Position numbers and translations under genes: made by a program. From assembly GCA_965113315.1 (NCBI GenBank), contig OZ220363.1: a stretch of DNA of 64,000 nt; one strand, written 5' to 3'. Of this stretch, positions 1-64,000 are shown in pieces. The notes under the pieces are model-generated. The model searched no databases and had not been told where the DNA came from. It saw only the letters and a list, made by a program, of their open reading frames with translations. How positions within the stretch are numbered: position 1 is the first letter of the stretch; each line of letters begins with the position of its first letter. Source of the DNA: Podarcis vaucheri. Taxonomy: Eukaryota.

Positions 1-146
1 AGGACCAGATGCTATCAATGGTGTACACTCTGGGTACACCGCTACTTAACCCCATCATATACAGCCTGAGGAACAGAGAGATGAAAGTAGCCCTGAGGAA
101 AGTCATCAGACACCGAATCTTCCAAAGGGAATCTGAATGCCACTAA
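1..146 (+). CDS. Olfactory receptor, 3' end only (TM7 and C-tail), family-10/OR10W1-like
   Basis: The frame starting at 3 reads [47 protein letters not shown], containing the OR TM7 motif P(M/L)LNPxIYSLRN. Stop TAA is at 144-146; the 5' part lies outside the window. Confidence 0.93.
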
Positions 147-710
147 ACTTCATGCATTGCGGGCTGGTGGTCACAAGTTTGCTTCACCTCTTTCATGGAG
201 AAATCACTTCTAGGCTCCAGAGGAGGACCAGCATGTGTTATCTCAGCCAGCCTAAGCAGCTTCTGGGTAACTTAGAGCAATATTTTGATGGGTGCTTCCA
301 GACAGAGGCTTAATGATGCAAATGGACCATTCAGATATTGGCAATTGTCTGTTGTTGTTGTTTTAACTTATCAGATTTTCCCCCAGAAAAGAGTAAATCT
401 GAATTAAAGGGCACTTTGGTGCTGATAATGTCATGTGATCTCTACAAAATACTTTACATGCATGAGCTGTACCCAACCCACAGTTAACACCCATCTGTGT
501 GCTCTCAAGGTAGAACTATACTAGGATGAATTTTGTATGCTGGACTAAAAAGGTCTTCAGTCAGATCTAGCAGAACTCAACTTCAATTCAATAAGAAACA
601 AAGAGGCTTTTCTTCTGTGAACACGATTTCCGGGAACAGGGTTATCCGTGTGGGTTGCCCCAAGGCAGTAACTGAAAGAGTGTTGAAACCCCACGACACT
701 GCTGTATCCC

Positions 711-755
<45 letters not shown>

Positions 756-955
756 TTATTTGTACCCCACCCATCTGGCTGGGTTTCCCCAGCCACTCTG
801 GACAGCTTTCAATGGAACATTAAAATCAGAATAAAACTTCAACATTAAAAACTTCCCTAAACAGGGTTGCCTTCAATTGTCTTCTAAAAGTCAGATAGAC
901 AGGAGGGCGTTCCACAGGGCGGGCGCCACCACCGGGAAGGCCCTCTGCCTGGTTC
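711..955 (-). mobile_element. L2 LINE 3' fragment with (AAT)n tail
   Basis: (AAT)n at 711-755 is followed by ...ccatctggctgggtttccccagcc...aacttccctaaacaggg..., near-identical to the copies at 55045-55373 and 15884-16043. Confidence 0.75.
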
Positions 956-1336
956 TAAGAAACCAAGTCGGAAGGGGCGACTCATCTTCATACAGTATCC
1001 CCCTCCTAGCCAGAGGGCAAAGCACTTCTGTGTGTGAAAAGAACAATAGACTGTAGCTGAAACAAAGAGCTTGGTTGGGGGCTCTGTAAGTGTATAAAGA
1101 TCTGAGGCCATTGGGTGTCTTTCCTGGAGATCTGCAAGGTTCAGTTCTCTGTCAGAGTGTTTAATCTGTCTGGCTCCACCTGTGCTCAACATGTATATTT
1201 GTAACTAAACACAAATATTACAAAATGTCAAATAAGCTTTCAGCGGCCTCCTTCCCAAGTAAACCAAACCTAGATAAAATTTGAACCTTTAGTACCTACT
1301 CATTGTTCAGGGAAATGGAGTGAACATAACAATCTA

Positions 1337-1469
1337 TCAGTCAGTAGGGCATGATACTCTTAATCTCAAGGTCATGGATTTGACCCCCATGTTGGGTGAA
1401 AGATTCCTACATTTCCTGGGGTTGGGCTAGATTATTCTTGTGGTCCTTTCCAACTCTATGATTCTATGA
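1337..1469 (+). mobile_element. Short tRNA-derived SINE with CR1-type (attctatg) tail
   Basis: tRNA-like head and an end reading ttccaactctatgattctatga. Homologous copies lie at 28911-29053 (-) and 52096-52740 (+). Confidence 0.7.
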
Positions 1470-3183
1470 AAGACACAAAGTTCCCCATTCTGCATTTTCC
1501 TCATAAGGCAAGCACATCATTTTTGTTGGTTCAAGTGGGGGAAAAGTAGTATAAAAAAATGAGAATTCCTGGATTCTAGGATCCAAGTTTGGGGCATGAC
1601 TAATTGGCACCTCTGTGTCACTTATAGTGTCTTGTTTTCCCCTTAGGCAAAGCTCTCTCACTAGGCTACTCTCAGCTGAAAATAAAATTGTGTATTTGTG
1701 AGTCCTACGGAGCCCATGGGATAGGGTAGGAAAGAAATAGTTATGAATTAGAAGTTATTTAAATTGCTCCCATCAGCAATAGCTTTCTATAGTGAAGATG
1801 ATCTAGGTCAAAGTGATACATTTAAGTCAAGAAAACAGTATTAAGGAAATCCCAGGAGCAGCTAAGATTAAAAAAACAAACCTATTTGTAGTTCTTTGTC
1901 ATTATCTTCCTTTACTCCCTATTCACTGCAAAAAGTGCTAATTTAGGTGGAAGGGATGTGCAAAAGTGGCCTGGGACCACTGGTGAAAAGAAGGATCACA
2001 TCACGTGCAGAGCACCGACAACATATTTCATCCATATTTACACACATCCAAAAACATCTTGAGAGTTCTGGCAAAATGTGTGATTACTTTCACTATGGAA
2101 GTAATATTGAGCTCTATGGGTGAAGTCAAGCATAGAAGGCAGAGGACAGACTTGCACATTGTGGAAACAGCAGGCGACCTCTGCAGCAAGGGTAGAAGCA
2201 ATAGCCTTTTCCAACTGGCGTCATGACATTTCTTGGGAAGAGATTGGCACTGCAGCTCAACCCGTGCTTAGCAGCACTTCCAACATAACACTTCAGAGAT
2301 AAGCCTCTGAACACCCATGTCTTACATTGTGGACAAGTGTTACTTAAGAATGGTTATATCTCCATCTGTCTCATTGCAAAGAAAAAGAAAAAAGGAACTC
2401 ATATAACCTGTGGTTGGTTTCTGAATTCACCTCTGCAGTGATACCCATGTAGATATTGTTTTTAAGTGACACTTTCATACATAACACATATTTAAAGTAA
2501 TATAAGAAGCCTCTATGAGTGTTCTTGGAAAAAACAGAACATATTTCATTCAAAAGAAAGCATTCTCTGACCAGGGACTTGGCCTTTCTTCTCCTAGAAA
2601 ATAAGCACTGGGAGAAAGACAAGATGCAAGAATTACAGAGGATTGGGCCCAAGGGGCACACATTGAAGTAAGAATAATAAGATGAGATAATAACAGCTAT
2701 TCTTTTAAATTACAATAATCTCTATGCAAAGGTCTAACTTGTTGAGAAATAGAGGGCTAGAATGGTGCTATAGGGTGCACCATATAACTTCAAAAGAAGT
2801 CCTTGAATATTTTCATCTTGAAATTCAGAGCCGGTAACATTAGCACAAGAGGAGGTGATATGTATAATAAAGTGTTCAGGAAACTTAGGGGTGACAAAAA
2901 TGTAGGTGTTGGTCTAGCAATGGTGCCTTGAATGTCTTGAATGCAACTGTTTTACCTGTGCCAGGCTAAAATGGTTTACCTGCTAAGCTACTCATGGACA
3001 CCAACAGTGAAAGTTTCTCTTCAAACCTCCACCTGTTCTGTTTTCATAAATGCCAGCTGCATGCCTAGCTCAATCTCAAGCCTTGCTCAAGACAGAGGTG
3101 ACTTCACCATCCAGGAGCATAATCTGGTGCTCTCATGAGCTTCTACTAGTATTAGATATTTTGCCCCGGTATATGACATTTCG

Positions 3184-3310
3184 AAGCTACAAACATGAGT
3201 CTGACCAAACTGCGGGAGGCAGTGGAAGACAGGAGTGCCTGGCGTGCTCTGGTCCAGGGGGTCACGAAGAGTCAGACACGACTAAACGACTAAACAACAA
3301 CAACAACAAC
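3184..3310 (+). mobile_element. 5'-truncated RTE-BovB LINE
   Basis: The BovB-type 3' end gtcacgaagagtcagacacgactaaacgactaaa is followed by a (CAA)n tail. An 11-bp TSD atgacatttcg lies at 3173-3183 and 3311-3321. Confidence 0.85.
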
Positions 3311-4462
3311 ATGACATTTCGCACACATCCTTTCCTATGTCAGTGTGCTATTTTATTTATTTTATTGTATAGTTAGTTTTCGTTTTTGTTTTCCTAAATA
3401 AAATTTACTTTCGGCTTTTCCCTTCATTATTACTGAATCTCACGGCAACCTTTCTACCTTCTATGTACACATCTAGGGATGGGGAACAAGTTCAATTCAG
3501 TTAACATTTAAAGGTGAACCTATGTCATCTGCATGCTCCAAAAACCATACAAGAACCGAAACATCCTTCAAAATTCAAATTTCTCTGAATTCTGCAGTGC
3601 AGTTCCCCAACCAAATAATGTGTCCCAAAATGCACAGACTAGGATAAAACGTCCACAAAACAGGCATATTTTGTTGAAAATAACATACAAGAATGCATTA
3701 TTTTAGGGGGAAATGCTTTGCAAAAATGTGCCTGTTCAGCCAAATTTAATACAAACATGTGCATATTAGGAGAAGGTTGTGCAAAGATGCTGTTGAATTT
3801 TCATGAGGACTTTACAAACACTTATAGGAATAGGGTGGTCAACTGAACTGCGTGGTTGCATCCAGTGCCACTTCAATCAAGTTTGAATTGAGAAAACCAG
3901 CTGTGAAGGATATATGGTATTCCTCTCACTAATATAATGCGCACCAAGGGAAAGCTGGGCCTGGCATGAATACAGGCACACCACTACTTACATGCATTCC
4001 ACTCATGCGCCACTGCATTTATGTGAGCTGCTGCGAAGTAAATAAATTGGCCTTCCCTCAGGATTGCTGCCCAAGCAAGGGATGGCAGCCTTTGATTGAC
4101 CAGTGACACAGGCCAGGAGGTGCCTTCTCCCTGCCTCCACCACACGTTTGCGCCCCCATCCTGGCACCAGTTCTGCTGGGTGCCCTTCTTGGCCCTCACC
4201 TTCTGGGGCCAGCCACCACCACTATGTGCACTGGCTGCCCTCAGGTAGGCAGGCTCAGGACAGGACAGTCAGCGTCCCCAAGCAATTTCCAGGGTTGGTG
4301 TCAGGCTTCAGGGAACTGGCTTCCTCCCCTGTGGCAGTAGATAGGCAGAACAAAGGGAAATGAGTCTTCTTACAGTTAGAAACTTTAATAATCCCAGCGA
4401 GAGAACAAAGAACACATCTCCTAGACATGGTGGTGCTCCCAATCAAGGATCCCATCCCCTTA

Positions 4463-4800
4463 AAGTAAAGGTAAAGGGACCCGACTCTGGGGTTGCGCGC
4501 TCATCTCGCTCTATAGGCTGAGGGAGCTGGCGTTTGTCCGCAGACAGCGCCCGTGTCATGTGGCCAGCATGACTAAGCCGCTTCTGGCGAACCAGAGCAG
4601 CACACGGAAACGCGTTTTCCTTCCCGCCGCAGCGGTACCTATTTATCTACTTGCACTTTGACGTGTTTTCGAACTGCTAGGTGGGCAGGAGCAGGGACTG
4701 AGCAACGGGAGCTCACCCCGTCGTGGGGATTCGAACCGCCGACCTTCTGATCGGCAAGTCCTAGGCTCTTTGGTTTAACCCACAGCGCCACCTGCGTCCC
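4463..4800 (-). mobile_element. Sauria SINE
   Basis: ACCTTT-type tail (aaggtaaagg on +), diagnostic body (catgtggccagcatgac, cggtacctatttatctac) and tRNA-like B box (gattcgaacc on +). TSD atcccctta at 4454-4462 and 4801-4809. Confidence 0.9.
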
Positions 4801-5910
4801 ATCCCCTTACGTCCCTATTAATCTACATCATTTCTATGTCTTGCAATCGGAGCTTGTACCCTCTGTGCTTTGTGTGCTTTCTGTTCTGCCACTTTCTGAG
4901 CTCTTCTTGACCTTGGGGAGAGCGGAGAGACAGTGAATCTGTTAAGCCTCTCTCTTCCAGTGTTTCTTCTCCGAGCTGTTCCCCATCCAGTATTTCCCAG
5001 CTTCTGCCTTCTGAACTATGTCCCTCTGCAAACCACTGTTCCCTGACAGTCTCTCTCTCTCTTCCCCATGTGCCCCCAAACCAGTCCATTATTACTATCC
5101 TAGTGCTAAAGATATACTCCAATGCTAAAGACATATTTAAATTAATACATTTTATAATTTGATGGTGTGGTAAGAATTTACTTCTACACCACTTTGTTCT
5201 TACCTAGGTGAGGGAATGCCTTTAAATAAGACACAGAACCAAGAGAATAACAACAATCTCAGCATCCTGGAGGAACCTGGTTTACCAGAGCTATTGCAGT
5301 AGGACACCCTTGCCAATCAGCCACTCAGCTGCTAGTTAGAAGGACGAGTTAGTTGTTGTTTCCTTTTCAGATCCTGATGGCCATCTATGATTATTATAAA
5401 ACACAACCAGGTATAAATAGCAGCCCTGTACCTGCATTGCTTGGGAATTCTAGGAAGGAAAAAAATTAGTGCAGATCTGCCATCTTGATTTTTTTTAAAA
5501 AAGGCACCCAGTTGTATCCAAGCATAAGCAAAAGCCTGCTCTTTAAGCTCATGAACTGTGAAGCAAAATTTTGTTAAAATCACTGCAGTTTTTAAAGGTG
5601 CGGTCTGCCATCTTGATTCGAAATGGCACCCAGTTGTATCCAAACCTGTTCCTTGATCTCAGGAACCATCATGCAAAAGTTGGCTTTGATATTTTAAGAG
5701 GTATTCAAATGCAAAGCAAACAAACAGTTTCCCAAATATATAGTAAATAGAGGAAGTTTGACTCAAAGTTATAATTAGTTTGGGAGGGTGATCTATAGAC
5801 ATATAATTAGTTCAATTATAGACTTTTCATTGATTATGCTATGCCCCAAAGAGGTAAGTCTAATGTTTTGGAAGAAGTTGCTTTCATAAAGAGGCACAGA
5901 AGAAATACAA

Positions 5911-5958
5911 TATCCTGGAGACATATATGTACTATATCCTGGAGACATATATGTACTA
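5911..5958. repeat. Perfect 2 x 24-bp tandem duplication
   Basis: tatcctggagacatatatgtacta occurs twice in tandem. Confidence 0.9.
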
Positions 5959-6290
5959 TATGTCATGACTGTGTTCACAGCACACTTTGAACACAGGAAG
6001 CAAGGGTAATGTACCAAGAAGGACACACATAGCGCAACAAAGAAGTTAACTGAATTCACTATCCAGAGACTGGGTAGTTCCTCTCTGTGTGCCTTCTTGT
6101 GGAAAGCTCAGCTATTATCTTCAAGGAAGGCCAGTGCACTCAGCTTTTATGAAGCTTCTCAATGGACCGATGATCAACAACTGAGAGGATTTGCTCACCT
6201 TGTGTAGCATTTCAAGGGGAGCACAGACCTGACCTCCGTGTGGAACACTTTCTCCCAGTGCTGATCCTCTACACTGCCATCCACTGGAAA

Positions 6291-6514
6291 ATGAATACCA
6301 TAGGCTTCCTTGCACTCGCTTTTCCTGTTCTGCTCTGGGAAGCTTCTTCAGTAAAAAACAAATGGCTTAAAGGCCACCCTCAGATGTCTGCTGCCATGCC
6401 AGATTTCTCAGTTCAAGGAGATGTGGTAATTGGGGTAGTCTCCCCTGTCCACGCAAGTGTGCACTCCACAATAACACATCTCAAAAGTCTGCCACAGGCA
6501 GCTAGCTGCAAGGG
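6291..6514 (+). CDS. V2R exon 1 (signal peptide, GDVVIG)
   Basis: MNTIGFLALAFPVLLWEASS...QGDVVIGVVSPVH...SCKG; donor gtaagt at 6515. Confidence 0.85.
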
Positions 6515-9051
6515 GTAAGTCTCACTTCCAATACATTTCTTAAGATGGAGGAAATTAACGGATAGAAAGAAGAATTAATGGAAGAAAAACCTGTGGCTGT
6601 CACAAAAAGTAAAGGAAACACTGTCTGCTTCTACTGCCAGAAAGACTAAGGCTGCAATCCAATGCACGCTTGTCTGAGAGCAGTTCCCATTGAATTCAGT
6701 GGGTCTTACTTCTGAGTAATCAGGTTATGCTGTAAGATTACATTTATGTCTCAGTCTAAGAATGGGATGGGGAACCTCTTGTTGGACTACAACTCCCATC
6801 ATCCCTGTCCCTGACGATTGGCTATGCTGACTGGGGGTGATGGTATTTGGAGTCTAACAACATATGAAGGGCCAGAGAGCGCTTTAGTGCTCTTAGGTGA
6901 CCTTTGTAGGAGCTATCCCATTTTATCTTCAAAGCAGCTCTGTGAAGGTTTAGGCTGAGGGGCTCATCCAGACTGCCTTTTGGGTTGCATTGCCATTTGT
7001 GGTAGTGTGGGTTTTTTGGAGAAAGCACGGGGACGAAACAAAGAAAAACAAGGCTCAGTCATGGAGCTTTAAAGTTTGGACCTGTGCCTAGAAGTGCAGC
7101 ACAAAAAAGATGTCTGGATGAGCCTTGTGACTGGCCCAAGTCACAGAGGAACAGGGAGTAAAATGAAGGCCACTTTGTCAAAGTCCAACACTCTGTCCAA
7201 TGCACTCGACACTCTCCACACACGTCATTATGCTGGCTATCATTAACCTTGGAGCTCAAATCAAGGTTCTAGAAAATGACTTTTTGTGCTCCCTTTCTTC
7301 AGCTTGGACGGGAGTCTCAGAGCAGGAGCATTATAACTGCACACTGCACACATGAGTAAGCTCACCCATGCCTTCTCTCAAACATTTTCTCATTTGAAAG
7401 GGAGAAAGTCACAAGTTTACTAGGATCAAATCCATGCTAGACCTATAGAAGGAGGTTGCATTGAAGAATAATTCTTGTGCTTAAATGACCATTTCTTCTG
7501 TGGGGGGCGGGGCGGATCTTCTGATAAACATCTGCTCAAACAAATACCAACTGTGCTCAAAACTTCCTTTTCAGATTCCGCATTCGGTTTTTCCAGCACA
7601 CTCTGGCCATTCTCTTTGCCCTTTCAGAAGCAAATAAGGACCCCGGCTTAGTACAGAATATCACCCTGGGCCTCCAGCTTTATGACTCATGCATCTCACC
7701 AGCCAAAGCACTGAAAGGTGCCCTTTCTTTTTTATCAGGCCCACAAGAACTGGTGCCCAACTTCAGCTGCAGCTCTCGGCCTTTGCTTCTCGGTATCATT
7801 GGCGCAATGACTTCCCCAGAGTCAGAGCCCATAGCACAAGTGCTTTCCCTCTACAGAGTTCCTCAGGTAAGCAGTGTACCTAGGAAGATCAATTATATAT
7901 CCTGCTAGATGGTCTCAGTTTACAAAAAGTAATCAAATGGGTTTGACAGGGTAATTGTAAGAATTGCTGTAGACATATATACATGCACACACATTTGTGT
8001 GCTTTTCATTCTTTCTCTACAGCTGGAATGTGTTAATTTAGCAGAACGTTTTGTCTGTGTGATGGATAGAGACCTTGGACTTTCTTATCAAAATCTTCTT
8101 CCAACTTAAAAATGAAATCTCCATCTCTCATTTGAAGAACTGGGAAAGTGTCCTTGCTAACTAATTTCATCATACCCTGGGTGCTAAATATAAGGAACAT
8201 TTCATCAGTACTGTATATGGCACAGGTGGAGTCTGCTGAGCTGCTCAGGGTGCTCCAACTCTTAATTCCAAGCTCTCTGAACATCTCCACGCTCTGGTCA
8301 GCACAGAAAGAGAGAGAAGAGATACTGGCAACTCACATAGTTGAACAGAGAATGTAAATAAAGCAACTCAGTGCTGCAGGAATTACCAGATGAATGGAAA
8401 CAGAAGACAGATTTCAGCTGGCCAGCCTTGGCTTCTGTATTATTGTGCTTCCTGGTAATGTAGGGATGCAGATGACAGATTTTTAAGAAGTTTGTTAGGT
8501 GTACCATGCTGCAATCTATATACCTGCCTGCCTGTAATGTCAGTCAACATAATATTGTTACGTGATGCTGTCCTAGTATAGCTGTTGACATGTTTCATCC
8601 TAAATGTGTGCAGCGCAGATCTATTAATATTTACTCAGAAGGCTCACAGAATTCAAGGGGAGCTCCTTCCTCAGTAGTTGTGCTTAGGAGTGCAACATAA
8701 CAGTTTACCGTAATCCTTTGACTTATTTTGCGAGCATCTAACATGCCCAACCTATTTTTCCTCTATCTTCATCAAGTTCTACTCCATCTTTGCAATCACT
8801 ATACAATATTTATTCTTCCTTTTACATCTCTCCTACTCATCTTCCTTCAATTTTCTTTTTCACCCTCTTCATTCTACTGGAACTTAATAATCTTGTACAA
8901 ACCCCATCTTCCCTCAGGCTTTTCCCATACCCATCTATTTTAACATGTTATTAATGTCATTACATTCCCTTTGACTTTACATTACATGCAAACACAGATA
9001 ACAAAGCACAGGCAGGAGGGGAAAAAGTAGTGGGCAGAAAAATGATTAAGA

Positions 9052-9131
<80 letters not shown>

Positions 9132-12100
9132 TCCTGCTCCAAAATAATTTTCCTAAAGAACAAAAAGAAGAGTGAGAAGGCTTGGTGGATTCCACTGCAT
9201 ATCTCTCTCTGTGTAATGTGTAGTTCAGCTCTGATATTTGCACTGCTTTCATCTCAACACTTTAAAAAAACTGCTGGGAAGTTTCCTTTTTCAAAAGTGC
9301 TACTTTTTCTTCATCATACTTTCTTTTGACTTGGTGCCTTATATTCTGTTTTCCCTTTCTAACTCTGTAGCCTCTACTTTTCTCAGCCATCGTATCTCCT
9401 TTGAGCAAGGACAGCGCCCATTTGCTCCATGAGCCATATTTACCTACTGTAGTCACTTAGCAACACAGGAATCTGCCTTATATTGTGTCAGACCATTGGT
9501 CCATATAGCTCAGTATTGTCAACAATGACTGGAGTTGCCTGGAATTAAAAGTGGGACCTTCTGCAGGCAAAGCAGCTGCTCTACCGCTGAGCTGCATGGA
9601 AACATTATTCATTTTATTATTGAGAATGATGGTGATGTTCAACTACTGTGTATCTCCTTTCCTTGTGCATTCTTTTAAAACGCTGTTATGAAAAGGATGC
9701 TTTATTAAAAATCCATGACAGAATGGCAAGTTAGGACAGATAAGTCTGAAGAGAGCAGGCAATAAGGAATAAGGTACAAAATACTGAAAGAGAATCTGTG
9801 ATTCCCTCTTTTATCCCTCAGATCAGCCATGGTTCTCAAGATCCCAAGTTTTCTGACCACTTCCGTTTCCCATCATTCCTTCGTACCGTGCCTTCCAGCG
9901 GCCACCAGCCCTCTATGCTCTGCCAGCTTCTGCAGCACTTCAACTGGACATGGGTGGGTGTGGTGAGTTTTGGCAGCGATGCTGCTCAGATGGAGACCGT
10001 TTTGAAGAAGGAGTTGGGCCAGACGGGGGGCTGCCTTGCCCTGTCCAAAACAATCCATGACCCCTATTCCCGGCTGGAGATGAGTGCAGCTGCTAGGGAC
10101 ATTGGGAACTCACTAGCAAGTGTTTTCGTGTGCCACTGCTACAACATCCACTTTCAGCTGCTTGCCGGGGCTCTACAAGCACAAAACATTACCAGTAAGA
10201 CGTGGATCTTGACAACGAGCCTTGCTGTGATCCCAGAGATGTTCACCAAGGAGGCGTTACAGCTCCTGAATGGGAGCCTGGATCTGAGGATTCATTCGGA
10301 TAAAATCTCAGGTTTCGATCATTTCCTGACCACGCTTAGCCCTGCTGCTTATCCCAACAGCCATTTGGTGAAAGTGCTTTGGCAAAATCTGTTTGACTGT
10401 GTTTGGCCAGGTTTAGAAAAAAACGATGGAAAAAACACCCCCCGACTCTGCACTGGGGTAGAGCAGGTGGGTACCAGCCACTTGCTCCTCTTCGATCTAG
10501 AGAACTGGGCTGCCACATATCAGGCCTATCTTGCAGCCAGGGCCTTCATCACAGCCTACCACAACATGATCTCCTGCATATGTGACAGAGGGCCCTTCAC
10601 CCAGGGAAGGTGTGCCACAACGAAGCATTTCCAGCCATGGCAAGTGAGTCAATTGTTCCTCTCCTTGTCTAGACTCAGTTTCTGCTTGTGTAGAGTTAAG
10701 CAGAACTGGGTTCTAGGTTGGAAGGACTTTAGAAGTCTTAAATGTCCTAAAAGTTACAAGAAAACATTGCTAGCAAGGAGCAATATTCTTGGCAGAGTCA
10801 GGGCCAGAGAGAGGACATGGGGCAAGAACTCGAACCAAGCATGCCTCCCCCACCCACCCTGCCCACTTAGTGGAAATGTGCAAACACACGCACACTGGGG
10901 TCAGCTACAATACAACCGGAGAGAAAACCAGTCCATCTATCCATTCCACTTGTCTCAGTTAGATATCTTCCTATCCAGTCTGCACCACTTAATACAGCTT
11001 AGGACTGGGATCTTCAATATGGATGAGTGCAACATATGCCCAGATCTTAAGGTGGCTTCGGGTTGGGCCATTTGACTTTTCCATGTTGTACCAATAAATC
11101 TCATATTGAGGGATCAGGAAGCAGAAGGGAGAAAGAACTCCAAGGCCGCTGCTTCTTATTGAGTGACTTGGGTAAACCAAGCAACTTCCAGACGTGTAGA
11201 AGTTACATGTGCTTCAATCTGTTTTTAGCCCACTGTTGATTTTAATTAGTTTTGAATGTTTTTAAAATACCTGTTTTTGACTGTCTTTTATTAATAATTT
11301 TATTTCCCTGCTTTTATTGTGTAAACTGCTTTGATGCTCTATTACAATCAAGTAGCGTATAACTGTTGTTAAATAAATAAATGGTAAGCCGTACCTGATT
11401 GATACTAGAGTTGTGTGAAAATGGCCTTCTGAAATCCTCCAGCTAGAGCTCTCCATATCCCCTGCCCGCCAACTGACCTGGGTTGACTTGGGGAACATCC
11501 AATCAGGATTCAGCCTCAAATCAGTTAGGGTCTTCAGAAACCTATATGGTAGGAAGCAGGGAGGAGGAAGGAGATCCTGGGTCTCCTTCTCCTCCTCCAG
11601 ACCACACTGCAGAAAACAGGGGACTTTAGCTCTAGCTCTTCTGGGTGCTATTTTCCAATGTAACCTGCAGGGAATGTGATGGCAATGCAGACCCCTTCAG
11701 CCAGCAGGATTGCCCTCTTGGTGGGTGCCTCCTGCAATACCATTGTTCCAAAGTGGGTGGCAATATCTTCAGAGGTGTCCAAACTGGTGAAGTTTGAGAT
11801 GTTTTGGTCCAACGTATTGACTCAGCACCTGAATTCCAAATGTAAACCAAAACAGGTGCCTGCATCTTGGGAATTATCATGTCAAATTTGGCAACAATAT
11901 CTCAAGAGGTGTTAGGATGAATAGAAAACAGATGGGCAGAAAGACAAACCAATTTCTAAAATATATAGTAGGAAAAAAAAACATGTAATGCTTTCCCTGT
12001 AGGAAAACACATTTCTGTTGGTTCCCTGATGCCTGTTCCTGTCAAGACTATTTTATGTTTCGTGTTTTACTATGTTTTTATATGTGCTGTGAGCCGCCCA

Positions 12101-12176
12101 GAGTGGCTGGGGAAAAGTATAAATAATAAAATTATTATTATTCTCATCATCATAATCTGAATTAATCAGGTTATAT

Positions 12177-12224
<48 letters not shown>

Positions 12225-15200
12225 AGTTTCATATAGAAACAGCCACTTCTTCTGATATTTTAGGTCCATCATTACCTAAAGAATATCAACTTTACCACTT
12301 CATCAGATGAGATTTTTTTCAAGAATGGCGAGATTCCGGCTACATTTGATATTATGAACTTGCAGATTTTGCCCAATGGCTCTTACAGGGCTGTAAAAGT
12401 TGGAGTTCTTCGTTCCAGACCTCAGCTGAGGAAAGAGCTTCTGATTCATGACAATGCCATTAGGTGGGCAGGGGGCCTTGCTCAGGTAAGTTCCTTACTT
12501 GTATTGAGCCTATCCCTATCTCCCTTCTCTAATGAGGTAACATCAGGCCTAGAAATTATGGAGCAAACAAAAGCATTTCTGCTTACTAGGCAGACTGTTC
12601 TCCCTTCTCCACCCTGCATGTTCTGTTTGAGGGGGGTTCTCTTTGTGGGATGGGTTTTAATGGGCAGGAAAGGGTATGTTAATTGCAACTTATCCCTCCA
12701 GGCTCCTACACAGGTTTTAAAATCCCACCCTTGCCAACAAAAATTTAAAGCTTAGAAATTAGGCTGGAAAACCTTGTTTTGAGCAAAACCAGCTTCAAAG
12801 CAAAGGCATCCCCCTTCTTACCCCACTTAATAAATAATAAGGCAGCAACTTGGGAAATAAGTTTAAAAATATGATTTACTTACTTTATAATCATGCATTG
12901 GTTGACACTTGATAAGGTTTGATTTATTACTATGTTGACTGACTGAGTGATTGAATCTAATGGCAAAGTGGCTGAGAAGGCTGGAGGCAGGCTGCTTTAT
13001 ATTCCCAGGGAGCAGACCCAAGTGAAGCCTACAGGCTGAGTTGGGTCTGCCTCCTGTGAATGGCCTTTCCCTGTAGCCTGCCTACGATAGGCCAATTTGT
13101 GGGCATGCTTGAATCCATAGCTCTAGCCAGTGAGGAAGGCTTGCTGACCTCCCCTGCCAGCCAGGAACTGACCCATCATTTGATCTCTTCGTGTGAGACA
13201 GTGTCAGTCCCGCACCTGGGGAAGGTAAGCAGTCTTCCATTTCCTTTTTCCTCCTAGGTGCCTCGTTCAATCTGTTCAGAAAGCTGCCTGCCTGGATATA
13301 GGAAGCTGCCTTTGCAGGGGAAGCCACACTGCTGCTACAGCTGTCTGCAGTGCCCCCATGGTCAGTTTGCCAGTGGAACAGGTAAACACCACTTTAACAG
13401 ACACTGGGTTTTCAGGGGCTGATGATTACCACTGGGCGGGCAGCCTCCCCAGCCACATCCCCACCCCAGTATCCAAGACAGTAACAAGATGCATCCATTA
13501 GAGGTCACACTCTGGACAGCAGTGGTAAAAAGGACCACTTCTTATATATGGGACAATGTCCTGTATCAGGCCCAGGCCCACGAGAAGGCTTCTGATGCAG
13601 GGGCAGGAACATGTAGCCTTCTAGATATTCTGGGATGCCAACCTAACAAACCCAGGCAGTATAGCCAATTATCAGGAATTGTGGAAGTTGTAATCCAGCA
13701 AAATCTAGAGGATCACATGTTCCCTACCCCTTCTTTCAGACTGGCACAGAAGGCATCATTTTGCTCATGGTACTGTTTTTTATATCAAAGTCCCACAATG
13801 ACAGGACCAGCAAAAATGGCACATGGTGCAAGTTTCCTTTTGAGGGGGGCTGCTTTCCACTGCTTTCCACTGCATTTCCACTAAAGTAATGGGACTTACT
13901 GCTTATAACAGATGTGGGGAACACTCCTGAATTGTTTCCAGCACCAGTTAACCAGGGAGGCATGCAAGGGGATCGCAGAGATTGTGATTGTGTATGAGTG
14001 TGGGAAAGAATGGGTGCACAGGCTGTATACACATGAAAGTGTGTGTGCAGGCTGGGGAGGGGGAAGAGGCACACAAGCCCCACCCACAGCAAGATACAGT
14101 CCTGCCCACACTGGCATGCAACCCTGACCCACTGCCACATGCAGCCAAAAATGTACCTTATAGGAAATGAAGGCTCCCTCACCAAGTCCTTCTGAGTGGC
14201 AGAGGCGGCAAATAACTAAATTACCAATGCGATCACTGTAGCCACTGCATGACTCTATCCCCAATATTATTGTGTGCGATTGCCATGCCCTCAAACAAGG
14301 GTGGGAGAACATGTGGCCCTCCAGATGTTACTGGGCAACAGCTCCCATTCACCTCAGTATGACCAGTGATCAGGGATGCTGTGGGTTGTCGCCAATCAGC
14401 ATCTGGAGGGCCACAGACACTGGCGGAGGAAGAGGAGTGTGGGGGGAGCACACCGCCCCTGGCAATGTGATCCTGGTGGGGTGCCATCGCAGCTGCCCCC
14501 CCACCCGTGGGGGACGCCACACCCCCACAGGCTGCGTGCCACGTCCCCGGGACACATACCAGCCCCGCCCCTGCCTGCTCTCCACCCCCCCGTGCTGGAG
14601 CATGAAGCTCCGCCACCGGCCACAGATTCTCCGTCCCTGCCTTTAAAAGAAAACCCCTGTTCTGCATGCTCCTCCCTTCTAGACAGTGCCACCTGTTGGG
14701 AGTGCCTTCCAGGACAATGGCCCAATGAGCAGCAAGACAGATGCATCCCAACCATCATTGACTTCTTGTCCTACACGGAAGTTTTGGGTGTGGTGCTGGC
14801 AACCTGCAGTTCCCTTTTCTTCTTGCTCTCGCTGTCAGTCTTGGGTATCTTCATACAGCATCACAACACCCCAGTTGTCAAGGCCAACAACCGCAAGCTC
14901 AGCTACCTCCTCTTGACCTGCCTGGCTCTCTGCTTCCTCTGCCCTCTGATGTACCTTGGGCACCCATCGCAGCTCACTTGTTCCTTCCGCCAGGCTGCCT
15001 TTGGCCTGGTCTTTGCCATTTGCCTCTCTGCAACCCTGGCCAAGACGGTGACTGTGGTGATGGCCTTTGGAGCTTCTAAGCCTGGCAGCTGCCTCCAGAA
15101 GTGGGTGGGTTACAAGCTCCCTGGCGCCATCACTCTGGGCTGCTCCCTTGTCCAAGCTGCTGTATGTATCTGCTGGATAATGGTTTGCCCCCCGTTCCCA

Positions 15201-15614
15201 TCACAGAACCCACTACATGGAGGGCCTCTTGTGACCCTGGAGTGTGACAAAGGCTCAGTTGAGTTTTTCTACACCATGCTGGGGTACCTGGGCCTTCTAG
15301 CCACCATCAGCTTAGGGGTGGCCTTCCCAGCCCGCCGGCTGCCAACAGCTTTCAACGAGGCCCAGCACATTGCCATCAGCATGCTGGTCTTCACTTTCGT
15401 CTGGGTCTCCTTTGTGCCCTCCTATCTCAGTGCCACAGGGAAGTACACAGTGGCCGTGGAGATCTTCGCCATCCTGGCTTCTGGAGCTGGTTTGTTGGCT
15501 TGCCTCTTCTTCCCCAAATGCTACATCATTATCTTGCACCCTGAGAAGAATAACAGGGACAACCTTATGGGCAGACAACTTCCACGCAAAGGAGACTTTG
15601 CTTATGCTGCATAA
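6291..15614 (+). CDS. Vomeronasal type-2 receptor-like class C GPCR (V2R), intact, 6 exons, 871 aa
   Basis: Exons 6291-6514, 7575-7866, 9822-10643, 12264-12485, 13258-13381 and 14683-15614 total 2616 nt. All introns are GT-AG with phases 2,0,0,0,1 and there is no internal stop. The protein has a signal peptide, Venus flytrap domain, 9-Cys domain and 7TM with VKANN, LAKT, FNEA and PKCYII motifs. Confidence 0.93.
7575..7866 (+). CDS. V2R exon 2
   Basis: 292 nt, missed by the ORF track: FRIRFFQHTLAILFALSEANKDPGLVQNITLGLQLYDSC...VPNFSC...IIGAMTSPES...YRVPQ, with ttttcag acceptor and gtaag donor. Confidence 0.92.
9056..9129. repeat. (CT)n(CA)n compound microsatellite
   Basis: Seen directly in the sequence. 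Confidence 0.95.
9822..10643 (+). CDS. V2R exon 3 (Venus flytrap)
   Basis: ISHGSQDPKFSDHFRFPSFLRTVP...HFNWTWVG...FQPWQ; donor gtgagt. Confidence 0.93.
12183..12220. repeat. (CA)n microsatellite
   Basis: Seen directly, about 40 nt upstream of V2R exon 4. Confidence 0.95.
12264..12485 (+). CDS. V2R exon 4
   Basis: VHHYLKNINFTT...FDIMNLQ...AIRWAGGLAQ; tttag acceptor and gtaag donor. Confidence 0.9.
13258..13381 (+). CDS. V2R exon 5 (cysteine-rich domain)
   Basis: 124 nt, VPRSICSESCLPGYRK...PHCCYSCLQCPHGQFASGT; cctag acceptor and gtaaac donor. Confidence 0.93.
14296..14639. mobile_element. Palindromic hAT-like MITE (host copy, interrupted by a second MITE)
   Basis: tgtggccctccagatg...catctggagggccacaga|ttctcc matches the family seen at 50765-50904. 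Confidence 0.65.
14418..14618. mobile_element. GC-rich hAT-type MITE nested in V2R intron 5
   Basis: Imperfect TIRs cactggcggag / ctccgccaccg with a perfect 8-bp TSD gccacaga (14410-14417, 14619-14626). Confidence 0.8.
14683..15614 (+). CDS. V2R exon 6 (end of CRD and 7TM)
   Basis: Acceptor cttctag at 14682; DSATCWEC...DRC...VKANN...FNEAQ...PKCYIIILHPEKN...FAYAA*. Confidence 0.93.
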
Positions 15615-15883
15615 GCTGCAAATGGACAGCATGTATATTTAGGAAAAGCGTTTCTGTCCCACTTTTCTGTTTAGCTACACCAGGCCTGGGGAGCCAGAAA
15701 GAGCCCCTTGTAAAGAGCACAGCACCTAGAAACACCGATGGTCAGCTGATCTCTGCTTCAGAAGCCCCTGTTGGCCTAGCCCAGCCATCTTTTTACCTGT
15801 CCACACTTGATGTCATGTATGACATCAGCTGTAGAGGCAAGTGAGCGTGTCTTGGCAAACAAATAGTGGGGGGAGGACCTAGT

Positions 15884-15990
15884 GTTTAGGGAAACTTTTA
15901 ATGTTTGACAAACTATTGTATTTTAATATTTTGTTGGAAGCTGCCCAGAGTGGCTGGGGAAACCCAGCCAGATGGGCACGGTATAAATAA

Positions 15991-16041
<51 letters not shown>

Positions 16042-16043
16042 AT
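15884..16043 (+). mobile_element. L2 LINE 3' end with (TTG)n tail
   Basis: tttagggaaa...gctgcccagagtggctggggaaacccagccagatggg...gtataaataaa followed by (TTG)n. Confidence 0.75.
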
Positions 16044-16123
16044 TGGGCCACATGGGAGGAAGGGCCTTGGTTCTCAGCCAGGTGGTTTCTCACTGGTGAT
16101 CTACACCCAAGGCAGCTTACAAT

Positions 16124-16702
16124 CAGGGCAGGATTTAGGTTTGATGAGGCCCTAAGCTACTGAAGGTAATGGAGCCCTTTATATGTCCAGCTGTCCTTTG
16201 TCAACAACAAATTGCCGCTGTTTTTTGTGTTGAATATATGCTATATGGCAATTTATCGACCTAATAGGTATCTAAAGCCATTTGCACATAACAAAATATG
16301 TATTTTATCAAAGTAATTGTTGAACTGAAATACAATTAAGAAGTATATTAATAGTGAAATACAATTAAGAAGGAACATATCAATAGTGAAATAATTATTA
16401 AGCTCTAACATAAAATGATTTTTTATTCATAACAAACTGAATAATGCAAACACATTGGCATTTGGCAATAACAAAAGTTCCTTTAAAAATGAGCCAGTGA
16501 TATTTTAGGGAGCAGGCTAGCAGGTGGGGGCCATTACTTATATCATAGGAGCCTACACAACACAAAACACTGTTGCTGTATGTAGGTTTTATTCCATTTG
16601 TTTTTTCTTATATTTTGCAAATGTACATCCAGGTGTTTTTTTCTTTAATTTTTTTGGGGGACCCAAGAGAATGGCTTTAGCTTATACGTAAATCCGGCAC
16701 TG
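16124..16702. mobile_element. Non-autonomous hAT-type DNA transposon
   Basis: TIRs cagggcaggattta / taaatccggcactg, a degenerate 8-bp TSD cttacaat / cttgcaac, and an AT-rich interior. Confidence 0.7.
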
Positions 16703-17049
16703 CTTGCAACATCAACAATTAAACTACAAACAATGAGCATACTAAAAATTAAAGGTGACATTCAATTAAATGAGTCCTGTCAACAAAAGCCCTGCACAAA
16801 GACTTCTGCTTATGCAACAGGGCTTTCGCTTCTCTCCTCCCTCTGCACCCCTTGAAATTGGCTGGGCGTGGGTCCAGGATAACCCCAGAACAGAACACAG
16901 TGGGAGGAGAGAGGGGGCCATTGAATCAGGCAAGCAGAAATGGAAAGAAGGGAAGAGTGCAATGTTGAATTCCACTCTAAGCAGTTAATAGTGGCAGGGA
17001 CAGCAGCACATAAATGCACAAATATCTTAGGGGGAAAGAATGGAGTTCC

Positions 17050-17196
17050 CAGTGGCGTAGCGTGGGTTGTCAGCACCTGGGGCAAGGCAAGTAATTTGCG
17101 CCCCTTAGCCCGTGGATTTGCGTCCCCTAACCCTAACCCCCAGATGTTGCGCCCGGTGCGGCCGGCCCCCCCTGCACCCCCCACGCTACGCCACTG
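17050..17196. mobile_element. Young hAT-type MITE
   Basis: Perfect 17-bp TIR cagtggcgtagcgtggg and perfect 8-bp TSD ggagttcc (17042-17049, 17197-17204). Confidence 0.9.
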
Positions 17197-18036
17197 GGAG
17201 TTCCCAACTTCTTTGGACTGTTTCCACTCCTTTTTGAGCGGGGTTCATGTGGAAAGGAGCAGAACTCCTTCCACCAATACCCAATATAATAAAAGTGTTT
17301 TCACAGGGACTTCGTTACCTTGCCCCGTGCTGAAAGGGAGGAAATGCTGCCATGTACATAGATATATTCTTGTTAAACTTACATTGTATTAATGTTTAAA
17401 TGTTCAAACTGAAAACCAGATCTAGTCAGTAAGATGTAGGGATAATAAAGGTGTGTTGTCAGCGGTTTCACAGATACATGTCTTTATCTGGGAAGGGATT
17501 TACTTATTTAGATTTCTAGGACCATTATATCACTCCTCAGAGCAAGCAGCAATGGAGCTGAAGTGACAGAGAAGAATGTGATGTAGTGTTGATAGGAGTT
17601 CAGTACAGCTATTTTTGTTTAATCAGTTGAAATATCATTAGCTGTTATTTTGATACAGATGTATGGATTTTTTTATTTTCTTTTTAATATTAGCTGTTAC
17701 ACATTTTCTTCAGAAAATAAAATGGGAGGGGGGGATAAGTATGCAGTTAAGTGTCTCCCTGCCCATAACTCTCATTTGGATCAGTTACCGTGCCAACAGA
17801 AATCTTGCACCAACAGTAATTCTGAAAGATAGTTTTCCATCTATAAAAATTCCAACCTAAGGTTAAAAGGTGACAGCTTACCTGTGATCCCTCAGCTAAG
17901 CTGGGACTGGAACAAGAAGAGTGGAGCAAAGGGAGCTATTAAGGATGGTTCCCAGGTAGATAGGATTGGCTTATGTTGCAAAATATCCCTCCAACCCTCA
18001 ACCCCCCCCCCCAGAAGAAATCAGGTTGTGTTCTTG

Positions 18037-18987
18037 TCACGTTGCAAGCTGCTTTGTCTTGGAAATAACCCTGTATAAGGCCCCCTTCACCTCTGCATTC
18101 CGTAGGCTATAGATGAGGGGGTTGAGCACAGGGGTGACTATTGCATAAAATACTGACACCACCTTGTTGAGGTTGATCGATGAGGCCACCTTAGTACGTA
18201 CATACATGAAGAAGAGTGTCCCATAGAAGATGGACACCACTGTCAGGTGGGCAGTACAGGTGGAAAAGGCATGGCGACGCCCTCCGATGGAATGAATCTT
18301 CAGCACTGTGGAGATAATGCGGACATACGATACTACAATGACAACAGAGGAAACCAGGAGCACCATCAGCGAGACCAGGAAGTCAACCGTCTCCTTCAGG
18401 GAGACATCAGTGCATGAGAGGACAATGAGTGGAGAAGCATCACAGAAGAAGTGGTCTATAACATTGGGGCCGCAGAAAGTCAACTGGGACATGAAGTAGA
18501 TGGGCAGTGCTGGGGTGAGGAACCCCACTAGCCACGAGCCAGCAGCCAGAAGCATGCAAGCATCTCGGCCTACCATCTCCTGGTAACGCAGAGGCACACA
18601 AATAGCCACATAGCGGTCATAAGCCATGGCTGCCAGCAAGAAGCACTCAGTGCTGCCCAAGAAGGTGAAGAGGTAAAGTTGGGCCAAGCAGGCAGAATAG
18701 GAGATAATTCGACCACCAGGAGATCCAAAGCTGGCCAGCATCTTGGGCACAGTGAGGGAGGTGTACCACATGTCCAGGCATGAAAGGTGGAGGAGGAAGA
18801 AATACATGGGGGTGTGCAAGCGCCTTTCTGTTGCCACCAGCAGAACCAGGATGGCATTTTCGGCCAGGGTCAGCAAATACATGACCAGGAAGAAGGCAAA
18901 AAGAGGCAGGCGCCCCTCGTTGATGCCTGTGAAGCCCACCAAGACAAACTCTTCCACAAGGGTCCAGTTCTCATGTTGAGGCTGCAT
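18037..18987 (-). CDS. OR6Q1: Olfactory receptor 6Q1 orthologue, 316 aa, intact
   Basis: All OR motifs are present (LHTPMYFFL, MAYDRYVAIC, HFFCD, AFSTC, PVLNPLIYSLRN). It shares distinctive strings with human OR6Q1 as recalled (MQP..NWT, SQLTFCGPNVIDH, KETVDFLVSL, YGTLFFMYV.TKV.SSIN.NKVVSVFY) and lies near CTNND1 as in human 11q12. Confidence 0.85.
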   Translation of the reverse strand: MQPQHENWTLVEEFVLVGFTGINEGRLPLFAFFLVMYLLTLAENAILVLLVATERRLHTPMYFFLLHLSCLDMWYTSLTVPKMLASFGSPGGRIISYSACLAQLYLFTFLGSTECFLLAAMAYDRYVAICVPLRYQEMVGRDACMLLAAGSWLVGFLTPALPIYFMSQLTFCGPNVIDHFFCDASPLIVLSCTDVSLKETVDFLVSLMVLLVSSVVIVVSYVRIISTVLKIHSIGGRRHAFSTCTAHLTVVSIFYGTLFFMYVRTKVASSINLNKVVSVFYAIVTPVLNPLIYSLRNAEVKGALYRVISKTKQLAT

Positions 18988-19319
18988 CTAAGAGGACCGG
19001 CACAGCATTGTTAGGCTATTGTGCCCCATGGATAAAAGCAGGAGGTTAATTCTAAACATTCAGATCTTGTGTAGATTTTATTTTTAAAAGAAGGTATATT
19101 CTGTCTCTCTTTCACACACACGTCATTTATTTTTTCTCAGTTTTTCTAATTCCCCTTTGCACCAAGAAATGACCAAGGCAATGTGGCTAAAGAGCCAATG
19201 TGGATCAAGTATGTAGCACATGGAACAACCAACAGCTGCTAACCAATCAACAGCCACTAGCCGTTATCCCTTTGTTCTACCTGCTGAGAATTGCAAGTGG
19301 AGAGGGCGTTCAGCACTGT

Positions 19320-19430
19320 TGTGCTCAGGCCTTCCTACAGGCTTCCCATAGGCATCTGGCTGACCGTTGTGAGAACCAAATGATGGACTAGATGGGCTTT
19401 TAGTCTGATCCAGCATGGCTTTCCTTATGC
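19320..19430 (+). mobile_element. Old CR1-like 3' fragment
   Basis: ggactagatgggc...gtctgatccagcatggctttccttatg resembles a CR1-type terminus. Confidence 0.5.
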
Positions 19431-21414
19431 TAAAAAGAAGCTCTGCCACTGAGCTAATGTTAAGTCCTTGTGTTAACTCTGGGCCACTTACAACAACCCT
19501 GTAGTAAGGATTACAACTAAGGGAACAATCCAAATGATCTATGGACGCTTCTCTGAAAACTTTTCTGCACAACAATGGTGGGGTCTTAGAAAATGGAGGT
19601 TCCTATTCTCACAAGGTTAAAGGGAATTATTCCTATAGACCTTAAATCATCCCTAAGAATGGGATGACTTCCAGACTGTCATTATTATGCAGGAGGAATT
19701 CAAGACATACTATAAATTTAGGTTTGGATTCAAGTTCTCTGTCATCCTAGCACAACAAAGAGAGTCATGCGCCTTCTAGGGTTCTGTTATGGCAGAAGTC
19801 AGTCACCTGATGGTTTATTTGTAGTACCTTTGGTGTAAAGTGAGATCCATTAACAGGATGATCCTATACATGTCTACTCAGGGTTGAAGTCAATGGGGCT
19901 CACTCCCAGGAAACCAGTTACAGGATTTAAGACAGAATCTTACTTTGTTTCATGGGCTCACTTCGTAGCCATTAATGGTGTGCAGCTGGTATGGGGAAGC
20001 GGTGGACCTCCAAATGTTGTTGGACTCCCATCATACCTGAGCATTGGCCGTGCTGGCTGAGGCTGATGGGGGATTGGAGTCCAATAGTGTTTGGAGGGTC
20101 ACAGGCTCCCCACTTGTGGCATCAAAGAACTCACCCCTAGCTAGAGCCCACGGATAACTTTTTCAAGTTACAATACGAAAAAATGTCTAAATCTAAGGGC
20201 TGATTCATATGGAAACAAGTGGGGAACAGATGTGTGCTCCTCATCCCACGGGCAAAACTGATCTAGATGCAAGGTGGAATAATCAGAGAGCTGTATGGCC
20301 AGTAAGAATGCATTTTGAGTTCAGAAAGTGCAACCCCCCCCTCCAAACACACACATATCCAAATCAGCTCTAAAGAAGGCTGGGCGGATGCTTTCTTTTC
20401 CAGCATGGACAACTCACTCTGGCTCAAGCTAATACCGGTAACCCCAGAACACAGCATGAAAAAGGCATGTCAGGGATTTGCAGCAGCTGATCTGGAATCA
20501 TCTGAGAAGGCAACAAATGCTTATCAAACAAGCTTGATTGAAACACAACAGCTGTGAATGCACCATTGTTGCCTTGAGGTGGCTGAAGAGGGGAGGGGCA
20601 GGGTGGTTAGATTAAATGGATTGGTACCTTCCAACCCATAGGCTATATGATATTATCTTTTTTCTGCTTTTGATTGTCCACACCCTGAAAAAATTAACTC
20701 TAGCCCTTTGTCAATGTGACTGATGACAGGCATGTGTTTTTCCCTATACCCAAAGCATCAGTAACCCATAGGTTGGGTATATGACCTCATCAAGGTCAAG
20801 TACTTAATAAGGTTGACAGGTGTTTCAGGGGTGGGTATTCCTAGAAATTACGTGTTCTTATTAGCAGTAAAGTGTATGTATGAGATTTCAGTGGGATACA
20901 TGATATTCTCATGTTTAGCTGACTTTGAAGACTAGGAAGACATACCCTTGGTTTTTCTCTTTCCTATCTAATGCACAGTTTCAGGTGACCTTCTCCTAAG
21001 CATTTGGATGTTCCCCATACCCATTTTTGGGGGCAGTGTCCAGTGGCCAAGTGGAATAATTCAATGGACTTCCATTTAGTGGCCACAACACACCCACCAG
21101 GTCTTAAAATCAAGAGTCCAGAAGAAGCTGGACCACAGACTTCATTCAGTGTGGCAGTTCTTTAAAAGTAGTTGCCCTAGACTCACCATCCATGCTTCTA
21201 AAGACAAAGTTGTCCAGCTCTGCTTGCCTTTAAATTCTCCTTGTATAGTGAAGAGATACTGCTTGGGATGGTCTCTCCTCCTTAGATCATATCACTTCCT
21301 CACAGTCATGCTTGCTGGATGATTCTAAACCCCCAGGAAGATCTGTCCTCTAAAAATGACTCACAATATAGTTGCATGAACCTTCTTCTTACTGCAACAC
21401 CGGGGAATGGACTC

Positions 21415-21433
21415 TCTAATGAGTAGCTAGGGA
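21415..21433 (-). promoter_or_regulatory. Candidate Ebf(O/E)+Lhx2 composite site, OR6Q1 promoter
   Basis: Minus strand tccctagctactcattaga is an O/E-like half followed by CTCATTA. It lies about 230 nt upstream of a consensus donor G|gtgagt at 21187/21186. Confidence 0.45.
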
Positions 21434-24124
21434 ACACCAAGGCACATAGGTGAGGTGTGTGTGTGTGTGTGTGTTTGCAAAGTTCTGGTAATTTTTTTTA
21501 AAAAAATAAACATCTGCAGATGGAGCTCAAAGTACAAAGCAGCAGATGTGTATTGTAGAGAGCCCGTCTTTTATGCCCAGTCATTAGCACTATGCAGTGT
21601 TTTTCTTTTTTCTTCCAAATCCTTTATTATTTTATTCGCATAATATACATTCCTTACAACAAACAACTCCAAAATAAACAGACAACTCCAAAATAAAATC
21701 ATATGTAACAAAACCATAAGTCTCATGTTTTCATTTACACTGATCTCCTCTCCGATACCTTTACTTGATATTTCTTGCTGCTTGCTGCTTTTCTTATAGA
21801 ATCTTTATAAAATTTAAATCTCTTAAATCTTATACCAATCTTTAACAATTTCAATTAATCCCTTCACCTCCCTCCCCCACAGCCCAGTTCTTCCCTCCAC
21901 CTGTGTGCAATCTTCTTTACCTACTATTATTTTTGTTATTGTTGCGTTATTCACCTTATTTGTTTTTCCATTCTTAATATATTATCCTATCTCCTTGTGC
22001 CTTTTAAACTTTTGCATATTAATTATTAATTAATAATTAATTAAATAATAATTAATAATAATTAAACTTTTGCATATTAATTATTAAGCTCCAGCACTGA
22101 CTTTTTCCATTTATTCCTACTCTATTAACTTTTTTATTTGAGTAGTCTCTAATTGATGCTGTTAATTTTGCTATGTCCGCGAATTCATGAAATTCAAGAA
22201 ATTTGGTTCTCTATTCTAATAATTCTGGTATTTTATCAGTGTTTTCTGTTGCTCTGCAGAAAGCTCCAAGCCTTTGACTCAAAAAGATGAGTGCATAGGA
22301 ACCCGCCATTTACAGCCAGATGATTGGTCCATCCACCCCAGCATTGTCTACTTTGACCAGCAGTAGCCCTTGAGGATTTCAGGCAGATCTCTCTCTCAGC
22401 CTGCTTTGGAAGAGCTTTGGAAGTGGGATATGCCAGGAATTGAATCTGGGATCCTTGTGCATGCACTGACCTTTGGTCACTCAAATAAATTGTTCACTGT
22501 ACATTTGATAACTAGCAGCTGAATGTGTGAACTGACTCTCCATCAAAAAGCAGCACACTAGGCAGATTTCCGGGTGTCATATCTACAGTGGCTGATTCAC
22601 CCTTGCATGTCCCCATTTGATGCTAAAGTGAATGAATGTGGATTTGTGAACTGACCCAAAGCATACTCCCAACCTCTTTTTAGCCTTTGATGGGGCTTCT
22701 CGTGGAAGCAAGTGAAGCCATATTTTACAATGGCAGGCAAAAACAAGCCATTCAGAGTCACTAACCAGTTTGATCTGGATGGACAATGCTTTCCAACCAC
22801 AAGCGTGACAACAAAAATAAAGACCCTGAGCAGGGGCACAACCCAGTTAAAAGGGCCGTGGAGAAAGTTATGGGGTAAAGACTTCACTCTGGCAACCATT
22901 AATTCACCTTATTGCCATGAGTTTAAAGAACATCACATTTCACCTCCATTACAGGAGCTAAGAAGAGAATGGAAATAGACATGGGGTCCCTGTGGTTGAC
23001 TCAGGACTAAAGTGATCCCTGCATTGGGATTAGAAATAAAAATTCCAGCTTCCCCTTATAAAATATGGTGGCTACAAATGACCTTTTATCCTAGGTATGA
23101 CACATGTACCCCACTCTCACCAAGTGAGAAGCCAGTCCCTACAGCATCCAGACTGGAGATGGGAAGGCCTGGGGGGAAACAGGAAAAATGGGGGGGACCT
23201 GTCCCCCCCCCAATTTTTCCAGTTTTTTTCCAGGCCTTCCCATCTCTAATCCAGACACAATGTGAGAAAAATACTACCAGCAGTTGCACAATGTTTGCCA
23301 GATACTACAGAGAACCAGCTCATGACTTCAGTCATCCATAGCCACCTTGCAAGCTAAGTTCCATGATCAGCAGAAACAAGTGCTGCTTCTGGTTGAATTT
23401 ACCACTTCAGGTGGCAGAGGATAGTATTGTATGGCTGAATATAAAGAAAATTCCAAAGAGTAGAAAATGGGCATGCCTGCAAGAAGACTATGATAGAACC
23501 CTTCTCCCTGATAAGGTGTGTGTATGTATGTGTTTGTGGTGGTGAGGCTATGCATGGGAGAACATTCAAATGTGTAGTTTCTACATGCTGAAGTGCAAAG
23601 GCAACAGCAGCTGCTTCTCTTGAATGTGTATTTCAAATTCTCAGCTCTAATATTTTTCACTCAGTCATGCTCACCATCACTGCTAGTATTCTGTCCTAAT
23701 GGTTGGACTGTTCTGCTTGAAGCTTTTATCATGTCCATGTGGAACACCTAGCAAATGTTGGCTAAGGGTTACTGTAATGTAAATATATCAGAAAATGACA
23801 GTTGCGTAGAAAAGAAATGTCCTGAACTTATGAAAGATCTCCCCTAACCTGGCTTTAGTTTTTTATGTCTGTCACTGGAAGAATAATGGACCCCAACAAC
23901 AAAAGACCTCTGCAGTCAAATGCTCAGCACAAATTGTGTGTTGATAATATATTGCTTGTAATTATTTTTAGATGACTCTTTTGGGATGTCGCCATGTTTC
24001 TTTACAAAGACCTTGAAATGTAGTTTTAATATAAACTAAAATGCATTTAACAAATACCTGTCTTTTTACAAAATTCTCAGTGCAAATTCACAGCAATGCA
24101 CAAACAACTTGAGTATGCCGAGGT

Positions 24125-25096
24125 TCATGACAATACAATAAGGGCAGTTCTCTGTGTGTTCTTCAGACACGTGTTCTTTACTCGGCTGAGGACCTTTCCC
24201 AAGGCTTTTTTCACATCTTTGTTCCTGAGGGTATAGATGATGGGATTCAGCACTGGGGTGATGACAGTATAGAACACAGATACCACTTTTTCCAGTTCAG
24301 AAGTCTGACCGGAATGTGGACAGAGGTACATGAAGATGACAGTGCTGTAGAAGATGGTGACCACCGTGAGATGGCTGGCACATGTGGAAAAGGTCTTGTG
24401 CCTTCCAGAAGCAGATGGGAGATCCAAGATGGTAGAAACAATCAGGGCATAAGAAGTCAAAGTCAGGAGAAAGGACACAAGCACAATCACTGCAGAGACA
24501 AGAAAGACCATTGTGTCAGCCATGAAGGTGTCTCCAGTCGATAAGTTAATTAAGGGGCTCGTGTCACAGAAGAAGTGGTTGATCTGGTTGCTGCCATTGA
24601 AGGGGAGCTGGGAGATGAAGGCTATGGGCAAGAAGGGGGTCAGGAAGCCTCCCAGCCAGCAACTGCAGGCTAGGCAAGCACAGACACAGCTGTTCATGAG
24701 CACAGGATACTGCAGTGGCTGGCATATGGCTAAATACCTGTCATAGGCCATAATAGCCAAGAGGAAAAATTCTGTGGTACCAAGCGAGAAGAAGAAATAC
24801 ATCTGGGTGATGCAAGCCTGCAAGGAGATGGCTTGGGGGCCTTTGAGAAAGTCCCCCAGCAGCCGGGGAACTGTGACTGAGGTGTAGCACATCTCTAGGA
24901 ATGAGAAATTGCTCAGGAAGAAGTACATGGGGACATGTAGAGCCACATCCATATTTGAGAGGAGAATGATCAAGGCATTGCCAAGGAGAATGAAGAGGTA
25001 GACTACCAAGAAACTGAAGAACAACAGGATCTGGAACTCCTGGAATCCAGAGAAGCCCAGTAGGATGAATTCAGGGGCCGAGGTGTTGTTCAGCAT
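24125..25096 (-). CDS. Olfactory receptor, class II family 6/11-like, 323 aa
   Basis: The likely start is MLNNTSAPEFILLGF (N-glycosylation site). Motifs LHVPMYFFL, MAYDRYLAIC, HFFCD, KTFSTCASHL and PVLNPIIYTLRN are present and the frame is intact. Confidence 0.92.
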   Translation of the reverse strand: MLNNTSAPEFILLGFSGFQEFQILLFFSFLVVYLFILLGNALIILLSNMDVALHVPMYFFLSNFSFLEMCYTSVTVPRLLGDFLKGPQAISLQACITQMYFFFSLGTTEFFLLAIMAYDRYLAICQPLQYPVLMNSCVCACLACSCWLGGFLTPFLPIAFISQLPFNGSNQINHFFCDTSPLINLSTGDTFMADTMVFLVSAVIVLVSFLLTLTSYALIVSTILDLPSASGRHKTFSTCASHLTVVTIFYSTVIFMYLCPHSGQTSELEKVVSVFYTVITPVLNPIIYTLRNKDVKKALGKVLSRVKNTCLKNTQRTALIVLS

Positions 25097-25654
25097 AGTC
25101 TTGGTGTTGCATGTACAGCCAGCATCAAAAACAGGAGGAGGGGGAGAGAAACAGACAAAGATGTGTTGGTGATAAAGAGTTACCAAATGGAAAATCCCAA
25201 CATTTGCTGTTCTAATGACCAGATCAAGGACACCTGAGTCCACTTTCATTATCTTTGGTTTGAACAAAGCCATAATTCTGTCTCATGATGATACAAGTAA
25301 GTTTCAAGTTTCATTCATAGACATTTGCATATAATGAAGTCAACCCGATTTGGCTTTTTGGTCATTTAAGATGTGTAACGGACATTGTATATTTTTTCCA
25401 AAATCACAATTCACCATATGATTGACATTTTTCCAAGGATGGGTTAAGCCTGGTTGTAGTGACTCACAAAGTGGACAAGTGTTGAATCATTCACAAAACC
25501 TATTCAACAGCATTTTGAAACCACCAGGATATAGTTATGTGAATCACCTTCTGAGATTGGTTCAACAATTCAAAATCTTACTTTGGTGGAACCCAAGTTC
25601 CACCAATAGGCACGACTCAATCAAGCCTCTATCTCCAACCTCTTAGTTGGAGTA

Positions 25655-25903
25655 TTGGATTTGGATTTTGGATTTGATATCCCGCTTTATCACTACCCGA
25701 AGGAGTCTCAAAGCAGCTAACATTCTCCTTTCCCTTCCTCTCCCACAACAAACACTCTGTGAGGTGAGTGGGGCTGAGAGACTTCAAAGAACTGTGACTA
25801 GCCCAAGGTCACCCAGCAGCTGCATGTGGAGGAGCGGAGACGCGAACCCGGTTCCCCAGATTACTAGTCTATCGCTCTTAACCACTACACCACACTGGCT
25901 CTC
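25655..25903 (-). mobile_element. tRNA/CORE-type SINE with L2-like tail
   Basis: A/B boxes on minus (gtggtgtagtggttaa, gggttcgcgtctcc), central cccaaggtcacccagc, and a (tggatt)n tail on +. Confidence 0.8.
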
Positions 25904-28198
25904 TGGTATTAGCATGGTAGCAGTGGAAGTTGCCTTATATTGAGTCAGACCATCTTCCCATCAAGCTCAGTTTTGTCTACACTGACTGGAAGTGGTTCTT
26001 CAGAGTTTCAGGAAGGATTATCTTGCAGCCCTACTTGGAGATACTGGGGAAAGAAACTCCTATTGCTCCTTGTTGAACAGAAATTATTCCTTCCCTAGTC
26101 TTGACATTTGATTTCAAGTTGAAAGACTTCACAGAGAGAACTTAACCTCCTGCCCCTCGTGTCTTGAAGAATCAAAGCATAAACAAAATATAAAAAGGTA
26201 CCAAATTCTTTTCCGTGTATATAACATAAACTACATTGATAAAAGTATGAGACAAAACAAAACAATATTAATCAGAAAACTAAAAAGAAGATGGGACACC
26301 AGTTAAAATTCCATTGCAACTGCTCAATTATTTATTCATTTGTTTGTTTTTCCAATTTTATGTTTTCAGCTGTCTTTGGAAGGAGAGAGAAAATCCAACA
26401 CCTGAGGAGAGTTTATGCTTTTGCTCCTAGGGACCCTTAATTATATTTTTCTTTAGCCTAAGAAAGACAGAAAAATATGAGGCTAAAGAAATTTAAATGT
26501 GGCATTAGTCAACAGAATTGTGTAAAAGACCCTGGGTGGAGTGTAAGAAAAATCTGGGACAGCACATACTTTTAAAACAATATATACTCTATAAAGAAAA
26601 CCAGGAGGGATAACTCTGATAAGCAACAAATAGCGTAGTTGCCTTTTGTTCATGCCACACTATGGGCAACATTTAATGGGAATTAGTTCTTGTACAATCC
26701 ATAAAAACTACAAATTAAGTTAATTAAGATTCACTTAATATTCAGATAGTTAAAAGTTGGAGTCGTCACTCATTTTCTTGGAGACTTTATTTGGGAGAGG
26801 ACCATAGCTTGGTGACAGAGCACATGCTGTGCATGTAGAAGTCTAGGGCTCAATTTCTGACATCTGGGAACAACTCCTGCCTGAAACCCACTGCCAGTCA
26901 GCAAAAACAATATTGAGCTACATGAACTCATAATTTGATTCATTATAAAGGCAACTTCCTGTTTTGCTCAGCAAAGCACACTGCCACAACCCAAAGCAGA
27001 ATCAAGCCCATTAAATAATATTTGTAGATGCGCTTAACTCTGTAAGATTGTGAACAGAAAAACAAATATTCCAGTGTCACACTCAGTGGGGATCTAAACA
27101 CAATATGTAATTTTGTTAAAGGAATGCAAATGAGAAGGGGGATCAAATCATCTTAAAGATGGAACCCTGTACATCAATTTAGAAGTCAATCCAACTCCAT
27201 CTTCTGTATTAATCCATGCTTGATTCAATGGCTAACCTTTCCAGAACAAATGCAAGCAGATTCTTCTATGTTATACAGTGCACACTTACACCATATTTTG
27301 TTCTGATCTTCTGAATCAAAGAAAGAACATAAGCCTGGAATGCCAAATGAAAGTGAAATTCAAATGATACAAACAAAAGTTGATAACAGCATTCTGCTGC
27401 TGAAGCACATTACACATGTGTTCCTAATACACATGCTTATTCCTATAGCATTTGTTTTCAGAAATTGTCTTTGGTTTTGTCAATTACCAGGAGTGGTATT
27501 GGGAGCTAACCAATTTCTGCAGGTAGATACAGGCTTGGGTAGCCATGGGAAAGGACAGAAAAAATGTTAACTTCCCTGCCTTTCAGGCAAACCGTTTTTG
27601 GGTGTCATGGAAGCAGCGTAAATTATTAGGCTTTTAATTTTTTGTCATTGTATTTTCACTCCCAGGAAAACCAGTCTTGGGTGCTATGTACACTTGACTT
27701 TACATGGGGGAAGTGTTTGCATGTTTCTGCCTCCCACAGCAAAATGCCTTGAACAGGCTCTGATAAGAATGCAAGAAAACTAAGCTTGTGTGATGATCTC
27801 ATAGCAAACTGGGATCAGAGAAGAGAGAATACCTACCTTAAATCACAGGGCCAATCTTGCAGTCACTGAGATGTAGCCTCTGTAGATATAAAGCACAAAA
27901 CCCCTTTCTCTACTTACCAGCGGAGCTGACTTCAGGTCAAGGAATCAGTCAAAATGGTTTTTCTCCCGTTTTACTGCAGTGTTTGCATACAGAGAAGTAT
28001 TCTGCTTACAGCCTCCATGAACCCGATCCTTAAGTAGAATCAGGATCTAGCTTGACACAAACTGGCCCACTCAGCTTTTCTTTTCTAACTGCTCAGAGCA
28101 TCAGTCACACGCCACAAATTACAACCACCAAGACCTGACTATGCATAGCTATGCCTTTGGCCATCTCAGCAGGCAAACTGAACAGGGGAGCTGCTGGC

Positions 28199-28295
28199 TT
28201 TATATAAGCTCAGCTGGGGGGCCAAGAGATTCACACTTTGCTCCTTATGGGTGAAAGATTCACAGCCCAATTATCCCTTGATGAGCTACTTGGAA
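28199..28295 (-). promoter_or_regulatory. Candidate promoter of the OR at 24125-25096 (TATA plus homeodomain/O-E sites)
   Basis: TATATAAA on minus at 28199-28206; TAATTG abutting an O/E-like tcaaggga at 28268-28281; consensus donors downstream at 27917 (gtaagt) and 27836 (gtaggt). Confidence 0.4.
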
Positions 28296-28691
28296 AACAG
28301 ATCAGGCGTTCAAGTATACAAAATTCTGGCGTAGAGAGACCTCACTTTATAAGGGCACCTGAGGCCTTTGAATCCTCTTGAGAGAGTGACATTTCCATAG
28401 AGACTGATCCAGATGATTGGCTGCTGCACCTACACAACTCTGGTATTCAACAGACAAACTGCAGCCCAGTGGGATCCCACTGTGGAAAGCGGTTCTCCTG
28501 CAGCAGCAGATGTCTGTATGGGTGGAAAGGGGCATGCAGGGAAGCCAGAAACTGGTTATCTTCCAACTCCTCACTAGGCCCACTGTCAATGCATTCATAT
28601 GTATAATAAATGCAGACTACACCAGCAAGATGAGCAATAGCTAGTTTAACTTCTTGGTTCCTGTTACAGTTTTTAGCATACCTTTGCCTTT

Positions 28692-28710
28692 TGGCCACTA
28701 GGTGGCAACC
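28692..28710 (+). promoter_or_regulatory. CTCF-like motif
   Basis: tggccactaggtggcaacc fits the CCACYAGRKGGC core. Confidence 0.5.
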
Positions 28711-28910
28711 ACATAAATATTACAAGATGATCTGCAAACCTTCTCAGTCCTCCATAATCAGCCTGGGGTGACCCTAATGAAGAGGCTGGTCTTGCCTGTC
28801 TTAAGGACAAACCATCAGGGGCGAGGCCTTCTGTTATAGGCCTTGTGTGCAAGCTCCCCTGAAGGCTGCAAACATGCAGGGAAATTCCTGTGGGGAGAAT
28901 TAAATAGGTC

Positions 28911-29053
28911 TTAGAATTGTAGAAATGTAGAGTTGGAAAGAACCATGAAGGTCATCTTGTTCCACCCCCTGCAATGCAGGGAGCTTTTGCCCAAGTTGGG
29001 CTCAAACTTAAGACCCCGAGATTAAGAGAGTCGTGCTCTACGGACTAAGCTAT
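28911..29053 (-). mobile_element. Short tRNA-derived SINE with CR1-type tail
   Basis: Reverse complement of the family at 1337-1469. Confidence 0.65.
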
Positions 29054-31857
29054 ATGAATCCTTGTGCCCACATGTGTGGGTGAGCAACAAAAGAAACCAG
29101 CTGGGTTCATGAATTCAAAATGTGGGGCAACGTGCACTCTCCTACAGAGAGCGCGCCCCAGTAGCAGAGTTAAGCTGTAGTATAATGTTAGGAATATAGG
29201 TTGTTGCACCATTTTTATTCTGTTCAGCTGCACACAGCAGCTGGCCACGTTCTACTCCTCCTGCAATCAGCAGACTACACACTGCTGAGTAAGTTTAAAA
29301 TGCCTTACTTACAGATTCAAGGTCTTAATCATGCATTGTACCAAGCAGCAGCAAGGCTAATACAGGCATATAACACTCTTAGGTAGAAAGTACAGAATAG
29401 TGTTCCAGGCATGTGCTGCAAGTTTGGGAGCAAGCTTACATATGTCCATATTGTTGCATGATAGACTGACTTTACTTCCTCCCTCTCCAGAAGAGAGGGG
29501 TGTGTGACCTAGCCGAGTCTATTTAGCAATATAACTCTGTGGTCCTTTACCCCTTCATGCACTAACTAGCCCTATGCTTACTAGTTGTATTTTTTTGCAA
29601 TTTCCTACCCATCCTGAATGCTGCATACCATGGCTGCCCTTCCGCAGGATGGACAAATAGAGGTTGTTCCAGTCTCTTTCCACTCCACAACCCACCCACC
29701 CTACTCTATGCAGGTGCTGGCACGCATTGGAGGGCCCTTAGTGAAGTTATCTTCTTCCTATGCTCCTTTCCTCTTTCTACACAGCGATCATCACAGTGAT
29801 AAACTCCAGGACCTTCTTTACTGAAGAAACAAAAGCTTAACAAGTCCCCTGAGTAATAATCTGGGTTCTGAGTAATAATCATCCAAGTAATCATCTGGAG
29901 ATATGCCCCCATCCCATTTTCAATTCTGAGATGTGGAAAGGGGGTAAATTGTCCTGTTCTCTCTCTTTCAGTGAATTGAAATAAATTAGACACAACCTCT
30001 GTAGTTTTATGCATGAGATTTTCTGATATAACAATACCACCACACTGTGGCCCGATTACCTTGGTGGTCTTAGTTCTGATCATGCTTTGGGTAGCTTGAA
30101 AGTCATGGAAATGGAACAACAGAGTGAAGGAGGAATATGGCTCACTGATTTACACAAGCTCACTGATTTACACTGATTTACATAAATTTCCAAAAAGAAA
30201 ATGTTCCTGATGTGAAAGGATATTGATATGAGAAAGTGGATAGCTCAAAGTTGGTTCTTCTTTTTTTTTAAGGGGAAAAAGGAAGGCAGGGATCTACCTA
30301 AGTAATTCTGCAATAAATATTTATATTTTCACAGACTTTTGAAAACAGTAACAAAGACCATAAAGCACTTTCTGAACTGCTTTGTGTATTATTCCTTACA
30401 GGCGCTATCCAATATAGAGGTTTATACTTTTAATATTTGCTTTTTATGTCGTTACACACATTAATCATCCATCCATGCATGCATGCAGCAGTAATACAGG
30501 CGGGGAATCATGTAACAAAAAACAATATGCATAGGAGTATTGCGCCAGAGGGTATATGATAAAAAGGGCCACAAGTTCATGATAAAACACAGGACACAGG
30601 ACAACAGTCAGATATTAAAATAATAGGTGCCTTGGTGATAAGTCCAGCCAAAATGTTCTGTAGGAATCCAGAGGTTTAATGAAACCTCCCCGACTAATCA
30701 CATAATGCAAAAAAAGGAGCCAAATTGTTGCAAAATTGTCACTCTTTGCTTCTCCTCTAAGAGCACAATGGCTTTGTGTTAATTTTCCAGCTAGCGCCAT
30801 GAACCGTCCTGAAATCTACTGAGGAAGAGCGGTATAATTTTTTTTAAAAAAATAAAAGAACCACATCTCCCCCCACCAACACCTTACAATCAACTTGGTG
30901 AACAATTCCCAGTCCTGTGGCAGCTGGTAGAAAATGAATTATATCTTTGCATGACAGCCCAGATGTAGACTTTGAGCCCTGGGTCCAAAAAAACCCACCT
31001 ATCTGGTTTAGAATAGCAGTAATGTCTTGAAAGATTCTTTGCCAGAATACTTGTATCCTGGAACATGGCCATCACATATGAAACTCTGTGCCCAAATGGT
31101 CACATTCACACCAACACAATAGATTCAAAGTGGTGTTTTATACTTGTTTTATTTGCTTTTTGGTAAGTCAATTTGAGTTTCAATTTTGTAAAAAAACAGT
31201 TAGGGCCAGCCCACCCATTAGGCAAGTTGAGGTGACCCCCTGAGGCAACAGGATCCACCTGGGCAGCAGATCCCAGTGTTGATATTTCTTCCCCACTTGT
31301 TCCTGATGTAGATCCTCCTTCACTCCTCCTTCCCTGGCAGGGAGGGGGACCACCATTTGGGGGCCTGCCTCAGGTGCCAAAATATTTTGGGCCAGCCCTG
31401 TAACTAATAAATATAATAAATAATGGGTGCTTCGTGTCACATCAATATGTACACACATGTATCACTGCAGCAGTGGTTTTTCTTTTCCAGGGCACTGCTT
31501 CACACAAAAATGTAATCATAATTAATACACTTTTGATGGTACTATTCCTGTAGAATCCGCAGTGAAAGTTCTCTATGCTCCTGGGGCATTCCATCTGGAT
31601 TTTCACATATTTGGTGGATCCAGGTACCTAAAAGGTCAGGACCTTTTAGATCTGCAGTGGAACTATTACTTCATTGAGAAAGAGGACATCCACCCAAGTA
31701 TCATTTTTAGAGCGGATTACTGAATCCTAGGAGGTAATTTTTAATGAAGCATTTATCCAAATTTGATCCCACTTACGTTCTTCAATCTGACATTTGAAGT
31801 CACCCTCCCAGGATATCCTAAGACCTTAGGAGGAGCCCATTGCCTGGCTTGTAAATA

Positions 31858-32075
31858 CAGTGGTACCTCGGGTTATAGACTCTTCAGCTTACAGATTCCG
31901 CTAACTCTGAAGTAGTACCTCGGGTTAAGAACTTTGCTTCAGGATGAGAACAGAAATCGTGCTCCAGCAGCAGCAGGAGGCCCCATTAGCTAAAGTGGTA
32001 CCTCAGGTTAAGAACAGTTTCAGGTTAAGAACGGACCTCCAGAATGAATTAAATTATTAATCCGAGGTACCACTG
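31858..32075. mobile_element. Tc1/mariner (Tigger-like) MITE
   Basis: TIR cagtggtacctcgg / ccgaggtaccactg with a TA TSD on both sides. Confidence 0.88.
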
Positions 32076-33525
32076 TATTGGATATCAAGCCTTTAGAATT
32101 CAGATATTTGAGCAGTTAAGGATCCGAAAGTTTAGAGAACACAAACAATCCCCCTGACAAGCTAAAGATTTAGCAAATGTTGTAAACTGAATTAACAGAA
32201 TACATTTATGTGCTATGTTTCCAATTATTTAGGAGGTATATTGTGAAGTGGGCAAACAAACCAGCCCTCTCATGTTAAAAGTTCTCATCTCCACTACAGA
32301 AACGGCAAGCTAGCTTAGTTTCTTAATTGCCTTTTCGTGCCATCATAGGTTTGTTGCTTTTGATCTCAAACCTCTGCCTCCCCCCCCCCCCATGCTTGCA
32401 AGAGATGGCAAATGTTGGCAAAACTCATGTTTTCATCTTTTGAAGAACTAAACAAAACTCCAGTTCATTGTTTTTATTTGCACGAGGCTTCTCTTTCTCA
32501 GTGTTTTTCATGTTCATATTATCCACCAAAGTTGCAGCATCTGTTGTGTGTGGGGGGGGGGGAGAATGGTGGCAAGGGAGGAAACTCTGGTTTTCAGAAG
32601 CTTGGACCTTCCATTGCATTTCATGGCAAGTGGGCAGTCAGTGGGCTTTCTCTAGTGATCCTGCAATACTGCTGCCCCTTCAGTTTCTATTATTAGGGGC
32701 AGCAAGAATGTCAATAGCCAGTCAATGGAAATATTATTCATCTCCTTTGGTTGTTTGGCTTGGTAGTCTGAGGTATAGCTCGGAGTATCTCACATATTTA
32801 AAAAAGTTAAGTAGGGGAGGATCTAAATCAGATCATTTTTATGCTATTTGAGCTAAATTTCTGACATACATGAATACAACTAGAAACAGAACATAGACCA
32901 TTAATGGTCCAATTAAGTTTGTGGAAAAGATATATTTTAGAATACTGAGATAAAGTGATTTCTTGATGTTGTTGCTTGTGATGATAAAATATGCATGAAT
33001 TAATATAAGGTATTATTTTCCATTTTCTTCCCTTCCCTGTAATCCATCCTAGTATTTCTCCTTCCTCCGCCCTTTGAATCAGTATGTTTGATGTTACAGT
33101 ACTTGTATTTTGTCTTTAATTTAAAAATTAATAGTTTATTTTTTTAAAAAAAACAAACCTCCTAACTCTTGGCTCAGAGGGAAGAAGAACAAGGCACTTT
33201 CAAAACAAGAAATCGTCCTACTGACAAGTTTACTGGGTAGGTTTAAAAGTTTAGTTTGTTGCAATGTAGATGGAGGTGGACGATTGCCACCATGCTGTGG
33301 ATGGTCTGTGTAAAATCTTCACTGGGAAGACATTTCAGGGTCTCTGGTTCACTTTATAGCTACAATTCACCTGAAGAAGCCTGTCTGACTCTTGCCAAGT
33401 GAATCCAGTCTGATTTGGTGAATATTCAGGGATATTTATCTGCAGCACATATGAAGACAACAAATGACAGGCTCAACAATATTTGGAGAAGGCAATTCCA
33501 TTTTAACAAATACACACTTTAAAAC

Positions 33526-33531
33526 TTTATT
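33526..33531 (-). terminator. CTNND1: Likely CTNND1 polyadenylation signal AATAAA
   Basis: tttatt on +, at the end of an approximately 2.1-kb stretch downstream of the stop with no recognisable transposon. Confidence 0.6.
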
Positions 33532-35648
33532 TATATAAAAATCATTTCACTTTAAAAGCATTACAGAGTGAGCACAGGACTCAAGGAACAGCAGGATGTT
33601 CCCCTCCCCCAGGGGTGCAAAGGAAAAGCAAAACAAAAGAAGTCAGTGAATTATTAGTCCCTCTTACAGCATTGAATTGGTCAGTGGGGAAGGGGCTTTT
33701 TTTGGTTTATCTGGAAATAAAAAAGGAAATAGTGTTTTACATTAGAAAAAGTCAAGTGACTCCTCCCTCAGAAGGCTGATTTGCATGTTTGATCCCTCCC
33801 ACTCCCCCCAAAAAGGAAAGAAAAACTGGGATAGGAGCATATCAGAGGCACCGAAAAATCTTCCACTTTAGGCCTTCCCCCACCCCCTCTTGTGCAATGT
33901 GGATTGTTAGTGTGGAGAGAATCCCAGGAGTTGAGGGCAACAGAGTTCCTTCCAGTTACTAGGCAGAGGCAGAGCTTGGGAGGCTGGGACGGAGGAGGGA
34001 GGGAAAGACTGCAGTCATCTTCCGTAGAAAAAAAGAAAGGTGGGAGTCACCAATATGGTGCCCAGAGCTAGTCACTATTGTCCCCTTTACTGCTGCTTTG
34101 CAGATTAGGACAAAGATTGTAAGCAGACCCTCTAAGTTCCTCTTGCTCCCCCAAACAGGTGAGCTATTAAGGTGCACAGCATAACCCTCGCCTAACCATG
34201 CTTTCACACCTCTCCCCAACCCATGAGCCCTTTAGGTGGTTGACAGATTCATTCCTGATCTCTCTCACTCAACTAGGATGCACCACGGCAATTACAACTA
34301 GGATTCTGGTTCTAGTTCAAGGAGGGGGGGAGAGGGAGGGAGAGGGGGGGAGAGAGGGGGGGAAGCAGGAGCGCAACTCTGTGCCAAAATATCCATCTCC
34401 CCAGCCCAAGCCCTTTTGCCTTTCTCACACAAAACTACCAAGGGCACAAAGCTTTTTCACAGTGGTGAAGAAAGGCACGTGTACATAGTGACAGATTTAA
34501 GAGTTTTCATTCCCCTGCCTGCATGGGAGGATTTGGGCAATATTTACAGACAAGTCTTCCCTCCCTCACAAACTTTCCACATCACCCAGCTTCCCAACTT
34601 CAACAGCCTTCTGCACTTTTTGCAGCCCAACCCAGGCACCCACTGCTTAAGCCAAAACTACCCACCGACAATCCCAAAACCAGACACAGCCAATGTGGTT
34701 CCTCTGCTCTCGACAGTCAACATCACTGCTTCCAGGTAGGGAGACTTCTGTCCCTTTCACCAACTTTCACCTAACGTACTCTGGTCCGATTCCACCTTTC
34801 CCTCAACCCCCCTGTACCCCGAACTGCTCTTCTCCCACAAATAAATAGCTTCCTAGGCGCTGATTTAATCCCTCTCAGATTAAAACTACCAAGAAGCAAG
34901 AAAACGGGAGGAAACAGATGCAAACCCACACATTCTTCCTCAGCCTATGAGGATACAGAGGGCTGTCATCTCAAAGAGATATTCTTTAAGGCCATCTTGC
35001 ATCCAGATGGCCCAGATGGCAGTCACCCACAAGCTGTCCCTCCTTTGTCATCCCCTCCCCCTTCCCTCCCTCCCAAACCACCACCACTACCACCACCACC
35101 AGGAATGTTCCAGTACTTCCAGCATCCTTTGTTGCAAGAAGAAAAAAAAGAATCACACACAAAAATATATTCTATAGGCTAAGAGAAGGAGGAGACTGGT
35201 CCTCTGAGTTCTTCTCCATGGAGAGAGAAGACACTGCATTTAAGAAAACAAAAAAAAAACCTAGTTCCAGTATGGTAGGTTTTCAGCTGAGATCCATCTG
35301 CACTACGGGGCTTCCATCATCTGCTGCAGATGAGAAGCTTGTAGTTTTATAGTGTTCTGCCTTAGTCGCTTGAGTGAGATCCATTGAGAGTATTTGGTCT
35401 TCAGGAATTGCTGCACTTTTGAAAAATACAGACAAAAAGTAGTGTCCAGGGAATTGGATGGGCGCAGCCGTCTACAGGGAGGTGTGAGGCCCTGTGGGCT
35501 CAGGCGGGGCCAGTCATTTGGCGCTGGGTGGCTGGACTTGTGTGCCCAAGAGATTTTTAAAAAAGAGAGAGAGTCAGTCCATTTCACCACAAAGTGTTAT
35601 ACAAAGTATGTTATAAACCCAAAACAGAGAAGGCAGATGGTGGCAGCT

Positions 35649-35660
35649 CTAGATCTTCTG
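35649..35660 (-). CDS. CTNND1: CTNND1 exon 21 coding part (QKI*)
   Basis: ccacag|CAG AAG ATC TAG. Confidence 0.9.
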   Translation of the reverse strand, partial: QKI

Positions 35661-38600
35661 CTGTGGAGAGAGACAAGAAAGCCCAGGTTAACACAGCCAC
35701 AAGTCCAATGGCAACAAGGGGAAGATTTATACAGAGCAAGCGGGCATGGAATCAAGCAATCCAAACTCCAAGTGTCCTCAGTGAGGCGGGTCTCTGAAAA
35801 GTGGATTGTTAAGCAACGTCCCAGATTTTGCCCCTGCGAATGCTTGATTTATTGATTTGAGGAACAGGCCAGATTTTCCTCTCCCCTGCTTTTGGATACA
35901 GAAGCAGAAGAGCACCAAAGCCACGGGACATACCATAGGAGGATAAAGCAACGCGTCACTCTCCGCAAAGGATTCCTGCCCTTCCTCCTGCTGTAGACAC
36001 ACACATTGTTAGTAAGGACGGGTTGTTATGTAGGAAGGGGAGAAAAGGGAGCAAGAAGTCTAACTGAGAAGTCACTGGGGAAAATGAAAGAGGCTGAGTT
36101 GAAGGTGTGAATAGTCAACAAAGACATGGGTTAGGTGTTTAGTTAACAAAACTGCAGCCCCCCAAAACACACTGGTATGGGGGTGGGGTGGGGGGGGAGA
36201 AATGGTTTGTACCAACACTATTCCCAATTCAGTTCTAGAAATCCTTGGCTTTCTAAGCTTTGAGGGTTTTGTTTGTTTTTAAACCTATCGAGGGATATAT
36301 AAACTACAAAAATAAGCTTGGACAGCAAGCTTCTCTTGTTCTCTCCCCATCTTTTTTGCTACCCGTGCCCAGAAACACCTATGCCCCAGAGGTCTCCCTC
36401 AATGGGCATATCCCAGTCTTTACCATCAGTGGGGCTCCCTTCATAGATTCCATTTCTTCTCCAGGTCGTTCCAATGTCCTATTATGGTCCCGCTCGTTCA
36501 GTGTAGAGTAATTGTCTGAAATGAAGAGGAAGGCTTGATATGAGGAAACGTCTCATGGGCCCAAGGTAAGCAAGGACACACTCTTCCCTTCCTCTGCGTC
36601 CGGAGTCAACTTACATCTCCCCAGCCAGCCAGGGAACAAGCATCATCTTCTCCTTCCTTGCTGATTTACAGATGAGAAGACGTGTGCACACAGAGCACTG
36701 ACCATCATTCCCTCCGCATTCTTCTCTCCACTCGGTATTCTCCCTACTAGCTAGCTCAATGGAACTGGGGGGGAAAGAGGACTCACCACAATGCTGCCTA
36801 GCCCTGGGACACCCTAGAGTGCAATAAGCCCGCTAATTTAAGGGAGAGAGACATACGCCAGCCTTAGTTTCTGGAAAAGCTGTGTCAACCTGAAGATAAC
36901 AAGAATGTATTAGCTGTAAGCATCTAGAGGGGAAAGATGAATCCTGTTTCATTTTGGAAAGGCTAGAAGGGATCTATCATTGGCTGAATGCCTACATAAA
37001 AGCAAGGCTATCCCCCTAATGCAGCTACCTACTGTGTTTTATTAGCAGGATACAAGCACACTGAAGCCAGAGAAACTATACTCAACTTACCTTACCAGTA
37101 ACAGCACTAGTTGTGCTTTATTCTTAGGAAAGCTAGCCTTCCAGCTACTAAGTGGCAGGAGGATTAGCTACCTCTGTGGGGTTGATGGACAGCACTGGCA
37201 AGAACCTAGCACAGCATCTGCACAGCTGGACTGGCTATGTATTGGTGTGCTCACATGTACAGGACTGAGTTAGATGACAAAGCACCTGTGGCCCACTAGG
37301 TTTTGGAGACAGGTTTAGAACACTGCACAGCTATACACAGAAGGGTGCTGGAGTTTATCCAGCAGNNNNNNNNNNNNNNNNNNNNNNNNNNNNNNNNNNN
37401 NNNNNNNNNNNNNNNNNNNNNNNNNNNNNNNNNNNNNNNNNNNNNNNNNNNNNNNNNNNNNNNNNNNNNNNNNNNNNNNNNNNNNNNNNNNNNNNNNNNC
37501 ATTTGGATCTCCTCTCGAGAAGATTTCTTGTCTGCACAGAATATAAAAATCAGAGGAGTTAGCAACAAAGTCCTTGCTCCTTGTTTTGACTAATGTGGGA
37601 CTTGTCTAATCTATAGCGGCATTAAGAGTAAGCCATTCAATTAAGGTCACAGCAGAAGTTCCCCACCAGCAGAAAGCCTACTGGCAATTTTGGTCATTCC
37701 CTTTCACTAGGCTAGAAATACTGATTAGGAGCAAATAATAATATTCTTAAAATCCTTCTACAGATTGAAACTTTCGACAGTTTTGGCTGATGACATTTTG
37801 TGTTGCTGCAACACTGAGCCACCCTTTCAAAACAAATGCATTCACTCTTTTTTTATCTTGCTCTTTGACTAATGGGCTCTTGCTGCAGCTCAGCGATAAT
37901 GAAGAGCGTCTTAAACAAAATAAATATCATGTTAAAAGTTACAACTAATCTTGCACTTACCTCCTTTTTGGTTCTTATCAATGAGGGGCAAGGTGCTGTC
38001 ATCAAAGGAGTTGCCACCCTGGCTTCGAGTACTGTTACTCCGGTTCACCTGAAAAGAAGGAACCAGCCGGTATATTTAAGCTGCCGTTACTACTGATGTT
38101 CCTGGCTACCTAAGTATTTCCTCAGCACTTCAAAGCATAGGCTGCCAGCCATGGGGGCTCTAGGTGCACCCCAGCACAACACAAACACGCCCATTAAAGA
38201 GGACAGGGCTGCAGAAACAAGCTTTCGCAGGTGTTAAATGCAGCCTGCCCTGAGAACCTAGGCCTTCAACTGAAAGGCCGGATTCACCCTTTGCTCTTTC
38301 AACACAGTGTGGCTTAGAGGTGAGAACACTGGACGAGGGAGGAATCCATTTTGAACTGATTTGTACATAATTTTGGCAGTTCTGACCTCATCAAGAGCTT
38401 TGATCTTACACTGGACCACCCTTGTGCATCAAGCGCCTGAACCCAGTCCAATTAATTATATGCAAAATTATACAAAAGAAACAACATTGCACTATGTCAA
38501 GTGTTCGATTGGGGGAAGCATTTCTGCTTGCCAGTCGAAATGACACCCCCTCTCCTCCCCCGCATGCTGTTCTGGGGGCTCCCCTGACCTCTCCAGTGTC

Positions 38601-41600
38601 AATTAGGAGGGTGTGTGGGGACCCTCCATTGCAAAAGACTTTCTGCTGATGGGGGGCTCATTTGTTGAAACCCACCGTCACACATATGAAAGTCAAAACA
38701 CATGTTGTGCTATATTTCTGCGGCATAATTTTATATGTTAATATAACTGTATTTGTATAGTTATATGCAATGCTGTATTTTTTCTGTTTAGGTGCTGGTT
38801 ACTTTAGGAATCCTAGAGTGTATGTCTGTACCCATATTAAGACTGTGCATAACATGCTAGAAGTGTTGGGGTTTTTTTGTGGAACTGGAGAGAACTCTCT
38901 TCTTGGCGAGTGAGGTGGGGATTAGAAAAAAATCCATGTGGATAAGCTCAACATTGGGGTTTTCAGAAAATTCCACCCCTGGCTTAACTCCCAAATACCT
39001 GGAAGTCAGACTTCTTCCATCCTTCCTTCTCCAGTGGCTTCCGCAATTCCTTATACCCCCAGATTGTCTGCAGTACAAGAGCAGCTGCTCTGATTTCTCT
39101 CTCTGAGCGGTTCCTAGGAGGAGAGAACAGAAGATTATTACAAAAGAACAAACAGCCCAGCCCATAAGCTTCCTAAAAGAAGGGTGGGGGGTTTGTAGAA
39201 ATCTGTGCAAGCACCCTCTACTTAACCCCCTTGGGAGCTGTACCCACCCGGATTTATTGATCAGCACCAGTTTCTCAATGCCTTGCGTCTCCCGCAGTTT
39301 CTTGGCTGCTTCCAAGTTATCCAGAATGACCTCATTTATGGTATTTAACACAGAGACCACAGTATCTTCAGAGAGGTTCTTAGCCGGCGTTTGCTGTCCC
39401 CCTGGCAAATTCTTCACTAAACTGGGGATTGCATGCTTGCCTAGGAAAAGGATAAGATCAGAGTTGGTTAGGGGGAAAGGAACAATATAAACAGAAGTGA
39501 TCAGAAGACAGAAGCAGAATTGCCCAACAGACTCTTTTAGACCTCGAAGGCTCTTCTACCATGAAACTGATATAAGGCACAAGCTGAATATAGCGGAGAG
39601 GGAGGATTCTGTTCTCAGCTGATCAAGGGAATGCAACTGTCAGAACTTCATTCATTCACCCAGCAGAGCAAGTTGCCAGCCAAGCCTTATTTAGCTAGAT
39701 GACAGGAAAAGCCATAACAAAATGCTAGTGCTCTTGTTGGGACTACAACTCCCATCAACCCTTACTTTGGAGCCATGTTGTTTGGGGTAGACGGAAACTG
39801 AAATTTATATAGATAGATATATACTGGAGAAGCCTAAAAACCCTCAACACACTTGAACATTGCATCACTTTATGCCAGTTTCCCTAAATCTGGTGCCCTC
39901 TAGAGGCTGTTGGATGGACTCCAACTCCCATCACCCCTATACTTGGGCCATGCTGACTGGGGCTGATGGAGGGCAAAGGCTTTTCTCGCCAACCTCCACC
40001 TTCCAATATTCTACTATGATGCTTGATCAATAATGATCACAAACCCACAAGCAATTATCCTGCCACCTATGGGCACAGGGACCCTGACCACCAGTGTGTT
40101 CCCTGGCACTGAGCATCTTTCAAGAAGCAGTTTGAGTTGTGTTTGGTTTGGCCAATTCTTGGCATAACTCAGCTAGCATGTGTTTCGGAAAGGACTGGGC
40201 CCCCCCCCCTCCCGAAGTGTTACCTACACCCAACTGCTGAGACAGGACAAGAAATCCACCCAAGTCCCTTCCCTTCCTGCTCTCACCTATCAGCTCTTTG
40301 TTACGGGAATCCACTGCCAGGTTGCGCAGGGCTCCAGACGCAGCTTTCACCACACGCTCACTGTCGTAAGTCAGCAGGTCCGCAATGGCAGAGAGGCCTT
40401 TCTCCTGGCGCAACGCAGAGCGGATGTACCGACCGTACTGCAAAGAGAGAAAGCACAAGACACTTGGCTTTAGTGAAAGAGCTACATGAGAAGCTATTAG
40501 ATCTACCCAAGAAGTGGGCTCCATACCCAGGAATATTTTTTCCCCCTGAACAAAATGCCCCTGGCCTTACCTCTGCATTCCCACAACATTAGTACAGTGA
40601 GAGCTCAGTTTCCTTAGGAATTCCCATAGCAAAAGTCCACTGGCAATCCAATGCGGAGACCAGCTGTTTGTTTTTATAGTTAACACCCAGCTTGCCAAAT
40701 GCCTTCTTAACCACAATGTTGACTTCACTATTCCACTCCGGAAATTCCCCATCAGGCTGAGACTACAGCCTAGACATGAAAAGCTATCGAAGGGATCCGT
40801 GAATGGACGGTCCTTGCAGCCATGAAAGGAGCACAGAGAACATTGCCAGGGACTTCCATGGCTGCTGCCTTCTAAACTGGACCTGCTTGTCCAGTTCAAC
40901 ATGCGCTGGGATGCTAGGAGGGACCGGATGGGACTCCTACTCACTTATGCACAATGAGGCCTCTCTGCTTTGCCCGCAGCCTTAACTACAAACCTTTGCC
41001 CAAGATAGGTCTTTTTTAATTAAAGAAGAAGGCAGATCCCAGTTTGCAGTCCCTGCCTCTCTCGGGTGGCCCACTCACCGTCCAACGCCCAGCACACAAA
41101 TTCTGGATGGCTCCTGCTGAAGCTTCTAAGATAGCTTGAGTTTTGCTCTCCTTCAACAGGGAAATATATATGCGGACAATTTCTGGCTGGAAGAGGAGCT
41201 CATAACCTAGCAAAACGGGAGAGAAGGAAGTTTCATGTCAAGCCTGCCAAGCTCTCTTTTAGGTAGTGCCCCCCACCAGGAACAAAGGAAGCTGCCTTAT
41301 CATGCACTTGGGTTGATTTAGTTCAGCGCTCTGAACACTGATCATGACTGCAGGACCTTCTGCAGGAGGAGATGGTTACCACTGAGCTATAACTCTTCCC
41401 CAAAGAGCTCCTCACAAGATGGGTGGTGGCTGGGGGTGGGGATAGCAGTGCCCCCTTGGTAAAAAAAACAAAACCCTTCCCATGGCAGACCTGCCTGGTG
41501 CCAACACTGCCTAGCACTGAAATGATGGCAAATATGTATTGTTTTCCCCTAGACACTCTGATGGATCAATGCTATGCAGTCACCTTTCAGGTAAGGCAAC

Positions 41601-44600
41601 TGCAGGCACAGAGCAGTTATTTTCTCAGCACACCTGCATGCCACACCTTTGCTGAGAAGTTCAAGAATCTCCCACCTTCACCCAAACCCTGTGCAAATCT
41701 CATGTCCTTTGCCTGCATTAAAGGCTGATCATGTGGGAGCTCACACAACAAGATACCATACAGGAGAAGTAGTTAAAACAAATTTACACTGCCCCCTCAT
41801 CCAAAAGTGAGAAAGGGGTACCTTTAAGAAGCTGCCTTAAACCAGATCAGAACTTTTGTCCATCTAGCTCTGTGTTGTCTATTGTGACTAGCTGTGGCTA
41901 CTCAGTGTCTCAAGCAGAGAGGCTTCCCTACTATGGGAAATCAGACAAGCCATTGCCCTTGCCCAGAAAAAGGGTAAGAAACATTACCTTTTGCAGGGGT
42001 TTGTCTTTTGGGGAAGTCTACGATATCGGTAGAAGGATCCTCTGCCGGTTTTTTACCTTGTAGGGAGGGAAACCCAAACAAACAATATCAGGAAAAGGAA
42101 CTGAAGAGAGGGAGAATTTCCAAAAGCTCTTCATCACCAACACACTGACCCCCGTACTGTTGGCAATAACTGGCAGTGGATCTCCAGTCACAGAGTCTTT
42201 GTGCAGTACTGCCACCAGAGATCCTTCTACTGAAGGGTGGGGAACCTGCGGTCCTCCCTAGGTTGCTGGCCTCCAGTTCTCATGATCCCTGAGCACTGGG
42301 CATGCTGGCTGGGACTGATGGGAGCTGGAGTCCAGCAGCAACCGGAGGGTCATTGGCCTGATCCAGCAGGCTCTACTTCTGCTCTTTCCACCCCCATCCC
42401 ACCCTAGCTTTAACTGGAGATGCCAGGAATGAATTAACGGATGCAATCTATTCTAAACAATCTACTAACATTTGACTGAACTAAGTACATTGCATATGCG
42501 AGGAATGCTTCCTGTGGGGTGGGAGTATAGGGGAATTGTTTGTTATATGTATTTTTAGAAACTGAAAGAAGAATTTTTCAAAATCAGGATTTCTACCACT
42601 GAACTATGGTCCCACTCTACTCAGTTCAAAACGGCCAAGGCTAGAGAAGCACATAGACTAGCAGCCCTGCACAGCTGTCAAGCAAAACAGGCCTGACTTC
42701 TTGCTGTTCCGCACTAACCACGCCACACCGGCATTGAGATTGGGGCTGGTGCTCTCCTGCCTCAGGCAGCTGTTGCACCACACGCCCTGCTCTGGCACTT
42801 TCACCACCCGCACCCAGGAAACATGCAGCATGCAAGTCAATGCAATGTCTTTGGTTAGGATCCAAGAGGGAGGTTTCCTTGGGAGGCAATGCAAACTGAG
42901 CATAATAATGCACAGCTGGCGTTCTCCCAATCTGCACCATCTACTCTGTTCAAGAGCCGTGTTTTTTTCAAGTCAACTATTGCAGGGTGGGGGAGGAGTG
43001 AATGTCGCAAAGACCAGGAGTGGCACAAGTAAGCAGGAAAGGGAAACAAGCACAGCAGGAAACAGAGAATTAAAGAAAGGGCTCCTCTCGCTGCAGAAGT
43101 CAGGCACAACAACAAGGAGGTTACTTAGCTGTTTTTTCCATGGGCATTATTATCTCTCCCCACCCTCTGACATCTCATGATTTCATGTCTCAAAGAGAAA
43201 AGGTCAGTTCACACAGAGAGATTACACTCAGCTGAGAATTACAGCCAAGAGGCAGCTTTCTGACAGGCACCCATGTACAATACATGCATCTCCAAACATG
43301 CTTTGCCACATTCACATTTTGCGCTTGCATCTGAAAAGGTGTGGCGCAGGGGAGACCAGCCTGTGAGCCTCTAGAAGTTGCTGGACCCCTGGTTCCCACC
43401 ATTCTTGACTACTGGGCTATTCCGGTTGGGCCTGACAGGACCCGGTAAACCAGAAATAGCTGGATGCCTACAAGATTCCCCATCACAGGCAGCTTTGATG
43501 CTAGTCCTCTCTGCACCCGGTGCTCCTTGCCTTGAAGGGAGTTCTTAGGTGCGACCCCAGCAGAATGCAAGACTATGAACTCAGCATTGTCTACCAAGCA
43601 AGGGCAACGTATTGTTCAAGTACAGAACAGTACTGTGTGCTTGTGCTACTGGTCAGGTGTGGCCACAGCGACGAGGAGGGCAGAGGAAAGCTTTGGAAGA
43701 AGCTTGCGAAGTCACATGTTTTATAGAAACAAGCATGTCCCACCCCCGGCCGCCCCCTGGGAAAAAAGCTCAACTCACCTCTCGAGAACCACTCGTCTTT
43801 GGGCGGAGGAGGAGGAGAGGGGAGAAGGGAGGCAAGAGAGTAGAGATGCCAGCAGGATTCACAGGCCATTTGGAAGGAAAGCAAAAGAGAAGGGGAAACA
43901 GGCCACAAATTAGTCGAAAACCCCCATCCATCACCTTGATTGACACACCAAAAAGACCAGTCATCAGGCCTTGAGAGACAAAAGAGCAGGAGAGCCAGGA
44001 AAAGTTACTGCAGCTACAGAACGCTTCAGTGGAAAAGCAGCAGCTTGTCCTTACGAGGCCAAGGACAACTTAAGCAGCACTCAGAAACATCTCTCCCTGC
44101 CGTCCTCCAGCCCGACCCCGTCTATGCAAGGCTGGGCAGGGAACAAGGCAATCCTACCTTTGCCCTTTTTGGCACCAAAGCAGCTGGCTGCATGGGGACC
44201 GGTGTTGTTGGCCGCATTGAGGGGCACTTCCTGGTAACGCTCTGCGTGGGGGATCTCACGGTGCACCTGGTAGGACAGGTTCCTCAGGAGGCAAACGCAG
44301 TTCTCCACAAGCTGGCAAAAGACAGACAATTCCTCAAGATGGGCATCAAAGTCACAGAAATGCAAGAGTTTGGGAGTTGCGTGCACAAGAATAAGCAAGT
44401 ACAAGAATTTGGGGGTGGGGGCATCTGACAGCAGCAACACATTCAGGCTGTGAGCAGGAGCCAATATGCCCTCACCTCACTGATGGGCACTGATAGCAAG
44501 CCCTATCAAGATTAGATGCACCAAGGTGTTGCCCATTGGGAACTGCCTAGTGCAACTGAGGGGGGCCACCATCTGTGAGCCCGAAATTGTCCATTTGCAG

Positions 44601-47600
44601 GTGTTGTCTGAATCCAAGCTGTGCCTGCAAACAGGCTTCAAAGGGGCTTCCTGTAATCGCCAGCCAGCTGCTTACAACAATCCACTGGAGCTTTGTCAAA
44701 GTCGGCTTGCTGGGTGATGGTGCGGGATTAATGATCTGGCCCACCAGCTGATCCAGCTCCCCATCCTGATGTAAAGGGCATCAGCTGGGGGGAGGTGGGG
44801 AGAGACAAGCTGCCTTAGTGCATCTGTGAAACAACCCAGAGACCCAAGTGGAATACCACTTTGTGAAGTGGAAGTTCCCTACAAAAGGGCAGGCGGGGCA
44901 AACATTATGCCCAACATTACAAGGATGGATCTGCGGTGGGGAAGAGAAAATGGATACATCTACGTGCTTTATTGGGAATCTCCTCTTTACAAAATGGGAG
45001 AAATGTTCCTGGTATGGGTGAAAATTAAAGACTCTCCGACTCAGGCACCTAGATGCCGCTCTCAGAAAAGGGGGAAATCAGAAGACAGGCAAACACAGCA
45101 CATTGCATTTGGTGCAGAAGGATCTCTCCCTACCGCCAAGAAGGGCAAGTGGCAACTAGAATAGGGCTACCTCCTCCCACACTCCCATTACCTTGCTGTC
45201 TAAATCTTTCTGGCCAATCTCTGCTTGGACAATGTGGATGAGGGCATCCACTAGCCCATCACACTCCCGCAACTTTCGGCGGGCTTCACTCCTCTCCGAG
45301 CTGACATTTCTACAAAGAGAGAAAAAGAAACGTTAGAAAGATGGAGACACTATCAGGTAGTGACTGTTAAAGCCTGTCTGCTTTCCTGTGCTTAAATTTA
45401 GGTCACATTTTCACTCTCAAGTCTGTGCTGGGTTTGTGGGTGGAGATTTCAAGCCCCTGGCTTGAAATCTGGGAACCTTCAGACATCATGGCAGAAGCCT
45501 TTTCCAGCCTTTTCCTCATACAACCTGCTACACCGTCCTAGTCAGGCTAACTGTAAACCTCATGGGCTATCTATTTCAGCTCCAACACTGCCTGTCACCC
45601 AATTTTCTGCTGCTGCAAAACACACACACACACACACACACACACCAGCCAGGAAGACCAGCAACTTCATCTTGTTCCTTCTGTGTGGCCCATCTCTTAG
45701 CCCAGCCAGAATTAGGGGACAGACACCAGAGTACATTGCTCCAATGACCTGCAGTCAGGAATTCAACATTAAGGCAAAGCAGGAGTTCTATGGTCTTCTC
45801 AAGTTATAGCATCTCCAGTTTATTAGAAGGCACCAATCTCAGCTCCAAGAGTCCAGTCTAAATGGTTCATCTCACTTCTACCAGAGCCTCCTCCCAATAA
45901 GCTGGCAAACATTAGGCTTGCCTTACGTCTGCTAAAAACAGGGCCTTTTGTGTGGCAGCATCCAACTTTTGGAATGTGCTCGCCGTGAACATCAGCCAGG
46001 CACCTACAGCAGGGTCACTCAGGTGTCTGCTTAAAGTTGATATGCAGATCAACGGCCTCCAGCACACGGAGCACGCAGGTGTGCCTGGAGGTGCAGGGCA
46101 GCCCCAGCTTACCTAAGGCAGCCAATGGTGTTGGTGAGCACTGACTCCCACTCTATGTGGCGGGGCTTCGAGTCCTCGCTGGGCTCCCTCTCCCATCCAG
46201 AGTGTGGGATGATGACCTCGTCCGTGAGGGCATGTAAGGCATTGTCCACAATGGCCATTTTTATCGAGTCGTGAGAGGACAGGTTCCAGAGTGTTCCTGC
46301 GCCAAGAGAAAGCGTTTGCCTGGTCAAGGAGTGCCTGGAAGAGCTCCGATGCCTCCGCCTCCGCCTTCCCTCCCAAAGCCCAGAAATTACCTGTGATGAC
46401 CTCGGTGAGGTCCATGTCGCGCGCCTTCCTTAGCAGCCGCACCAGAGCAGGGACACCGTCGCAGTTCTTGATGGCGATCTTGTTGTCCTGGTCCCGGCCG
46501 TAGGAGATGTTCTTCAGGGCCCCGCACGCCCCGTAGTGCACCTCCTTCTTCGGGTGGTCCAGCAGCTCCACCAGCACCGGGATGCCCTTCATCTTGCGCA
46601 CCTCCGTCTTCACCTTGTCGTTGCGGTAGCACAGGTGCTGCAGGTAGGCCGCGGCGTTGGACTTCACCGCATCCAGGCGGAAGCCCAGCATGGCGATCAC
46701 CTCGGGGAGCTCAGGCTGGCGCCAGTTGGGCGGGGGCGGGCCCCCTTTCTGCAGGCTATCCATGCTGGCTAGGCTGCCCCTCTCGTGCTGGGCCAGGGGG
46801 GCCCAGTAGTACTGGTCTCTAGCCAAATCATCCACCAACATGTCCTCGTAACTCCTGCAAAGGAGGGAGGAAGAGAAGCAAGTTACTTTCAGGATCCGTC
46901 AGTCATCCAAAGCAGCTGAACTGCCACAAACAGGAACCAGGCTGGTCTGCCTATCTACAGAAGAGATCTGCGGGACAAGGATTAAGAAGGGGTTCCACCA
47001 TCACCAACCACCTGTTTAAATTTCTTGGTAGGATAAGGTAACACAGCCACCCAGTCGTGGCATATCATCCCCACTGCTGCCATGCTAAAAGCTGAAAGTG
47101 TGGCTCACAAAGCTGTGCCCAAACAGCCAATCCTCTAGCAAAGCCTTTCTCAACCAGTGGATCCCCAGATGTTGTTGAACTACAACTCCCATCACCCCTA
47201 GCTAGCAAGGCCAGAGCTCAGGGATGATGGGAGTTGTAGTCCAACAACATCTGGAGACCCACAGGTTGAGAACCGCTGCCAGGAACAGGTGGTAGCAGAA
47301 CTTCCTAGTATAACCAAGTAAGAAGGCCCCCTTTCCCTGCATCACCTTGACTTTCCTTTCTTGCTCAAGTTTTCAGATATGTAGGCGACCACAAGCTCTC
47401 AGGGTCAAGCACCCGAGTGCCTCTAATTTGTCTTGAAATTAGAAGCAGATAATAACAATGACAGCAGCTTACACCAGTGGCTTAAGCTGGGCCCAGGAAG
47501 AAATGGTTTTAGTTCTTAAAGAGGGGTGAGCAAGTTCCCAGGTAGTTTTGTCACTGGGGATTTTTCCAGCACCTTTCGCCTCCTTTAAGATATAGACACT

Positions 47601-50600
47601 TCTCGTATGTTACTGTAGCCTGGCCACCAGAGGGCAACTTGGCACCATCTGTGTCAAACTGCAGGCATTGCATTTTGTAGGTCATTCAACCTGCTCCTGC
47701 CCCAAACACACCCAAGATTCAGAAGAAGACTTCCAGTGCTTTATTCAGCCAGGCCTTCCGCTTTGCAATACTTCCAGTGTGCAGTAATTAAGCCAGGCAG
47801 ACACTCCCGTTAGATTAGATGGTGAGATTTCAAGGACACCAAATTCTGACATGGCACAACTGAGCTACCACACACCCAAGCTGAACACACTCAAGATCTG
47901 CTTAGGAGCAAATGACTGCAAATGCCTCTGGAGGTCTCACATTTCATGCAGGGTGCTGGCTTGACTCCCCAAGATCCCTTCTAAATAGAAAAGCAAGACC
48001 TGCACTGCAAACTTGGCTCAGCCATGAGATTCCCAACCTGTCCCAGTCACCCCCTCTTAAGAGACACCCTGTACCCTGGAAAGTGTGACTGAAGCAATAG
48101 AAGGTGGGAGGGAGGAGAGAGAGAGAAATGTGGCCAGGTGAAGGTGGGGAAGGGATAAGAGAGTGGTAGAAAAGGTCTCAGGACTGCTTTTAACATCCTC
48201 AAGGAAAGCAGAAGTCCCTTTCATCATGGTGCTACAAGGACAAAATGGTTACAGGGGTCTGTAGCATCAGGATACCTTTTTTCACAAACTATTCACATGG
48301 CATGAATGGATGCAAGGTCTGCAACATGCAGGAAAACAGATGCTTCCACTGCCTTAAAGGAACAGAATCCTTGGCTCCTCATGGAAATGTAGTCCCTCTA
48401 ACACTTGGTTTTCCTGTTAATGGATGTATTTGGGGCCTATATAACTCAGTATACAAGCACAGGAGACAGGACAAGATTCGATACCAAGAGCACTTCAACT
48501 GTTACAATAATAATTTAAAAAGCTTTCAGGTCCTCACAGCCATGGAAGGAGCTTAAACAGTGTCCAAGAAAGGTTTTTAGGTAAAGATGGAGATGGCCAA
48601 GGATCCCCCAACCCTGAAATCAGCCTCACAGATTTAATGTTCTGGGTGGCTCCACATTCCTTTAAAACATTCTTACTGCTGGAAATAGAATTGCACAGGG
48701 AGGACCCAGGAAGTCTCACCAGGAACCGATCTCCCACTTTGGGAGCAGAGTTGTGTGGCTGGTTAAGCTGTGCTCCATCTCTCCATTCTGTAAAGCATGC
48801 AAAGCTTCCCCGCGCCCCATTTAAAATGCAGCAACCTGGATCAGCGCCCTCAACACCAAGTCCGTGGGTGCTTATCTATATCCATATGCAATGCATAGTT
48901 CTAAAAGCAAGTAAGCCCACACTGTTGATACCCAAACCAAACGTGCACAAAGAAAGCAATGTCAAGATTACCCAACTTTACCCCTAAAAAAAAAAATCTA
49001 TCCTGTACACCCGCACACCAAGATGATGAAGAAGGAGAATATTATTATTATTCATCTGAGACCAAACCCAAGACTTGTTTTTCTTTTGCCAAACTACCCC
49101 ACTGCTTTGCAACCCGAAAGGAGACAATAAGATGTGCATCTTCGCAGACTCCTTCAGAAATGGGGTCCAGCGGAAACCCCCAGCCCACCCTGCTTTCAGG
49201 GTGTAAACACACACAGTGCATCTCCAACACCTGTCATTTGTGCCCACGCAGATGCACTGCCAAGGACGTATACTTAAGGCCTCCTCCACCCACTGTCTGG
49301 AGTGGTTTTGCACACATGAATGTTGGGCCTAATGGGAAGAGCTCTTTCCTTTGCAGCTTCCTCGCTGAATCAACTTAGGGGGAGCCCTGCTTAGTAGCAA
49401 AGCGTAGACTTCACACTAGTGGTCTGGTCCAGGACTGGGGAGCCTCTCAAGGGACAAGGAATTATATCTGCATAGTGGAGCTGTCATGCTTTACACATAT
49501 ACGGTCTCTCGAGATCAGGCTCTGGCGCCTGTGGTTAAGGGGGGGGAAAGGAAGTGGGTAGCAGCAGCAACATTGGGAGAGATGTTTGTGCAAGACCAAT
49601 TAGAGTTGGTGATGGACAACACCAGAGTAGCTGGGAAACCAGCCCAAGTCAGAGGAAGGCACTTCTTCATAACCTCAGCATACTGCCTGATACCCATATC
49701 CAAGCCTTGGCCAGGAGTGGGATCCTGACAGAGTTTTCCCAAAGCTGGAATGGAGGAAGCAAGTGGTCCCATGGGGTGAAAGAGGCAACCGAGGAGTGTG
49801 TGGCTCCAAGGAATGTCACCTTAAATCATGGGGAGGGCAGAAAGCATAGCCTTCATTTTCATCTTCAAATATTCAAGCAGACATTCCGGGGGGTGGAACT
49901 GCTTGTATGATCAAATTTCCATGTTTTTAAGACACAGGTGGGAAACCTGCAAAACGCATGCAGCACTTCCCACCCAAAAAAGTGGAGAGAGAAAGAGACA
50001 ATAGGAAGAGAGGGAGAGAGAGAGAAAGAAAGCATTCTCTCCGCTGCTAGTATTCAGCTCCTAACTACTTTCCCACCGAATAAATGTGTTCCTCTGCTCT
50101 GAAAATGTTGCTCTGCCCAGCTAATAAGAAGCCAATTCCCTAGTCATGGTTTGCTCTGATTCAAAGTTAAATGCCTGAATGAGAGTGGACAGGTTTCAAG
50201 ATTCACCTGCTCTTTAAGCAGAGATGGCAATAATCCAGAAAGCAACTAGGTTTTAGTCAGCGAACACTGCAGCTTTGGAAAGGCAGAACCCCTACTTTCA
50301 TTGGTTTTAAACAGATTGGTTGCTGAAAAATTTATTTTCCTCCACATTGTTTTAAAGTGATTTGTGATTCAACACTGTTGCTTGGGTTTTATTTTGTTGT
50401 TTCTATTATTATGTGTGCTTTAAAAAAAATCCTGTAAGCTGCCTCAGAGAACTCTGATTATTGGGTGGCCTATAAATTGCAAACACAAATTAGGGGGGAC
50501 AACCCATCCCTTATCAGGCAACATGATTTCAGATTCCATATCCATATCTGTAGCAAACATATTCTTGTCAAGCTGGCTTGTGGTTAAATGTTCTTGCTGC

Positions 50601-53600
50601 ATCTCATGTCACATTTTTAAAAAACACCAAGACCATAGTTGAAGTCACATTTGCAGGGCATGATGCACATATTGTGAAACTTATGTTCAAGCAAGACAAA
50701 TTTGAGTTAGCCCACTTATTTAGCTGTAATGAGAGCTGAAAGGGTGACTTCTGACTCCTTAATGCAGGCATAGGCAAACTCGGCCCTCCAGATGTTTTTG
50801 GGACTACAACTCCCATCATCCCTGACCACTGGTCCTGTTAGCTAGGGATGATGGGAGTTGTAGTCCCAAAACATCTGGAGGGCTACCGAGTTTGCCTATG
50901 CCTGCCTTAATGCCTCACTTCCATTTTTTCAGCATTTTAAAGCCTGTATTCTATGAGGAAGCTGCTGTTTTTTATTTTTGTTTAAAAGTGCATTAAGCTT
51001 TTGCTTTCATAGATTCTCACAAGCGATTCCTCAGGAGCTGCATGATGCCCAGTTCCAAAGTACTGATTCAGACGGGTGGTTTTCAGCGTATATTTTGTAG
51101 GAAACCCATCAAGGAAATTTGCTATGGCAAGCAATGAAGCTTCCATCTAAGGCGGGGCCTCCCATTACCTCCCTTTCTTGTATGGCCATTGTTGCATGGG
51201 GTTCATTCAACAGTGAACATTCAGAACAATAGCACAGCCTGAAAGGCCTGGCCAGTGGCCTACATAAACAGAGAAGGCACCCTAATATCCACTGAAACAC
51301 AAAAGGACAGGCAAATACCAGCTCCTTATCAGACACGTCAGTGTGGAAATAAGTCCCTGAAGGAAGGAAGTTTGAAGACCACTGTGCACCAGACTGCAAG
51401 TGTCCAAGCTGCCTTCTGGAGGCAAAGCGCCGTTGACTTGGCAGTTGCTTTCCAGCTTGAAAACGTGTTCATACAAGACAGTCGCATAGCTCTGGGTTAT
51501 TTTTGAAACCACAAATACTGTTCCCTACATGCCCTAATCTCTTAGATCACAGAGCATACAAGAGACACTCGTCCAAGCTTTAACCCCTCCCTTCTCACTG
51601 CAAGGGATTCAAACTGGGGCTCTTCAAAAGGCAACACTTGGGCCTAGCAGCTGTTCTGGGAAACTTCATCAAAACCGTCATATCGTCTCAAAGCAGCAAA
51701 CCAACCCGTACAGACTTTCCGTGTGAAAATACGAGAGCACAGGGTGGGGGGGTGGGGGAATCAATCCTCTACAGTGGCTTACTGTCAGACCACATCACCT
51801 CCTGGTGTTTTTCGTGCATGCCTCAGAAGTTTAGCAGAATGCTTGCAAGTGGGTCTCCTGACCTTCATGGCAGATTACTGAGCTAGAGGACACTGAACAT
51901 ACTAAAAGGCTGTTGAGGCCTTTCTTCACAAGGGCAAGCTGCCAAGTCACAATGGTTTTTTTAAAAAAAGTAGTAAAGTTCAGTTCCTTACTCAGAACAA
52001 GTAAAGATGTTATCTGGCTAGTTACCATCATAGGAAAGAGAATGGACAACAGACACGCACACACAGCTCAACACAGGAGGTGGCAGCACAAGGAGAGAGC
52101 TCAGTTGGTAAAGCATGAGACACTTACCGTATTTTTCGCCCTATAGGACACACTTTTCCCCCTCCAAAAATGAAGGGGAAATGTGTGTGCGTCCTGTGGG
52201 GCGAATGAAGGCTTTCGCTGAAGCCTGGAGAGCGAGGGGAGTCGGTGCGCACCAACCCCTCTCGCTCTCCAGGCTTCAGGAAGCTGTCCGCTAGCCGTGG
52301 GAGACCCAGCTCTCAAAGTCACGCGGCTCTCCCACGGCTAGCGGAGAGCTTGCCGGCACCCAGAAGCTTGGGGCGAGCTGAGCTCAGCACGCCCCAAGCT
52401 TCGGGCTTCGCGCAGCGCTCCGCTAGCCGTGGGGCGCTTCCCCTGCCCCAGGCCCGCACCTGGGGGGGGAATAATTTTCTTTTTCTTTATTCCCCCCCCA
52501 AAAAAAACCTAGGTGCATCCTATGGGGCGAAAAATACAGTAATCTCAGGGTTGTGGGTTTGAGTCCCATGTTGGGCAAAAGATTCCTGCATTGCAGGGGG
52601 TTGGACTAGATGACGGGGTATAAATAATAAATTTTATTATTATTACTACTATTATTATTATTATTATTATTATTACTACTACTACTACCACCACTACTAC
52701 TACCCTCGTAACCACTTTCAACTCTACAATTCCATGGATTCCACAGAGCCAGTGTAGCAGAGTGGTTAAAGTACTGGACTAGAACCTAGGAGACCAGGGT
52801 TCAAATCCACAATCAGTGTTGAAGCTCAATGAACATACCTTTGCTCAGGCACTCTCTCAGACTAACCTACCTCACATGGTTGTCATGAGGATAAAGATGT
52901 GGAAAGGGGGAAAAAACCATGTATATATACCACCTTGAGCTTCTCGAAGGAAAGGTGGAAAAAATAATAAATATAAATAATAAATAGTTTATTCAACCTT
53001 TATTTGCTTGCACAAAGCACAGCAATTTCAGAACTGGCAGTCAAACTCCACGCTTGGAAATTCTACTGGAGCAGCTTTTATGCATCAATGTTAACTGTGC
53101 AGGTCACAGGTCAGAACAATACAGCACAGGAAGGAGCCGCTTTTCTATAATCATGTGAGCAAGTCACTTAATTGTTCACTCCTCTGGCTAAACTTAAGAT
53201 GCCACATGCATTAGCAGCAAAAAAAGCCTGAGGTTATGGGCATTTTAAGCAGTCCTGAGTTTTCAGGCATTATTTTTGTTATTGTTAAATTTGTATCCCG
53301 CCTTTCCACCAAATCATGCTCAAAACAGCATCAAAACATCCCTTTATTGCTCCTGACGAACTCATGAAACAGAAACATTTCCACGGAAAAACAAAACACT
53401 GCACCATCACCACCTGTCCAGCAAGAGCAGTCCAAACTGGGATGGGGTAGGACTGCAGCTACTCTGAAGTAATTTGAGAATCCTCAGGAGATCCTGAACA
53501 CAGATCTCCTATGCGTTCTTGGAGATCTTGTTTATCTGTTGAGAAGCCAAAACTGGATGAAGTTGTCCACTAGGCCCAAGCAGCAGGTTTTGCAGAATTT

Positions 53601-56600
53601 CAGCCTCCCCTAACCCACCCTGCCCTGATGCGTCCTGGGCAATACATCCATTGTTAACATTCGTGAAGTCAGTCGGGCAAGAGAAGCGATCACTCTGCTC
53701 CATCAAAAACCTGCAGAGTTTAGAAGCTGTGCAGATCAGGCAGAAGACACCACTTCTCCCCTTCTAGGCCTCAGTTCTGCAGCCAAAAGCTACCACAACC
53801 GATTAATGACAAAGTCACCTACTTCAGGGGTTAGTCAAGGTGGTCAAAATTCTTCCTCTCTGACAGCAATGTCAACCAGCAAAGGAGTATTAGACAAGAA
53901 AGTCATTTTACATACCTTTAATCCATGTACTTTAATCTGCAGAATACTGTATACAGTGGAAGGGGGTGAACAGAACTGAAATTGTGCTGAGGATGAATAC
54001 TCTGGGTCAACACTGAGCGAAGGACAGGCAGAGACAGAAACTGACAAGAAGCAGCAGAAGACAGGTAGGAGACCACAGAAGAGGAATGGAAACTATGCCG
54101 TGGAGTTTGCGACTATTCAGCTCCATTTTGCCAAAAGCCTGAACTTTTAACAACCCTCTTTCTATCTGAATAGCTAAGATAAATTATCAACCCTGTGTCT
54201 CCACAACAAATCAGGGTATTTAAGTCTGGGTGGTTGGGATGTGGAGGTTTTTCAATGGAAGCTGATATTCGCAAGATCATACTACACCAAAGCAAGGGGA
54301 CAGGCCTTTACTGTGGGATCAGTGCTTCTCACACACAGAAGTTTTTCGCCGCATCCACATAATGCCGGTGTCATCAGCCTACTATAATCTGAATCTCCAC
54401 CCCATTTACCCTTTCTGGGGGATTTACCCTTTCTGGGTGAAATCAATTTTTAAAAAAATGTTGCCATTGACCTATTTGTAGCCTTAAGCCACCATCTGAA
54501 AACACCCATTTGACTGTAAACCTATGCCACCATTAGGCAAACAAGAAAAGAGAAGGTTAAGTCTGGGGTCCCCCATGCAGCACTTGCAGACATCAGAACA
54601 CACAACTCTTGGTGCCCATCTGGCAACTGCAACCACTACCTACTTTGTTGTTGTTCCTATTTTTTTACATTTCGGCAGCAGCAGCTGCACCGGCTGGAAA
54701 GAGAACTGCCGGCCGCCAGCTGCCCCACCTCTCCCTTTCCATTTCCCAGAACACCTTTGGGTCCCATGTAAGCCCAGAGGCATTCTTCACTGGAAAGGAA
54801 GAAAGATGATGCAGCAGCCTTCTTTTGAAACTTCTCAGGGGAAAAAAGCCACTGCCTGCTAAACCTCTGAGATTGGAGAGTGGGCGGCAGATTCCTTTTT
54901 TTAGGTTGATACAAGAGGAAGCAAGCATGAATGTGTCAACTTTTTAAAAATCCGTTTGAGGGTATTTTGCCTGTTCTTTGAGTGTGTCTCCGAGGGGGGG
55001 TGTATGTGCATGTGTTTTGGGGGGCATGTTGCCCATTTTACATGTTTCTACCCCACCCATCTGGCTGGGTTTCCCCAGCCGCTCTGGACAGCTCCCAACA
55101 GAATATCAAAACATAAGAAAACATCAAACATTAAAAACTTCCCTAAACAGGGCTGCCTTCAGATGTCTTCTAAAAGTCAGATAGTTGTTTATTTCTTGGA
55201 CATCTGATGGGAGGGCGTTCCACAGGGCGGGCGCCACAACCGAAAAGGCCCTCTGTCTGGTTCCCTGTAACCTCACTTCTCGCAGTGAGGGAACCACCAG
55301 AAGGCCCTCAGAGCTGGACCTCAGTGTCCGGGGTGAACAATGTGAGTGGAGACGCTCCTTCAGGTATACTGGGTATTTTGTGGTGACCATGACAGTTTTA
55401 GATTTCCAAATATGGCCCCAGGCCACACACAAAAAACCTGGTAAACCCTAGGTTTATCTATTTATTTAGTAAGATTTATACACCATGCAAGTATTTGAAT
55501 CTTGATACAGAGCCCTGAAGCCCCTGGCTCTACACCTGTGAACCAATCACTGCTACCTGTATGCGCAACAGAAAAATGCTGTTCATACAGTCAGGGTCTT
55601 CTTGGCAATGGAAAGCATGAACCCACAGCTGTGCAACTGCAAGGCTCATTTTCATGCTGCAGTGACAACAGGATTCACTGTCACAACGGGAAGGAATGAA
55701 GAGTACCTCATAATACCGGCATCAGAGATGCCATCTTATTATAGTTAGGCCTTATCTAGCACCTTAGTGAGACTCCTCATACACACACTCAAGAATTCTT
55801 CACAAGAGTCCTGCAGAGCTAGCTTAGTATCATCCCCACATTGAAGGTGGAGGATACTGCAGAGGAGGACTAATGGAGTGGCTTGCTTATGATACGGCAA
55901 GAGGTAACATGTGAATGGGGACTTTTCACCCAGGAAATAGCCATCACGCTGAGCTCTCAATATACTTCCTCTTGAGGCAAAAAAGACCACAAGCGCCACA
56001 AGCTCCTTACAATTATCACCACACATTCAGCGGCACATTTTTGGAAGGTTTACTGAAAAGAACATTTTCAGCCTTTTCCCTTTTAACTGAAGGGACAAAA
56101 GCAGATGAGCAGAGTCCTCTAGAAAAATTCTGCTCATCCCTGAATCCCAAGGCCAAGTCTGTACAACTCTAAATCTCGCTTTAGAGACTGCATTGTCACT
56201 CGGAATGACAGCAGTGTCTCAAAGAGCTATGGTAAAAGCATGTCTTCACCATGTTTCTCAAGAATGGGCGCATGTCCACCCCTCCAGCGCCACTTTAACA
56301 GATTCTATATCATGGCAGAATCATTGCCACCATCTGCCCTAGAATGCCAAGCAGAATGCTCCTACCTGAGTCTCTGGCGGGGGTCGGAGGGAGTCCCAGT
56401 CCGCCTGGCAGTACCATAGTCTGGCATGGTGCCGTAATCGAGGTCATCGTATCCCGTGCTGCGCTGGTCGTCCTCCAACCCGTAAGGCTCTGGGTGGAAG
56501 CGGTTCAAGTCCATGTTGCTTCCCCCTACCCGCACCTGCGGCTGAGGCCCATAGACATCCTGCCGACTGGGGGCCCGGTAGCCGTCCATGGAGGGGCGGT

Positions 56601-59600
56601 AGCGCTCGTCAATGCGCGTCACGCGGGACAGGCTGCCGTAGTTGTGCTCGCTGCCGTGGTAGCTGTCCTCGTACGGCCGGCCGTAGCCGTCTGGGTAGTG
56701 GTAGTTTCGCGGGAGGGTAGCTGTGCCCGGCTGGCTCATGTAGGCCCCAGGGCCGCCGTTGGTGTTTTTCCTGAAGTTCCTATCCATGGTCTGGATGTAG
56801 TTGTTGGGGACTGGAGAGCCATCCACAGGCAGCCCATCAGGGCCAACAGGAACTTGCTGCACTGTGCGCGTGGTCATGGTCTTCACAACCTTCTTCACCT
56901 ACACAACAGTAACGGGAGCTGTTAGGCATCTGCCAGTGCCTTTGACCCCAAAGTAGTCAGTGCCAAGCTGGAGTCACTGATTTCTTTGTGGTATTTCCCC
57001 ATTACTTCCACATGGTCTTGCTCTTTTTACCCTCCGTGGCTCTTGTTCTGGGCCTTCTTTCTAGGCGGCGGGGTAGCTAATGTGGCACCCTCCAGATGCT
57101 GGACTACAACTCCCATCATCCTTTGCCATTAGCCATGATGTAAGCGGGAAGCTCAACACCACATGGTGGTACACCTTTCATAGACCTTTGCAGGTGCTTG
57201 CAAAACTTGTGCACTGCAGGCAAGTTAAGTCCAACCCTAAATGTTTTCTTGCTGAGAGAACTGGCAGAGCTGCAGTTCTCAGAATCCTGCTTCTGGGACA
57301 CTTTGGTTAAGCACAATGCAATATTGCCCATTGGTTAAGCCTGGCTAAGCTATTAGGAGCTGGTGGCAGAATCACATGCTCCCTCCTTCCTGCCCAGCTT
57401 ATATCCTGCTCCTCTGTTAAAATGGTTACCTTGGTGAGTTCTGTCTGCTGTCTACATCACCACCAATAAACATGAATGGCAGTTAGGCTAGACAGGTTGA
57501 ATTCATGCTCCCAGAAATGAGGGAGGGGAGCGAGTGCAATCCTGCAGGCCTCCCTCTACTGGGGAATTAAGTTGCCTTCACTGTGCCTGCATAGACTTTT
57601 GGGGATAACAAACGAAGCAGCGAAAACTACTTTAGATCACTGCATAGAGGCAGCTGCCACTAATGGAAATTTAAAACACCGCTTGTTTGGGTGTTCTAAG
57701 CCCCAGCGGTTCTTTGCTGTCGAGTGCAGCGGTTCTTTGCTGGGTACACACAAGCCTAATCTCTTCCCAACCCAGCTACTAAATAGGGGGCACATTTCAC
57801 AATATCAGAACCTGCAATTCTTCTCAAGCCTCTCACCGTGGTCTCTGTACGGCGAGTTTTCCCATCATCAGAGGTCTCCACCGAAATAACTGACATGGCA
57901 CCCTCGGGATCCTCCTCCATAGTGTAAGTCTCTTCCATAATCTGTCCTGGGTCTTGCATCCTGGGAATGGTGCTGTATATGAGGTGACTGTGGTCCTAAG
58001 GAGACGGAGATACAGATCAGCAGCAGCCCAATTCTGCACACTTCCCATAAGCCAGGCACAACCTGCCAAGTTCCCTTTAATACCCAGTCTCTCTCTCAGG
58101 AAGCGCATACACAAGAAGGGGTTTTTTTCTCTTTAGACATTGCTATTTAAGGCTTTTGAACCCAAGTTCCAGTTCAAACCACAGTAAATTCATGCAACAA
58201 AATAGGACGTCAACCACTGAGTGGCTTTCCATTCAACGCAAGAGTAGGAGAGAAAGTGACTCAGACTTCCTCTCCATGTGCATAACAGTTTCTCAACATT
58301 TTATGGAAGAAAAACGTAGGCCCATCCCACCCACCACAGGCTACAGATTGGAGAACCTCAAAGAATCCAGCCCAAATTTTCACATCAGGTTAGATCCCCT
58401 TGAAAAAAGCAACAACACCTTCAGCAAATTAGTGCCACCTGCCAGAAAGAAGTTTTCAGTTCCGTTCTTTACCTGTGGTCCGTTGAGTTTCAGTTCAGAG
58501 AATTTCTGTCTCTCCAGGTCAGCATTGCCCAAGAAACGGCCGTTCTGTAAAAGAAAGTAGTGGTGCATTTGTATCCAGAATCAGGGAAAATAAGGGGGCA
58601 GAGGAGTGGAAGTCACCTGTGGCAATTGAGCAAGTTCAGCCATGGTGAATTTACGGCTCACCATGAAGTGAAAAAGCTAGAAGGCTAGCCTGGCGCAATT
58701 AGCAAGTAACACAATACATATAGGTTGCACAGTGTTAGGTAGCTCCTTAAGAGGTTTACGCTTCCTCACAGGTGGAGAGAGAAACGGACAAGTTCTCCTG
58801 TCCATCTATGAAACCCTATGCAGGGAGAGAATGCAGCATCCCAGAGAGAACTCAAAAAGACTGCATGCTGCCCCAACCCAAAAGGCACCAAGAGCTCTTA
58901 ACTAAGGGAGCTAACTAAAGCACATGGAAGATCACCTTGGGAAAACAGTTCAGAGACTGGGAAAAGCAGCCCATGGCCACAACAGCTCAGAAGTCTCAAG
59001 TCCCATCTCCATCCTACAAAAAGAACGAGGGTGACCCATCTCAGCAGACCTCTCCCCTCCAGAGTGAAAAGGAATTAAATGAAGGCTCTTCCAAGTAGAG
59101 CACTCAAGTTCAACACCACCTTGCAGACCCCTGCAGCTCTGCTCTTGTGCGCATCCCAGTTTCCATCCTTGTTGGGGCAGAACTTCTGGACTAAACAGGA
59201 CTCAAAATAGCAACCGCAAGCTTAGTAAGTATCCTTTGCCGCTGTCTACTTCCTCAACCCTACCCCGTACAAAACGCAAATAGCAGTAATCGAACAGAAA
59301 GGGAAAGGCAAGATGAGCTTGGCTTAAAAGCCTCAAAAAAAGTCATCTGGGGGTTTTCTCCACATCTACCCGAGACATTTCCTTCATGCTACTTCATCCT
59401 GGCATGTCTAAATTTGAGGGCATTTGAGGGTTGCCATTATGAGTAAGGAGAGGTTCGTTTTACTGTCTGGCTTTCAGCAGTCAGTAATTCTTTGGGTTAT
59501 TGTTCCTTTCGTCCACCTCATCTGTTAAGAGATCTCTTTTTGCCATATACATGACCAGCAGCTAGGGCAAGGAAGTTTTGATTGTTCTACAGCAGCTTAA

Positions 59601-60918
59601 ATGAAGAACTCTGGCTTATTATTTTTTACACTAAGATCACCATATCCAGGATGTTCTCTAGAAAGCAATACAGCAGCTAACTCCACTCCTCTGCTGGGCA
59701 TCCCGTTACACAGATACGAACTCTGAATCATCAGTACTCAATACAAGCACACACTCGGCCACTTCAAGCCTAACTCTAAGCCAAACCATGGTTAACCATG
59801 AGGGAATGAGTTTGGGGGTACTCTGGGCAAAAATCACCGCTGGTTTGCTCCTGTCCTGCTGCTGTTACCCAAAGTTAAGCCATGGTTTGGTCTAGCATTA
59901 CATCCAAACCACAAATTGTAGCCAAGGTTTGTTTATGACTTACCACGCATGGCTCATCTGGAGTGAGGCAAATCATGAGCCTGGTCTTGAAGGTCACAAT
60001 AAGCCAAACCATTAGTACTGTGGCGGCGGCAGCAGGACTAGAAGAGATGTGAAGTGGCCGCACGTTTTGCTCCGAGTTCCTGCAGGCTCACTCATCCACA
60101 CTTCAATGTGTTTGGGCTTAGTGTTATAGGTGAGCCAGACTTCTAAGTATGGTATGATATACTACTGGTCTTCAGGAGTTAAAATGGGAATAGGAAGGAG
60201 AGAATCAGAGTCGAAAGGGACCCCGGGGCTTAACTAGTCCAACCCTCTACAATGGAGGAATTACAGCCAAAGAATCCCTGACAGATGGCCAGCCAACCTC
60301 TGCTTAGAAGCCTCCAATGAAGGAGAGTCCACCATTTTCCAAGAGGTGGACTCCTATGAAGGAGGGTCTGTTTCCCAAGAAGAAGCACTTCAGTTTCTAC
60401 TTCAACGTGGATGGTGGTCTTTATTTCATATGACACTAGGCTCCGTGAAAGCAAAATCTAGCCACTCACTCAACACTGGTTGCTCAACCTCTCCATGACA
60501 CCACTTCCTAAACAGAGCTGTTGTCTGGGGTGAGCCACTGAACAGGCACTGGCCTGTAGACACAGCTATGCAAAGTGCAGAATGTCATAGCCCTTGGGCC
60601 AAGTTGCCCCGCAAACCATCCCCGACAGAAGCCACACTACCAAGGCGACACTCCAGCAGGCACCACTTGAGTCCAGAAGCCGACAAGCATCCCGCTTGCC
60701 CACCTCACCTGAGGTGATTTTACCTGGTGCCGGCGGGTGAGGGTGCCGTTGGCCATGGTCTGGCTGGCATCCTGCGGGGAGACGCGGACGCGCTCCAGCT
60801 GTGCAGAGACATGGCGCCGCTCCTCCTCCAGTGCCCGCGTCAGCTTCTCAAACTGCGCCTCCTGCTCTTTGACGGAGGCAAGTATACTGGCAGTCGACTC
60901 CACTTCCGAGTCATCCAT
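35649..60918 (-). CDS. CTNND1: Catenin delta-1 (p120-catenin), multi-exon CDS
   Basis: 19 coding exons, GT-AG wherever both intron ends are visible, running from MDDSEVESTASILASVKEQE through the Armadillo repeats (WRQPELPEVIAML, AAAYLQHLCY, GTLWNLSS, LVENCVCLLRNLSY) to the terminal QKI*. Confidence 0.97.
35934..35990 (-). CDS. CTNND1: CTNND1 exon 20 (alternative exon B), 57 nt
   Basis: tacag|QEEGQESFAESDALLYPPM|gtatgt. Both ends resemble human exon B (QDEGQES...YPSM) as recalled. Confidence 0.75.
36424..36515 (-). CDS. CTNND1: CTNND1 exon 19
   Basis: NYSTLNERDHNRTLERPGEEMESMKGAPLM, 92 nt. Confidence 0.9.
37366..37499. other. Assembly gap (134 N)
   Basis: Seen directly in the sequence. Confidence 0.99.
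37500..37531 (-). CDS. CTNND1: CTNND1 exon 18 (alternative exon A), 5' part; remainder lies in the N gap
   Basis: gcag|AC AAG AAA TCT TCT CGA GAG GAG ATC CAA AT.. = DKKSSREEIQM, running into the Ns. Confidence 0.85.
37961..38048 (-). CDS. CTNND1: CTNND1 exon 17
   Basis: VNRSNSTRSQGGNSFDDSTLPLIDKNQKG, 88 nt. Confidence 0.9.
38999..39113 (-). CDS. CTNND1: CTNND1 exon 16
   Basis: NRSEREIRAAALVLQTIWGYKELRKPLEKEGWKKSDFQ, 115 nt. Confidence 0.95.
39248..39440 (-). CDS. CTNND1: CTNND1 exon 15
   Basis: KHAIPSLVKNLPGG...LVLINKS, 193 nt. Confidence 0.95.
40287..40437 (-). CDS. CTNND1: CTNND1 exon 14
   Basis: YGRYIRSALRQEK...RNKELI, 151 nt. Confidence 0.95.
41079..41206 (-). CDS. CTNND1: CTNND1 exon 13
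   Basis: YELLFQPEIVRIY...CAGRWT, 128 nt. Confidence 0.95.
41988..42056 (-). CDS. CTNND1: CTNND1 exon 12
   Basis: KKPAEDPSTDIVDFPKRQTPAK, 69 nt. Confidence 0.9.
43779..43796 (-). CDS. CTNND1: CTNND1 exon 11 (alternative microexon C, DEWFSR)
   Basis: aag|ACGAGTGGTTCTCGAGAG|gtgagt, 18 nt. Confidence 0.9.
44158..44311 (-). CDS. CTNND1: CTNND1 exon 10
   Basis: LVENCVCLLRNLSYQVH...CFGAKKGK, 154 nt. Confidence 0.95.
45192..45309 (-). CDS. CTNND1: CTNND1 exon 9
   Basis: NVSSERSEARRKLRECDGLVDAL...DSK, 118 nt. Confidence 0.93.
46113..46296 (-). CDS. CTNND1: CTNND1 exon 8
   Basis: TLWNLSSHDSIK...TIGCL, 184 nt. Confidence 0.95.
46391..46854 (-). CDS. CTNND1: CTNND1 exon 7 (isoform 4 start, first ARM repeats)
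   Basis: SYEDM...WRQPELPEVIAML...LTEVIT, 464 nt. Confidence 0.95.
47139..47278. mobile_element. Palindromic hAT-like MITE
   Basis: ccagatgttgttgaactacaactcccatca ... tgatgggagttgtagtccaacaacatctgg. Confidence 0.8.
47621..47638 (+). promoter_or_regulatory. CTCF-like motif in CTNND1 intron 6
   Basis: tggccaccagagggcaac fits the core consensus. Confidence 0.5.
50765..50904. mobile_element. Young palindromic hAT-like MITE
   Basis: TIR caggcataggcaaactcgg, an almost entirely self-complementary body, and a perfect 8-bp TSD ccttaatg. Confidence 0.92.
52096..52740 (+). mobile_element. tRNA-derived SINE interrupted by two insertions
   Basis: Removing 52127-52541 and 52615-52702 restores the SINE family seen at 1337-1469. 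Confidence 0.75.
52127..52539. mobile_element. Tc1/mariner-superfamily MITE with internal hairpins
   Basis: TIRs ccgtatttttcgccctatagga / tcctatggggcgaaaaatacag with a TA TSD at 52125-52126 and 52540-52541. Confidence 0.88.
52745..52985 (+). mobile_element. Older MIR/CORE-like SINE
   Basis: A/B boxes (gagtggttaa, gggttcaaatcc), core ctaacctacctcacatggttgtcatgagga, and an AT-rich tail. Confidence 0.7.
55045..55373 (-). mobile_element. L2 LINE 3' fragment (ORF2 C-terminus)
   Basis: Minus ORF ...RAFSVVAPALWNALP...FRRHLKAALF, typical of the end of L2 ORF2, plus the shared 3' end. Confidence 0.85.
56366..56898 (-). CDS. CTNND1: CTNND1 exon 6 (regulatory domain)
   Basis: VKKVVKT...YGSLSR...PSDPRQRL. 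Confidence 0.95.
57837..57995 (-). CDS. CTNND1: CTNND1 exon 5 (isoform 3 start)
   Basis: DHSHLIYSTIPRMQDPG...RRTETT. Confidence 0.93.
58473..58544 (-). CDS. CTNND1: CTNND1 exon 4
   Basis: NGRFLGNADLERQKFSELKLNGPQ, 72 nt. Confidence 0.93.
60200..60345 (-). mobile_element. CR1 LINE 3' fragment
   Basis: The minus frame reads ...KWWTLLHWRLLSRGW; agaatcagagtcgaaagggacc on + resembles a CR1 terminus. Confidence 0.6.
60724..60918 (-). CDS. CTNND1: CTNND1 exon 3 coding part (starts of isoforms 1 and 2)
   Basis: MDDSEVES...MANGTLTRRHQ, 195 nt. Confidence 0.95.
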
Positions 60919-62404
60919 GGTTGTGAAGGCCCCGCACGGGGGGAGGGCGGGTGCAAGGCAGGGAGATGCCACGGGGTTGGAGGGAACGGACGTCACACAG
61001 AAAAGGGGGCTGGAGGGGAGAAGGGAGCCCCTCACTTCACACACAAGAGTTGGGGAGAAAGTAAGAAGAGAAAGATTTAGGTCACAGAAGAGAGAATTTG
61101 TTGCGTTGTTTAAAAAAAATCAAACTTGGGAAAAGGCCCGAGTTTTGCTTCATTTTCCCCTCCCACAAATCAACAGAGCAGGGGAAGGAGACGACAAATT
61201 TTCTCCCTCCTAGCCTCCCCAAGCCAAACAAGTGCAAAAGGAAATTCGATTCACAAGGGTGCTCTTTCAGGAGAGAAGTGGCCATGGCAAATTATGTTTC
61301 GTGGCTTCTTTTCTGCAGGCTCTTCTCAAAAGTGCAGGCCAGATTCTGGGAAGGACAGGCCCAGGTTTCTGGCACCCATAGAAGTTTGAGGGACAGTTTT
61401 AATGGGAATACTCAGGATTTTAACCTGTGGCCCTATTGGGGGTGGCTACGATTTCCCCTCTAGGCTGACTATGGCCTTTTCTACACTTCCCCTGCAGTTT
61501 AGCTCACTTGCTCCCAACAAATCCCTCACGTTATGTGGACGGTGTACCCTTCTAACGTGAAGCACTTGGCTGAATCCCACTCTGAGCAGGAAACAACAAG
61601 CAGGAGAAATGAGATTAGTTTGTGGGTTATTTGGAAGCTATCTGGTATATGTTGCCTTTGCAAGCTTAGCTCTGTGTGCTTTTTAATGCATAGGAGGGGG
61701 AACCCTGGCCAGGGAACAGGAATTTGGTCTATGTATCCAGCACTAACGTGGGCCTGTCCTTCCCAGAACCATTTGTTAATCCTCAGGAGTGACACTCTCA
61801 GTAGTGCCACATGCTCCCAAGATCTGTCTCATATCTACTAAGACCAGGACTTGTTCAGTGTGGCGGCACAAACCCCTTGGAATGCGCCCCCAATGAACAT
61901 CAGTCAGGCACCTACGGTATTGGCATTTAGGGGCCTGCTTAAAAGCTCATCTGCTCATCCAGGCTTTCCCCTGGGAAATGATCCAATTATGTATTTGAGG
62001 TATTAAGCTGATCTTCTGGTTTGTGATGCATTTTGTATTGGTTTTTTGCATATAGTTTTACTGCTCATCTTATGCTGCCCACTGCCATGGCTTTTTTCCT
62101 TAATGTTGGCAGAATAGATTTTTTTTGTAAATAAATCTTAGCGATCCCTCAATACTGCCCTATTAATCCTGAAGAGGTCGTCGCAAGAGCCGCCTCATAT
62201 TTAACATGTGGCCTTTTGATATGGCTGCAATTTCCAAATTCCACTGCATCAGCACTTACAGATCTGACTGGCCTGTCTACAGCCCAGGTCCTTGTCTCCT
62301 AAACAGGAAACTGCCTGTCAGTTATGTTCTTGTGCATTCCTGTCAGGGTGCAATAGCCTTTAATTCCTCAATGTCATGTCACAGCTGGGAACAAGAAGTT
62401 AAGT

Positions 62405-62540
62405 TCCATCTTCCCCAACCAGGTGCCCCCCCAGATGTTTTTGGACTACAATTCCCATCAACCACAATTGTTGGCCATGCTAGTTGGGGCTAATGGCAGT
62501 TGTAGTCCAAAACATCTGGAAAGGCGCCAAGCTGGGGGAG
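62405..62540. mobile_element. Palindromic hAT-like MITE
   Basis: ccagatgtttttggactacaa ... ttgtagtccaaaacatctgg. Confidence 0.7.
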
Positions 62541-63468
62541 GCCAAGTTTGGTTGCTTTGTGACCTACCAACACAGTGATTATATATTGGGCAGAAAGATA
62601 CCAAGAGCCAGGACCAGAAAGGTGGGCAGAGAAGGATGCAACTCACTCTCATTTTTCCAAAGCTCCAGGGTTAATGGCTTCTTCAAACACATGATGGGAA
62701 ACAGCGACATTCCATATAATACATCCATGTGTACATAGAATATGTCTGGCCATATGTGGTTGTCAAATGCTCATCAACAAGACACATCTAGAACGTTGCT
62801 ACCACCATGGAGACAGCAGAGCTCTGTCTTATCTGGTTAAATCTGCCGAAGGTATTTTGAGGACACAGCGTGCATTTCCTTGGCTGCAACATTACATATG
62901 TGAATGGCATTTAAGCAGTAAAGGGTTGGGAAGCAGTACAGCTTCTTAAAACCCTCAAATTTATTTTACAGCGAAATCTATCTCCAAAGTGCAAGATATT
63001 CCTTCAAGCCATTTCCCTCCAAGAGCTGTTTCCTTTACCACCTTTTATCAGCTGAAAACCGCAGGTGTGGAGCTACAGCCTTTAATGTGGTTGTCAGCAA
63101 TCGTTTCATGGCTAACAAGATGGGAAAGGGGAGCAAGGTGTTCTGCAAATCATATGCCACTGTGCTAGAGAACAGGGCACTGGCATAGGCCCAACAGGAA
63201 TGACTTGAGACAGAATCTACTTAATAAATCCATAAAGCTGTGTTTGGCTTTTAAAGCAACCCATGCACAAAAGTGTGGTTGGAATTAGGGAGGCAGGAGG
63301 GAGTTAATGCCCACATTTGTACTCTACCTGCGGGCTTTTGATCTCCTTACCATGGGAGGAAATTCCAAAATTTTAAAATTGTCAGTTCGAGAGAAAAATA
63401 GAGCCCGCCACCCATAATAGAAGAGAACAAAAATTACATTTAAGATTGATTTTTCACACCATACACAC

Positions 63469-63582
63469 CTGTGAAGGAAGGCCGGTCTGAACTGATTGGC
63501 TAAGGCACAGCTTGGTCTAAGTGCAGAAAATCATGGAAGAAGCAGCCCAGCCACCAACAGCAAGGAAGCAGGAGGGGAAAGG
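63469..63582 (-). other. CTNND1: CTNND1 non-coding exon 2 (5'UTR)
   Basis: ctgcag|cctttcccctcctgcttccttgctgttggtggctggg...ccatgattt...ccaatcagtt...cacag|gtgtgt closely resembles the human CTNND1 5'UTR exon as recalled. Confidence 0.7.
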
Positions 63583-64000
63583 CTGCAGAGACAGCAGAAA
63601 GGGGATTCAATATATGTGTGATTTTAAAAAATAAAGGAACAAAGCACAAGAGGCATGTAAAGAAGGATCTATAATCAAACCAGTATTTATTCATTTTTTA
63701 AAAAACAACAACACTGTACCTATTTCCACACCCCTCTAGACACTTTGGACTACAACTGCCTGGCTGGAGTTGGAAAAGACTACAATGAACCATTCCACCA
63801 TTTCTCCCAAAGTGGAATTACAAGTGGTTTACAAAAGCACTTCTTAAAATAGAATGGTCACATTAACTGGTATAGAACTGCTACAATGGAAAAGAAAGCT
63901 CAGGTTTGCCCAACTGGATTACAGGGAATAAATGTGGTTTAGGAGATTTCTGGCTCACAAGATAACCTTCCAAAAGACAGCTAACAAGGCACACAGAAAT

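Follow-up and report, generated by a model that had tools for sequence, protein, structure and literature searches.

A stretch of 64,000 nucleotides from Podarcis vaucheri (hereafter the window) carries a lone, intact V2R gene whose lineage, judged by phylogenies of its exons, had parted from the main V2R expansions by the time of the mammal/reptile split. V2Rs are known for rapid lineage-specific turnover, and they often duplicate and relocate. Our preferred explanation, which we hold to be probable though well short of secure, is that of an old single-copy amniote V2R lineage that works by the class C mechanism, is sparsely expressed in the vomeronasal system and owes its present position to accident.

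The coding span (6291-15614, plus strand) comprises six exons, all open, of 224, 292, 822, 222, 124 and 932 nt, which sum to 2616 nt, or 871 codons and a stop. Exon 1 (6291-6514) begins with the ATG at 6291, encodes a signal-peptide-like N-terminus and ends in phase 2 before a donor GT at 6515; exon 2 (7575-7866), with AG and GT borders, starts the Venus-flytrap domain and contains YDSC and the clade-specific MTSPESEP; exon 3 (9822-10643) supplies the bulk of that domain and terminates in MISCICDRGPFTQGRCATTKHFQPWQ, with a Cys...GPF...Cys loop at its end. Exon 4 (12264-12485), also delimited by splice borders, is followed by exon 5 (13258-13381), which holds the first six of the nine cysteines of the cysteine-rich domain, and by exon 6 (14683-15614), which encodes the last three, the 7TM domain (with the motif FNEAQ), a short tail and the stop. 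All nine cysteines are thus kept across exons 5 and 6, and every intron is GT...AG with a pyrimidine tract before the acceptor. The complete 871-aa, six-exon class C GPCR of the preliminary description, like the three strings quoted there (the exon 3 terminus, YDSC and FNEAQ), was recovered unchanged and with canonical splice sites. Pfam assigns ANF_receptor to exons 2 (9e-13) and 3 (1.4e-21), NCD3G to exon 5 (1e-14) and 7tm_3 to exon 6 (3.6e-75, over the full profile, 1-251), which make up the class C domain set; the pieces from exons 1 and 4 (two of the six) matched no Pfam family. Six coding exons, a long exon 3 and an entire 7TM domain in the last exon constitute the plan described as typical of V2Rs in the available text of PMC12400810.

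The gene lies among olfactory receptor (OR) genes. At the window edge, 6.2 kb upstream, is the C-terminal tail of an OR (3-110, plus strand), 35-36 aa long and cut by the edge, which tblastn detects with the two other ORs of the window (3.5e-07 and 1.6e-07) and which matches 7tm_4 at 2.4e-04, under the Pfam cut-off. An intact OR with a 316-aa ORF (18037-18987, minus strand; 7tm_4, 2.9e-52) lies convergently 2.4 kb past the V2R stop, followed by a second with a 382-aa ORF (24125-25273, minus strand; 7tm_4, 6.5e-52 over residues 88-363) that includes an 87-aa N-terminal extension. The placement of the V2R between two OR genes thus holds in that ORs flank it on both sides, but the upstream neighbour is seen only as an edge-cut tail. 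Linkage to CTNND1, also proposed from the outset, is borne out by an armadillo-repeat exon downstream (46113-46841, minus strand; Arm repeats, 1e-16), of which 46260-46841 match Catenin delta-1 (3l6x) at 5e-99; two ORFs on the minus strand (38857-39417 and 56362-56898), which have no Pfam family, are presumably CTNND1-like as well. As the preliminary description stated, the V2R has no V2R neighbour in the window: tblastn with the six exon pieces returned, across the window, self-matches and one 11-aa chance match, and no second V2R. This position beside CTNND1 and ORs was seen in one genome.

Which proteins come closest? In exon 6, identity is 97% to Podarcis raffonei (P0004, XP_053250823) and Lacerta agilis (P0152), 94% to Zootoca, 78% to the gecko Eublepharis and 76% to Pogona, followed by a group of mammalian proteins labelled "CaSR-like" (58-62%) and by the best protein outside the clade (55-57%). 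In exon 3, the P. raffonei protein reaches 96%, the next 90.5% and those that follow about 61-62%; the mammalian group has 42-51% and the best outsider 37.5%. Exon 4 is 97% identical in L. agilis P0152 and 65% in Pogona P0154, and exon 2 is 62% identical over 97 aa in Sminthopsis P0168. Homology of exon 1 is weak, with Cavia P0169 as the top match (43% over 35 aa). In the NCBI models of the lacertid orthologues, translation starts within exon 2, at an internal Met, so exons 1-2 are confirmed in this window only; the P0004 model also omits exon 4. A reciprocal search with Cavia P0169 retained 38 of 8000 candidates at E<=1e-20, in the order of 22 mammalian rows, two lacertids (50% and 47%), then six amphibian and eight fish rows (33-46%), with no mouse, rat or human protein among them; the lone V2R and the mammalian "CaSR-like" proteins are reciprocal best matches. 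Four of the mammalian rows (Erethizon, Trichechus, Hipposideros and Dugong) are "LOW QUALITY PROTEIN" models, and the lineage therefore decays in some mammals. Protein Atlas returned generic ANF_receptor clusters only.

Trees built separately from exon 6 and exon 3 agree in placing the lone V2R in a clade with five other squamate proteins (from three lacertids, a gecko and an agamid), the sister group of which consists of 21-22 marsupial and placental "CaSR-like" proteins. With FastTree (367 rows), the lone V2R falls in a clade of 28 with support 100, and a quick IQ-TREE run under LG+C20 (85 rows) gives 99. In the IQ-TREE analysis of exon 6 under LG+F+G4 (1000 UFBoot replicates; splits taken from the unrooted tree), SH-aLRT/UFBoot values are 99.9/100 for the squamates, 99.4/100 for the mammals and 100/100 for the two joined; the exon 3 tree (66 rows) gives 99, 95 and 100, with an SH-aLRT of 100 for the joint amniote clade. 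The gecko and Pogona proteins group together (support 76-90), against the species tree; by the tree alone, we infer that they are orthologous to the lone V2R.

The trees also bear on the age of the lineage. The main amniote V2R expansion, that is, mammalian ABDE and a reptile-specific clade, was represented by 11 rows (Podarcis muralis, Zootoca, Elgaria, Tiliqua, Gekko, Anolis, two snakes, Tupaia and Dipodomys). In the LG+F+G4 tree, the expansion and seven amphibian rows (caecilian and frog) form a clade (95.3/99) that excludes the lone V2R, in line with the expectation that this gene stands outside the expanded squamate and rodent clades; the FastTree and LG+C20 trees agree on this exclusion. 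The lone V2R clade in turn nests above the tetrapod-type V2Rs of coelacanth and bichir (99.2/94). All trees were rooted on teleost OlfC only and contained no V2R2, ancV2R, CaSR, GPRC6A or T1R sequences, and it is within this frame that the gene groups with V2Rs. The lineage would thus be old yet not basal, because it is nested inside the tetrapod-type V2Rs; the idea of a "relic" as basal as V2R2 or ancV2R did not survive this placement.

Some motifs of the gene have an older look. The Cys...GPF...Cys loop aligns with CaSR CTPGKGLFTNGSC; rows from amphibians, lungfish, coelacanth and bichir have it, and none of eight main-expansion rows does. The teleost rows lack its GPF portion, so the claim that the loop is typical of CaSR and of fish and amphibian V2Rs and absent from the expansion holds in these rows except for teleosts. 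YDSC is distributed in the same way, present in amphibian rows and missing from the main expansion, and its description as amphibian-like was apt. FNEAQ had been called amphibian-like too, but none of 12 amphibian rows carries it: this Lys-to-Gln change marks all five squamate rows of the clade, counting that of the window, and a single coelacanth row. Two signatures, MTSPESEP and ISHGSQ.P.FS, are confined among the aligned rows to the clade of the lone V2R, squamates and mammals alike.

How might such a receptor work? By analogy with class C receptors, it would act as a dimer in which ligand shuts the Venus-flytrap domain, encoded by exons 2-4. This closure would be relayed by the cysteine-rich domain (exons 5-6) to the 7TM domain of exon 6, and G-protein activation by the latter would follow, inside a chemosensory neuron. 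At the residues that we take to form the amino-acid/Ca site of CaSR (S147, A168, S170, Y218 and E297), the lone V2R has S, G, Q, A and T, with the register set by the CaSR alignment. A free amino acid is unlikely to be the ligand, because four of these five residues, which hold the alpha-amino acid in CaSR, are replaced. Our best guess as to the site of action, drawn from other tetrapod-type V2Rs, is sparse expression in vomeronasal-type neurons; the position among ORs would then be an old positional accident, which is the weakest step of the account.

Could the neighbourhood instead decide where the gene is expressed? Embedded in an OR cluster, the V2R might be chosen through an Lhx2/Ebf-bound promoter and enhancers, and act in main olfactory rather than vomeronasal neurons. 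This scenario, which we judge improbable, draws on the ORs on either side of a gene that has no V2R neighbour and on the expression of a subset of amphibian V2Rs in the main epithelium, as stated in the part of PMC10869828 available to us. The DNA around the gene speaks against it, though not decisively: the 2.2 kb that precede the V2R ATG are free of O/E consensus sites (<=1 mismatch), and the window as a whole contains 18 such sites, fewer than the shuffled mean of 26.7. Two TAATTA-type sites upstream of the gene, at about 5775 and 5805, are at the level expected by chance in AT-rich DNA, an estimate made without shuffle comparison. Quite improbable is the fuller proposal that the gene represents a third conserved low-copy amniote V2R class beside V2R2, resident in the CTNND1-linked OR cluster since before the mammal/reptile split and chosen by the OR machinery; if true, this choice would make the lone V2R a class C receptor of main olfactory neurons on land.

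Just as doubtful is the view that the gene encodes a conserved class C receptor used for something other than smell and single-copy on that account, a view to which the NCBI label "CaSR-like" could point. Its few copies, long kept in squamates and marsupials, would suit such a role, as would the retained CaSR-type Cys loop and the rank of CaSR as the top solved-structure match. However, the lineage nests in tetrapod-type V2Rs, away from CaSR-like outgroups, and the altered residues at the amino-acid site (four of five) argue in the same direction; many mammals have lost or degraded the gene, as happens with chemosensory genes, and depth was zero on exons 4-6 in four RNA runs, three bulk and one single-cell, of unspecified tissue.

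The same lack of reads in these runs, and a search of RNA runs for this stretch that turned up none containing it, could mean that the gene is a functionless relic with a reading frame that has yet to decay, which we consider very unlikely. The public gene models of its orthologues are incomplete, and those of several mammalian relatives are of low quality or disrupted, but in the window six open exons are canonically spliced, the nine cysteines and the full 7tm_3 profile are intact, amino acid identity to other lacertids stands at 96-97%, and orthologues are recognisable in a gecko and an agamid.

Identity with V2R2 (family C) or ancV2R is close to refuted. The lone V2R resembles them in being CaSR-like, single-copy and conserved, and the preliminary description flagged V2R2-like motifs; the neighbours nevertheless differ. 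According to the available portion of PMC9018814, V2R2 and ancV2R stand in tandem next to PLCH1, and in what is accessible of PMC12400810 a single-copy squamate "type-1-like" V2R is flanked by GMPS/SLC33A1 on one side and KCNAB1/SSR3 on the other, in 10 snakes and five lizards; a gene that adjoins ORs and CTNND1 was rejected as V2R2 on the strength of position and these papers. ancV2R, a single gene known from sharks to frog and not found in anole or mammals, was rejected on its other neighbours and on the mammalian members of the clade, and the nesting above coelacanth and bichir V2Rs counts against both identities. A lungfish protein named "vomeronasal type-2 receptor 1-like" (P0188) was likewise discarded as a V2R2: it sits among the ordinary lungfish, amphibian and coelacanth V2Rs that a search with it returned. 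Finally, a recent copy that moved out of the big squamate expansion into the OR cluster, conceivable given how frequently V2Rs duplicate and move, is refuted by the trees, in which the 11 expansion rows form their own clade (93.6/99) apart from the lone V2R, and eight of them have no BLAST match to exon 3 at E<=1e-3.

What would an old single-copy lineage mean? The accessible sections of PMC12400810 report that earlier squamate studies found no confirmed V2R orthologues even across sister species, the V2R2-type gene excepted. A second V2R lineage, with members that can be followed in lizards, marsupials and some placentals, could become a fixed landmark in V2R evolution. A lone V2R among ORs is also a natural setting in which to ask what sets a receptor's nasal neuron, its genomic neighbourhood or the type of its promoter. 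Our literature searches gave no description of this lineage, or of a V2R beside CTNND1, though it may already figure in the trees supplementary to PMC9018814 and PMC10869828; PMC11035023 yielded nothing on V2R families.

Among known systems, V2R2/family C (Vmn2r1, OlfCc1) shares with the lone V2R a low copy number, amniote conservation and a CaSR-like look, but the latter occupies another locus and has changed amino-acid-site residues. CaSR is the closest solved structure in PDB (7TM, 1.2e-71; exon 3, 8e-27); the lone V2R differs from it in a short C-terminal tail, in the substitutions at A168, S170, Y218 and E297 (G, Q, A and T) and in its place within the V2Rs of our trees. Unlike the main amniote expansion, in which both were lost, it retains the CaSR-type Cys loop and YDSC. 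With the tetrapod-type V2Rs at large (t-V2R, Zhang et al., 2022, PMC9018814; V2RC, Policarpo et al., 2024, PMC10869828; as defined in the available text of each), inside which it nests, the gene has its domains and six exons in common, yet it is single-copy, stands outside the large lineage-specific expansions and has a mammalian sister group. This group, the mammalian "extracellular calcium-sensing receptor-like" proteins, which include Monodelphis Vmn2r615 and Vmn2r616 and comprise up to two rows per marsupial species, has FNEAK where the squamates have FNEAQ; it is joined to them at 100/100 and shares MTSPESEP and ISHGSQ.P.FS.

The V2R gene at 6291-15614 (+) is complete, with six exons on the + strand: exon 1 (6291-6514) and exon 4 (12264-12485) match no Pfam family, exon 2 (7575-7866) and exon 3 (9822-10643) match ANF_receptor, exon 5 (13258-13381) NCD3G, and exon 6 (14683-15614) full-length 7tm_3. 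The introns are GT-AG throughout, with pyrimidine tracts before the acceptors and compatible phases, and the coding length is 2616 nt (871 codons plus stop); exon 1 is supported by its splice sites, its reading frame and a weak Cavia match. Pfam scans, searches and trees for the window gene were made exon piece by exon piece. The calcium-sensing receptor (CaSR) is the top solved-structure match (1.2e-71 for exon 6, 8e-27 for exon 3), with mGluRs and T1Rs much weaker for both exons, and the exon 5 and exon 6 pieces together hold nine cysteines. Introns 2 and 3 contain (CA)n/(GA)n microsatellites (about 8990-9100 and 12171-12232).

No squamate model examined is as complete as that of the window, because the public ones lose the N-terminus: those of Podarcis raffonei and Lacerta agilis start at a Met within exon 2, those of gecko and Pogona within exon 3, and the P. 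raffonei model (P0004) also lacks exon 4. The P. raffonei, L. agilis and Pogona models (P0004, P0152 and P0154) and a fourth, P0153, are annotated as “calcium-sensing receptor-like” or “type-2 receptor 26-like”.

The preliminary description had reported a lone intact V2R between olfactory receptor (OR) genes near CTNND1, and so it is, except that what lies upstream is just the C-terminal tail of an OR (3-110, +), truncated by the window edge. Downstream lie an intact OR (18037-18987, -), a second intact OR (24125-25273, -), whose 382-aa ORF has its OR domain from residue 88 and whose translation probably begins at an internal Met, and a CTNND1 exon with Arm repeats (46113-46841, -; Catenin delta-1 match, 5e-99). 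tblastn of the six V2R exon pieces against the window found no further V2R. An inverted pair of interspersed repeats (710-826 and 15920-16036; 117 nt, 79% complementary) flanks the gene, and ORFs spanning the two share an AGETQPDG...LLLL translation; a run of 134 N occupies 37366-37499.

To which V2Rs, then, is this gene most closely related? A HMMER search with exon 6 against 1.84 billion representatives returned 3134 proteins at E<=0.001; among the best 150 of these, with fused multi-receptor models set aside, P0004 (“extracellular calcium-sensing receptor-like”; 97%) and a Zootoca protein (P0005; 94%) come first, followed by Monodelphis Vmn2r616 (61%) and the remainder at about 45-57%. Of 8000 candidates scored in a word-indexed search with P0004 as query, 963 reached E<=1e-20; the best 120 include L. 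agilis (99%), Eublepharis (65% over 87%), Pogona (59%) and, in one block, proteins of marsupials and of Tupaia, Cavia, Otolemur, Loxodonta, Erethizon, Trichechus and Hipposideros, below which amphibian, lungfish and coelacanth V2Rs rank. The reverse search, with the Cavia protein P0169, gave 38 proteins at E<=1e-20, in the order 22 mammal rows, two lacertids, then six amphibian and eight fish rows; mouse, rat and human are absent from these 38. BLAST identity to the window falls in steps, from lacertids (97, 97 and 94% for exon 6; 96 and 90.5% for exon 3) through gecko and Pogona (78 and 76%; 62 and 61%) and the mammal group (58-62%; 42-51%) to the best outsider (55-57%; 37.5%).

The trees, built from the section of each protein that aligns to a single exon piece, recover the same group. 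FastTree on all 367 stored proteins covering exon 6 unites the window, five squamates and 22 mammals (28 rows in all) at a support of 100. Slower exon 6 trees used 84 hand-picked proteins of the 391 stored (all 27 clade members, 23 amphibian, four lungfish, five coelacanth, two bichir, 12 teleost and 11 main-expansion rows, the last being those with species looked up). A quick IQ-TREE run under LG+C20 gave SH-aLRT values of 100 for squamates, 99 for mammals and 99 for the joint clade (stem 0.4). Under LG+F+G4 with 1000 ultrafast bootstraps (SH-aLRT/UFBoot), support is 97.4/99 for lacertids (four rows), 99.9/100 for squamates (six), 99.4/100 for mammals (22), 100/100 for the whole clade (28), 93.6/99 for the main expansion (11) and 95.3/99 for the expansion plus seven caecilian and frog rows. 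The exon 3 tree (66 rows, leaving out 16 labelled proteins with no exon 3 BLAST match and three partial rows) again supports squamates (SH-aLRT 99), mammals (95) and their joint clade (100), and places the Rhinatrema trio next to the latter (94); the main expansion is represented there by three rows only, all on long branches. The gene does not fall inside the squamate expansion in these trees.

Judged from these trees, the lineage predates the mammal-reptile split. The preliminary view of an ancestral, divergent V2R stands as to age and distinctness but not as to a basal position: the gene sits within the tetrapod-type V2Rs, in a 61-row exon 6 split of tetrapods plus two lungfish (99.2/94) that excludes coelacanth, bichir and the other lungfish and amphibian rows. 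The amphibian sister of the clade has low support (57/85 and 39/61; LG+F+G4, exon 6). Marsupial species contribute up to two rows each to the mammal sister group; four models in it, from Erethizon, Trichechus, Hipposideros and Dugong (P0172, P0173, P0175 and P0372), are labelled “LOW QUALITY PROTEIN”, and mouse, rat and human do not appear among the matches; this pattern suggests that placentals have lost the gene repeatedly.

Motifs were compared across 44 proteins and the window pieces. The Cys...GPF...Cys loop of exon 3, which aligns with CaSR CTPGKGLFTNGSC, is found in the window, both lacertid rows, five of eight mammal-clade rows, most amphibian rows (the Rhinatrema trio lacks it) and every lungfish, coelacanth and bichir row; in Pogona the loop is shortened, with both Cys kept. 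The claim that this loop typifies CaSR, fish and amphibian receptors and is absent from the expansion holds for CaSR, most amphibians and the expansion (0/8 rows) but fails for teleosts, five of six rows having a short Cys-x4-Cys without GPF. YDSC has a parallel distribution. FNEAQ (exon 6, within 14685-15611), thought to be amphibian-like, occurs in none of 12 amphibian rows; it is present in all five squamate clade rows, the window included, and one coelacanth row, and every other row compared has K, R or L at this position. The class C FNEAK Lys is Gln in those five squamate rows and Lys in the mammalian sister group. MTSPESEP (exon 2) and ISHGSQ.P.FS (start of exon 3) are found only in the clade. 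Of the five CaSR residues that grip the bound amino acid (S147, A168, S170, Y218 and E297), the window keeps the first and has G, Q, A and T in place of the others, the T standing in the acidic-residue column (S-E-A/G-W context); S, T/S and Y, together with the acidic residue, are retained in teleost, bichir and one coelacanth row.

Control by the OR cluster (Lhx2/Ebf) and main olfactory expression had also been proposed. The window contains 18 matches to the O/E consensus TCCCNNGGGA (<=1 mismatch) vs 26.7 expected, with no site from 4063 to the V2R ATG. No public run recorded as RNA contains the stretch; 48-81% of its words recur in six runs whose kind is not stated and which come from three studies. 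Reads of one single-cell and three bulk RNA runs with the same species label were mapped onto 10500-16450, a comparison of little weight because their tissues are unstated: depth is 0 over exons 4-6 and the final part of exon 3, and reads are confined to repeats at 12092-12290 and 15873-16450, where they pile up from many other repeat copies.

Literature searches found neither this lineage nor a V2R next to CTNND1 described. Passages in earlier surveys divide squamate V2Rs into one family C gene and a reptile-specific clade (Brykczynska et al., 2013, PMC3590772), define mammalian families A-E (Francia et al., 2014, PMC4316634) and name V2RC and V2RD subclades, with detail in supplements (Policarpo et al., 2024, PMC10869828). 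According to passages in a rattlesnake paper (PMC12400810), 10 snakes and five lizards have the squamate single-copy “type-1-like” V2R between GMPS/SLC33A1 and KCNAB1/SSR3. Zhang et al. (2022, PMC9018814) describe the conserved V2R2 and ancV2R as lying in tandem adjoining PLCH1, and report a single V2R2 but no ancV2R in anole. By position, the present gene is none of these, because its neighbors are ORs and CTNND1.
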